Source of the DNA: Malacoraja senta
Taxonomy: Eukaryota
Assembly (NCBI GenBank): GCA_038087875.1
Contig: CM075987.1
Span: 17,486,001 to 17,550,000, forward strand
Direction: 5' to 3'
DNA length: 64,000 bases
Part shown: positions 1-64,000 of the stretch, piece by piece
Position numbering within the stretch: the stretch's first letter is position 1
Layout of the letters: every line of letters starts with the position of its first letter
Notes under the pieces: generated by a model
Database searches by the model: none
Told to the model about the DNA's origin: nothing
What the model saw: only the letters and a program-made list of their open reading frames with translations
Program-made: the position numbers and the translations under genes

Positions 1-1183
1 ATGGTGGTTTTATGGTGATTTCACCCTGCTTGAAGTAGTATGAAACTGCATTTGAATGTGGTGGCCTTGCACCCTGCTTGAAATGGCATGAAACAGCATT
101 AGCATTTGGTGGCCTTGTACCCTGCTTGAAGTGGCATGAAACTGCACTTGAATTTGGTGGCCTTGCACCCTGCTTGAAGTGTCATGAAACTGCACTTGAA
201 TTTGGTGGCCTTGCACCCTGCTGAAAGTGGCATGAAACTGCACAAATTTGGTGGCCTTGCACTCTGCTTGAAATGGCATGAAGCTGCACTTGAATTTGGT
301 GGCCTTGCACCCGGCTAGAAATGGCATGAAACCGCACTTGAATTTGGTAGCCTTGCACCCTGCTTGAAATGGCATGAAACTGCACTTGAATTTGGTGGCC
401 TTGCACCCTGCTTGAAATGGCATGAAACCGCACTTGAATTTGGTGGCCTTGCACCCTGCGTGAAATGGCATGAAACTGCACTTGAATTTGGTGGCCTTGC
501 ACCCTGCTTGAAATGGCATGAAACCGCACAAATTTGGTGGCCTTGCTCCCTGCTTGAAGTGGCATGAAACTGCACTTGAATTTGGTGGCCTTGCACCCTG
601 CTTGAAGTGGCAGGAAACTGCACTTGAGTTTGGTGGCCCTGCACCCTGCTTGAAGTGGCAGGAAACTGCATTTGAGTTTGGTGACCCTGCACCCTGCTTG
701 AAGTGGCAGGAAGCTGCACTTGAATTTGGTGGCTTGCACCCTGCTTGAAATGGTAGGAAACTGCATTTGAATTTGGTGGCCTTGCACCCTGCTTGAAGTG
801 GTAAGAAAATGCACTTGAATTTGGTGGCTTGCACCCTGCTTGAAATGGTAGGAAACTGCATTTGAATTTGGTGGCCTTGCACCCTGCTTGAAATGGAATT
901 TCAAGGAATAACCAGGAGTTAACTGCTAGCCAACCAGCCGTGAGTGAGCTGCCAGCACATCAGGCTCGAGTGACTGAGCTGCCACCCCAAGAATCGATTT
1001 GTCCAGAATGTCCATACTAGCCATCTGGAAACCAGTCCCTTCAGCCCACAATACCCATACAAGGGCTCCAGATCCCCCCCCCCCCCGGCCAACAATATTG
1101 GAATTGGTGGAGAGGTGGAATATTGTGTTGGGGACCAGCCCTCCCGTGTGAACATGGGACCCAGCGGCTCCCACTTAGTCTAG
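1..1183 (+). mobile_element. Non-autonomous Helitron-like element, 3' part (5' part outside window)
   Basis: Ends in hairpin TGGGACCC-agc-GGCTCCCA (1155-1173) then CTAG (1180-1183) followed by T; sequence 1-945 matches the reverse complement of 56922-58012 apart from array copy number and one insertion. Confidence 0.72.
22..895. repeat. 48-bp tandem array A, about 18 copies
   Basis: Unit TTGAAGTGGCATGAAACTGCACTTGAATTTGGTGGCCTTGCACCCTGC (e.g. 364 to 412). Confidence 0.97.
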
Positions 1184-1246
1184 TGTGAACTATTTTGTTC
1201 CATATATTAATAATTTGAATGACAAATAGCAGTGGTCCCAGCAGAA

Positions 1247-1992
1247 CCTTGCAGAAGGATGAGGGGAGATCTTATAGAGACATATAAAATTATAAAAGGA
1301 CTGGACAAGCTAAGTGCAGGAAAAATATTCCCAATGTTGGGCGAGTCCAGAACCAGGGGCCACAGTCTTAGAATAAAGGGGAGGCCATTTAAGACTGAGG
1401 TGAGAAATAACTATACTCCAGCATTCCGGGTCTATCTTCGATTTAAACCAGCATCTGCAGTTCTTTCTTACACTGAAGATGCTGGTTCAGACCCTTCTTC
1501 AGGGTCTTGGCCTGAAGCGTCCTGAATTTGAGGAAGGACATCCTTGTGATTGGGGCAGTGCAGCATAGGTTCACGAGATTGATCCCTGGGATGGCGGGAC
1601 TGTCATATGAGGAAAGATTGAAAAGACTAGGCTTGTATTCACTGGAGTTTAGAAGGATGAGGGGGAATCTTATAGAAACATATAAAATTATAAAAGGACT
1701 GGACAAGGTAGATGCAGGAAAAATGTTCCCAATGTTGGGTGAGTCCAGAACCAGGGGCCACAGTCTTAGAATAAAGGGGAGGCCATTTAAGACTGAGGTG
1801 AGAAAAAACTTGTTCACCCAGAGAGCTGTGAATTTGTGGAATTCCCTGCCACAGAGGGCAGTGGAGGCCAAATCACTGGATGGATTTAAGAGAGAGTAAG
1901 ATAGAGCTCTGGGGGCTAGTGGAATCAAGGGATATGGGGAGAAGTCAGGCACGGGTTATTGATTGGGGACGATCAACCATGATCGCAATGAA
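1247..1992 (+). mobile_element. CR1/HER1-type LINE 3' fragments (about 1247-1409 and 1523-1992) separated by a Penelope-derived short piece
   Basis: RT C-terminal peptides [43 protein letters not shown]. Confidence 0.88.
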
Positions 1993-2345
1993 TGTTACCT
2001 GCACCTATTTTCTATGTTAACTCTATTGTTAACAGACCTCCAATCAGCAAAACCAACCCCTCCACAACTACTCCATGTCTCCATCCTCAAGTCAATGTTG
2101 AATCCAATTGGCCAACTCATTGGTGTGGATGAGTTGGGCCATGAGTGTGACTACAATCTCAGGGATAATGTGGCTGCTCACCAAAGGATTCCTGTCATGC
2201 AAGGTAAAAGAGGATTCAGGCCCATAGTGTCACTGTGCAGTCAAATCAGACATATGTCATTGCGAGTGTGGTGCGTGGAAGTCATCCACACGGCTGTGAA
2301 AAGAAACCCTTAAGGGCCTGTCCCACTGAAAGAGGTAATTCAAGA

Positions 2346-2914
2346 TACACAAAAATGCTGGAGAAACTCAGCGGGTGCAGCAGCATCTATGGAGCGAAGG
2401 AGATAGGCAACGTTTCGGGCCAAAACCCTTCTTCAGACTGATAGGGGGTGGGGGGAGGCGGGGAGAAGAACGGAAAAAGGAGGAAGAGGAGCCCGAGGGC
2501 TGAGGGAGAGCTAGGAAGGGGAGGAGACAGCAAGGGCTAACAGAATTGTGAGAATTCAATGTTCATGCCACCAGTATGCAGACTCCCCAAGCGGAATATG
2601 AGGTGCTGTTCCTCCAATTTCCGGTGTTGCTCACTCTGGCCGTGGAGGAGGCCCAGGACAGAGAGGTCGTATACGGAATGGGAGGGGGAGTTGAAGTGCT
2701 GAGCCATCGGGAGGTCAGGTTGGTTAATGCGGACCGAGCAGAGGTGTTCGGCGAAACGATCGCCAAGCCTCCGCTTGGTCTCACCGATGTAGATCAGCTG
2801 ACATCTAGAGCAGCGGATGCAATAGATGAGGTTGATGCAGGTGAACCTCTGTCGCACCTGGAACGACTGCTTGGGTCCTTGAATGGAGTTGAGGGGGGAG
2901 GTAAAGCGACAAGA
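2346..2914 (-). mobile_element. Penelope-like element 3' fragment with GIY-YIG endonuclease
   Basis: ORF 2537-2857: NLIYCIRCSRCQLIYIGETKRRLGDRFAEH...GMN; flanked by CAAGA repeats (2341-2345, 2910-2914). Confidence 0.9.
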
Positions 2915-3014
2915 GCTTTCCCGAGTAAAAAAAAAAAATCTAACTCGTGGTAAGCACGTAGAATGTACGTAGCGGGTACGACGGAGCTCGGGACGTCTCT
3001 TAGTGGCTTGTAAC

Positions 3015-3509
3015 TAAGTTAGTTAAAAGTGTTCATTTTGGAGGTCTTTTAGTCTTTTTATGTGGAGCTTTAAACACCGCAGAGCCTGGGATCTCACGAC
3101 GAGGTCGCCAGAGTCGGAGCTCCGACCAGCGCGGCTCGTGGACTTCGGGAGCCGCGGTCTCCTGGGAGGTAGCGGCCGCTCCAGACACTCCGGGCCGCTG
3201 AGAGTGTTCACCCGATGCCAGAATTCCATCATCCGGCGAGAGGGCCTGAAGCATCGGGCTGCCGTAGCGGCGACTGCGGAGGCCTCAATTAGGCCCGACT
3301 ATGGGTGAACTGGGGATGGGACTGGACTTTGCTGCCTCCCCCCACAGTGGGAACCATTGTGGGGGGATGTTTTATGTTTAGTGTTAAATTCTGTTAAATT
3401 CTTTAATGTTGTGTATTATCTTTATTCGTGTGCTGCGTTGGCAAGTCGAATTTCACTACACCAATTGGTGTATGTGATAATAAATGTCCTTTGTCCTTGT
3501 CCTTGACCT
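3015..3509 (+). mobile_element. Non-autonomous retroelement (SINE-like / LINE 3' end) with AATAAA-(CCTTGT)n tail
   Basis: TSD TTGTAAC (3008-3014, 3510-3516); related 3' ends near 5720-6045 and 8500-8570. Confidence 0.65.
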
Positions 3510-3820
3510 TTGTAACGCTAACGGCAGGTACTCGGAAAAAACGGTAAGCTCGTGATGACTCATGAAGATTTTTCAACGTTGAAAAATGTCCACGAGAACC
3601 CCGAGAACCTATGAGCGGCTATTACCGTAATTCTCCGAGTTCAAATCAGGGGAAACTCGGGAGAACTCTTGAATTAGCTCGTACAGTGGGACAGGCCCTT
3701 TACCACGTCTGCTGGAATGGAAACTAAAGTATTTAAATCATGAGATCACTTATCTCCCCAAGACCTTGTTTGTGATCAGACCCCATCTGCATACCATCGG
3801 TTGACACGCAGAGCCCTTAC

Positions 3821-3913
3821 TTTGCAATTCTTGCAGCACGGACCAAGAGATGAACATTTTGCTCCACGCTTGAGTTTACAAGATGTCGGTTCACAGCAGG
3901 GGTCCTTACATTG
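3821..3913 (-). CDS. ADAM disintegrin exon [31 protein letters not shown], 93 nt (this frame not in ORF track)
   Basis: Acceptor ttttcccacAG, donor AAA|GTAAGG; disintegrin cysteine pattern. Confidence 0.93.
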
Positions 3914-6900
3914 CTGTGGGAAAACATTAAACATACAGGAAGTACCGTGACTGAGGTGACATATATCAACACATAGAGAGGAGATTGCTCAGGAGTTCCC
4001 CACAACACGTATCATTACTGAAAGCAGATTAACAGCAACATGTAGATGGAGTTGGAAAGAAGCATGTGGTACGCTCGCCTTCATGGCTTGCTTGGGGCAT
4101 TGACTGTACGAGACCGTCTTGTTTATTCTCACGTATACAGAGGTACAGTGAAAAGCTTTTTTGTTGCGTGATATATTGCGTGGAAAGACTATACATGATT
4201 ACAATCAAGCCGTCCAGATAAAGTGATTAACATTTAGTGCAAGGTAGATAAAAATGCTGGTGAAACTCAGCGGGTGAGGCAGCATGGGTCTCGACCCGAA
4301 ACGTTACCTATTCCTTCGCTCCATAAATGCTGCCTCACCTGCTGTGTTTCTACAGCATTTTTATCTACCTTCGATTTTTTCCAGCATCTGCAACATTTAG
4401 TGCAATGTAAAGTCCAATTAAGATAGTCCGAGGGTCTCCAATGAGGTAGATTGGAGGTCAGGACCACTCTCTAGTTGGTGATAGGATGGTTCAGTTGCCT
4501 GATAACAGCCAGGAGGAAACTAGAGTTTAGGTCCCTGAATCTAGAGGTGTTTGTTTTTACACTTGTGTATCTCTTGCCTGATGGGAGAGGGGAGAAGAGG
4601 GAGTGACTGTGGTGAGATTTGTCCATGATTATGTTGGTGACCTTGCAGTCATCATGCAGCTTTATATAACTTTGTTTAAACACTTGGAGTATTGTGTGAA
4701 GTTTTGGTCACCCCGTTACAGAAAGAATGTGGCTGCGCTGGGGCAGAGAAGGTTTAGCAGAATGATGCCTGGCCTACAGTCCACCCTTGTTATTACAGAC
4801 CTCTTTAAGAACATTGGCTGCTGTTTAAACTGCGAAAGGACACTGATATTGGCAAGCAATTGCTTTGATTGACACTTATGCAATGATATTCTATTCTATG
4901 TAACAAAAAGCCTTTGCTATTTTTTGCAGCAACAAAATGCATTATTAGGGTTAACATGAACTTTGTATGGTAGTTGTTTCATGTGAACCCCTATTCAGTT
5001 ATAATGGACAACTGGTGATGATGATAATGATACTTTATTATTGCCTCTTGTACCTACCTCTTTGTTTTTGCATACAAAGTACACAAAAGAGTCATCACAA
5101 AGTTACAAAAAGTACTCATCCCTTTCTCGTGCGGGGTCACCCTTAATTCTTGCCGCTTACCTCTCCCCCACGCCAGGTCCCCCTTAGTTCTCAACACCCC
5201 CCCCCCCCAACGCAGGGTCCCCTTATTTCTCAGCACCCACCCCCACGCCAGTTCCCCCTTGTCTCTCAGTCCCCCCCCCCCCATGCCAGGTCCCCCTTGG
5301 TTCTCAGTGCCCCCCCTCATGCCTGTAATGGCTGCAGGAGAGCTTGGACAGGCTGCCTGTTTACTGTGGAACGTTGGAGGTTGAGGGGGGACTTGATAAA
5401 ATTATGAGACATAGGTAGGATAAACAAGCTGAATATTTTTCCGATGATGTGAAAAACAAATATCAGGAAGGCGTACGGTTTGCCTGCGTTTGAGTCATAT
5501 TCCTCTGGACTTTTCCCACCCATGCATATATCCAAATGTCTTTTAAATGTTCTTTTTCAATTCAATTTAAATTAATTCAATTGATAAAGCGTCTGTGGGC
5601 ACCTCCCTTTGAATAATATCTGTAGTTGCTCCCCCCAACCCAGTGTATTCTGTGGAAGAGTTGCCAGTCGGTCTGCCACCTGCCTGTGGACTCCATCATA
5701 TCAGTCAGCCGCGACTGATTTGTGGCCCCGACCACGGATGAACAAGGAGGAGGACTGGCTGAACTTTGTTGCCTTCCTCCACAGTGAAGAATGCTGTTAA
5801 AATTTATGTTACATTTTATTGTGTATTGTGTTTTCTTTTTAAGTGTATCGCTGCTGGTAAATTAATTTCACTGCACCAAGGGATATGGGGAGAAGGCAGG
5901 CACGGGTTATTGATAGGGGACGATCAGCCATGATCACAATGAATGGCGGTGCTGGCTCGAAGGGCCGAATGGCCTCCTCCTGCACCTATTTTATATGTTT
6001 CTATGTTTCGGGTGCATGTGATGAATAAAATTGACAGACTCTGACTTTGGGGTAGCTCTGTTGGTAATGAATGAAATTCAGTCCCTTGCAAGGGGTGACA
6101 TAGAATATGGAGATGTAGAGTCAGTATGGATAGAACTGAGGAATTGTTAGGGTAAAAAGACCCTAATAGGAGTTATCTACAGGGCTCCAAACAGTAGCCT
6201 GGATATAGGGTGCGTTGAATCAAGAGTTAAAATTAGCATGTCGCAAAGGTAATGCCACTGTGGATATGGGAGATTTCAACATGCAGGTAGACTGGGGAAA
6301 TCAGGTTGGTACTGGACCCCAAGAAAGGGAGTTTGTAGAGTGCCTTCATGATGGATTCTTCGAGCAGCTTGTACTGGAGCCTACCAGGGAGCAGCCAATT
6401 CTGGATTTAGTGTTGTGTAATGAACCGGATTTGATAAGGGAACTTGAGGTAAAGGAGCCTTTAGGAGGCAGTGACCATAATATGATGTTTAAATCTTCAA
6501 TTTGAGAGGGAGAAGGTAAAATCAGAAGTGTCGGCTTCGGGTGCATGTGACGAATAAAATTGACTTGGACTTTGACAGAGAACAGTTTGCTCATCTCCAG
6601 ATTTCCACACCTCCCACTTTACGCCCCGCTCCCCTCCCCAGAACCCCCCCCCCCCCCGGAGTTGCACGGCTGGCCCCTACCCACCGCAGGACTGCCACAG
6701 TCACACTGTTCGCCCTTCTCCAAGTACATGTTCCCGCACATTGGGCCTCCGACCAGGTTCTCCATTATGGGAACGTTGTAGAGACAATGGCCTCCACCGC
6801 GCTTCAGGCTTTTCATCAGGTCGGCCCGGCTGCAGCTGCTGAATTTTGACGGGTATGGCAAGCTGAAAATAAAGATAAGTTGATTCTTTCAAAGGGATGA

Positions 6901-9900
6901 AGGAAAGAGTCGTTGAGCCTCACGTCAGTGTGAGGGAAGATATAGAGAACACCGTAGGAAGTGGACATTCGGCCCATGAGTCCTGTGCTGGACATGATGC
7001 CAAGACCAACTCTTAACTACCGCCACATTATCTGTGTCCATCCATTCCCTGCATCCCCGTGTCACTGTGTGAATGTCTCGTAAATGCCACGGTTATAATC
7101 TGTCTCAACCACCACTCCAGGCGCCCACCACTTTCTGTAGAACAAACCTGCCATGCATATCATTAACCTTTGCCCCTGTCACCTTAAAGCGATGCCGGAG
7201 GTGCAAAGGGACTTGAGAGTGCTGGTGCAGGATTTCCACAAAGTTCATCTGCAAGTTGAACCGGTAGTCAAGAAAGGCTTACATACAAAAACAGGGATGT
7301 AATGTTAAGGCTCTATAAGGGAAGAATTAAAGGACATTCTTTTAGGAAGGAGAAATATCTTGGTCAGAGGGTGGTGAATCTGTGGAACTCATTGCCACAG
7401 AAGGCTGTAGAGGCCGTCAGTGGATATTTTTATGGCAGAAATAGGTAGATTCTTGATTAGTACGGGTGTCAAGGGTTGTGGGTAGAAGGCGGGAGAATGG
7501 GGTTCAGATGGAGAGATAGAGTAGATCAGCCATGATTGAATGGCAGAGTAGACTTGATGGGCCAAATGGCCTAATTCTACTTGGATCACATGACTCTCTA
7601 GTATTTTTAATTTCCATCTTGGGAAAAAGGTTTAATTTGTCTACTCTATGTATGCCTTGTAATTTTATTTCAAAGTCACGTGAGTGACTACGTGAAGAAG
7701 CCCGCCAGCCCGCATGCGCGTCAATATGTCTAGCGCATGGCGTGAGTCGGAGCAGTTTTCGCACTGCTCTGCAAGGTAAGTCAATCTTCTTCGGGCCGCT
7801 TTATAGCGTGCCCAAAGTAGCTATGGAGGCGGCCGGGGGTTTTGGCCGCCGTGGAAGCTCCACTGGAGCTAGAGTAAGTGTTTGCGCCGCAGTTAAGCTC
7901 TCCAACGGGAGCACGCGGCTGAAATTATAGGGCTTCATTGCGGCTGTTGCCGTTATAGTCTGCATGGCAGCAGACGGCCCAAATGGGGCTAGGTTAAGTG
8001 ATTACAGCTGCCGGCATCAGAGCTCCGTACGGGAGCAGGCAGCCAGAGTCGGACGTGGGGCTCCGTAAGGAGCTGACATTCATAAATTGCGGCTGCTGGC
8101 AGCCAGGTCTATTTTTACTGCAGATTTCCAGCAGCAGGTGAGTTTTTAAATAGCCGCGGTCTAGAGCTACCGCTTAGGTAGCTCAGCCTGCCATAGCACT
8201 GTACAAATTTAACAGTTTCTGCTACAGCTATGCTACAGCAGCATATAGTGTATACTTTATTTTGGGTGGCTATAATAGAGTTGGCATCGTCAGTGAGGTA
8301 TATCCTTACCTGTTGCATTCGTTTGCAGCAAAACATGATGAATGGTTTCAATGAGTTAGTGATTAACTGGCTCCCACCCTGAAGGCCTAACAACCCTTCA
8401 GGACCATTCTGCCGATAGCATTCTAAGTCGTGTTTAATTCTTGGCAATATCACAAATATATCTTATCATGCCAATAAAGTTTATGTTTTAAAAGAGATAA
8501 TTACAAAGGACATTTATTATCACTTACACCTATGGTGTAGTGGAATTGGACTTGCCATTGCAGTCCAGAGCTCCTGGCTTGGGAAGCCTTGTTTGAGCTG
8601 TGCCCATCAGTCACCTGTGGGAGCTACACCAGGTGGCGTCACGGTAATTTCCGCTCATTAGAGGGGACTGTGGAAGATTATTTTACAAAAGACTCCAACT
8701 ATATGCATATCAATAAAGTAGTCAAATCTCTGATTTTATAGGGATAGCTTTCTTTTAATCATATAAACGTCATTGCCTATAACAACACCTGGCAGGGTTG
8801 CAGTATTTCTCCCACTCTGTCTGGCATATGGAGGCCAGAGACGCTCCAGTCCTTCCCTGTAATATTCCGTTGGCTCCGGAAGGGAGCAAGGACTCGGAGT
8901 CACTAGCAGGTGCAGTCTGTTTGATAAATCATGATAACAACAGAGCACCGATCTGCAGCTAATCTCGGTTCGGCTGCTAAAGGAAGCAGCCTGAAAACCC
9001 CAAGTCGGGGCAAAGTCATAGCCAAGTTTTGGGACATCTATAGCAGATGTGATTGGGTTTTGTCCCAATTAGAACATCTGATGAGTCAAATTATAACACA
9101 AGGAATGCTCCGTCTTACGAAGGCATGTCAGGCAGCAGCTCCTGGTTCAGGGTTGCAAAATTTTCCTCCCACTCAGATGAAAGGAGTGGTGGAGATGGTG
9201 CCAAAGTATATGCACATATGCCTGAAGCAGCTCCTCGTTCATGGTTGCAATTTTCCTCCCACTCGGTTGAAAGTAGTGATGGAGATGGTGCCAAAGTATA
9301 TGCACACAAGCCTGAGGCAGCTCCTGGTTTAGGGTTGCATAAGTCCTCCCACTCGGATGTATGAAGTGATGGAGATGGAGCCATATATATTATGCTCCGT
9401 ATTACGGAAGCATGCACAGGGAGTTCAATTCATAACAAGAGGATTTCAGTATAGGAGTTTCATAACAAGAGGATTTCAGTATAGGAGTAAAGAGGTTCTT
9501 CTGCAGTTGTATAGGGCTCTTGTGAGACCACATCTGGAGTACTGTGTACAGTTTTGGTCTCCTAATTTGAGGAAGGACATCCTTGTGATTGGGGCAGTGC
9601 AGCGTAGGTTCACGAGATTGATCCCTGGGATGGCGGGACTGTCATATGAGGAAAGATTGAAAAGACTGGGCTTGTATTCACTGGAGTTTAGAAGGATGAG
9701 GGGGCATCTTATAGAAACATATATAATTATAAAAGGACTGGACAAGCTAGATGCAGGAAAAATGTTCCCAATGTTGGGCGAGTCCAGAACCAGGGGTCAC
9801 AGTCTTAGTATAAAAGGGAGGTCATTTAAGACTGAGGTGAGAAAAAACTTTTTCACCCAGAGAGTTGTGAATTTATGGAATTCCCTGCCACAGAGGGCAG

Positions 9901-12900
9901 TGGAGGCCAAATCACTGGATGGATTTAAGAGAGAGTTAGATAGAGCTCTAGAGGCTAGTGGAGTCAGGGGATATGGGGAGAAGGCAGGCACGGGTTATTG
10001 ATAGGGGACGATCAGCCATGATCACAATGAATGGCGGTGCTGGCTCGAAGGGCCGAATGGCCTCCTCCTGCACCTATTTTCTATGTTTCTATGTTTCATA
10101 TGCCTGTAGCTGCCCCGGTTTCAGGGTTCGTGTTTTCCTCCCACCCGAAAGGCTGTCGGAGATGGTGTCACAAAATATGCTCGGTATTACGGAAGCATGC
10201 ACAGACAGTCCGAGGCATGCGGATATGGCAACACCTGGTTCAGGGTGCAATTTTCTCCCACTCTAAGAGAGTGTCAGAGATCAGTACGGACCGACTCCAA
10301 ACATGAGCCCGAACATGACTATGTGCCGGGATCCCATGCTTTAATGCATGATGTACGACAATCGCATGAGGAAAAGCTGTGTGCTCTTGCCTCTAAAATT
10401 GTTTCCCTCGGGGACGGACAAACCACTACAAGAGAAGTTGGCCAGCGGCATCAGCTATCTAACAGAAATGACAAGCATGATGGACAAGGTCTGCAAATGG
10501 AACTTCGCTGAAGCTCCAACAAAAGAAATCGACCTGGGGTTAGAGACGCTGGTAAGTAAGGTCTCGTTATTAACCACCGTAAACTCCGAAATGGAACAGT
10601 CTAGTCATTTTTTCACTGTCTCTGGGATAAGGTCAGGTTGATGTAGAGACATTGGCAAGGTGCTTTGCACAGGAACCTCTGTAGTTCCAAGTAGGAACAA
10701 TTTGGTTACCCTGGATCGGGGTACACCATCATGGAACTGTCTGGTCATACGCGTCAGAGACCAGAGAAGCACTGCTTCATCATCTATGAGAGGTTATCAG
10801 ACTGCTCAATAGAATAAAGTAGTTGAAGTTTCTCAAACATATGGGTTATTTCTCCTCAGTTCATAGAGTTACTGGTTCATTGGAATCATCATTGCCATCC
10901 TCTCTGGGACAGGTGGTTACCAGCAGGAAGCTCGTCTGGCATATAATATAACTTTATCTGTCCTGCAGGTTCATGTTGTGAATCAACAATGTATTCATAT
11001 AGTCCATAGGCTCTCAATACCAGTATTCCTGATTGAGTGGCGAGTCGAAGAGATTGCGTTATGCACTCTGGCAACTTAGACATGTGGTTTCAGTCAAAGG
11101 ACTGCGAGGTAATTCCTGATTCAGCCTGCATAATATTAATCTCCACTCTGAAGGAAAACGCTACGTATTCATGGTGACTCTTAGTCAAGAATTGAGAGGG
11201 AACTCATATTCCCATATCTAAGGGAGACTGTGGTTTCAGCTCTAGTCATTAGCTGCTGATTTTACTTCGGAGTCACGTGAGTGACTACGTGAAGACCCCG
11301 TCCAGCACGCATGCGCGACATTAGCGTTCACGCAGTGCAACAGCGACGACCGGGAGTACAGGCGCTCCCGCTACACGTCGGTGAAAACTAAACAGCGGAC
11401 CATCAGGTAAGTCTTACACTGAGGTCGTAATCCGCAAGCTGTGCTCTGCTCTGTATTCCAGGGGAACTGGGAAAATGAGCAGCACGGCAAAGGAAGAAAA
11501 CCGCCCCCGTTCGACTCCAACAGAACGGGAGTGTTCCATCAGTGGGGGGCGAGAGGCGGCACCTGGACCGTATATGCGGCGGTCCACCCTCATCGAGACC
11601 GAGCCGAGCCCAGTCCCGCTAGCGCAGCCTGATGAGCGGCAGCGGGCTGGAGGAAAAGTTTAAAAAAAAATTAAAAAAACCGGCCGGTTATGTCTGACTC
11701 CGATGAGGAGGGTCCGCCTTAGAGCGGCAGAACTAGCCGCCTGAGCCGAATGGAAAGGCTCATGGAGCAACTGCTCCAGCTAGACTTGCTTCAGGAGCTA
11801 GAGCAGTCTCGCCAGGGGGATCAGGCACTCCCACAGCAGTGCTCTACAATGCACTGGCCATCGCTTTCCCCTCAAAGCAGGGCAGCGTTGGCGACCAGGG
11901 CTGGGCTGGTCAGGAACAGGGGTCATTGGCTGAAGATGTCGGGAGTACGCTTGGGGTACAGGATCAGGAAGAGCTGCTGGGTGTGGAGATTCGCTACGTG
12001 GTTTCACCACGAGCAGGGCGGCCATTGGAGCCAAAACTGGCGGCCAGCATCAACCACCTGTCCCTCAAAACCCTACAAGACAGGTACTTAATGAGGCACT
12101 AGAGCTGGAAAACTGCAGTTCGCTCAATGTACCGGCTGTTAACAGCCAAATCTGGGGGGGGGGGGACAGAGTATCCGGAACCAGGAGCTAAAATCCTCAA
12201 GCTCCTGACGACGGGGATAACAGCCTATGCTCGTTCCGTGGATGGGGTGGATATGACCACAAACCAGCAAGACACTCTGGCTCTGCTGTGCTACACCCAA
12301 TATGAGATCAATAACCTCCGCAAGGAGAGAATAAGACCTGCCCTCAATCCCAGGTTTGCAGGACTGTGTAAAACACCGGCCTCAGAGGCGCAGATCCTGT
12401 TATTTGGAAGGACAAGTGAAAGACCTGGAGGAAGAGTCCAAAGCATTTGGCCTCATGAGGGCAGGCCCCGGGACGAGCAGACCCACACAAAAAACCAGAC
12501 GGCAGTACCCCACCGCGTCCACCAGTCAAGGTCAAATTTAGGTAACTGGTGAAAGCTCGGGGTCCGCATACTATCCCCGAAAGCCTTTTTAGGCCAGGGC
12601 CCAGAGCGGACCCCATGGAAAATGCGCCACCCCCAATCAGCAGTACATCAGCAGTACATCCAGCAGTATAACGACGGATGAACAAACGGAAGAAAGGAAC
12701 ACTACCATAACTATGGAGGTAGGTGGGTCTGGTTCCTACCAGCATGTAAATGGGGAACTGTACTAACAGGAGGTCTGTACTAACAGGAGGTGTCTCACGA
12801 ATGATAGTTATATACTTAACAGTATTCGGGGATACAAAATAGAGTTCATTCAAGAAAACATGCCACCAGTTCAGCACGTACCCCAAAGGGTCTTTACCCT

Positions 12901-15900
12901 CTCAGTCAAAGAGAACTAGAGGCTCAAGCAGAACTGGGGAGGTTACTTACAAAGGGTGTCATTGAGAAATCCAAACATGATCCTTTGGAATTTGTCTCAA
13001 ATATATTTACCAAAAGCAAAAAAGATGGTGGATGTCGCATCATCATTGACTTAACCTCACTAAATACCTTTGTTAAGTATGTACATTTCAAAATGGAAAC
13101 ATTTGTAACTGCTAAACAACTGATTTCCAAGGATACTTTATGGCAGGCATTGATTTAAAAGATGCCTACTATTCAGTACCCATTCACAAGGGTCATCGCA
13201 GATACCTGAAAATTTACCTGGATGGGGCAACTATCGCAGTATAAAGTGTTGCCTAATGGGTTGACATCAGCCTTAGACTATTTACCAAGATATTAAAACC
13301 AGCCTTGGCAACATTAACGAAACAAAGACATAGTGTCATGGCATATCTTGAAGATATCCTAATAGTTGGCAAAACCATGGAGTTGGCTAAATCAGCTGTA
13401 TTAGCTACCAAACAATTGTTTGAAACCGTGGGTTTGTCATACATCCAGATAAATCTAAGTTGACGCCATCCACAACTATGGACTGTCTGGGATTCACAAT
13501 TAACTCAATCCACATGTCTGTAACGTTGCCAAAAGGTAAAGCAGCAGAATTGGCACAGATGTGCAACAATTTAATGGTAAGCAATCGACCAACCATCAGA
13601 CAAGTGGCAAGAGTAATTGGCAAAATGGTAGCAGCATTTTCAGCTACACAATTTGGACTCCTGCACTATCAGCACCTACAATGGGCAAAAGTACAGGCGT
13701 TGAAACGACATGCAGGTCACTTTGACAGATCCATGAAACTACCCATTGAAGCAATATCACAGTTACAATGGTGGATATAACACATTTGGCATAGTTCCAG
13801 CCCTATCATCATCAATAACCCAACGTTAACTATACAAACAGATGCCAGTGCTCAAGGCTGGGGAGCAACTAATACCATATCCAGCACAGGTGGTAGATGG
13901 ACTAACCTAGACTCGTCTTTACTACAAACACTGGGCATAAATTATTTGGAAATGTTGGGTGCGTTTTATGGTTTTAAAGCATATTCTAGGAATATGCACA
14001 ACTTGCATGTTCATTTACAAATTGATAATCTCACGGTGGTGGCCTATATTAACCATATGACCGGAATAAAATCGATATCATGTGACAATTGGGTCAACAC
14101 AATCTGGTAATGGTGGGTCGATAGACATATTTGGCTATCAGCAACTTACCTACCAGGTAAGCTAAATACAGTGCCAGGTCATGCAAATTCAATGATAAAC
14201 ACCGAATGGATGTTAAATCCTAGAGCTTTGCTAAAATTACAAACCAATATGGCACACCAGATATCGATCTCTTTGCATCCAGACTAAATCACCACGTACC
14301 AATGTATGTCCCTTGGGAACCACACCCTGAGGCAGCAGCGATAGATGCATTCGCGCTGAACTGGGGGACAGATTTCTTCTATGCTTTTTCCCCTTCTGCC
14401 TTAATCTGTAGGGTACTACGCAAAATACAGATGGACTCTGCTTCAGGTATTTTGATAGTACCAACTGGCCTACACAGCCATGATTCCCAGTGGTCCTCGA
14501 CATGGTCATCGAAACTCCTATGACCTTTCCCAGTAGCCCAGACCTATTGACGCACCCTGTATCAGGCATAAGTCATCCATGCCATGCCAAAATTAACCTA
14601 CTGGGTTGCAGATTATCAAAAGACCACTGCTGGGACTGGGATTGTCTGACAGGACCATCAACATGATGACACCGTATGTCCACCAGGAAACAATACCTAT
14701 CGAGCATCAGGAAGTGGGAAAGATACTGCTCGACTACTGGGACAACGTACTCATCTGCAACCATAACCAATGTACTGGAGTTCCTGGGGGGCCTTCACCA
14801 TAATGAAGGATTGAGCTACAGCGCCATCAATACTGCCAGACGTGCGGTGTCAGCCTACTTAAAACAGGTGCCAGGACAACAGGCCATAGGTTCTCACCCG
14901 CTGGTGATCAAACTCATGAGGAGTATCGTCAACTCCAACCCTCTTAGACCTAGGTATACACAAATCTGGGATGTCAGTGTGGTCCTGACATACCTAAGGG
15001 GATGGTCCCCAGCCAGGTCTCTCACCCTGGAAAAGCTAACCCTGAAAACGGTCATGCTGATGCTACTAGTCTCAGCACAAAGAGTCCAGTCCCTCCACTT
15101 ACTGCGACTGGACAACATGGTTATAACACCAGACCGGGTCTCATTCACCATTCAGGAACTGCTAAAGCAGAGCAAGCCAGGAACTTGAGTCCTAGTTATG
15201 GATTTCCGGGCATACCCACCTGACCTACGGTTGTGTGTCATGACTCACTTATTCACTTACATCAACACAACAAGAGATTCTCGAGGGAGAAGGGAATTTT
15301 TTTTTTTTTTTTTAAATAATAAATAAATAAAAAAGCCTTATGGGTCAGCCACAAGAAACCTCATGGTTGGGTGTCGAGCCAAACCATCTCGAGATGGCTC
15401 AAGCAGGTACTGGGAGCTGCTGGAGTAGATACTGATGTATATACATCTCACTCCACCAGGGCAGCATCCACATCGGCGGCTAAAAGAATGAACATGGAGA
15501 AAACATTCCAAACGTTCTACCACAAGCCACGAGCAGAACCTGTGTTATTTGCAGAAAGAGTTTTAAAATCTGCAAAAATATATAATTTAAGCCCGGGGGA
15601 GCATTTTGTCTTTTGTTATTGTTTAATAGATACCATTATTGTTTACAAACAGATTATGGTTGATTACGATAACATACTTCCTCCCTTGAATGACTTCGGC
15701 AGCGAGTGAAGTATGAACTGTTACACGGTTTGAAATCACAGAGCTTTAAAATCTTCACGTAGTCACTCACGTGACTCCGAAGTAAAATAGTAAGATTAAA
15801 CGAGAACTTACCAGTTTGAAGTTTGATCTGTATTTTATGAGGAGTTATGATGAGGGATTACGTGCCCTCCGCTCCCACCCTCAAATATATAGATCAACAG

Positions 15901-18900
15901 GTATCTTAGTTCTCCTTTTCTTTACTATGTTTATTTCAATTATTGTGTTTCCTGTGATTCCACACCGCTGCTTTGAAGAATGTCGCGCATGCGTGCTGGA
16001 CGGGGTCTTCACGTAATCCCTCATCGTAACTCCTCATAAAATACAGATCAAACTTCAAACTGGTAAGTTCTCATTTAATCTTACTATTATATATTATCAG
16101 CGATATGTATGAATAATTAGATAATGCATCTTCCGCGGGTAGGAAAGCCAAAACATTTCCGACTGGAGGATCAACAGAGCAACAACGGTTCCGAGTGCAA
16201 TCAGTGACAACTCATCCGAGGATGAGTGGTCTGGCCAAGGACTAGAGGGGTATATTTCTTAAGATTACAGAAATATGGTGCAGGCCGAATCGCGTTAGCA
16301 TTAGGCTAATCAAATTGCGGGTTTACTTACCCAGTTTAATATGGATGATTAGGTGTCTGCAATTTAACTGACTGCAAGAATCGATCTGGTAGTTGCATAC
16401 TCTGTCATATCTATACACATAAGGCACAGATTCTGCTATTTTAATAACAAAGCTAGTGGTGAAAGCCTGTGCTGCTCTTCTCAGATTAAAGGGCATTATG
16501 TCATTGAGTTTTAGGTAAAATGCAAAGTTGCAACTGATAAAACTTATGGATTGTCGGTAGATATCTTTTCCGATATTACAAATGAGGCAACATGAAATTT
16601 AACAGTACCAATTTGCCTATTCAATCACGCCATGATAGGCGGCTGAAGCAACTCTTATTTACTCAGTCACGAGTGACGGCTGGGACAGCCTGTCTTCTCG
16701 TGCAGCTACCTCTGCACGATTGTATGAGAAGCTTGTGAACAACATATGTGAGTCCATTTTATACAGAAGTAACAGAGGTTTGTGTGGCTTCCAGTTTGAG
16801 CCTAGAGAAACTTTATGGGATAGCACAATTGACATTGCTTGTGCTGCTTTATCATTTCTGTAATACCAGAAGTGGGACATAAATGATTGGTTCTTCACCC
16901 ACTATTCTCTAATGTTATGCCGGGTGTCTATTATTTGACCACTCTAATAGCCTACACTCGTTGTATATCAGTAAATTGTTATGCAAATATTCTTTTAAAA
17001 ATTTCCATCTTAATATGATTATGCTTTCAGCAGCTGATCTCAGCATAAAGAACACAGCCTTTACTCAATCTCTGGCTTAGTCTCCACGTCATACTGACAT
17101 AAGGGTAGCTTGCTATAGAAATAATCTCATAAGCAAATGTGCAGGATTACGTACATTTGAGGTTGACAGCATACCCACCAGAGCAGAGATCAGGGGTGTC
17201 ATTAGGGATAGAAGTGCACTCAGTTTCTAGTGCCTATCAAATGAAACATAGTTCTTTTGTTTCAATAGTCTCAAGATATTGCTGATGGCTCATTAGCAGC
17301 CAATACAATGGATTTCCCTTTCATCATACAGCATGAGGTTTACATAGTGCAGGTTAATAAATTATAAAATTTGATGGAATATGTCTGAATATTTGCAGAT
17401 AGAATTATGCACATTGTTGCATATGTTATTGTCTAACATCAGTCTATTGGGACTACAGGCCAGTTTAGAGCAATGGCCATATGTGCAAGTTAGCATCATG
17501 ATATTAATAACTCATGTTTTTCCTACCATTTATGGTTTATCTGTTTAAGTGTTTCACACACAGATTGTGTTACTGCATGAAACCACAGAGCTTTGAAATC
17601 TTCACGTAGTCACTCACGTGACTTCGAAATAAAACAGAAAGATTAAACGAGAACTTACCATTTGAAGTTTGATCTTTATTTTATGAAAAGTTGAAGTGAG
17701 GGATTACGTGCCCTCCACTCCCAACCCTATTCTCATAAAGATCATTCGGTAGTTCTAGCCTTTCATCTTTCTATAGTTTAGGTCAGCAACTATTCTGTGG
17801 TTTCATTCAGCTACTTTGAAGGTTGACGCACATGCGGGCTGGCAGGCTTCTTCACGTAATCCCTCACTTCAACTTCTCATAAAATAAAGATCAAACTTCA
17901 AACGGTAAGTTCTCGTTTAATCTTTCTATTTTATATACTTTTATCAGGTCTACCCCGCAACCTCCAGTGGTCCAGAGTCTCTCCTTGTAGCCATCAGCAT
18001 CTAATCAAGGCATGGTAATAAGTTATACAGTACTGAACTAGGCCCTTCTGCCCATGCTAACCACGATGCCTCATCTACACTAATCCCACTTCCACGTTTG
18101 GCCCATATTCCTCTTCCTGTCTATATACCTGTCCCAAATGTCTTATAAAGTAAGTAAGTAAGTAAGTTTATTGGCCAAGTATTCACATACAAGGAATTTG
18201 CCTTGGTGCTCCGCCCACAAGTAACAATATGACATGCAGTGACAGTTACAAATGATTCAGAAAACACTAAACATTAATAATAATAAAACATTAATGATAA
18301 AACACCATTGATCAAGCATGTGAACCAACAAAATACCAGATCAAAGGGAGGCTACAGATTTTTGGCTGTTGAGTAGAGCAACTTCTCGTGGATAAAAATT
18401 GTTTTTATGTCTGGCTGTGGCAGCTTTGACAGTCCGGAGTCGCCTTCTAGAGGGAAGTGATTCAAAGAGTTTGTGGCCAGGGTGAGAGGGGTCAGAGATG
18501 ATCTTGCCCGCTCGCTTCCTGGCCCTTGCAGTGTACAGTTCATCAATGGAGGAAAGGTTGCAGCCAATAACCTTCTCAGCTGATCGGATGATTCGCTGCA
18601 GCCTCCAGGTGTCGTGCTTGGTGGCTGAGCCAAACCAGACCATGATGGAGAAGGTGAGAACAGACTCTACGATGGCCATGTAGAATTGGACCATCATTGC
18701 CTGTGGCAGATTGTGCTTCCTCAGCTGCCGTAGGAAGTACATCCTCTGTTGTGCTTTTTTGACTGTGGAGTCGATGGTAGTCCCCCACTTAAGGTCCTTG
18801 GAGATGATGGTTCCCAGGAACTTAAAAGACTCCACAGATGTGACTGTGGTGTTGTTGATGGTGAGTGGGGTGAGGGGAGGGGGAGCTCTCCTAAAGTCTA

Positions 18901-21900
18901 CAATCAATTCCACTGTCTTAAGAGCATTGAGCTCTAGGTTGTTGCGACGGCACCAGGACGCCGGCTGTGTCACTTCCTGTCGGTAGGCAGATTCCTCCCC
19001 ATCCTGGATCAGTCCAATCAGGGTTGTGTCGTCCGCAAACTTGAGAAGCTTGACAGAGGTGTCTGTGGAGGTGCCGTCATTGGTGTAAACAGAGTAGAGG
19101 AGAGGGGAGAGTACGCAGCCTTGTGGTGCTCCTATGCTGAGTAGTTAGTTATACTACCCGTCTCAACTTAAGAATAAGGGGTAAGCCATTTAGATCGGAG
19201 AAGAGGAAATACTTTTTCTCACAGAGAGTTGTGAGTCTGTGGAATTCTCTGCCTCAGAGGGCGGTGGAGGCCGGTTCTCTGGATGCTTTCAAGAGAGAGT
19301 TAGATAGAGTTCTTATAGATAGCAGAGTCAGGGGATATGGGGAGAAGGCAGGAACGGGGTACTGATTGTGGATGATCAGCCATGATCACATTGAATGGCG
19401 GTGCTGGCTCGAAGAGCCGAATGGCCGACTCCTGTACCTATTGTCTATTGTCTCTGGCAGCTCATTCTATATATCCACCATCCTCTGTGAAAAAGTTTAT
19501 CCTGAAGTTCCTGTTAAATCTTTCCCCTCTGACCTTAAACCTATGTCCCCTGGTTATTGATTCCCCTATTCTGGGTAAAATAATCAGTGCATGTATCCCA
19601 TCTATTCCCCTCATGTTCTTATACACATCTATAGGATCACCCGTCACCCTCCTGCGCTCCAAGAAATAATGTTCTAGCCCGTCCAACCTCTCTCAATAGC
19701 TCAGGCCCTCGAGTCCACACAGCATCCTCGTAAATCTTCTCTGAACATTGTCAAGCTTAATAAGTAAGTAAGTAAGTAAGTTTATTGGCCAAGTATTCAC
19801 ATACAAGGGATTTGCCTTGATGCTCCGCCCACAAGTAACAACATGACAAGCAGTGACAGTTACGAATGACTCAGAAAACACTAAACATTAATAATAATAA
19901 AACATTAATGATAAAACACCATTGATCAAGCATGTGAACCAACAAAATACCAGATCAAAGGGAGGCTACAGATTTTTGGCTGTTGAGTAGAGCAACTACT
20001 CGTGGATAAAAAACTGTTTTTATGTCTGGCTGTGGCAGCTTTGACAGTCCGGAGTCGCCTTCCAGAGGGTAGTGATTCAAATAGTTTGTGGCCAGGGTGA
20101 GAGGGGTCAGAGATGATCTTGCCCGCTCGCTTCCTGGCACCTTTCCTATGGCAGGGTGACCAAATCTGAACGCAATACTCAAAATGTGTCCTCACCAACA
20201 TCTTGTACAACTGTAGCATAATGTCGCAACTTCTTATTCTCACCCTACACCCTTCTCCTTTCTTTCTCCCCGCCCCATTCCCCTCCACCCTGGCTGACTT
20301 TCCACTTGGTTCCACCTTCCCCTACACCTGCATCCCTTCCACTGGCTACACAATTAGCACATTTTTTAACCACGTTTCACAATTCTCAACTTTTTTGCAT
20401 TATTGGGCTCACACTTCTCACATCCGTCTTTTCATCTCTGGCCTTTGTCCAGCAATCTGCCCATCAAACCCACCCCCCCCTTGTCTGTGATCACCTATTA
20501 CCCCATCCATGCTCTGTCCTGCCACCTCCTCTTTATACCAGCTTTCTTTCCCGCTCCCTGCAATCAGCGTGAAGAAGGGCCCGTGGCAAAATGTCACTTA
20601 TCCATGTTCTCCTCAGATGCTGCCTGACCCGCTGAGTTACTCCAGCACTCTGTGAAACGTCACCTATCCATGTTCTCCACAGATGCTGCCTGACCCGCTG
20701 AGTTACTCCAGCACTCTGTGACTGTCTATACTCAATGCTCTGACTGATAAAGATGAATGTACCAAAAGCCTTCTTGACCACCCTATCTATCTGTGACGAA
20801 AATTGAGACGCATTATTCTGGATTTTAACTTTCCCAATATTGACTGGGAAGGTGATAGAGCGACAGATTTAGACGCTGTGTTATTTGTCAAATGTGTTCA
20901 GGATATTATCCTCCAGTAATATGTTGAAGGCCCTACATGGGAAAGGGCAGCACTTGATGTCGTCTTGGGAAAGTGGGAGGAGCAAGTGGATGATATGTTC
21001 AATTGGGTTTCCGATAATTATGGATGGGGACAAAGAGGGCGCACGACTCTGCCCACCTACCCGTCCGATCAATGTCCTGCTGCAATGTTTGACAACCATC
21101 TCCACTATCTACATACCACCCACTTGTGTCATCTACAAACTTGCTCATCATGCCATGTACATTCTCATCCAAATCATTGATGTAGATGACAGACAGTAAC
21201 GGGCCCAGCACCGAACCCTGTGGCACACCATTAGTCACAGGCTTCCAATCCGAAAAGCAACCTTCCATCACACCCTCTGCTTCCTTCCATGAAGCCAATT
21301 TCCATCCATTCAGCGATCTCTCCTTGGATCTAACCTTCCAGAGCAGCATACTGTGTGGAACCTTGTTGCATGCCTTTCTTAAATCTATGTAAATCTATGT
21401 ATATAATGTCTACAGTTCTGCGTTCATCAACCTTTTTGGTCACATCTTCAAAAAATTTAATTTGTGAGACACTACCTCCACATACAAAACCATGCTGACG
21501 ATGCCTAATCAGTCCTTGTCCATCTAAATGCACGCATCTCCCATTCCTCAGAATGCTTTCTAGTAACCTTCTGACCACAGGTCGTCAAGTCAAGTCAAGT
21601 CACATTTATTTATATAGCACATTTAAAAAACAACTCTCGTTGGCCAAAGTGCTTTACATTTGTTATAAGAATAGCATAAACAAAACAAACTACATACATA
21701 TATACCTGTACATGTAGCCCTCACTCAGAGGATGTCAGGAAAGGCTTGGGAGTATAGATACGTTTTTAGTCTTGACTTAAAAGAGTCGATGGAGGGGGAA
21801 GTTCTGATGGGAAAGGGGATGCTGTTCCACAGTCTAGGGGCTGCAACCGCAAAGGCGCGGTCGCCCCTGAGCTTATGCCTAGACCGTGGGATATTCAGCA

Positions 21901-24900
21901 ACCCCAAGTCGGCCGATCTGAGGGGCCTGGAGGTGGAGTGGTGGGTGAGAAGACTTTTTATGTAGGTGGGGGCAAGCCCATTGAGGGCTTTGTAGACATG
22001 GAGGAGGATCTTGAAGTTTATACGGAACCGCACAGGGAGCCAGTGGAGAGAGGCCAGGATCGGGGTGATGTGGCTCACTGGCCTGTCAGCCATCAACGCA
22101 CCTACTTCCTGAGAAGATTGTGGAGATTCGGCATCTCATAGAGGGCTCTCTTAAACTTCTACAGGTTTACACTAGAGAGGTTCTGCAGGAGTACAATATT
22201 GCCTGGGTTGCTTCACGGCCGGTTCGGCATCTTGAATGCCCAGGAGCAAAGAAGGCAGCAAAATAGTCCATCAAGTGTTCTGTCTTCCCCACCATCAAAG
22301 GGATTTACAGAAGACTCAAAAAAGCAGCCTGCATCATCAGAGACTCACACTCCTGCCATCCCGAAGAAGGTACAGGAGCCTGAGATACTGTAACATGCAG
22401 GTTCAGGAACAGCTACTTCCCCACAGCCATCAGGCTATTAAACACTACAACCAAATACGCTCTGAATGACATCAAGTCAAGTCAAGACAAGTCAAGTGAG
22501 TTTATTGTCATGTGTCCCTGATAGGACAATGAAATTCTTGCTTTGCTTCAGCAAACAGAACATAGTAGGCATTTACTACAAAACAGATCAGTGTGTCCAT
22601 ATATCATAATATAAATATATACGCACATGAATAAATAAACTGGTAAAGCGCAGATAACAGTTAATAGGTTATTAATAATCAGAGTTTTGTCCGAGCCAGG
22701 TTTAATAGCCTGATGGCTGTGGGGAAGTAGCTATTCCTGAACCTGGTTGTTGCAGTCTTCAGGCCTACGTGAAGGTAGCAGGGAGATGAGTGTGTGGCCA
22801 GGATGGTGTGGGTCTTTGATGATACTGCCAGCCTTTTTGAGGCAGCGACTGCGATAAATCCCCTCGACGGAAGGAAGGTCAGAGCCGATGATGGACTGGG
22901 CAGTGTTTACTACTTTTTGTAGTCTTTTCCTCTCCAGGGCGCTCAAGTTGCTGAACCAAGCCACGATGCAACCGGTCAGCATGCTCTCTACTGTGTTCCT
23001 GTAGAAGTTAGAGAGAGTCCTCCTTGACAAACCGACTCTCCGTAATCTTCTCAGGAAGTAGAGGCGCTGATGAGCTTTCTTGATAATTGCATTAGTGTTC
23101 TCGGACCAGGAAAGATCTTCAGAGATGCGCACCCCCAGGAATTTGAAGCTCTTGACGCTTTCAACCATCGACCCGTTGATATAAACGGGACAGTGGGTCC
23201 CCATCCTACTCCTTCCAAAGGTCACAATCAGTTCCTTGGTTTTGCTGGTGTTGAGGGCCAGGTTATTGTGCTGGCACCATATGGACAGTTGCTCGATCTC
23301 TCTTCTATACTCTGACATCCCCATCAGTGATACGTCCCACCACAGTGGTGTCGTCAGCGAACTTGATGATGGAGTTCGCACTGTGACCGGCTACGCAGTC
23401 ATGAGTTTAGAGTGAGTACAGCAGGGGGCTGAGCACGCAGCCTTGAGGTGCTCCCGTGCTGATTGTTATCGAGTCTGACACATTTCTACCCATACGAACA
23501 GACTGTGGTCTGTGAATGAGGAAGTCGAGGATCCAATTGCAGAGGGATGCGCAGAGACCCAGTTCTGCGAGTTTGGTAACCAGCTTGGAGGGGATGATTG
23601 TGTTAAATGCCGAGCTGTAATCGATGAATAACAGCCTGACATATGAGTTTTTGTTGTCCAAGTGGTCCAGAGCGGAGTGGAGGGCCAGCGAGATCGCATC
23701 CACCGTTGATCTGTTGTGGCGGTAAGCGAACTGCAGTGGGTCCAGGTTTTTGTCGAGGTAGGAGTTGATTTGCTCCATGATCAACCTCTCAAAGCACTTC
23801 ATCACCACAGGCGTTAGTGCCACAGGTCGATAGTCATTGAGGCACGTCACCTTACTCTTCTTGGGCACTGGTATAATTGATGCCCTTTTAAAGCAGGTGG
23901 GGACCTCAGACCTCAGAAGTGAGAGGTTGAAAATGTCCGTAAAGACTCCAGCCAGTTGGTCCGCACAGGGTTTTAGAACACGACCGGGTATACCATCAGG
24001 TCCAGTCGCTTTTCGAGGGTTCACCCCTCTGAAGGATCTTCTGACGACGGCCTCTGTGACTGAGACTGAAATACCATCACAGAGAATGGGGGCTCGGGAA
24101 GGCACATCAGTGTTCTACCTATCAAAGCGTGCGTAAAACGCATTGAGCTCGTCAGGGAGTGATGTTTCGCCGACATTCGAGCTGCCTCCTGGTTTCGCCT
24201 TGTAGGAGGTGATTGCATTCTTGGGGTCATTAGTTTTGTCCTTTTGCACTTATTATTGTTTTTTTATGTGTGTGTTTGTGTGAATATATAAAGTAAATTA
24301 TGTGTGTGTGTGTGTGCACGTGTGTGGATATATAAAGTAAATTGTGTGTGTGTGTGAGTGTGCGTGTATGGATATATACAGTGGCTTGCAAAAGTTTTCA
24401 TACCCCTTGAACTTTTCCACATTTTGTCACGTTACAACCACAAACGTAAATGTATTTTATTGGGATTTTATGTGATAGACCAACACAAAGTGGTGCATAA
24501 TTGTGAAGTGGAAGGAAAATGATACATGGTTTTCAAATTTTTTTACAAATAAAAAACTGAAAAGTGTCGCGTGCAAAAGTATTCAGCCCCCCTGAGTCAA
24601 TACTTTGTAGAACCACCTTTCACTGCAATTACAGCAGTAAGTCTTTTGGGATATGTCTCTACCAGCTTTGCACATCTAGAGACTGAAATTTTTGCCCATT
24701 CTTCTTTGCAAAATAGCTCAAGCTCAGTCAAATTGGATGGAGAGCGTCTGTGAACAGCAATTTTCAAGTCTTGCCAGAGATTCTCAATTGGATTTAGGTC
24801 TGGACTTTGACTGGGCCATTCTAACACATGAATATGCTTTGATCTAAACCATTCCATTGTAGCTCTGGCTGTATGTTTAGGGTCGTCCTGCTGGAAGGTG

Positions 24901-27900
24901 AACCTCCGCCCCAGTCTCAAGTCTTTTGCAGACTCTAACAGGTTTTCTTCCAAGATTGCCCTGTATTTGGCTCCATCCATCTTCCCATCAACTCTGACCA
25001 GCTTCCCTGTCCCTGCTGAAGAAAAGCATCCCCACAGCATGATGCTGCCACCACCATGTTTCACAGTGGGGATGGTGTGTTCAGGGTGATGTGCAGTGTT
25101 AGGTTTCCGCCACACATAACGTTTTGCATTTAGGACAAAAACTTCAATTTTGGTCTCATCTGACCATAGCACCTTCCTCCACATGTTTGCTGTGTCCCCC
25201 ACATGGCTTGTGGCATACTGCAAACGGGACTTCTTATGGCTTTTTTTCAACAATGGCTTTCTTCTTGCCACTCTTCCATAAAGGCCCGATTTGTGGAGTG
25301 CATGACAAATAGTTGTCCTGTGGACAGATTCTCCCACCTGAGCTGAGGATCTCTGCAGCTCCTCCAGAGTTACCATGGGCCTCTTGGCTGCTTCTCTGAT
25401 CAACGCTCTCCTTGCCGGCCTGTCAGTTTAGGTGGACGGCCATGTCTTGGTAGGTTTGCAGTTGTGCCATACTCTTTCCATTTTCGGATGATGGATTGAA
25501 CAGTGCTCCATGAGATGTTCAAAGCTTGGGATATTTGTTTATAACCTAACCCTGCTTTAAACTTCTCCACAACTTTATCCCTGACCTGTCTGGTGTGTTC
25601 CTTGGGCTTCATGATGCTGTTTGTTCACTAATGTTCTCTAACAAACCTCTGAGGCCTTCACAGAACAGCTGTATTTATACTGAGATTAGATTACACACAA
25701 GTGGACTCTATTTACTAATTAGGTGACTTCTGAAGGCAATTGGTTGCACTGGATTTTATTTAGGGGTATCAGAGTAAAGGGGGCTGAATACTTTTGCACG
25801 CGACACTTTTCAGTTTTTTATTTGTAAAAAAATTTGAAAACCATGTATCATTTTCCTTCCACTTCACAATTATGCGCCACTTTGTGTTGGTCTATCACAT
25901 AAAATCCGAATAAAATACATTTACGTTTGTGGTTGTAACGTGACAAAATGTGGAAAAGTTCAAGGGGTATGAATACGTTTGCAAGCCACTGTAAATTAAA
26001 TTATGTGTGTGTGTGTGTATATGTGTGCGTGAGTGTGAGTGTGGATATATAAAGTAAATAATTGTGTGTGTGCGCGTGCGCGCATGTGTATATTTATATT
26101 ATAAACACACACTAAACTTTTATTTTCTTGTTATGTTTATATATTCCTTCGTGCTGCTGCAAGTATCACACCACGGTGGAGCAGCGGTAGAGTTGCTGCT
26201 TTACAGCGCCTACGGCGCCAGAGACCCGGGTTTGATCCCGACTGATGGTGCTGTCTGTACGGAATTTGTACGTTCTCCCTGTGACCGCGTGGGTTTTCTT
26301 TGAGATCTTCAGTTTCCTCCCACATTCCAAAGACGTGCGGGTTTGTAGGTTAATTGGCTTGGTATAAATAGTATGTGGACAGTGCTAGAATGTGGGGATG
26401 GCTGGTCGGCGCGGACTCGGTGTGTCCGCGCTGTATCTCTAAACTAAAGTAAGAATTTCATTGTTCTGTCTGGGACATATGACAATAAAATGCTCCACTT
26501 GACCCTTGACGAGTTCCCAGCCTTTTTCCCCGCTGCCCTTCTTGAAAAGGGGCACAATATTTCCCACCCCCTAAACGTCCACACCTCACCTTCATTTAAT
26601 GACGAGTCATCAATTTCACCCCTGCAATTTCCTCTCTAGCTTCCCACTTCCTCTCGTGTTTTTTAACCAGCTGTAAAGTTGAAATATTCTTACCTCAGTT
26701 CAGGTTGCATGACGCAGGCAGCATTCGGGAATGGGCATTTACATTTCCGCTCTTCGGTGTCGTGAAGCAATCCGAGATTGTGTCCGAGCTCGTGGGAAAA
26801 CGTTGCAGTAACTGACAGAAAGTTCTGAGCACTGTCCTGGGAAGAGGCAGAATCAACATCTTTAGTACAATCCAACATTAGTTCTCTGGACTTAAGGCAT
26901 TCTCATAGACTTATTAGCACCTACAAGAACTCTGCATAAAATAGTAGGCAGTGAAGATGGTTTTCAAGAATTGCAGTGGGATCTTGATCGGGCTGGACAA
27001 ATGGACAGAGGACTGGCAAATGGAGTTTAACTCAGATGTGGAAAGATTGAACAAACTAGGCTTGTATTCACTAGAGTTTAGAAGGATGAGGGGGATCTTA
27101 TAGAAACATATAAAATTATAAAAGGACTGGACAAGCTAGATGCAGGAAAAATGTTCCCAATGTTGGGCGAGTCCAGAACCAGGGGCCACAGTCTTAGAAT
27201 AAACGGAAGGCCATTTAAGACTGAGGTGAGAAGAAACTTTTTCACCCAGAGAGTTGTGAATTTGTGGAATTCCCTGCCACAGAGAGCAGTGGAGGCCAAA
27301 TCACTGGATGGATTTAAGAGAGAGTTAGATAGAGCTCTAGGGGCCAGTGGAATCAAGGGATATGGGGGGAAGGCAGGCACGGGTTATTGATTGGGGACGA
27401 TCAGCCATGATCATAATGAATGGCGGTGCTGGCTCGAAGGGCTGAATGGCCTCCTCCTGCACCTATTTTCTATGTTTCTGTTTGTATGTGGAAGATGTTG
27501 CAATTTGGGACGGTGAACTAGGGCAGGACCTTGACAGTGGGAGGGTCATTGAGAATGTTGTAGACCAGAGAGATCTAAGAATACAGATACATAGTTCCTT
27601 GAAAGTGGCATCTCAGTTAGATAGGGTGGTGAGAAGGCTTTTGGCATGCTGGTCTTCATCAGTCAGGGAATTGAATATAAACGTTGGGATGTTATCAAGT
27701 CAAGTCAAGTCACATTTATTTATATAGCACATTTAAAAAACAACTCTCGTTGGCCAAAGTGCTTTACATTTGTTATAAGAATAGCATAAACAAAACAAAC
27801 TACATACATATATACATATAGCCCTCACTCAGAGGACGTCAGGAAAGGCTTGGGAGTATAGATAAGTCTTTAGTCTTGACTTAAAAGAGTCGATGGAGGG

Positions 27901-28749
27901 GGCAGTTCTGATGGGAAAGGGGATGCTGTTCCACAGTCTAGGAGCTGCAACGGCAAAGGCCCGGTCGTTTAGTTATGTTTTAGTTATACAAGATGTCGGA
28001 TGTAGATCAGTCACTATTGCTGACTTGTTGCATATCTGGATTTGCTGTTACCGATCTGATCCATGGTCCATGCTGGAATTCCACTATGCCATCTTGTGGT
28101 ATGCATTAGCTAATGGGCCTGTCCCACTTAGGTGACTTTTTAGGCGAGTGCAGGAGACTCTGCACTCGCCACATGGTCGCCACATGTTCGCTGGTGGTCT
28201 CTGGTGAGTCTCCTTCATGGTCGCGAGGAGTTCCCGCAATCTGGGAACTGGTCGCGGGCTCATTATGGTCGCCCCAAATTTTTCAACATGTTTGGTCGCC
28301 ATGGAGACAATCGATAATCCTGTAGTCTTAGGTGCAGTTGTAGTGGGGTCAACATGTAGTTAAGGGTAGCCGCGGTAGTCGTAGGTAGTTGTAGTTAATC
28401 GCCTTTGCTGACCGGTCATTTTCTTTGGCTCATTGGGGAAAAAAAACGTGAGCAGGAGTTTTCAGAACCAAGGATAACCGACTGGTAATGCTAAATGTCC
28501 GCCGAACTTCACAGCCGTGTACCTCTGGCTTATTAAAAGTTGTCTGGCTTCTTAAAAGTTGTCTCCACTTCTTCTCCCCCCTTCTCCCCTCTTTTAAAGG
28601 ACCTACCGTACACCGGTGCTAGCCGTCTTAATTACAGCGCCAACCTTCCTGTTCATCGCGGTGTGTGTCTGTATCACCTTGGCTTTGTACCGTGTGAATT
28701 TCATTCAGCGCTCCCCCGCTTGCCCTGGCCCCCGCCTTTGCGATGTGTT

Positions 28750-28781
<32 letters not shown>

Positions 28782-31700
28782 CCATTCTGACAGTCGCCGT
28801 CCCAGTTCCCGGTTTTTCAGGCGACTGCCGGCAACTTGACAGTCACCAGCAGTCCGCTGAAAAATCGCCTAAGTGGGACAGGCCCATTAGGGTCAATTAC
28901 GGTGCAGTACCTGACAGATGCTAATGCTATGGTCTCAACATGTATTCTTAATAAAATACTTTATAAGAAGTTAAAAGACTGAGTGTCATCACATTTCTTT
29001 ACATTGGTGGGGCTGTATTTGCAGTGTAGTGTTCCAGTTTAGGAATTATACCATTAAGCTTAAAGAAAGAAGTGCAGCATATTGCCAGGATTCAAGGGAC
29101 TGAACTATAGGGAGAGGTTAGGCAGGCTAGGAATTTATTCCTTGGAGTGGAGGCTGAGTGGTGATCATATAGTGGTGTACAAAATCATGATGGGAATACA
29201 CAAGGGAATCAAGAACCAGGGACAGAGGTTGAAGGTGAAAGGATAAAGATTTAACAGGATCTTTTTCTCTGAGTGTGGTGGGTATATGAAATGAGCTGCC
29301 AGAGGCTGTAGTTCAGGCAGGTACTGTCACAACATTGAAACACATTTGAAAAGATACATGCATACGAAAGGTTTAGAAGAATATTGGAGAAAACCAGGCA
29401 AATGGGACTAGATTAGATGAAGCATCTTGAGTTGGAGCAAAGGGCCTGTTCCTGTGCTGCGTGCTCTGACTGCGCTGGGCTCAGACGTCATTGAACTTTC
29501 ACACTGCGGCTGATCCAGTTCCCACCAATCCCACTAGTTAGCACCAGCACTGGTGGTGTGAGTGGTCTCTGTTGACCAAGTTGGCCCAGCCCCCGGGACA
29601 GGGAAGCAAGAGGAATGGGTGCTCACCAGGTTGACGCCTCCAGATCTTTTTACAGAACACATGCTCCCAAGTGATGCCAGCCCAGCGACTCCATCAACAA
29701 AATAGCCCCCTCTGTAATAAGAGAAATCAAAGTTCAGCCAGAACACGAGTCGGTTAAAAAGGCACACAGGTTGGCTACTTGGCTAATTAACAGCTGCAGA
29801 TAAAAGGAACGTATGCCTAAGTGAAACAGCCAGAGTGACTACACTCACAGTGAGAGTGGCCAAGCGCAGGCAGGTCGGATTAGTGAAGATGGGGCATGTT
29901 GGTCAGCATGGGCAAGTTGGGCCGAAGGACCTGTTTACATCCTGTATGACAATGACTTTGCTGTATGGATTCAGAACGGGCTTACTCATAGAAGAGGGAT
30001 GTGATGGAAGATACTTATTCTGTCTGGACAATAGACAATAGGTGCAGGAGTACACCATTCGGCCCTTCGAGCCAGCACCGCCATTCAATGTGATCATGGC
30101 TGATCATCCCCAATCAGTACCCCATTCCTGCCTTCTCCCCATACCCCCTATCTTTAAGAGCCCTATCTAGCTCTCTCTTGAAAGCATCCAGAGAACCTGC
30201 CTCCACCGCCCTCTGAGGCAGAGAATTCCACAGACTCACCACTCTCTGTGAGAAAAAGTGTTTCCTCGTCTCCGTTCTAAATGGCTTATTCCTTATTCTT
30301 AAACCGTGGCCCCTGGTTCTGGACTCCCCCAACATTGGGAACATGTTTCCTGCCTCTAGCATGTCCAAGCCCTTAACAATCTTATATGTTTCAATGTAAT
30401 TCCCTCTCATCCTTCTAAACTCCAGAGTGTACAAGCCCAGCTGCTCCAATCTCTCAGCATATGAGTCCCGCCATCCCAGGAATTATTCCTGTAAACCTAC
30501 GCTGCACTCTCTAAATAGCAAGAATGTCCTTCTTCAAATTAGGGGACCAAAACTGCACACAATACTCCAGGTGTGGTCTCACTAGGGCCCTGTACAACTG
30601 CAGAAGGACCTCTTTGCTCCTATACTAGACTCCTCTTGTTATAAAGGCCAACATGCCATTCGCTTTTTTCACTGCCTGAACAAGGAGCCCAAGATCCCGT
30701 AGTACTTCCCCTTTTCCCAACTTGACGCCATGTAGATAGTAATCTGCCTTCCTGTTTTTGATACCAAAGTGGATAACCTCACATTTATCCACATTAAACT
30801 TCATCTGCCATGCATCTGCCCACTCCTCCAACCTGTCCAAGTCACCCTGCATTCTCATAGCATCCTCCTCACAGTTCACTCTGCCACCTAGTTTTGTGTC
30901 ATCTGCAAATTTGCTAATGTTACTTTGAATCCCTTCATCGCAGATTGTTAAGGGCTTGGACACGCTAGAAGCAGGAAACATGTTCCCGATGTTGGGGGAG
31001 TCCAGAACCTGGGGCCACAGTTTAAGAATAAGGAGTAAGCCATTTAGAATGGAGATGAGGAAACACTTTTTCTCACAGAGAGTTGTGAGTCTGTGGAATT
31101 CTCTGCCTCAGAGGGCAGTGGAGGCAGGTTCTCTGGATGCTTTCAAGAGAGAGCTAGATAGGGCTCTTAAAAATAGCGGAGTCAGGGGATATGGGGAGAA
31201 GGCAGGAACGAGGTACTGATTGGGGATGATCAGCCATGATCACATTGAATGGCGGGCTGGCTCGAAGGGCCGAATGGTCTACTCCTGCACCTATTGTCTA
31301 TTGTCTATTATCATCCAAATCATTGATGGATATTGTAAATAGCTGCGGTCCCAGCACCGAGCCTTGTGGTACCCCACTAGTCATTGCCTGCCATTCTGAA
31401 AGGGACCGATTAATCCCTACTCTTTGTTTCCTGTCTGCCAACCACTTCTCTATCCATGTCAGCACTCTACCCCCAATACCATGTGCCCTAATTTTGCCCA
31501 TTAATCTCCTATGTAGGACCTTATCAAATGCTTTCTGAAAGTCCAGGTACACTACATCCACTGGCTCTCCCTTGTCCATTTTCCCAGTTACATCCTCAAA
31601 AAATTGCAGAAGATTAGTGAAGCATGATTTCCCCTTCGTAAATCCATGCTGACTCGGACTGATCCCGATCTTATAGAGGTGTATAAAATCATGAGAGGAA

Positions 31701-34700
31701 TAGATCAGGTAGACGCACAGCATGTCTTGCTCAGAGTAGGGGAATTGAGAAGCAGAGGACATAGGTTTAAGGTGAAGATGAAATGATTCTGATCTTGAGC
31801 TGTGGTGCTCCATGTTCTATGTTCGGTGTGTCTCTAATGACTCAACAACATCTGGAGATGCACGTAGAAAGCATTTGATTGGGTTACATCACAGCTTGGT
31901 TTGGAAACTTCACACTACCTCAAGGAAGCAGCCAAACTAAACAAGGACCTTTATGATCCGAGTCATTCCCTTTGTTATCAGATTAATGAACAGTCTTCTA
32001 ATTAGCTATGGTGTCATCCCAATCTCCATTATTTGCGAGGATGTTGCTGGGACGGAGGGTCTGGGCTACAGGGAGAGGTTGGGGCAGGCTAGGACTATTC
32101 TTTGTAGCGCAGGAGGCTGAGGGGTGATCTTATAGAGGTGTATAAAATCATGAGCGAAATAGATAAGGTGAATGCACAGAATCTTTTACCCAGAGTAGGG
32201 GAATCTTCGATTGGACAGGTTTAGTGGGATATAGACCAAATGCAGGCAGGTGGGACTAGTGTAGATGGGGAAAATGTTGGTGGGCATGGAGGAGTGGGAC
32301 AGAAGGGCCTGTGTCGGGGCTGGGTGTGACTATGATGAGAGCAGGGTGGGTGTGAGTCGGGGCTGGGTGTGACTAGGATGGGAGCAGGGTGGGTGTGTGG
32401 GTGCTGGGTGTGACTATGATGAGGGCAGGGTGAGTGTGTGGGTGCTGGGTGTGACTATGATGAGGGCAGGGTGAGTGTGTGGGTGCTGGGTGTGACTATG
32501 ATAAGAGCAGGGTGGGTGTGTGAGTCGGGGCTGGGTGTGTCTATGATGAGAGCAGGGTGGGTGTGTCGGGGCTAGGTGTGACTATGATGGGAGCAGGGTG
32601 GGTGTGTGAGTCGGGGCTGGGTGTGTCTATGATGAGAGCTGGGTGGGTGTGTGAGTCGGGGCTGGGTGTGGGACACTCACAAGATGAGGTGGGCGTTGTC
32701 ATTGTGGAGTCGTGGGAGTAAGACATTCTCTCTCCAATTTAGGAAACGTGCCGCCATTTTCAAAGAGTCGTGGTCCATCTTGACCTGGTCATAGGTCCAC
32801 ACTTCGGCCCCAACCAGAGCGATGCGGATGTTGAAGAATGTTCTGTAGTACTGTGGGAGCAAGGAGGGGGGGGGGGGGGGGGGTGGGGGGGTTAGAAACA
32901 CAGATGTTGGATTTACCTGAAGCTCCAAAACACATTCATTCAACGAAGCAGCGAGGGGGGCAGCAACATGGACACGGCTCTCCGCTCCTCCATTGTGTAC
33001 GTCCCCACAACCCTCAATCCCCTGACACACTCACACTCATACTGACACTCACACTCACACTGGCACTCACACCCACATTGACACCCACACTGACACTGAC
33101 ACCCAAACTCAGTGACACTCACACTGACACTGACACACACACTGACACTCATACTGACACTCATACTGACACTGACACCCACACTCAGTCACACTGACAC
33201 CCACACACACTGACACTCATACTGACACTCACTCACACTGGCACTCACACTCACACTGACACCCACACACACTAACACTCACACTCACATACCCACACAC
33301 ACACACACTCACACACACACACTCACACCCACACCCATACTCAAACCCACACCCATACTCAAACCCACACCCATACTCACACCCACACCCGCATTCACAC
33401 CCACACCCGCACTCACACCCACTCACTCGCACCCACACCCAAACTCACACCCACTCACATGCACACCCACACTCACACCCACACTCAAACTCACACCCAC
33501 CCACAATCACACCCACCACCAGTCACACTAACACCCACTCACACCCACTCAGTCACACCCCCACTCACACCCACTCACATCCACGCCCCACTCACACCCA
33601 CCCACCCACATTCACACCCAAACTCACACCCACACCCACTCACACCCGCACCCCCGCTCACACATCCACTCTCACAACCCCACCCACACCCACACTCACA
33701 CCCACTCTCCCACACACCCACTCACACCCATACTTGCACCCACACTCAGACTCCCACTCACACCCACAGATACTCACCCCCACACTTGCACCCACACTCA
33801 CTCACACCCCCACTCACACCCACTCACATTCACACCCACTCACACCTACGCCCGTGCCCATGCGCACACCCACTCACACACTCACACTCGCACCCACACT
33901 CACACTCACACACACACCCACACTTACGCCCACGCCCACGCCCACGTGCACATCCACACTCACACATACAAACACTAACACACACTAACATGCACACATT
34001 CACGAATATGCACACACCGGGTACACCATGCACACACACAAGGCGTGCCCCACACACCCACACAAATATACGCACACATACCCACAAACCAGGTCCACAC
34101 AAATCCATACACACACCGGCATGCACATACACACCAGGTTCACATATTAACACACATACACACACACCTGGTGCACACATACACACACACACACGGTACA
34201 CACACACATGTGCGCACACACACCTAGGTGTGCATGCACCAGGTGCGCGCACACACCAGGTCTGAACATGCACGCATACATAAGGACACACATAAACACC
34301 AGATACTCACACATGTTTACACACATGTACATGCCCATACACGTGCACACACACCACATGAGTTTGCACACATATATACACACAGCAGGTGCACAAACAC
34401 ACGCTCACACACACACACACACTCACACTCACCAGATCGGCTGTGTTGGCAATATTGAGCAGCCGGTCCAGCACTTTCTTTATATTTTCGCTGTATTGCT
34501 GGTACTACAAAGGAAGCAGAGGATGGGGTCCGTGAGCAGAATAATGCCTCTGTGGCCCACCGCTCCCACCCCCACCCCCATCCCCACCCCCTCCCTCACC
34601 CCCACCCCCTCCCTCACCCCCACCCTCACCGCCACCCCCACCAACCCCAACCCCACCCCCTCCACCCCCAACCCCACCCACCCCCCTCACCCCCACCCTC

Positions 34701-37700
34701 ACCGCCAGCCCCACCAACCCCAACCCCACCCCCACCAACCACACCACCCCCAACCACACACTCACCACCCCCACCCCCACCCTCACCCTCACCCTCACCC
34801 CCACCACCCCCACCCCACCCCCATCCCCACCCTCACCACCCCCACCCCTACCACCCCTACCCCCACCACCCCATCCTCACTGCCCCACCACTCTCACCCC
34901 CCTCACCCTCAACTGGAAGTACATGAAACATGAGGCGGATGAAGCCATGCCTCCCCACAAGCCTGCTGTAGTTTAGTTTCCGTTCTGTTTATTCTCACTT
35001 GTACTGAGGTACAGTGAATAGCTTTTTTTGTTACATGCTATCCAGTCCAGTGGAAAGCCGATACACATTTACAATCAAGCCATCCATAGTGTACAGCTAC
35101 AGCATAAACGGATAACATTTAGTGCAAAGTCATGAACAGAAAAGACAGATTAAAGATAGTCTGAGGGTCTCCAATGAAATACATAGTTGGTCAGGACTAC
35201 TCTCGGGTTCAGTACATGATGGTACGCTGCTTTAGTCACATTAACACTAATAACAACACAGATCATAGTAATAAAGTACATCCATACCACATCACAAATC
35301 ACAAATCTCACCAACAAACATAGTGCAAAAGAACAGACAAAAACCATAGACAAGACACTGTATACATCAAAAGTCAAAAAGTTATTGGAGGGAATTAAGT
35401 ATTCTTATTGCTGAGGGGAAGAAACTGTTTTTAAAGCGGGTGGATTTTGTAGCAAGTGACCTAAGGCGCCTCCCTGAAGGGAGAGACTGGAAAAGGTGGT
35501 TTGCTGGATGGGAGGGGTCCGAGATGATCTTTGTTGCCCATTTTGAGGTACGTTGGAGGTAAATGGAATGGATTGAGGGGAGGGAGAGTTGATGATCCTA
35601 GAGGCCTTGGAGACAATGCGCTGTATTCTGTGTAGTGAGTGACTGTCAGTGTTTCCGTACCAGACTGTGATGATGCTTTCAATGATGGATTGATAGAAGC
35701 GGACCAGGAGGTGTTTGTGGACTCTGAACTTTTTGAGCTGTCTGAGGAAGTCTAGGTGTTGTTGTCCTTTCTTGATGATGTGGACTGCATTGATGTGCCA
35801 TTTTAGATTATTGCAGATATAGGTGCCCAGAAACTTAAATAAGTTCCTGGAGGTTATGGGATGGGAGTTGACATGGACCAGGGGTTTGAGGTTTTGTTTG
35901 CGTCTGAAATCTATGATGATTTCTAAGGTTTTTGAGGTGTTAAGCTGGAGGTTGTTGTCTGCGCACCATTTGACTGCGCTGTCCACTGTTTGATGGTTCA
36001 GTTGCCTGATAACAGCTGGGAAGAAACTGTCCCTGAATCTGGAGGTGTGCATTTTCACACTTCTATACCTTTTGCCTGATGGGTGAGGGGAGAAGAGGGC
36101 CAGGGGTGCGACTGGTCCTTGATTATGCTGCTGGCCTTGCCGGGGCAGCGTGAGGTGTAGATGGAGTCAATGGACGGGAGGTTGGTTTGTGTGATGGTCT
36201 GGGCTGCTGGCCTTGCCGAGGCAGCGTGAGGTGTAGATGGGGTCAATGGAAGGGAGGTTGGTTTGTGTGATGGTCTGGGCTGCTGGCCTTGCCGAGGCAG
36301 CGTGAGGTGTAGATGGGGTCAATGGAAGGGAGGTTGGTTTGTGTGATGGTCAGGGTTGCGTCCACAACTCTGCAATTTCTTACAATCTTGGATGGAGCTG
36401 TTCCCAAACCATAGATAGATACAAAAGGCTGGAGTAACTCAAGGGGACAGGCAGCATCTCTGAAGAGAAGAAATGGGTGACATTTCAGGTCGAGGCCATT
36501 TCAGGTCGAGGCCATTCTTCAGACTGGTTGGGGATAAGAGAAGCTAGAGATATAGACTGTGATGTGGAGAGATAAAGAACAATGAATGAAAGATATGCAA
36601 AAAAGTAACGGATAAAGAAAACAAGCCATCATAAGCTGTAAGGGTGAAAATGAGAAGCTAGTGCGACTTGGGTGGGGGAGGGTAAGAGAGAGAGGGAATG
36701 CCGGGGCTACCTGAAGTGAAGGCTAGGTGCTGGGACCGCAGCTATTTACAATATACATCAATGATTTAGATGAAGGGATTAAAAGTAACATGAGCAAATT
36801 TGCAGATGACACAAAGCTGGGTGGCAGTGTGAACTGTGAGGAGGATGCTATGAGAGTTCAGGGTGACTTGGACAGGTTGGGTGAGTGGTCAGATGCATGG
36901 CAGATGCAGTTTAATGTGGATAAATGTGAGGTTACCCACTTTGGGGGCAAAAACAGGAAGGCAGATTATTATCTGAATGGCGTCAGGTTTGGAAAAGGGG
37001 AAGTACAAAGAGATATGGGGGTCCTTGTTCATCAGTCACTGACAGTAAGCATGCAGGTACAGCAGGCAGTGAAGAAAGTGAATGGCATGTTGGCCTTTAT
37101 AACAAGAGGAGTTGAGTATAGGAGCAAAGAGGTCCTTCTGCAGTTGCACAAGGCCCTGATGAACCACACCTGGAGTATTGTGTGCTGTTTTGGTCTCCAA
37201 ATTTGAGGAAGGACATTCTTGCTATTGAGGGAGTGCAGCGTAGGTTCACAAGGTTAATTCCCAGGATGGCGGGACTGTCGTATGTTGATAGAATGGAACG
37301 GCTGGGCTTATATCCTCTGGAATTTAGAAGGATGAAAGGGGATCATATTGAAACATATAAGATTATTAAGAGATTGGACACGCTAGAGGCAAGAAACATG
37401 TTCCCAATGTTGGGGGAGTCCAGAACCAGGGGCCACAGTTTAAGAATAAGGGGTAGACCATTTAGAACGAAGATGAGGAAAAACATTTTCACCCAGAGGT
37501 GTTGTGAGTCTGTGGAATTCTCTGCCTCAGAAGGCAGTGGAGGCCAATTCTCTGGATGCTTTCAAGAGAAAGTTAGATAGAGTTCTTAAAGATAGTGGAG
37601 ATATAGGGAGTAGGCAGGAACGGGGTACTGATTGGGGATGATCAGCCATGATCACAGTGAATGGCAGTGCTTGCTCGAAGGGCCGAATGGCCTACTCCTG

Positions 37701-40700
37701 AACCTATTGTCTATTGTTTATTGTCACCCATATAGCCTCACTAGACAAACCATCTGTAATGTCCCCTGTGGCTAGAGGGTGTGAGCTATAGAGAGAGGTT
37801 GAGTCGGCTGGGACTCTATTCCTTGGAGCGCAGGAGGATGAGGGGGAATCTTATAGAGGTGTTCAAAATCATGAGAGGAATAGATCGGGTAGACGCACAA
37901 TAAGAGGAGGAAGATTCTCTTGCCCAGAGTAGGTGAATCGAGAACCAGAGGACATAGGGTTAAAGTGAAAGGAAAAAGATTTAATGGGAATCTGAGGTGT
38001 GAGTTTTTCACACAAAGGGTGGTGGGTGTTTGGCAACTATGAGCTTGTTTAGCTCTATGATGCTAACAGTCACATGGTTTCATTGTTTGACGATCCAAAA
38101 ACCAAAGTGTGTGGTTGGGGTCGGGTGAAACTGAAAACACTGCAGCTCTCAGTAAAACCAAGGCACAACCTGGGCAGAGGTCACACTGAGAACCTGAAAC
38201 AGCCATTCACCTGTCTGGGACACTGATGGAACGAGCTGGTTCATCAGCCACTTGTGTTGTTTTACAGTTAGGATGTGACCTCCACCACTCCTGGAAGTGA
38301 GTTCCAGTCACTCACCATCCTCTATAAAATGGTTGCCTCACGTATCTCATTTAAACATCTCCCCCAACCTCTGACGTTCCAGAGAAAACAATCCAAGTCT
38401 AGCCAACCATTCCCTGTAGCTGAACCCCTCTAATCCAGATGTCTTGGTGAACCATCTCTGCACCCTCTCCAAAGCCTCCATATCCTTCCAGTAATGAGGC
38501 GACCAGAACTGCACGCAACACTCCAAATGTGGCCGAACCAAAGTCCTATAAAGCTGCATCATGACATCCTGACTCTTATACTCAATGCATCGAACTATGA
38601 GAGCAAGCATAACATAGACAGAAGATAAATAAATGTTACAGTGAGGTGGTCACACCTCAGTCACAGGCAGAAAGTAGATGGGTGACCACCAGGAGTAGGC
38701 AGTGTGCAGGTATCCCCTGTGGCCATTCGCCTGTGCATCAGCCCGGGACAGCCATCAGACATGGGCAGTTCATTGACAATGACGGCACACTGGTGCTGCG
38801 GGTAGTTTCCTATAACATGGTGCCCAATACTAAGCACAATACTCTAAAGGTGGTCTCACTAACATCTTACAGAACTAACATGACCTCCAAACGTGTAACC
38901 CTATCTACCTGTGATGCCATCTTCAAGGAAGATGCCGTTATGGTTATATGGTTAACATGACCTCCAAACGTGTAACCCTATCTACCTGTGATGCCATCTT
39001 CAAGGAAGATGCCGTTATGGTTATATGGTTATATGGTTATATGAAGTACCTGCGCTCCTAGATCCCTCTGCTCTACAATACTCTCCAGAGTAGGTCCTGC
39101 TCTTGTTCGACATCCCAAAATGCAACACCTCACATTTCTCCGCATTAAATTCCATCATCCATTCCTCAGCCCACTTGGTCAATTGATCAAGGTCCTACCT
39201 GTCTACTATACCACTCTCTTTAGTGTCATCTGCAAACTTGCTAATCTTGCCTTGTACGTTCTCATCACTGCACTGATATAGATGACAAACAGCCACGGGC
39301 CCAGCACCGAACCCTGAGGCACTCCGCTAGTCACAGGCCTCCAGTGTGAAAAACAACCTTCCACCATCACCCTCTGCTTCCTTCCATGAAGCCAATATTC
39401 TATCCATTCAGAGATAGATACAAAATGCTGGAGTAACTCAGCGGAAGGGTCTCGACCTGAAATGTCACTTATTCCTTCTCTTCAGAGTTGCTGCCTATCT
39501 CCAGCCTCTCAGCTTCTGTAGTTCCTTTCTACACATTTCTATCCATTCAGCTGTCTCTCCTTGGATCCCGTGCGCTCTAAGTTTCCAAGCAGCCTACCAT
39601 GCCTTGCTGAAATCCATATATACGACGACAGTTCTGCCCTCATCAACTTTTTTGGTCGTGTCTTCAAAAATCTCAATCAGATTCGTGAGACACGACCTCG
39701 CACGTACAAAACCATACTGACTATCCATGAACTAGTGTGAACGTGTGATTGATGTTCGGCATCGAGTCGATGGGCCGAAGGGCCTGTTTCTACGCTGACG
39801 CTCTAAACTAAACTAAAGGAAGTAAAATGTACTTCACTGAAGTGCTGACAATGACGGTCCAAGAAGGGATAACGTTCTCACGTTGGAGACATGCGGACAA
39901 ATCACCTACCTCGGCGTTGTCTGCAACCAGCACCATTTCGATGTACCGTGCCTCTGCAAACACATCCCTCTTCACCTGAAAGGAAGGGCAATCCTGGTTA
40001 GTTGATGTGATCAGTACTGCAACATCTGGCCAGGCCACAGATCACTAGCCATCAAGCCATCTGTAACAACATTTCAATGATTCAATTGTACTTTCAAAGA
40101 TTACACGAGGCTCTGTATAGGTCTGTGATCAGACAGATGGTTGGAAGTAACCCAGATGAGGAACATGAGGACTTGACCAAGGACAGGAGCCACAGATTGA
40201 GATCGTGCACGGAATTACTATCTAATCAGATTACTATCTAAATGGCGTCAAGTTGGGAAAAGGGGAAGTACAACGGGATCTGGGGGTCCTTGTACATCAG
40301 TCTATGAAAGTAAGCATGCAGGTACAGCAGGCAGTGAAGAAAGCAAATGGCATGTTGGCCTTTATAGTCACATTTCATAATCACATTTATTTATATAGCA
40401 CATTTAAAAAACAACTCTCGTTGGCCAAAGTGCTTTACATTTGTTATAAGAATAGTATAAACAAACAAACTACATACATATAATAATAATAATAATAATA
40501 ATACATTGTATTTGTATAGCGCTTTTCAAGGACTCAAAGTCGCTTTACATGGAGAGTCAAGAACAAAACAAAATAGAACAAAATAGGGCAGTAAGACAGA
40601 GATGCAAAGGGGAGGGGGACATGGGACTAAGGGTATGCAGAGGTGAAGAGATGGGTCTTGAGGCGGGACTGGAGGATGGTGAGGGACTCAGAATTTCGGA

Positions 40701-43700
40701 TCAATTGTGGGAGGGAGTTCCAGAGCCTGGGAGCTGCCCTGGAGAAGGCTCTGTTTCCAAAAGTGCAGAGGTTGGATTTCGGAATGGAGAGGAGACCGGC
40801 TGATGTGGATCTGAGGGACCGTGAGGGTTGGTAGGGGGAGAGGAGGTCAGTGAGATAAGGGGGGGCCAAGTGGTTGAGGGCTTTGTAAGTGAGGACCAGG
40901 AATTTGTAGATGATCCGGTGGGAAATGGGAAGCCAATGAAGTTCTTTGAGAACTGGGGTGATGTGGTGCCAGGATTTGGTGTGGGTGATGAGTCGGGCGG
41001 CTGCATTCTGGACCAGTTGGAGTCGGTTGATGTTGCTGGAATTAATGCCGAAGAGAAGAGAGTTACAGTAGTCCAGTCGGGAGGAGATGAAGGCATGGAT
41101 GAGTCTTTCAGCAGCAGGGACTGTGAGAGAGGGTCTGATTTTGGCAATGTTGCGGAGGTGAAAAAATGATGTTTTGACAACATGGCGGATGTGAGGCTCA
41201 AGGGAGAGGGTTGAGTCAAAGATCACACCAAGGTTGCGGGCCTGAGGAGATGGGGAGACAGTGGTGCCATCAATAGTGAGAGTGGGGTTGTTAATTTTGG
41301 TAAGTGTTGATTTGGAGCCAATGAGGAGAAATTCTGTTTTGTTACTGTTTAATTTAAGGAAGTTGAGTTGCATCCAAGATTTGATGGCTGACAGGCAGGA
41401 GTTGATATGGGAGAGAGGGGGGTGGTGGGGGACTTGGTGCTGAGATAGATCTGGGTGTCATCAGCATAGCAATGGAAGTCCAGGTTGAAGTGACGGAGTA
41501 TATGACCAAGGGGGAGGATGTAGATGATGAAGAGGAGGGGACCGAGAACGGAGCCTTGGGGAACGCCTTGAGTGACAGTGGCTGTGGCAGAGGTGTGGTT
41601 ATGGAGAGAGATGTAGAGAGACATATATACATATAGCCCTCACTCAGAGGACGTCAAGAAAGGTTTGGGAGTATAGATAGGTTTTTAGTCTTGACTTAAA
41701 GGAGTCGATGGAGGGGGCAGTGCTGATAACAAGAGGAATCGAATATAGGAACAAAGCGGTCCTTCTGCAGTTGTACAGAGCCCTAGTGAGACCACACCTG
41801 GAGTATTGTGTGCAGTTTTGGTCCCCTAATTTGAGGAAGGACATTCTTGCTATTGAGTGAGTGCAGCGTAGGTTTACAAGGTTAATTCCCTGGATGGCGG
41901 GACTGTCATATGCTGAGAGAATGGAGCAGCTGGGCTTGTACACTCTGGAGTTTAGAAGGATGAGAGGGTATCTCATTGAAACATATAAGATTGTTAAGGG
42001 CTTGGACACACTAGAGGCAGGAAACATGTTCCCGATGTGGGGGGAGTCCAGAACCAGGGGCCACAGTTTAAGAATAAGGAGTAAGCCATTTAGAACGGAG
42101 ACAAGGAAACACTTTTTCTCACAGAGAGTGGTGAGTCTGTGGAATTCACTGCCTCAGAGGGCGGTGGAGGCAGGTTCTCTGGATGCTTTCAAGAGAAAGC
42201 TAGATAGGGCTCTTGAAAATAGCAGAGTCAGGGGATATGGGGAGAAGGCAGGAACCGGGTATTGATTGGGGATGATCAGCCATGATCACATTGAATGGCG
42301 GTGCTGGCTCGAAGGGCCGAATGGCCTACTCCTGCACCTATTGTCTATTCTAAGAGTTGAGAAACAGAGACTTTGAGGCAGACTCATGGGTTAGAGTCAT
42401 ACATCGTGGAAACAGACCCTTCGGCCTGACTTGCCCACACCAACCAACATGCCCTACTACACTAGTCCGACCTGCCCGCGTTTGGCCAATATCCCTCTGA
42501 ACCAGTCCTATCATTGAACCTGTTTAAATGTCTCTTAAACATTATGAGTCCAAGCTGTCTACGATGCCCAACCAAGCCCAGCAAACCTCCACGTCTGGGG
42601 CAAGAGCGAGATAATTCCTGCCCACTTTGCTCTGGAAGAGGATCATTAGAACATCTCCTCAGCAGCTGCCCAAAGTCCCTTGGGGAAGGTCGCTATCGGT
42701 GGCTCCATGACCAGGTGCTCAAGGTGGGTGCTGAGAGCATAGCCACTGCAATCGGTAACAGCAAACACCACCACGCCCCAAAGAAATTAATCACTTTTGT
42801 CAAAGCTGGAGAGAAGCCCCGACTGTAGATGATATGTGCATGTACCTTTAACATAGTGACCTCACCACTACTAACCACTCCCCACATCACTGGTATAAAT
42901 ACAACCTTCCCACCCAGTTCTCTCTCTGTGGTTCCAGTGACAGACCACGGACAGCTAGGGCAGAAATGTATGTGTATAATGTGTATTATGAATAAACAGT
43001 AGTAAAGAAACAGTGCGTTATGACGCATCTTTACATGGTGTCAGCCTCGTACCTTTGCGCCTCCAGTTTATCGGGTTTTCTTTCTTTTGAACCGTTTTCC
43101 CATTTTGTTTTTTTATCTCCCGTGCCATGGCCACTTCTTGCCGTAAGCCCGATATGCTCGTCTTCGACTCAGACATTGTCCATCGGTGGGGTATCTTTAG
43201 ACGTGACTTTCAACACTACGTCACGATCGCCCACCCTGCTGCCACCGCTGCTACTCAGGCTTCCCTGCTTCTCAACCTGGCTGGTCCTGATGCCCTGGAA
43301 CGGGCTGAGTCGTTTGTCTATGCTGTTGGTGAAGATGCTCGGGACCCGGTATGTCTTATGGCTAAGTTTACCGCGATGTGCGACATCCCCACTAACTGCA
43401 TCCTAGAGCGTTTTAAAATGTTCACCCGGCGTCAGCTCCCTGGAGAGTCAATCGGTAGCTACATCGCTGCACTGCGTCACCTGGCCAGGCGTTGCAGCCT
43501 GGACATGCTGACCCCCGATCAACTGACCCGGGACATTTTAGTGTATGGTTTTCAAGATGAAAAACTAAGGGCTGAACTTCTGCGGAAGCACGACCTGTCT
43601 TTAACCGAGGCTCTGCACGCCTCCCGCATGGCTGAGGCTGTCGCCTCGGCGGTGTCGTCTGCTGATCATGACATTAACTTTGCCAGTGTTGCTGGTCGCC

Positions 43701-46700
43701 GGCGAAACGCTGGCCCGCAACGGCAACGGGGGTCCCCCGCGTCAGGGGGTAGCAGCCCACAGCGGTGCCCCAACTGCAACTTTACCTCCCACCAGTCTAA
43801 TGTGTGCCCTGCACTGGGAAAAACGTGCAACGTTTGCGGGAAATTAAACCATTTCTCTGCAGCCTGTCGCTCCCGTGGGAAGCCAATTCCTGCTCCTCGC
43901 CGAATGTTAAACAACCTTGCTCGAGCTGATAGTGCGCTTGGTTCACAGTTCCAGCCTGATGAACTCCCTTTCTCTGATACAAGTTCCTCCCAGGGGGAGA
44001 CCAGCATATTTTCGGTGTTGGATGCACCTGCACTGATAACGGACCCTTCGGTTCGCGTTACTGTCAACGGCTCGACCTTCACCGCCAAACTCGACACGGG
44101 GGCCGCGACCAATGTTATGTCAATAGGCCTCTTCAAGAAGATAAGGTCTAGTGAGAAAGTCACTCCCGATCACTCCCTTTTGCATGCCTATGGGGGAGCC
44201 GAGCTCGTTCCAGTGGGGAGGGCTACCCTGCACTGCAAGGTACTGCATGCCGCTCAGCCCCTCACTTTTTATATACTGGATACTAACGACATCACCCTTT
44301 TGGGTGCCCAGGCGTGCCAGGACCTCGGCTTGGTCTCTTTCCACCGCGATATCCACCAGGTGCGGACCCTTATGGACCCCCTGCGCGAATACCCTGACCG
44401 TTTTGATGACAAGCTGGGCAAGCTGCCCTGCTGCTACAAGATCGTTGTCAACCTCGATGTTGAGCCTATGATCCGTCCACCACACCGCGTCTCCTTCGCC
44501 ATGAAGCACAAGGTGGAGTCAACGCTGCTCGACATGGTTACCATGGGCATCCTGAAGGAGGTGAGCGAACCCACCCGGTGGATCTCAACCATGGTTGTTG
44601 CGGCGAAAAAGGACAAGAGTGAAATTCGCATTTGCATCAACCCCAAAGACCTGAACCTTGCCATCAGACGCCCTCACTACCCCATGCGAACAGTGGAGGA
44701 CGTCGCTGCGCAGGTTGGCCCGGCCACTGTCTTCTCGGTTCTCGATGCCAAGAGCTCCTTCTGGCAGACACCGCTGGAAGAGCGGTCCTCCTACTTGACT
44801 ACTTTCGGCACACCTTTCGGCAGGTACCTATTCCTCCGCATGCCATTCGGGATCAACTCTGCCAGCGAGGTCTTCCAGCGGACGATGGAGCAGCTATTCA
44901 TCGGTCTGCCGTGTGCCATCATCGTTGACGACATCCTGGTCTACGGTAAAGACGTTGCTGAGCACAATCTCCACCTCCGTCGAGTCCTGGACCGGGCCCG
45001 TGAAATCAACCTCAAACTAAACCCAAAGAAGTGCCGGTTCTGCGTCCCGGAGGTCACCTATGTGGGCCACGTTTTTACCGCATCGGGGCTGAAGCCCGAC
45101 CCGCAGAAGACAGCTGCGGTCTCCGATATGTCTTCGCCCACCGACGTGCCCAGCCTGCAGCGTTTCCTGGGCATGGTTAATTACTTGGGGAAGTTTATCC
45201 CCGACCTCAGCGAGCTGAGCGCGCCCCTGAGGGAGTTGATCAAGAAGGACACTGCCTGGGCTTGGTTCCAGCATCACCAGACAACTTTTGACGTTCTGAA
45301 GTCCAGGCTGGCCAGTACCCCCACTCTCCAATTCTTCGATCTGCAGCGCCCCATTGTTTTTACATGCGACGCCTCCAAGTTCGGTCTGGGTGCTGCCTGT
45401 CTGCAGCTCCACGATGGCCTGCAGCTGCCTGTTTCCTACGCATCCCGCACCATGACCCCTGCCGAGCAGCGCTATGCTCAGACAGAGAAGGAGCTGCTTG
45501 CTGTGGTGTTTGCCTGCTCCAAGTTCAAGGACTATATCCTGGGCAACAGTTTCACGATCGAGACCGACCATCAGCCGCTGGTCTCTATCCTCAACAAGCC
45601 CATCCACGTTGCCGCGTCCCGGTTGCAGCGCATGATGCTACAGCTCCAGCGTTTTATGTTTAAAATTGTGTATCGCAAGGGCAAGGACATGTCCGTGGCC
45701 GACACGCTGTCCCGCGCACCTCTAACGTCCACTGATCGCCATCCATATGAATCGTCCGACCTGATGGTGCTTAACGTCAACATCGTGCCTTCCCAGCAAA
45801 TGCAGTCCCTGGTCAGCAACACTGCCAAGGACCCTTCCCTGCAGCAGCTTGCCGACGTCATCAGGCAGGGCTGGCCAGACCGTCGTTCATCCTTGCCGCC
45901 TGGAGTCGTGCCCTACTTCCTGGTCTGTGACGAGCTCGTGCTGCACGACGGCGTGGTCGTGAAGGGACACAAGGTCGTTGTGCCTGCTGCCCTGCGGGAC
46001 CTATACTTTCATACCACCCACCGCGGTCATCCTGGGGCCGAGGCCACCCTGTCTCGGGCCCAGAGTTTGTTCTACTGGCCCGGCATGGCCCAAGACATCC
46101 GGAAGAGGGTCTCCGCTTGCTCTGTCTGCAATAGCCTCGCTCCCCATCAGCAACGGCAGCCGCTTCTGCCACAGCCTGCCCCCGAGCTGCCCTGGATGAC
46201 TGTCGCCGCTGACATTTTTGAGTGGCGTGGAAAGCATTTCCTGGTTCTTGTGGACTCGTACTCCAGCTGGTTCGAGGTGGACCAGCTGCACTCCCTAACC
46301 TCTTCGTCCGTTATCGGCAAGCTGCGCCGCCACTTCGGAACCCATGGCACCCCGGCAAGTCTTCAATCGGACAACGGCGGCCAGTTCTTGAGCGCTGAAT
46401 TTCGGCGTTTCGCTGCCAGTTGGAACTTCCGACACTACACCAGCAGCCCAGAGTACCCACAAAGCAACGGGTTGGCAGAGCGCGCTGTCCGCAGTGCTAA
46501 GGACTTGCTGGGACATTGCAGACTGTCCCATTCTGATTTTTACTTGGCCCTCCTCAATCTTCGAAACATTTGCCGCGACACTGCCTTGGGCTCCCCAGCT
46601 CAACGGCTGATGTCTCGCACTACGAGACCTCCGATCCCGGTGACCCAGCGGTCCCTCGTTCCCTCTGTCCTCCGTCCCGCTGCCGTCCAGGAGCGCATTG

Positions 46701-49700
46701 CCCTCAAACAAGAAATCCAACGGCGCTCCCACGACAAGTCTTGTCGTCCTCTCCCGCCTCTGCTCTCAGGCCAAGTCGTCCGAATGCAATCCCCCTCCGG
46801 TCACCCCCGGTCACCTCATCGTCGGTACTGCTGGTTCGCCGCGGTCCTACCTTGTCGACCATGACGGTACCATTTACCGCCGGTCCCGGCAACATCTGCG
46901 GCTTGTTAACGAGCCACCACCGCCGCCTGCGGATCCCTTTTCCCCCCCACTGTCGACAACGCTGCCTGCCCCTCCGGCCAGTCCTCCCTCGCCTGCCCGT
47001 CTTCCTGCTACGGCTCCTGCTTCCCCTGCTCCTTCTCCGTTTTCTCGTTCTCCTCCCGGTTCCCCGGTTCTCTCCCCCGCGCCGGCTCCTGCTCATGCTC
47101 CGCCTGCAGAAGGGGGGGATGGCGAAATGCGTACCCAGTCCGGGCGGGTGGTCAGGCCGCCTATCCGTTATGGTGAATTTGTTTAACTGTTTGCTCACCT
47201 GCTCGTAGCGTATGAGACGTGGTCGCCCTGTCACTTCGGTATTGCTTATTATTTCCAAGGGGAAGGATGTAGATGATATGTGCATGTACCTTTAACATAG
47301 TGACCTCACCACTACTAACCACTCCCCACATCACTGGTATAAATACAACCTTCCCACCCAGTTCTCTCTCTCTGGCTCCAGTGACAGACCACGGACAGCT
47401 AGGGCAGAAAAGTATGTGTATAATGTATATTAAGAATAAACAGTAGTAAAGAAACAGTGCGTTATGACGCATCTTTACACCGACCACAACCAAAAACAAG
47501 GACGGGCCTCCTCTACACAGCTCATGACGGGCAGCTGCACATCAATCTGGACAAACAGCTGAAATTTCCACAGCAACATCACTCCGGCCAGACTTGATCA
47601 TCACCTCCGAAGTGACAAAACAGCTGATCATTCTGGAGCTGACAGTGCCCTGGGAAGAGCGTATTGAAGAGGCCAACGAGAGGAAACGAGCAAAGTACCA
47701 GGAACTGGTGGAGATGTGCCAGGACAGCGGCTGGAAGACACACTATGAGCCCATAGAGGTGGGCTGTAGAGGCTTTGCAGGACGCTCACTCTGCAAAGTC
47801 CTCAACCAGTTGGGCATTACGGGGCTGGCAAAGAAGAGGGCCATTCAATCCGCACGCAAACCGCAGAGGGCTGATCCGTGGGCGGTTGCTGCTGGGACGC
47901 AAGTCGGGGCCTGATCAACCCCGGCTGGGTCGCCTGGGCGAGGGTGTCTGATGTTGTGAGACCCGAAACACCCGATGACCCCAGATCACATCACTGAGGA
48001 TGCGTCCCAGCGCATCTAGAAGATGTATCTTTCACACTATAGTACTTGCCTCAACTACCTCCACTGACAGCTCGTTCCATATACCCACCACCCTTTGAGT
48101 AAACACCTTACCCCTCAGGTTCCTATTAAATCTCCCCCCCCCCCTTCACCTAAGACCTATGTCCTCTGCTTCTTGACTTCCCTACTCTGCCTCTATGCAT
48201 CTACCCAATCTATTCCTCTCATGATCTTGTACACTGCTATAAGATCACCCCTCATCCTCCTACGCTCCAAGGAATAGACTCCTAGCCTGCCCCAACCTCT
48301 CCCTATAGCTCAGGCCCTTGAGTCCTGGCAACATCCTCGTAAATCTTCTCTGCACCCTTTCAAGCTTGACAATAACATGGTGACCAAAACAGAACACAAT
48401 ACTCTTAATGTGACCTCATCAATGTCTTGTACAACTGTAACACAACCCCCCCAACATAGATACTCAACACCTTGACTGATGGAGGCCATTGTGCTGAAAG
48501 CAGCTTTGACCGCCCTATTCAGTGTAGGTCCTGTCCACGTTAGACATCACAAACTGCTCCACCTCTCATTTTACTGTATTAATTTCCATGTCTTGGTCAT
48601 TAGTCATTTGTCTTGGTTGGTTGAAGGAATGGCTGCCAACTGGATCCTAAAATTGGCTCAGTATTTGGAGGCAGAGATAGATGTATGAGATGTTTGGCCC
48701 ACCGTGTCCATGCCAATCATGTTGGCATTCTGGGCTGGAAGGCCCGCATCTGGCCCATATCCCTGTAAACTTCCTATCCATATATCTGTCCAAATGTCTT
48801 TTAATAAGATGATGCATTTTGGGAGGATTCAAAAATCGTGGGGGGAATAGATAATTTTTTTCCCAGAGAGAAGATAAAAACAGAGAACATGGGTTTAAGG
48901 TGAGAGAGGAAAGATTTTGTGAGAAACTGAGGGGCACATTATACACAGAGGGTGGGGGGTATATGGAATGAGCTGCCAGGGGAGGTAGTTGAGGCATTTA
49001 GAGGGATATGGACCAAATGTGGGGCTAACTTAGATGGGGTACCATTGTTGACATGGCCAAGTTGGGCTGAAGGGCCTGTTTTCGTGCTGTATGAGCCTAG
49101 GTCGAGTGATGATTGGGTAGACAGTAAACAGTAGGGCCCTCGGGATGCTGCTGGCTGCTGTTCAACTGCACCTGAGGCATGGAGGTTTAGTTTAGTTTAT
49201 TGTCACAGAGTCATAGTGATACAGTGTGGAAACAGGCCCTTCAGCCCAATTCGCCCACACCGGCCAACAATGTCCCAGCTACACTAGTCACAGAGTGATA
49301 CAGTGTGGAAACAGGCCCTTCAGCCCAACTCGCCCACACCGGCCAACAATGTCCCAGCTACACTAGTCATACAGTGTGGAAACAGGCCCTTCAGCCCAAC
49401 TCGCCCACACCGGCCAACAATGTCCCAGCTACACTAGTCACAGAGTGATACAGTGTGGAAACAGGCCCTTCAGCCCAACTCGCCCACACCGGCCAACATG
49501 TCCCATCTACACTAGTCCCACTTGCCTGCACTTGGTCCTTATCCCTCCAAACCTGTCCTATCCTGTCTAACTGTTTCTTAAACGATGGGATATTCCCAGC
49601 CTCAACTACCTCCTCTGGCAGCTTGTTCCATACACCAACCACCCTTGAAAAAGTCACCCCTTGGATTCCTATTAAATCTTTTCCCCTTCACCTTGAACCT

Positions 49701-52700
49701 GTCCTCTGGTCCTCGATTCCCCTACTCTGGGCAAAAGACTCTGTGCATCTACCCGATCTATTCCTCTCATGATTTTGTATACCTCTATAAGATCCCCCCT
49801 CATCCTTCTGCGCTCCATGGAATAGAGACCCAGCCTACTCAACCTTTTTTCAGATAGAAAATAAAGACCCAGCCTACTCAACCTCTTTAAATCTTTTCTG
49901 AACCCTTTCAAGCTTGACAATATCTTTCCTATAACATGGTGCCCAGAACTGAACACAATATTCTAAATGCGGTCTCACCAACGTCTGATACAACTGCAAC
50001 ATGACCTCCCAACTTCTATACTCAATACTCTGACTGATGAAGGGCAAAATGCCAAAAGCCTTTATGACCACCTTATCTACCTGTGACTCGACCTTCAAGG
50101 AACCATGCACCTGTACTCCTAGTTCCCTCTGCTCTACAACACTACCCAGAGGCCTACCATTCACTGTGTAGGTCCTGCCCTTGTTCGACATCCCAAAATG
50201 CAACACCTCACACTTCTCTGTATATTAAATTCTATCAACCATTCCTCCGCCCACCTGGCCAATCGATCCAGATCCTGCTGCAATCTTTCACAACCATCTT
50301 CACTATCTGCAAAACCACTCACTTTTGTATCATCAGCAAACTTGCTAATCTTGCCCTGTATGTTCTCATCCAAATCATTGATGTAGATGACAAACAGTAA
50401 CGGGCCCACTACCGAACCCTGAGACACACCACTAATCACAGGCCTCCAGTCCGAGAAGCAACCTTCCACCATCACCCTCTGCTTCCTTCCATGGAACCAA
50501 TTTGCTATCCATTCAGCTCTCTCTCCTTGGATCCCATGAGATCTAACCTTCCTGAACAATCAGCCTACCATGCGGAACCTTATTGAACGCCTTACTGAAG
50601 TCCATGTACACAACACCTACAGCTCTGCCCTCATCAACCTTCAAAAAACTCAATCAGATTTTGCATGTGCCAAATTATCGTGAAAAGCTTTTTTGTTGCA
50701 TGCTAACCAGTCAGCGGAAAGTGACATGATTACAATCAAGTCATCCAAGGTGTACAGGTACGTGATAAAGGGAATAACATTTAGTGAAAGATAAAGTCCA
50801 ATTTACAATAGTCCAAGGGTCTCCAACGAGGTAGTTGGTAGCACAGGACTGCTCTCTAGTTGGTGAGAGGACGGTTCAGTTGCCTGATAATAGTTGGAAA
50901 GAAGCTGTCCCTGAATCTGGAGGTGTGCGTTTTCACATTTCTGTACCATTTTCCTGATGGGAGAGAGGAAAAGTGGGCGTGACTAGGGTGAGACTGGTCC
51001 TTGATAATGTTACTGGCCTTACTGAGGCAGCGTGAAGTGTAGATGGAGTCAATGGAAGGGAGGTTGGTTTGTGCGATGGTCTGGGCTGCGTCCACAATTC
51101 TCTGCAGTTTCTTGCGGTCTTGGATGGAGCTGTTCCCAAACAACCTGTGATACATCCTGATAAAATGCCTTCTACAGCACGTTTGTAGAAGTTGGTGAGA
51201 ACTGTTGGGGACATGCCAAACCTCCGAAGCCTTCTAAGGAAGGAGAGGCATTGTGAGCTTTCTTGGCCATTGCTTTGATATGGCTGGTCCAGGACAAGTT
51301 GCTGGTGATATTTACTCTTAGGTACTTGAAGCTTTCAACTATCACTATTGTATACTGGGGTATGTGTACTGCTTCACTTCCTGAAGTCCATTACTAACAT
51401 AACAAGAGGAGTTGAGTATAGGAGCAAAGAGGTCCTTCTGCAGGTGTACAGGGTCCTAGTGAGACCACACCTGGAGTATTGTGTGCAGTTTTGGTCTCCA
51501 AATTTGAGGAAGCATATTCTTGCTATTGAGGGAGTGCAGCGTAGGTTCACAAGGTTAATTCCCAGGATGGCGGGACTGTCATATGCTGAGAGAATGGAGC
51601 GGCTGGGCTTGTATACTCTGGAATTTAGAAGGATGAGAGGATATCTTATTGAATCATATAAGATTATTAAGTGTTTGGACAGTCTAGAGGCAGGAAACAT
51701 GTTCCCGATGTTAGGGGAGTCCAGAACCAGTGGCCACAGTTTAAGAATAAGGGGTAAGCCATTTAGAACGGAGACGAGGAAACACTTTTCACACCGAGAG
51801 TTGTGAGTCTGTGGAATTCTCTGCCTCAGAGAGGGTGGAAGCCGGTTCTCTGGATACTTTCAAGAGAGAGCTAGATAGGGCTCTTAAAGATAGCGGAGTC
51901 AGTGATTATGGGGAGAAGGCAGGAACGGGATACTGATTGTGGATGATCAGCCATGATCACATCGAATTGCCGAATGGCCTCCTCCTGACGTTGAGAGAAA
52001 GGTTGTTGTCTCGACACCCGGACACGAGGTTCTCAATCTCCTTCCTGTACTCCTTCTCATCATTATTTGATACCCGGCCCACAATGGTGGTGTCGTCTGT
52101 GAATTTGTAAATTGAATTAGATGTGTACATGGCTACACAGTCGTAGGTGTACAAGGAGTAAAGAAGGGGGCTGAGAACCTAGCCTTGCGGAGCACCAGTG
52201 GTGAGGATTATCGTAGAGGATGATTTGTCCCCTATCCTCACTGACTGGGGTCTGTTGGTCAGGAAGTCGAGGATCCAGTTACAGAGATGAGTGCTGACTC
52301 CAAGTCCAGCTAGTTTGCTGATGAGCTTGGATGGTATAATGGTGTTAAAGGCAGAGCTGTCGTCTATGAATAGGAGTCTCTCTTATCCGGGTGTTCCAGG
52401 GATGAGTGCAGGGCCAGGGAGATGGCATCAGCCGTGGACCTGGTGTGGAGGTAGAACTACAGTGGGCCAAGGCCGCTGGAGAGAATGGATTTAATGTCTT
52501 CCATAACTAGCCCCTGGAAGCACTTCATGGTGGTGGATGTCAAGGCCACTGGACGGTAGTCATTCAGGCATGAGGTCTTGCTTTCTTTGGCACTGGGATG
52601 ATAGTGGTCTTCTTGAAGCAAATGGGCACCTCAAAGCAGAGTAGTCCGATAGAGATGTCCGTGAATACTGGTGCTAGCTGGTCCGCGCAGTTTCTGATGA

Positions 52701-55700
52701 CGTAGCAAGGGACCCTGTCCAGCCAGTTTGTTTCCATGGGTTTACCGTCAGGAAGGCCCAACTAACTTCTACAACTGTGACCCTGGGAAGTGGCAGACAA
52801 GTCTGATGGGACGGATGTCATCTCCCTATTGGCCTTCTGCTCAAAGTGACCACAGAAAGGAGGTGGAACGGTAGCTGCAGTGGGCCGCTGGATGGCGTGA
52901 TGTGTTGGTGGAGTGGGTCCTCTGCATACCGTGCAGGAGCCAGGGGACTGCCTGGATCAGACACCACTAGAGGCCCCTCAGGCAAACACATGCATCGGAC
53001 ATGGCCTACAGCAGCAAGGAGTGGGGGCGGAGAATATCGGCAACATCTCCAGCCAAGGCCGCCCCCTGCAACACCGACGCATCCAGAGCCACCGCCAGAA
53101 CAACAGGCCTTTGATAAGGCAATATATTTAAGAACTATGAAACTTGAAAGGTACAAGATTGTGCTGGGAACATGGCGACTCCTTGTGAACTGCCTGAGGG
53201 AATCTGTGTGTGCACTAGAATCGTTGCACTCTTGTACTTATGTGTAGTTGTTTCTGGTGGTAATGTGGAGCATGGCTGAGGTGGAGCAGGAGGGAGGCTC
53301 AATGTCTGGGATCAACTGGGCAACAATGTCTGGGACATTCACAATATGAACAAAAACGTACAGAAGGCTCAGGACCTAATGAGATGATGAGGACGTGGGT
53401 ATAGTGGATGAATTTAGAGCCAGGATCAGTGCCTGGAACTATGATATTGTGGCCATTATATAGATAAGAGGCAATAGTGTTTTATTGTCATATGTCCCAG
53501 ACAGAACAATGCAATCCCTACAGCACAGCAGAGCAGAATATGTAAACACAGTACTCTTTAACCAATATAATAAACCAGAAAAAAAAGTTCAGTGTATATA
53601 TATATATATATATATATATCAGGGCTCTCGCTTAACTTTTTTTCCCTGTTGCCAGCCGGGCAACCTTGGCAGCTTTTTAGGTTGCCAAATGTCAGCTTAG
53701 GTGGTCATTTAAGACGGTTTGCATGACGCGTGCAATGTGCTCGGACGAAGTGCGTAGTTACCAGTCGGAATTATACTCAATGAAGCATTCACATATTATT
53801 TCTGCTTCAAATAAAGTCACAAACTAAACATATTCACCAATCAAGACATGATATATCCCACAATGACATGCAGCAAAATTATAATACAGTATCTCAACTC
53901 TTTGTACACATTGCAATTAATGCAATTTCTATTAGTTCTTTCCACTTCCAAACTAAAATGTGGTTGGATTATTCAGCATATGATCAACCTGTGTCAATAA
54001 ATCCTGGACCATGGTAACATATATGCCTAACCATGCACACTACAGATTGATGCAAGAATGTTTTCTGTGAAGGACCGAAAATTACCATAACATGGCCATA
54101 GCATGGGTCGTTATTGCTATTGGTACAGAAACACTCTCGCTTCCCACATAATTTATCCACAACAAAATATACAGGTTGCAAGGAAATTTCTATAGGCATT
54201 TTATGATAATAGGTGTTAAAACCGACTATACCCATCTGACAGGTTAAACATTACACTAACTGACAAGAGCTGGCCAAAGGACATAACTGCAGCAAATGTT
54301 CTTTTGGTAATATATTTAAAGGTGTCAAGACGCCACATTACCAGACATTCAGATTAGATGTACGTGTTGTGAACAGCAATGAAGATACCCAGTTTGTAAG
54401 CACCAGATTTAAATAAAATTATTGATAAACGCTGTTTCCATCATTCCCACTTCAGAATTAACGTTAAAATTTCAACTAAAATATCTCCTGAACAAATTTG
54501 TGATGTAGATGATCGACTGTAGAAGTAAAACCTGGATAAATCCAACGTATAGTTGTGAATGTTGCTCATTAAATAACTACAGTACTGATACTGTAGTTAT
54601 TTAATGTGGTTGGATTATTCAGCATATGATCAACCTGTGTCAATAAATCCTGGACCATGGTAACATATATGCCTTTGTCCTTTGGCCAGCTCTTGTCAGT
54701 TAGTGTAATGTTTAACCTGTCAGATGGGTATAGTCGGTTTTAACACCTATTATACTCGCTAGAATTTAGGAGATTGAGAGGGGATCTTATAGAAACGTAC
54801 AAAATTCGTATGGGGTTGGACAGGCTAGATGCAGGAAGATTGTTCCCGATGTTGGGGAAGTCCAGGACAAGGGGTCACAGCTTAAGGATAAGGGGGAAAT
54901 CCTTTAAGACCGAGATGAGGAAAGACTTTTTCACACAGAGAGTGGTGAATCTCTGGAACTCTCTGCCACAGAGAGTAGTTGAGGCCAGTTCATTGGCTAT
55001 ATTTAAGAGGGAGTTAGATGTGGCCCTTGTGGCTAAGGGGATCAGGGGATATGGAGCGAAAGCAGGTACGGGATACTGAGTTGGATGATCAGCCATGATC
55101 ATATTGAATGGCGGTGCAGGCTCGAAGGGCCGAATGGCCTACTCCTGCACCTATTTTCTATGTATCTATATATCTATGATACTCCATATTAAGAGCATTG
55201 ATTTGAAGTTTAAATGAATTCTGTAATAATGTGTCAACGGCAGCAGTGACAATCGAACACTGCGGTTTTAATGTTTCACGTGTTCACAATTTAATTAATC
55301 CATCTTTATGGACTAAAACAAACATTTCCAGCACAATAGGGTCAGGGAGGGGTGTGTGTGAATCAGTGCGGGGTGGATAGATGGCGGGGGTGGGGGTGGT
55401 GGGGGGTTAGAAGGTAGTCGGTGCAGAATGGATGGATTGAGGCAGGTGAATTAGTACGTGTTGGTTGGAGTAGGTATAATTGTGAGGGGAGAGCACGGGG
55501 GATGTCAGTGGTGTTGAATGGGGGGGTTCACTACGGGATGGATGGGGGTAGACAAAAGTGCTGGAGAAACTTAGCGGGTGAGGCAGCATCTATGGAGTGA
55601 AGGAAATAGGCAATGTTTCGGGTCGAGACCCTTCTTCAGACTGTCCCCCCCATTCTTCTTGAATGGGAGGATCAGTACAGGATGGATGGGGGGGGGGATC

Positions 55701-58700
55701 AGCACAGGATGAATGGGGGGAGGTGGGTCAGTACAGTGTGGATCGGAGGGTCTGTGCAGGATGAATGGCGAATCACTACAGGATGAATGAGGGGAAGGTG
55801 CAGGGTAAATGGAGGGTGGGTCAGTATGGGATGCATGCGTGGATTAGTACAGGATGGATGGGGGATCAGTACAGGATGGATGGAGGAGAAGTGCAGGATG
55901 GATGGGAAGGGGGTTAAGTACAGGATGAATTGGGGGACCAGTGTAGGATGGATGGGGGGGGGGGGGTGGCAGGAGAATCAATGCGAGGTGGATAGGGTGA
56001 TCAGCGCAGGATGAATAGATGGGGGGGGTAGATGGGGAGGGGAGCACAGGGGATGTCAATGAGGACTGAATAGAGGCGGGAATGGGGATCAGTGCAGGAT
56101 GGAGAGGACGGGTCCCAGGATAAGGGGGGGGTGGTGGAGGGGGCATACAAGAGAGGAAGAGAGGGGGCGAGGTGGGGAGGAAGGAAGGTCAGCGCTCCTC
56201 AGACAACATCGCCCCGCTGCCTTGGCCGTTGGGATTTCCTCGCCACCGCCCCCCTCCTCCGCCAGCCAACAGCAAGATGCGGGGCTGAGCGGTGCAGCTC
56301 AAAGATCCTATAGCTATAGGATCTTTCGTGCAGCTGCTTCTGAACGGTCGGAGCGAATGACGGGTCCCGCACAGCGGCAGCAGCGGCCGCGATAGCGGCT
56401 CCATCTCCTCTTCCTCCCTGATAGCGGCCGCTTCTTGCAAATCCGCTAATGGCGCTTTCAAAACAAACCCTCCTGCACGCCCAGGCAGGGAGGAGGGAGG
56501 GAGGGGGAGGCCTCGGCGTGCGGGAGGATTTGTTTTGAAAGCGCCGTTAGCGGGTTTGCAAGCAGCAGCCCTTATCAGGGCGGGCGGGGTGCGGGAGGAG
56601 GAGGAGATGGAGCCGCTGACGCGGCCGCTGCTGCCGTTGTTCAGCGCCCGTCATTCGCTCCGACCCTTCGTCACCACGCACCTAGTATCTTTGCCCCGCA
56701 CGACAGCCGTCGCCGACACGCAAAGTCGCGTTCCTTTTCTCCAGAGATGCCGCCTGACCCGCGGAGTTACTCCAGTTTTTTGTGTCTATCTTCGGTATAA
56801 ACTAAGTTGCCAAGCCGGGCAAAATGACTCGCCGTTTAGGTTGCCCGGCGGCACTTTGGGTGGTCAGTGGCACCCGGGCAACCGCTAATTTCGAGCTCTG
56901 CATATATATATATATATATATACTCACGGCTGGTGGGCTGGCAGTTGACTCACGCCTATTCCTTGAAATTCCATTTTTAGAGAAATTAGAGATTCCTTTA
57001 TTTGTCATTCAGACCTTTCGGTCTGAACGAAATTTTGTTGCCTGCAGTCATACATATAATAATAAATAACAAAACACACAATAAACACAAATTAACATCC
57101 ACCACAGTGAGTTCACCAGGCACCTCCTCACTGTGATGGAGGCAAAAATCTTAAAGTCTCTGTCTCTTCCCTCTTTGTTCTTCCTCTGCGCTGAGGCGAT
57201 CCAGGCTTCTGATGTTGTGAACCCGCCAGGTGATGGTAAGTCAGTCCCGCGGCTGAATCCGTGCTCCGCGACGGGCCGGATCAAACTCCGCGGCCAGGGG
57301 TGATCGAAGCTGCCGCCCTCCAGTCCAGCGGACGCAGCTGTAGTTGCGGGAGCTCCAGAAAAATAGGTCACCCACCTGTGCCCGCGGCCGAGCCTCGGGA
57401 TTCAGGTCACCACCAGTGTCCTCGGTCGCCACCGCCGGAACGCCGGAATGCCACCGCAGCCCCGAAGTTGGCCAGCCTCGCGTTGGTAAGTCCTGGCTCT
57501 GCCTCCGGAGCCTCGAGGTCGGTCGGTCGTAGTTGGAGGCTGTCAGCTCCGCGATTAGGCCTCAGCGCAGACGGAGGCAGAGAAGGGGGATACGAGAAGA
57601 AAAAGTCGCATTCCCCCGAAGGAAGAGACAAAAATCATGTTTCATCCCCCCACCCCCACACATACACAACCCAATAAACTAAAATTCATTTCAAGCAGAG
57701 TGCAAGGCCACCAAATTGAAATCCATTTTCCTACCATTTCAAGCAGGGTGCAAGGCCATCAAATTCAAGTGCAGTTTCTTACCTCTTCGAGCAGGGTGCA
57801 AGGCCACAAAATTCAAGTGCAGTTTCATACCACATCAAGCAGGGTGCAAGGCCACCAAATTCATGTGCAGTTTCATACCAATTGAAGGAGGGTGCAAGGC
57901 CACCAAATTCAAATGCAGTTTCATACCATTACATGCAGGGTGCAAGGCCACCACATTCAAATGCAGTTTCATACTATTTCAAGCAGGGTGAAACCACCAT
58001 AAAAACCACCATAAAACCACACAAAACACCACACTCACAGTTCAGTAGACATTCAGTGTGTTCAGTTGATTCACAGCTCAGACAGAGTCGTGACCTCTCC
58101 CTCCCCCATCATGCAGAGACTGAGCCACACCCACACTTCTGGGTTTTATAATCCCTCCCCCTCCCACCGGAAAAGGTGTGGCCTTCATGGCGTCATTGAC
58201 AGGAGAGAGATTCTCAACATTTTTTAAACACTAATAACACTTTTGTTTATCATTGATGGGAAGAATCCTCTGCACCTGATGAGCGGAGGGGAACTGAGTA
58301 AGATGGCTAAAAATCACAGCCGTAAGTGGTAGCCTTTTATCTAAAATCAATATAGTGCAAACAGGAAGTTGTCAAGTTTAGACAAACAACCATTTGCAGG
58401 CAGTGCCTTTTCAGTTCAACCCAAACCCCCCAACAACCATTTGCAGGCAAGTGCCTTTTCACTTCATCCCAACCCCCCCAAACAACCATTTGCAGGCAGT
58501 GCCTTTTCACTTCAACCCAACCCCCCCAAACAACCATTTGCAGGCAGTGCCTTTTCACTTAATCCCAACACCCCCAAACAACCATTTGCAGGCAGTGCCT
58601 TTTCACTTCATCCCAACCCCCCCAAACAACCATTTGCAGGCAGTGCCTTTTCACTTCAACCCAACCCCCCAAACAACCATTTGCAGGCAGTGCCTTTTCA

Positions 58701-61700
58701 CTTCAACCCAAACCCCCCAAACAACCATTTGCAGGCAGTGCCTTTTCACTTCAACCCAAACCCCCCAAACAATCATTTGCAGGCAGTGCCTTTTCACTTC
58801 AACCCAAACCCCCCAAACAACCATTTGCAGGCAGTGCCTTTTCACTTCAACCCAAACCCCCCAAACAACCATTTGCAGGCAGTGCCTTTTCATTTCAACC
58901 CAAACCCCCCAAACAACCATTTGCAGGCAGTGCCTTTTCATTTCAACCCAAACCCCCCAAACAACCATTTGCAGGCAGTGCCTTTTCACTTCAACCCAAA
59001 CCCCCCAAACAACCATTTGCAGGCAGTGCCTTTTCACTTCAACCCAAACCCCCCAAACAACCGTTTGCAGGCAGTGCCTTTTTACTTCAAACCAACCATA
59101 TTTTCATTTTCAAACCACATTAAGGGCACTCACAGTTGAGTAGACATGTGTTCAGTGTTATTCAGAGCTCAGAGAGACGTGACCCTCTGGCTTCCTCCAT
59201 CTTGCAGAGACTGAGTGAGGCACACCACTTCCTGGTTTTATAGTCCCTCCCCATCCCTCCAGCAGGGGCAGCAGAGAGAATGGCAATTAAAAAAAAAACA
59301 TTAATATTTCTCATATCTTTCATCGATGGGAAAAATCCTCTGGTCCAGGAAGGCGGAGGGGGGGCTCTGAGCGATGTGGCCAAAAATGACGGCCGTAGGT
59401 AGCGGCGTTCTGTCGGAAATCACAGCACAGTGAGCCAAAAGCGGTCAAGATCAGACTTTTAGTAATATAGATAGATATAGAGAGAGAGACACATACATCC
59501 ACGTGTAGACATAAAAACAAACAATAATAGTGCTAAAAGACACAAACAAGGCCACCAGTTTATGTAGTTTGGAGCTTATTTGAGGTTGTCGTGTTTACTA
59601 GCCTGATGGCTGTAGGGAAGCAGCTGTTCCTGAGCCTGGATGTTACAGTTCTCAAACTCCTGTACCTTCTTCCTCAAGGCAGGAGTGAAATGAGTGTGTG
59701 GCCAGGGTGCTGTGGGTCTCTAATGATGCTGGCTGCCTTTTTGAGGCAGTGACTCCTATAAACATCCCTTCAATGGTGGGAAGGTCAGTGCCCGTGATGA
59801 ACTGGGCAGTGTTATAAGGTCACAAGTGATAGGAGCAGAATTAGGCCATTTAGCCCATCAAGTCTACTCTGCTGTTCAATCATGTCTGATCTCTATGTTC
59901 GAACCTCATTCTCCTGTCCGAACAGTATCTCTCTGTCCGAACCTCATTCTCCTGCCTTCTCCGCATAACCCCAGACACCCGCTTTGATCAAGAATCTATC
60001 TATCTCTGCCGTAAAAATATCCATTGATGGCCTCCACAACCTTCTGTGGCAAAGAATTCCACAAATTCACCACCCTCTGAGTAAAGAAATTCCTCCTCAT
60101 CTCCTTCCTAAAGGAACATCCTTTAATTCTGAGGCTGTGACCTCTAGTCCTAGACTCTCCCACTAGTGGAAACATCCTCTCCACATCTACTCTATCCAAG
60201 CCTTTCATTATTCTGTATGTTTCAATGAGGTCCCCCCTCATTCTTCTAAACTCCAGCGAGTACAGGCCCAGTGCTGTCAGACGCTTATCATATGTTAACC
60301 CACTCATTCCTGGGATCATTCTTGTAAACCTCCCCTGGACCCTCTCCAGAGCCAGCACATCCTTCCTCAGATATGGTGCCCAAAATTGCTCACAATACTT
60401 CAAATGCTGCCTGTCCAGCGCCTTATAGAGCCTCAGCATTACATCCTTGTTTTTGTATACAAGCCCTCTCGAAATAAATGCAAGGATTGAGTTTGCTTTC
60501 TTTACTACCGATTTGACTCGCAGATTAACTTTTTAGGAATCCTGCACCAGCATTCCCAAGTCCCTTTGTACCTCCAATTTCTGGATTCTCTCCCCATTTA
60601 GAAAATAGTCTATGCCTTTATTCCAACTACCAAAATGCATGACTCCACACTTTGCTACACTATATTGCATCTGCCACTTCTCTGCTCACTCTCCGAACCT
60701 GTCCAAGTCCTTCTGCAGAGTCCCTGCTTTCTCTACACTACCTGTCCTTCCACCTATTTTCGTATCATCAGCAAACTCTGCCAAAAAGCCTTCAATCCCC
60801 TCGTCCAAATCATTAATATACAACGTGAAGAGTAGCGGCCCCAGCATCGACCCCTGTGGAACTCCACTAGTCACTGGCAGCCAACCAGAAAAATCCCCCT
60901 TTATTGCCACTCTTTGCCTTCTGCCATCCAGCCAACCTGCTATCCATGCTAGTATCTGCCCTTTGATACCGTGGGCTCTCATCTTCCTTAGCAGCCTCAC
61001 ACATGGTACCTTATGAAGGTTTTTTGAAAATCTAAGTAAATAACATCTACTGACTCTCCTTTGTCTGTCCTGCTATTTAGTTTTTTAAAGAATTCCAGCA
61101 AATTTGTCAGGCAAGACGTCCCCTTCACAAAGCCATGCTGACTTTGGGTGACTATCACTTTTTGCTGTCTTCTTCACTCAGGAGGCGGCGAGTTGCCCAA
61201 CCAGTGTGCAACCAATCAATATGCTCGTTACTGTACATCTGTAGAAGTTATGAGAGGGACACGACTAACAGCTCAACTTTCCAAGGTTTCTGTGTTTCAG
61301 ATGGGAAAGAGGTGGAGGAATCGCGCAACTAATCAGGACGATTAGTAGCCAGCCACAGGAGGGGGCTTGGAGGGCTAGGCTGTAGCCAATGTTGTCCCTT
61401 TGTTTAAGAAGACAAGGAGAGATAATTCAAGCATTGATGAGCTGGTGAGCCTCACGTCAGTGGCAGGGCAGCTATTGGAGAGGATACTTTGAGATAGCAT
61501 TTGGAAGAGTATGGGTTAAATAAGGACAATCAGCGTGGCTTTGTACACGGCAGCTCGTGTCTTATTGAGGTTTTTTGATGAGGTGACGAAGGTGATCGAT
61601 GAGGATGGGTGGTGGATGTTGTCTACATGGTGGCATGGATGTTTGCATTCTGACCTAGCGTTGTAGACCTGTAAAGCTGCAAGAAGCAAGAATTAATTGT

Positions 61701-62710
61701 TCTCTTTCATGTCTGGTGCACGGGACAAATGAACACTTGACCATGTTTGGCCGTCACTTCTTGCGTCATATCAGCACCTTGATGTTGCTTTAATATTGAC
61801 ACACGTACTGAAATACTATGTAAAACTTTGTGTGCTGTCCAGTCACATTGTGTACCCGACAATAGAACGATACCGTACAGGAACAATGCCGAGAATATCA
61901 AGTCCATCACATAATCCATGTCCCTTCACACCCTGCATATCCATGTGCCTATGCAAAAGACTTTTAAAAGCCACTAACATATCCACTTCAGCATGTTCCA
62001 GGCACTCACTAACCTCTGTGTAGAGACAACTTGCCCCGCACATCTCCTTTCACATTGCCCCTCACGTATTTGATTTCTCTATCGTAGGAAAGAGGTTCTG
62101 ACTGTCAATCCTCTCATAGTTTTATATACTATCGGAGCTCCCTGCAGCCTCTGGCGTTCCAGAGAAAATAATCTAACTCTATCCAAACTCTCCAATGCAG
62201 GCTTCATTCAGGCAAACCTCCTGTGCACCCTCTCCAAAGCCTCTGCCCCCCTTTGTGAATGCCCACCCAAGGCTTGGTGAAGGGGTCCACTCACCCGGTG
62301 CAGTTGCTGCAGTTGCTTGGCCAGGTTGGGTGCAGGGGATGTGTTTCTCATTCCACACTGAGCCGGCACCCTCTTCACATCTTCAGGCCTGTACATCAAA
62401 TGTTGCCCGCTCACAGATCCCCTCAGATGCTCGATGACGTAGGTCCGGTTACTGAGGACAATCAGGGCGCTGGGAGAGGGAGAGAAGATGCTCACTGTTG
62501 ACCCAAACTCTGATCAATGTTACGCCCAGCAGTTGCACAGTGAGCATCCCTGGCCCCGCGCTCACAGCCCAGTACGTTACCCAGCGAGCCACCCCCTCTC
62601 CGCACCCCCGCACCGCCGACCGGCCACGTGTACCTGAGTCCTGAGCAGGTGCTGGCAGACACGGCAGAGCCTCGCAGGCTTCTGATAAACCCCTCGTAGT
62701 AACACAAACC
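3821..62710 (-). CDS. ADAM metalloprotease-disintegrin gene (ADAM8/12/15/19/33 group, best guess ADAM15-like), partial; nine exons, 1059 nt / 353 aa in window
   Basis: Nine GT-AG-bounded exons splice with compatible phases into one ORF: GLCYYEG...STCSGLS ALIV...PAQCGM (Cys switch)...HRVKR DVF (furin site)...YIEMVLVAD...[12 protein letters not shown] (HExxHxxGxxH)...CVM (Met-turn)...[15 protein letters not shown]...[12 protein letters not shown]. The extra residue in CSSLGPCC and LLPRL resemble ADAM15 as I recall it; orthology not tested. Confidence 0.95.
4115..4640 (-). mobile_element. Rex/Babar-type LINE 3' fragment with nested Penelope-derived piece (about 4245-4392)
   Basis: Peptide [16 protein letters not shown]...TSRFRD; same 3' UTR near 35000 and 50700. 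Confidence 0.7.
6046..6535 (+). mobile_element. CR1 LINE APE endonuclease fragment
   Basis: MGDFN...[12 protein letters not shown]...LGGSDHN motifs. Confidence 0.85.
6685..6862 (-). CDS. ADAM exon (end of metalloprotease, start of disintegrin) [11 protein letters not shown]...[18 protein letters not shown], 178 nt
   Basis: Acceptor ctttattttcAG, donor GCG|GTGGGT; phase 2 to 0. Confidence 0.94.
9135..10263. repeat. About 90-bp degenerate tandem repeats within outer DIRS, interrupted by a CR1
   Basis: GCAGCTCCT(G/C)GTT...TTTTCCTCCCACTC...GGAGATGG units at 9135, 9227, 9317, with more diverged copies after 10100. Confidence 0.8.
9429..10093 (+). mobile_element. Young 5'-truncated CR1 LINE
   Basis: Uninterrupted ORF2 C-terminus to 10001, 3' UTR ending (TTTCTATG)n; 30-bp tandem duplication at 5' junction. 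Confidence 0.92.
11475..12550 (+). pseudogene. DIRS gag-like ORF1, frameshifted
   Basis: Fragments [46 protein letters not shown]. Confidence 0.65.
12713..14620 (+). pseudogene. DIRS RT / RNase H / adenine methyltransferase-like ORF, multiple frameshifts and stops
   Basis: [34 protein letters not shown] (YxDD mutated), [38 protein letters not shown]. Confidence 0.88.
14624..15590 (+). pseudogene. DIRS tyrosine recombinase, disrupted
   Basis: [51 protein letters not shown]; stop at 15188 and apparent deletion of the GW motif. Confidence 0.9.
18148..19140 (-). mobile_element. Rex/Babar-type LINE 3' part with (TTAC)n tail
   Basis: [46 protein letters not shown]. Confidence 0.88.
19150..19452 (+). 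mobile_element. CR1 3' end
   Basis: Matches other CR1 3' ends, (CTATTGT)n tail. Confidence 0.85.
19762..20138 (-). mobile_element. Second, shorter copy of the 18148 Rex/Babar 3' end, inserted in a minus-strand CR1
   Basis: Near-identical to 18148-18522 including (TTAC)n tail. Confidence 0.85.
20720..21580 (-). mobile_element. Degenerate CR1 RT fragments
   Basis: [24 protein letters not shown] motifs. Confidence 0.75.
21585..22075 (-). mobile_element. L2 LINE 3' fragment
   Basis: [24 protein letters not shown]...[14 protein letters not shown]...FKSRLKTYL; (GACTT)n tail; sister fragments 27697-27966 and 40380-40480/41630-41725. Confidence 0.88.
22473..24222 (-). mobile_element. Rex/Babar-type LINE, RT region to 3' end
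   Basis: [47 protein letters not shown]; ORFs 23407-24105 and 22731-23381. Confidence 0.9.
24379..25991 (-). mobile_element. Tc1 transposon, IR/DR type, full length, defective
   Basis: About 215-bp TIRs starting CAGTGGCTTGCAA, TA TSD, internal direct repeat TGCAAAAGT.TTCA. Confidence 0.97.
24597..25612 (-). pseudogene. Tc1 transposase with one frameshift (about 25410) and one in-frame codon loss
   Basis: [31 protein letters not shown]. Confidence 0.93.
26172..26447 (+). mobile_element. tRNA-derived V-SINE (HE1-like)
   Basis: A box GGTGGAGCAGCGGT, B-box-like GGTTTGATCCC, V-domain-like GTTTCCTCCCACATTCCAAAGACGTGC, tail GCTGTATCTCTAAACTAAA; 3' fragments also near 39730-39815 (+) and 63801-63888 (-). 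Confidence 0.82.
26694..26836 (-). CDS. ADAM catalytic exon with [12 protein letters not shown] zinc-binding motif and CVM Met-turn, 143 nt
   Basis: Acceptor ctcttcccAG, donor AG|GTAAG; phase 0 to 2. Confidence 0.96.
27040..27478 (+). mobile_element. CR1 3' end, same young subfamily as 9429-10093
   Basis: Near-identical to 9650-10093; nested in an older CR1. Confidence 0.9.
28114..28886. mobile_element. PIF/Harbinger-type MITE
   Basis: TIR TGGGCCTGTCCCACTTAGG.GA.TTTT / AAAATCGCCTAAGTGGGACAGGCCCA; flanks TAA / TTA. Confidence 0.82.
29627..29711 (-). CDS. ADAM exon [28 protein letters not shown], 85 nt
   Basis: Acceptor ctcttattacAG, donor CTG|GTGAGC; phase 2 to 0; GLA..SMC...SGGVN motif. 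Confidence 0.94.
30027..31667 (-). mobile_element. CR1 (minus) interrupted by a plus-strand CR1 3' end (about 30941-31308)
   Basis: ORFs 30114-30449, 30625-30981, 31298-31813 (-) and 30956-31219 (+); TCATC on both sides of the insert. Confidence 0.88.
32305..32670. repeat. GT-rich minisatellite, about 36-40-bp unit
   Basis: GCTGGGTGTGACTATGATGAGAGCAGGGTGGGTGTG.. repeated about 9 times, abutting an exon donor. Confidence 0.9.
32681..32850 (-). CDS. ADAM exon [19 protein letters not shown]...HNDNAHLI, 170 nt
   Basis: Acceptor gctcccacAG, donor TT|GTGAGT; phase 0 to 2. Confidence 0.94.
33020..34910. repeat. CA-rich and CCCA-rich low-complexity tracts flanking the 72-nt exon
   Basis: (CACACT/CACACC)n 33020-34430 and (CCCCA)n 34565-34910. 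Confidence 0.95.
34433..34504 (-). CDS. ADAM exon [24 protein letters not shown], 72 nt (not in ORF track)
   Basis: Acceptor cttcctttgtAG, donor CTG|GTGAGT; phase 0-0; RLLxIAN..D helix motif; lies between two simple-repeat tracts. Confidence 0.9.
35215..36410 (-). mobile_element. Two Rex/Babar-type LINE fragments, one nested in the other, with a 70-bp tandem triplication (about 36130-36355)
   Basis: [37 protein letters not shown] repeated. Confidence 0.78.
36725..37725 (+). mobile_element. CR1 RT to 3' end
   Basis: [22 protein letters not shown]; ORFs 36727-37206 and 37182-37580. Confidence 0.9.
39910..39975 (-). CDS. ADAM exon [22 protein letters not shown] (furin site, start of catalytic domain), 66 nt
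   Basis: Acceptor cttcctttcAG, donor [18 protein letters not shown] motif. Confidence 0.93.
40482..41622 (-). mobile_element. L2 LINE RT C-terminal part with (ATT)n tail, nested in another L2 3' end
   Basis: [43 protein letters not shown]. Confidence 0.9.
41726..42350 (+). mobile_element. CR1 3' part (continuation of 40225-40366)
   Basis: ORF 41861-42265 CR1 C-terminus and 3' UTR. Confidence 0.88.
42824..43035 (+). repeat. 5' LTR
   Basis: TATAAAT at 42894, AATAAA at 42991; 5 mismatches to 3' LTR by manual comparison. Confidence 0.97.
43127..47186 (+). CDS. Gag-Pol polyprotein (1245-aa ORF to 46864; probable true C-terminus in the frame ending 47186 after a frameshift near 46800-46815)
   Basis: Two CCHC knuckles, protease [17 protein letters not shown], RNase H TCDAS..YAQTEKE, integrase H..H..CSVC, SDNG, SNGLAER, then [17 protein letters not shown]. 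Confidence 0.95.
47268..47479 (+). repeat. 3' LTR
   Basis: Direct repeat of 42824-43035. Confidence 0.97.
49204..50660 (-). mobile_element. CR1 RT to 3' end with four tandem copies of the 3' terminal segment
   Basis: ORFs 50161-50559, 49874-50206; 72-79-bp units at 49204-49520. Confidence 0.88.
50690..52800 (-). mobile_element. Rex/Babar-type LINE interrupted by a plus-strand CR1 (about 51398-51990)
   Basis: [36 protein letters not shown]1 ORF 51348-51806. Confidence 0.82.
53620..56900. mobile_element. Non-autonomous TIR DNA transposon (hAT-like termini) inserted in (TA)n
   Basis: Imperfect TIRs CAGGGCTCTCGCTTAAC / GCTAATTTCGAGCTCTG, subterminal GTTGCC/CCGGGCAAC repeats at both ends, no transposase; TSD unresolvable in microsatellite. 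Confidence 0.65.
54754..55176 (+). mobile_element. 5'-truncated CR1
   Basis: ORF 54774-55079; TGATACT at 54586-54592 and 55177-55183. Confidence 0.9.
56977..57687 (-). mobile_element. Retroposon-like insertion within Helitron copy 2
   Basis: Absent from copy 1 at the homologous position; minus-strand AATAAA plus short TCTCTAA-type tail; CATTT on both sides. Confidence 0.6.
57688..57990. repeat. 48-bp tandem array A (inverted), about 6 copies
   Basis: Reverse complement of the unit at 22-895. Confidence 0.95.
58119..58170 (-). promoter_or_regulatory. Candidate Pol II core promoter (G-rich box, TATAAAA, Inr TCAGT) facing array A
   Basis: TATAAAA 58150-58144, Inr A at 58121 (29 nt downstream). 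Confidence 0.45.
58383..59095. repeat. 48-bp tandem array B, about 15 copies
   Basis: Unit TTCAACCCAAACCCCCCAAACAACCATTTGCAGGCAGTGCCTTTTCAC (58681 to 58729). Confidence 0.97.
59210..59260 (-). promoter_or_regulatory. Candidate Pol II core promoter (TATAAAA, CAGGAAGT, Inr TCAGT) facing array B
   Basis: TATAAAA 59242-59236, Inr A at 59212 (30 nt downstream). Confidence 0.45.
59815..61150 (-). mobile_element. CR1 RT to 3' end
   Basis: ORFs 60686-61000 and 59996-60439. Confidence 0.88.
62295..62469 (-). CDS. ADAM exon (prodomain, cysteine switch PAQCG), 175 nt
   Basis: Acceptor ccctctcccAG, donor CGG|GTGAGT; phase 2 to 0; [14 protein letters not shown]...LQQLHR. Confidence 0.92.
62634..62710 (-). 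CDS. ADAM exon (prodomain) [25 protein letters not shown], 77 nt
   Basis: Acceptor ctctcctcacAG, donor AG|GTAC; phase 0 to 2; CYYxG...STCSGL prodomain motif. Confidence 0.93.
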
Positions 62711-62806
62711 CTGTGAGGAGAGAGTTCAGTGTTAGCATTACCTTCACCACTCAGAGGCCCAGAGAGTGCGGCCATTACACGTCCCCCACAGCCAGCTCTC
62801 TCCCAA

Positions 62807-62952
62807 CATCAGCATCAACATCAGCATCAGCATCAACATCAGCATCAACATCAGCATCAACATCAACATCAGTATCATCAACATCAACATCAGCATCAAC
62901 ATCAACATCAGCATCAGCATCAACATCAGTATCATCAACATCAGCATCAACA
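62807..62952. repeat. (CAGCAT/CAACAT)n hexamer microsatellite
   Basis: Directly visible. Confidence 0.97.
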
Positions 62953-63429
62953 CAACCCTCCATGTTTGAGGAGGTGACGAGTGTGGGACGGTGGATGTTT
63001 ATTCCTCTATTCCCTCTATTCCCCCTCCTCCCCCACCCCTCTTATTTTCCCTGTTTGTGAAATATATAAGTGACTTGGTTGTAAATATAGGCAGGCAGAT
63101 TAGTAAGTTTACAGGTCAGACTAAAATTCAGACACAACCTGCCCACCTTTGCCTTCCGTCAGTTGACTCTCAGACTGTGTGGGTACCTTACCCCTGGGTA
63201 AGTGTACACTACCACAGTTGCCCTCATTGGCTCTCATCCCCAGGGAACTCTGGTAGATTAGACACATGTAGTATTCCTTTCATAAATCCATGCAATCTCT
63301 GCCCAACCCTGCCATTCATGTCAAGGTGATATGTTATTGCATCTTTCACTGTTGATCCCAGTATAATCCCTACCACTGACATCTGACAATCCAGAGTCCC
63401 TTGTTACCTCTGTCCCTCTTTCCAATACA

Positions 63430-63800
63430 GTCAGCTCACACTTGCTGCCCTCCAATTCACTCCTCATAACTTTTGACTCCCTTACTAATCAAGAACCTAG
63501 AAATTTTCGTTTTATAAGTACCAAATATTTTTACCTCCACAGCTGTCTGTGGCAATGAATTCCACAGATTCACCACCCTCTGGCTGAGTAAATTCCCCTT
63601 CATCTCCTTTCTAAAGGTATGCCCTTTTATTCTGAGGCTGTCACCTCTGGTCCTTGACTCCCCCATTAGTGGAAACATCCTCTCCACATCCACTCGATCC
63701 AGGCCTTTCGTTATCTGGTAAGTTTCAATGAGAACCCCACTGATCCTTCTAAACTTCAGCCCAGAGCTGTCAAACGCTCATCATATGTTAACTCAATCAT
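63430..63800 (-). mobile_element. CR1 3' fragment
   Basis: ORF 63457-63693. Confidence 0.82.
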
Positions 63801-64000
63801 TTTTAGTTTAGAGATACAGCGCGGAAACAGACCCTTCGGCCCACTGGGTCCGTGCTGACCAGCGATCCCCGCACATTAACACTATCCTAAATTAAGAATG
63901 ACTTGGAAAGAGAACTTCAAATTTCTCTATCTATAGAGAAATGGGAGAGGATTCTTCAATTAGTCAATACCTCCTCAATGTGTGCAAGACACACTCTGAT

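Follow-up and report, generated by a model that had tools for sequence, protein, structure and literature searches.

The window analysed here is a stretch of 64,000 nucleotides of Malacoraja senta DNA (contig CM075987.1, positions 17,486,001 to 17,550,000 of the forward strand), and all coordinates below are those of the window. It contains an ADAM-type gene on the minus strand whose reprolysin exons (32680-33030 and 26695-26869) have Pfam matches. A repeat lies in a 22.3-kb intron of this gene, between two predicted exons (62469-62295 and 39975-39910) that were assigned by inspection alone and for which neither Pfam nor PDB gave an ADAM match; PDB searches with three predicted ADAM exons also gave no ADAM match. 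The features of the locus are as follows.

39976..62294, minus strand: host intron of the ADAM-type gene
59472..59813, minus strand: upstream half of the LINE-like 3′ end that received the element (both flanks compared with 22907-22490)
59452..59471, minus strand: Helitron-type 5′ terminus, where TC (59471) follows A (59472) and precedes an AT-rich stretch
59096..59471, minus strand: leader 1, which spans the 5′ terminal region and contains a G-rich box, TATA, Inr, a short predicted exon and the donor (leader alignment and block identities)
59210..59259, minus strand: core-promoter-like block 1, with G-rich box 59259-59243, TATAAAA 59242-59236 and TCAGT 59214-59210
59128..59212, minus strand: predicted first exon of 79 nt (59212-59134) and GTGAGT donor (59133-59128), with predicted splicing
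58383..59095, minus strand: array B, 14.9 x 48 bp
57991..58383, minus strand: leader 2, a paralogue of leader 1 (leader alignment)
58033..58167, minus strand: core-promoter-like block 2, with TATAAAA at 58150 and TCAGT at 58123
57687..57990, minus strand: array A, 6.3 x 48 bp
56977..57681, minus strand: later 705-bp insertion, retroelement-like and foreign to the Helitron (junctions against the uninterrupted copy at 875-915)
56922..56976, minus strand: last 55 bp of the element's tail (87% identical to 891-945)
53620..56900, no strand assigned: adjacent 3.3-kb element, its short terminal inverted repeats agreeing at 7/8 bases, within TA repeats
1..1183, plus strand: second family copy, with the end of leader 2, array A, tail, hairpin and CTAG

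Read on the minus strand from the 5′ end at 59471, the element consists of leader 1, array B, leader 2 and array A. A preliminary description of this DNA had given the same order, with coordinates for the TC terminus and the leaders and with about 15, 6 and (at the window start) 18 copies of 48 bp, and re-measurement upheld them, the arrays having 14.9, 6.3 and 18.4 copies. The span that it proposed, 57688..59471, is right at its 5′ limit but not at its 3′ limit, because the element continues through the 705-bp insertion to 56922. Its reading of a Helitron-type 5′ end, a multi-copy family and internal minisatellites agrees with the A|TC start, the terminus shared with an independent copy (P0003) and the 48-bp arrays. 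P0003 has a different flank and becomes similar precisely from the codon that starts at 59472, so that the canonical TC after A is found at the same start in both copies. The depth of a DNA run falls at this boundary from 735,000 (59440-59459) to between 7,500 and 31,000 (59500-59559), in a profile that leaves out 59463-59503. Leader 1 is present as a repeat in DNA runs of several organisms, with no RNA run listed among those that contain it; in one DNA run, 20,103 contigs align to 581 bases, with unbroken depth from leader 1 into array B. The LINE flanks of the element (the other half of the interrupted 3′ end is 53620-53480) match consecutive parts of an uninterrupted LINE copy at 22907-22490, which resembles an empty site. 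Many dispersed copies with a common terminus, and an empty-site-like sequence, are seen in the reads, P0003 and the LINE paralogue. As for a target-site duplication, the insertion site is a TA microsatellite (the TA-rich LINE tail) and the 3′ end of the element has been lost.

The 705-bp insertion has a 10-11 bp target-site duplication and is single-copy in the window. The copy ends at 56922 with no hairpin or CTAG, and it has no match to 946-1260 beyond short repeats. The window-start copy has an 18.4-unit array A (22-896), an imperfect hairpin (1155-1173) and CTAG (1180-1183) followed by T (1184), with 946-1183 putatively belonging to the same family; the hairpin (-3.8 to -4.4 kcal/mol) does not stand out from shuffles of 1140-1190 (z 0.19). 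The 705-bp interruption, the missing hairpin/CTAG end and the opposite orientation of the window-start copy were all absent from the preliminary description. This copy does point in the same direction as the ADAM gene, as claimed there, but the window-start copy faces the opposite way, so orientation relative to the gene carries no signal. By its TC and CTAG ends the element would be placed with the canonical Helitrons. HINE/DINE-1-type Helentrons (oyster Cg_HINE, PMC7492417; Xenopus Heli2Xen, PMC12001565), as the available text of these sources describes them, likewise have short internal arrays that differ in related elements, but they have subterminal inverted repeats, while the ends here are of the TC/CTAG type. 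Of 40 inverted-repeat pairs, the 25 listed include none that joins the 5′ end with the tail, in a copy whose 3′ end is missing.

No RepHel domain was found in the 73 of 163 long frames of the window that were scanned, and no autonomous element tying the leader or either array to RepHel was found in two protein searches with array frames; these returned one repeat-derived ORF and one unrelated match, which is weak evidence on a RepHel partner. Rfam had no match within the element, and collections of viral, metagenome and prokaryote sequence gave 0 matches in pattern scans. Three hits (L001, L002 and L003) are attributed to chance and lack BLAST similarity to the window; P0002 was discarded as an unrelated repeat-like ORF. 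Judged from its sequence, the copy at 56922..59471 is a damaged member of a common mobile family, and its activity is only putative.

The units of array B have a mean pairwise identity of 0.93 (13 full units), and those of array A of 0.86 among 6 units and 0.87 to the window-start units. A coding role for the arrays was rejected: their sole open 16-codon frame shifts with indels, and their sole protein relative is itself repeat read-through. The two leaders are diverged paralogues, as previously described, with 228 of 329 positions identical (69%). Both contain TATAAAA and TCAGT facing the adjacent array at the 29-30 nt spacing reported before (TATA to Inr-A, 30 nt in leader 1 and 29 nt in leader 2). 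The arrangement TATAAAA-N20-24-TCAGT occurs twice in the window, both times in the leaders (shuffle mean 0.03; at least 2 in 0/100 shuffles), and since the two occurrences are homologous they are not independent events. The predicted exon of leader 1 carries an upstream ORF of 12 codons at 59200, then a second ATG at 59147; that of leader 2 has 83 nt (58121-58039) and a GTGAGT donor at 58038-58033 (minus strand). In both leaders an ATG lies 14 nt upstream of the donor. The GTGAGT between Inr and array in each leader (59133 and 58038) had not been noted in the preliminary description.

The identity between the leaders is unevenly distributed: TATA is kept at 7/7, Inr to ATG at 17/18, the 41 nt before the donor at 36/41 and the donor at 6/6, while the body of the upstream ORF is kept at only 10/23. 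In this comparison of the two leaders of one copy, the TATA and Inr blocks are better kept than the 69% of the whole, as the preliminary description had expected; the block probabilities of 0.001-0.005 are optimistic because the motifs were picked after the alignment was seen. Family variants fall in columns common to both leaders at 13 of 32 positions versus 71% expected (p 0.0004); the 32 positions were taken from 40 of the 144 rows and include 8 changes private to this copy. None of the 32 lies within the 18 TATA/Inr/donor bases, which alone gives p 0.16. Identical TATA, Inr and donor motifs in leaders that are otherwise 69% alike suggest past selection, probably as a transposase promoter.

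The preliminary description had suggested that the element may be a mobile cassette selected for transcribing repeat RNAs from the 48-bp arrays, in which case the donor would be unused or used occasionally. The promoter geometry is indeed kept twice, facing arrays of equal period. However, a donor upstream of each array gives the anatomy of promoter, first exon and donor, in which the array would be intronic, and this speaks against a purpose-built cassette. The donor and the preceding 41 bases are kept as well as the promoter, neither the element's own sequence nor the window-start copy contains AATAAA or ATTAAA, other sequence follows the same leader in family copies, and minisatellites are common in non-autonomous rolling-circle elements in the parts of PMC7492417 and PMC12001565 available. 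Three runs guessed to be RNA were compared as contigs, which give no starts, strand or level. They cover leader 1, including the part upstream of the TATA box, with exon/upstream depth ratios of 1.51, 2.17 and 2.22 versus 1.44 in the DNA run. No loose end (24 of 495 listed) or joint (15 of 20 listed) lies at the donor; 1 of the 24 contig pieces listed crosses it unspliced (59237-59080), as the cassette would predict but as intronic RNA or DNA would equally explain. We consider selection for repeat RNA very unlikely. The element also differs from the Caenorhabditis heat-shock-element Helitrons (PMC6927752, from the text available), which it resembles in that a Helitron spreads repeated DNA with regulatory potential: with up to 1 mismatch allowed, 57680-59471 contains 0 heat-shock consensus sequences and the window-start copy 1, and heat-shock arrays were rejected.

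The homology of leader 2 to the element's own 5′ end begins at about base 16, and leader 2 has no TC of its own here. This fits known composites with multiple 5′ ends: in maize, 17.6% of helA elements have more than one 5′ terminus (PMC3288121, text available in part), and silkworm Helitron families formed from two Helitrons (PMC3789558, likewise in part). An independent copy, P0001 (residues 3-72), matches leader 2 in translation at 68 of 70 residues and then continues into array A. It ends in IYITK, which in the window occurs only at the 59472 terminus and suggests, from protein letters only, another family 5′ end directly behind the P0001 copy. In addition, loose contig ends at 59121, 59116 and 59105 show that leader 1 is followed by other sequence in some copies. 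The same leader with different sequence behind it indicates a leader common to several subfamilies.

An older internal tandem duplication of leader and array within one element, whose halves then diverged with concerted evolution of the arrays, would also account for both arrays having a 48-bp period right after the donor region and for the lack of the terminal ~15 bases in leader 2. The weak alignment of the A and B units (21/48 ungapped) is consistent with it by the weaker single-base shuffle (5/1000) but is not significant when dinucleotides are shuffled, as 209 of 2000 such shuffles equalled the score. Kinship of the A and B units is therefore not shown, and of the two duplicated leader-plus-array modules described previously, duplication is shown for the leaders only. 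The further kinds of sequence behind the leader in other copies fit a set of subfamilies, and we regard a tandem duplication as quite unlikely. It would be compatible with either origin of the promoter, from a transposase gene or by host capture.

Taken together, we propose that the element is probably a defective, non-autonomous Helitron that acquired two 5′ ends from nested or adjacent related elements. The first ~350 bases of the element recur internally, diverged and lacking the first ~15, and each version is followed by a different 48-bp minisatellite. The leader would be the 5′ terminal region common to a group of related Helitron subfamilies. An element with leader 1 and array B may have come to sit directly upstream of one with leader 2 and array A by nested or adjacent insertion, so that the outer TC could start both. 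This copy was broken by a later insertion and because its 3′ end was lost. Like maize helA and silkworm BmHel-6/-9/-10 (PMC3288121, PMC3789558), as far as the available text goes, it has TC after A, an internal second 5′ end and a composite of related elements, with the CTAG end present in the sibling copy only. Unlike those composites as described there, this one couples every 5′ end to a promoter-exon-donor block and a separate 48-bp array; its inner end shares 69% identity and is missing ~15 bases at the start, and its 3′ end is absent.

The TATA box, Inr, exon of ~80 nt and GTGAGT donor may be the promoter and non-coding first exon of an ancestral transposase gene, with the minisatellite within its intron 1. 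The block would have been kept while lineages needed RepHel expression and would now be a passive passenger. Alternatively, an early member may have captured a host TATA promoter, first exon and donor and amplified, with doubling later. The anatomy is that of HelibatN3 (promoter, few codons, splice donor and exon trap; PMC4778049), in which capture of the NUBPL promoter has a known source gene and demonstrated activity (PMC4778049, PMC4224331), and in bats the capture of 5′ gene ends goes with higher Helitron copy numbers (PMC4224331), according to the portions available of both sources. As in HelibatN3 of vesper bats, a putative promoter, a short predicted exon with ATG and a donor lie close to the 5′ end of a non-autonomous Helitron with many copies, of which this copy lies sense-wise in a host intron; the donor-proximal ATG retained in both leaders is in keeping with capture. 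However, the leaders can be aligned without a break from close to the terminus as far as the donor, at 58-70% identity outside the motifs, and a passive passenger would not be expected to hold its motifs while neighbouring blocks drop to 43-60%. Compared with HelibatN3 in the text available, the predicted block here is doubled, and splicing to the next predicted ADAM exon would meet a stop after 5 codons, counted from the donor-proximal ATG. In-frame trapping of that exon was rejected for this reason for both leaders. A captured host promoter appears rather unlikely, and we retain an ancestral transposase promoter as the probable origin.

Literature searches, covering result listings and not Repbase or Dfam, found no published description of this Helitron family. 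There is precedent for every feature of its architecture, and the element is a decayed repeat inside an intron; any present-day effect would be that of a stray promoter or exon trap, not of a repeat-RNA gene. The copy is useful for repeat annotation, and the conserved promoter-exon-donor block may reveal how vertebrate Helitron transposases are transcribed. A bolder possibility, which we judge unlikely, is that a very abundant vertebrate Helitron group in several related species spreads a still working Pol II TATA/Inr promoter with first exon and donor, sometimes paired, whose copies start transcripts or trap host exons genome-wide and for which the 48-bp period, common to arrays that otherwise differ, is a selected trait. 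Should copies remain active, the family would supply many alternative promoters outside bats.

The preliminary description gave the order of the defective element, read on the minus strand from its TC terminus, as leader 1, array B, leader 2 and array A, and this order was correct.

Element and related window-start array
TC at 59471, minus strand: element 5' terminus, preceded by A, seen in the sequence
58383-59095, minus strand: array B, 14.9 x 48 bp
57687-57990, minus strand: array A, 6.3 x 48 bp
22-896, plus strand: related array A of the window-start copy, 18.4 units

The TATAAAA-TCAGT spacing described earlier was confirmed in the two leaders (30 and 29 nt), and nowhere else in the window do the two motifs stand in this combination, against a mean of 0.03 over 100 shuffles; since the sites are homologous, they count as one origin. 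The alignment of leader 2 with leader 1 starts at approximately base 16 of the terminus; leader 2 is therefore a second 5' end and not merely a promoter. Overall identity is 228/329, distributed unevenly.

Identity of leader 1 and leader 2 by block
G-rich box: 14/17
TATA: 7/7
Spacer: 12/20
Inr to ATG: 17/18
Upstream-ORF body: 10/23
41 bases before the donor: 36/41
GTGAGT: 6/6
After the donor: 16/32

The GTGAGT donor, absent from the preliminary description, is found in both leaders, where it bounds predicted exons 79 and 83 nt long, so that each array would lie in an intron. The probability that three blocks of this kind stay intact by chance in the leader alignment was about 0.001-0.005, an optimistic figure given that the motifs were chosen once the alignment had been inspected. 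Both leaders also contain a weak stem-loop some 110-140 bases in from the 5' end (59325-59365 and 58250-58292, minus strand; -1.7 and -2.9 kcal/mol), and a variant in contig loose ends at 59359 has, by inspection, a more perfect stem. As for the arrays, 209 of 2000 dinucleotide shuffles and 5 of 1000 single-base shuffles scored as well as the similarity between the A and B units, which have a common 48-bp period and at most a putative homology; internal minisatellites are described as common in rolling-circle elements (PMC7492417, PMC12001565).

Among the 40 of 144 rows listed from the family variant table built from reads, which give 32 variant positions in the leader, none fell in the 18 TATA, Inr and donor bases (p 0.16), 6 fell in 59128-59250 vs. 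11.5 expected (p 0.03), and 13 fell in columns common to both leaders vs. 71% expected (p 0.0004). Because this copy alone accounts for 8 of the 32 positions (at six of these the change is back to the leader-2 base) and the contigs compared with leader 1 may include leader-2-like ones, constraint on the leader is suggested, not proven.

The minus strand of the window carries reprolysin exons, and by inspection the element is in the intron between predicted exons 62469-62295 and 39975-39910, for which database searches gave no support. If either leader exon were spliced to the predicted exon that follows, a stop would come after 5 codons, which makes a productive fusion with the host gene unlikely. 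The window-start copy is antisense.

Part of leader 1 is present in 20 of the 22 sequencing runs listed, and 14 have at least half of its 46 words; these runs represent 12 studies and seven coded organisms. No RNA run is listed among those with leader 1, and three further runs presumed to be RNA are represented by contigs. In the DNA run X1, 20,103 contigs aligned to 59040-59620, including 60 bases of LINE; the summed depth, which is not copy number, was 0.4-4.5 million over leader 1 together with the first array-B unit, compared with 7,500-31,000 at 59500-59559, with 59463-59503 left out of the profile. Two database ORFs were compared with TGA read as Trp, as they seem to have been called. 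P0003 has an unrelated start, and its similarity (35/38 residues) sets in exactly at codon 59472-59470, which gives the element's 5' boundary. P0001 is an independent copy of leader 2 and array A (68/70 residues alike), and its last five residues occur within the window only at the element's 5' terminus, a sign that a further family start may directly follow that copy. Among 24 of 495 loose ends listed, those at 59121, 59116 and 59105 show the leader followed by other sequence in some copies. Loose ends at 59142, in X1 and a second run, X15, show some copies with a second copy of the donor-bearing motif just upstream; some subfamilies thus seem to have a tandem repeat of the exon end.

An element end at 57688, as first proposed, was not borne out: a 705-bp insertion (56977-57681; target duplication 10-11 bp; single copy within the window) interrupts the element, and 55 bp more of family tail follow, with an 87% match to the tail of the window-start copy. 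The insertion is CpG-rich (observed/expected 0.87 vs. 0.46 for the window), with AATAAA near its end. TA repeats lie downstream of 56922, as does a 3.3-kb element set in such repeats (53620-56900). This neighbouring element has short, imperfect terminal inverted repeats of 8 bp, contains an inverted repeat of 330 bp in its interior (56342-56669, 74%), and shows duplicated stretches, inverted or direct, at 53957-54753. The flanking sequences on the outside, 59472-59813 and 53620-53480, match consecutive parts of one LINE-like 3' end, which is uninterrupted at 22907-22490, the empty-site equivalent. The LINE and SINE types would fit a cartilaginous fish as host. Canonical Helitron features are found at the 5' end; no hairpin or CTAG end is left in the minus-strand element, which stops at 56922, and the plus-strand window-start copy is followed by CTAG/T (1180-1184) and an imperfect hairpin (1155-1173) no better than shuffles, with family membership of 946-1183 putative.

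Other features of the window
43091-46864, plus strand: LTR-retrotransposon pol, 1257 codons in one unbroken frame, with domains for RT, RNase H and integrase
8287-8413, plus strand: U8 snoRNA match (64 bits vs. cut-off 41), probably a dispersed copy
24597-25427, minus strand: Tc1-type transposase frame, HTH and DDE
14670-15188, plus strand: weak integrase N-terminal SAM-like match, below cut-off, presumably DIRS-like
2537-3013, minus strand: GIY-YIG match, which we take to be Penelope-like

The termini, copy structure, block conservation and decay of the element are direct observations, and two insertions of later date suggest that this copy is old and passive. Transposition of Helraiser is reported to require the left end but not the right (PMC4778049), so loss of the 3' end is no strict proof of immobility. 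In its mode of operation the element is like a non-autonomous Helitron that has several 5' ends, and its anatomy resembles that of HelibatN3 (PMC4778049, PMC4224331). We found no description of this family in the literature on cartilaginous-fish Helitrons or Helitron TATA promoters, a search outside which lay repeat databases and most subscription journals, and the accessible part of bioRxiv 10.1101/2025.06.08.657570 makes no mention of it. The composite probably arose through an element of one subfamily becoming placed upstream of another subfamily's 5' end. In maize, multiple 5' termini occur in 17.6% of helA elements and are attributed to nesting (PMC3288121), and silkworm families formed by two Helitrons joining (PMC3789558). 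A captured host promoter is a less likely source of the promoter-exon-donor unit. Protein searches with both array frames, a weak test, gave no RepHel fusion, and no autonomous partner was found; an autonomous Xenopus copy, Heli1Xen1, is reported to have a 5' end with a presumed promoter as well as an annotated 5' UTR (PMC12001565). The promoter-exon-donor unit is probably the ancestral transposase promoter, because selection on an autonomous lineage would explain its retention in two diverged subfamilies.
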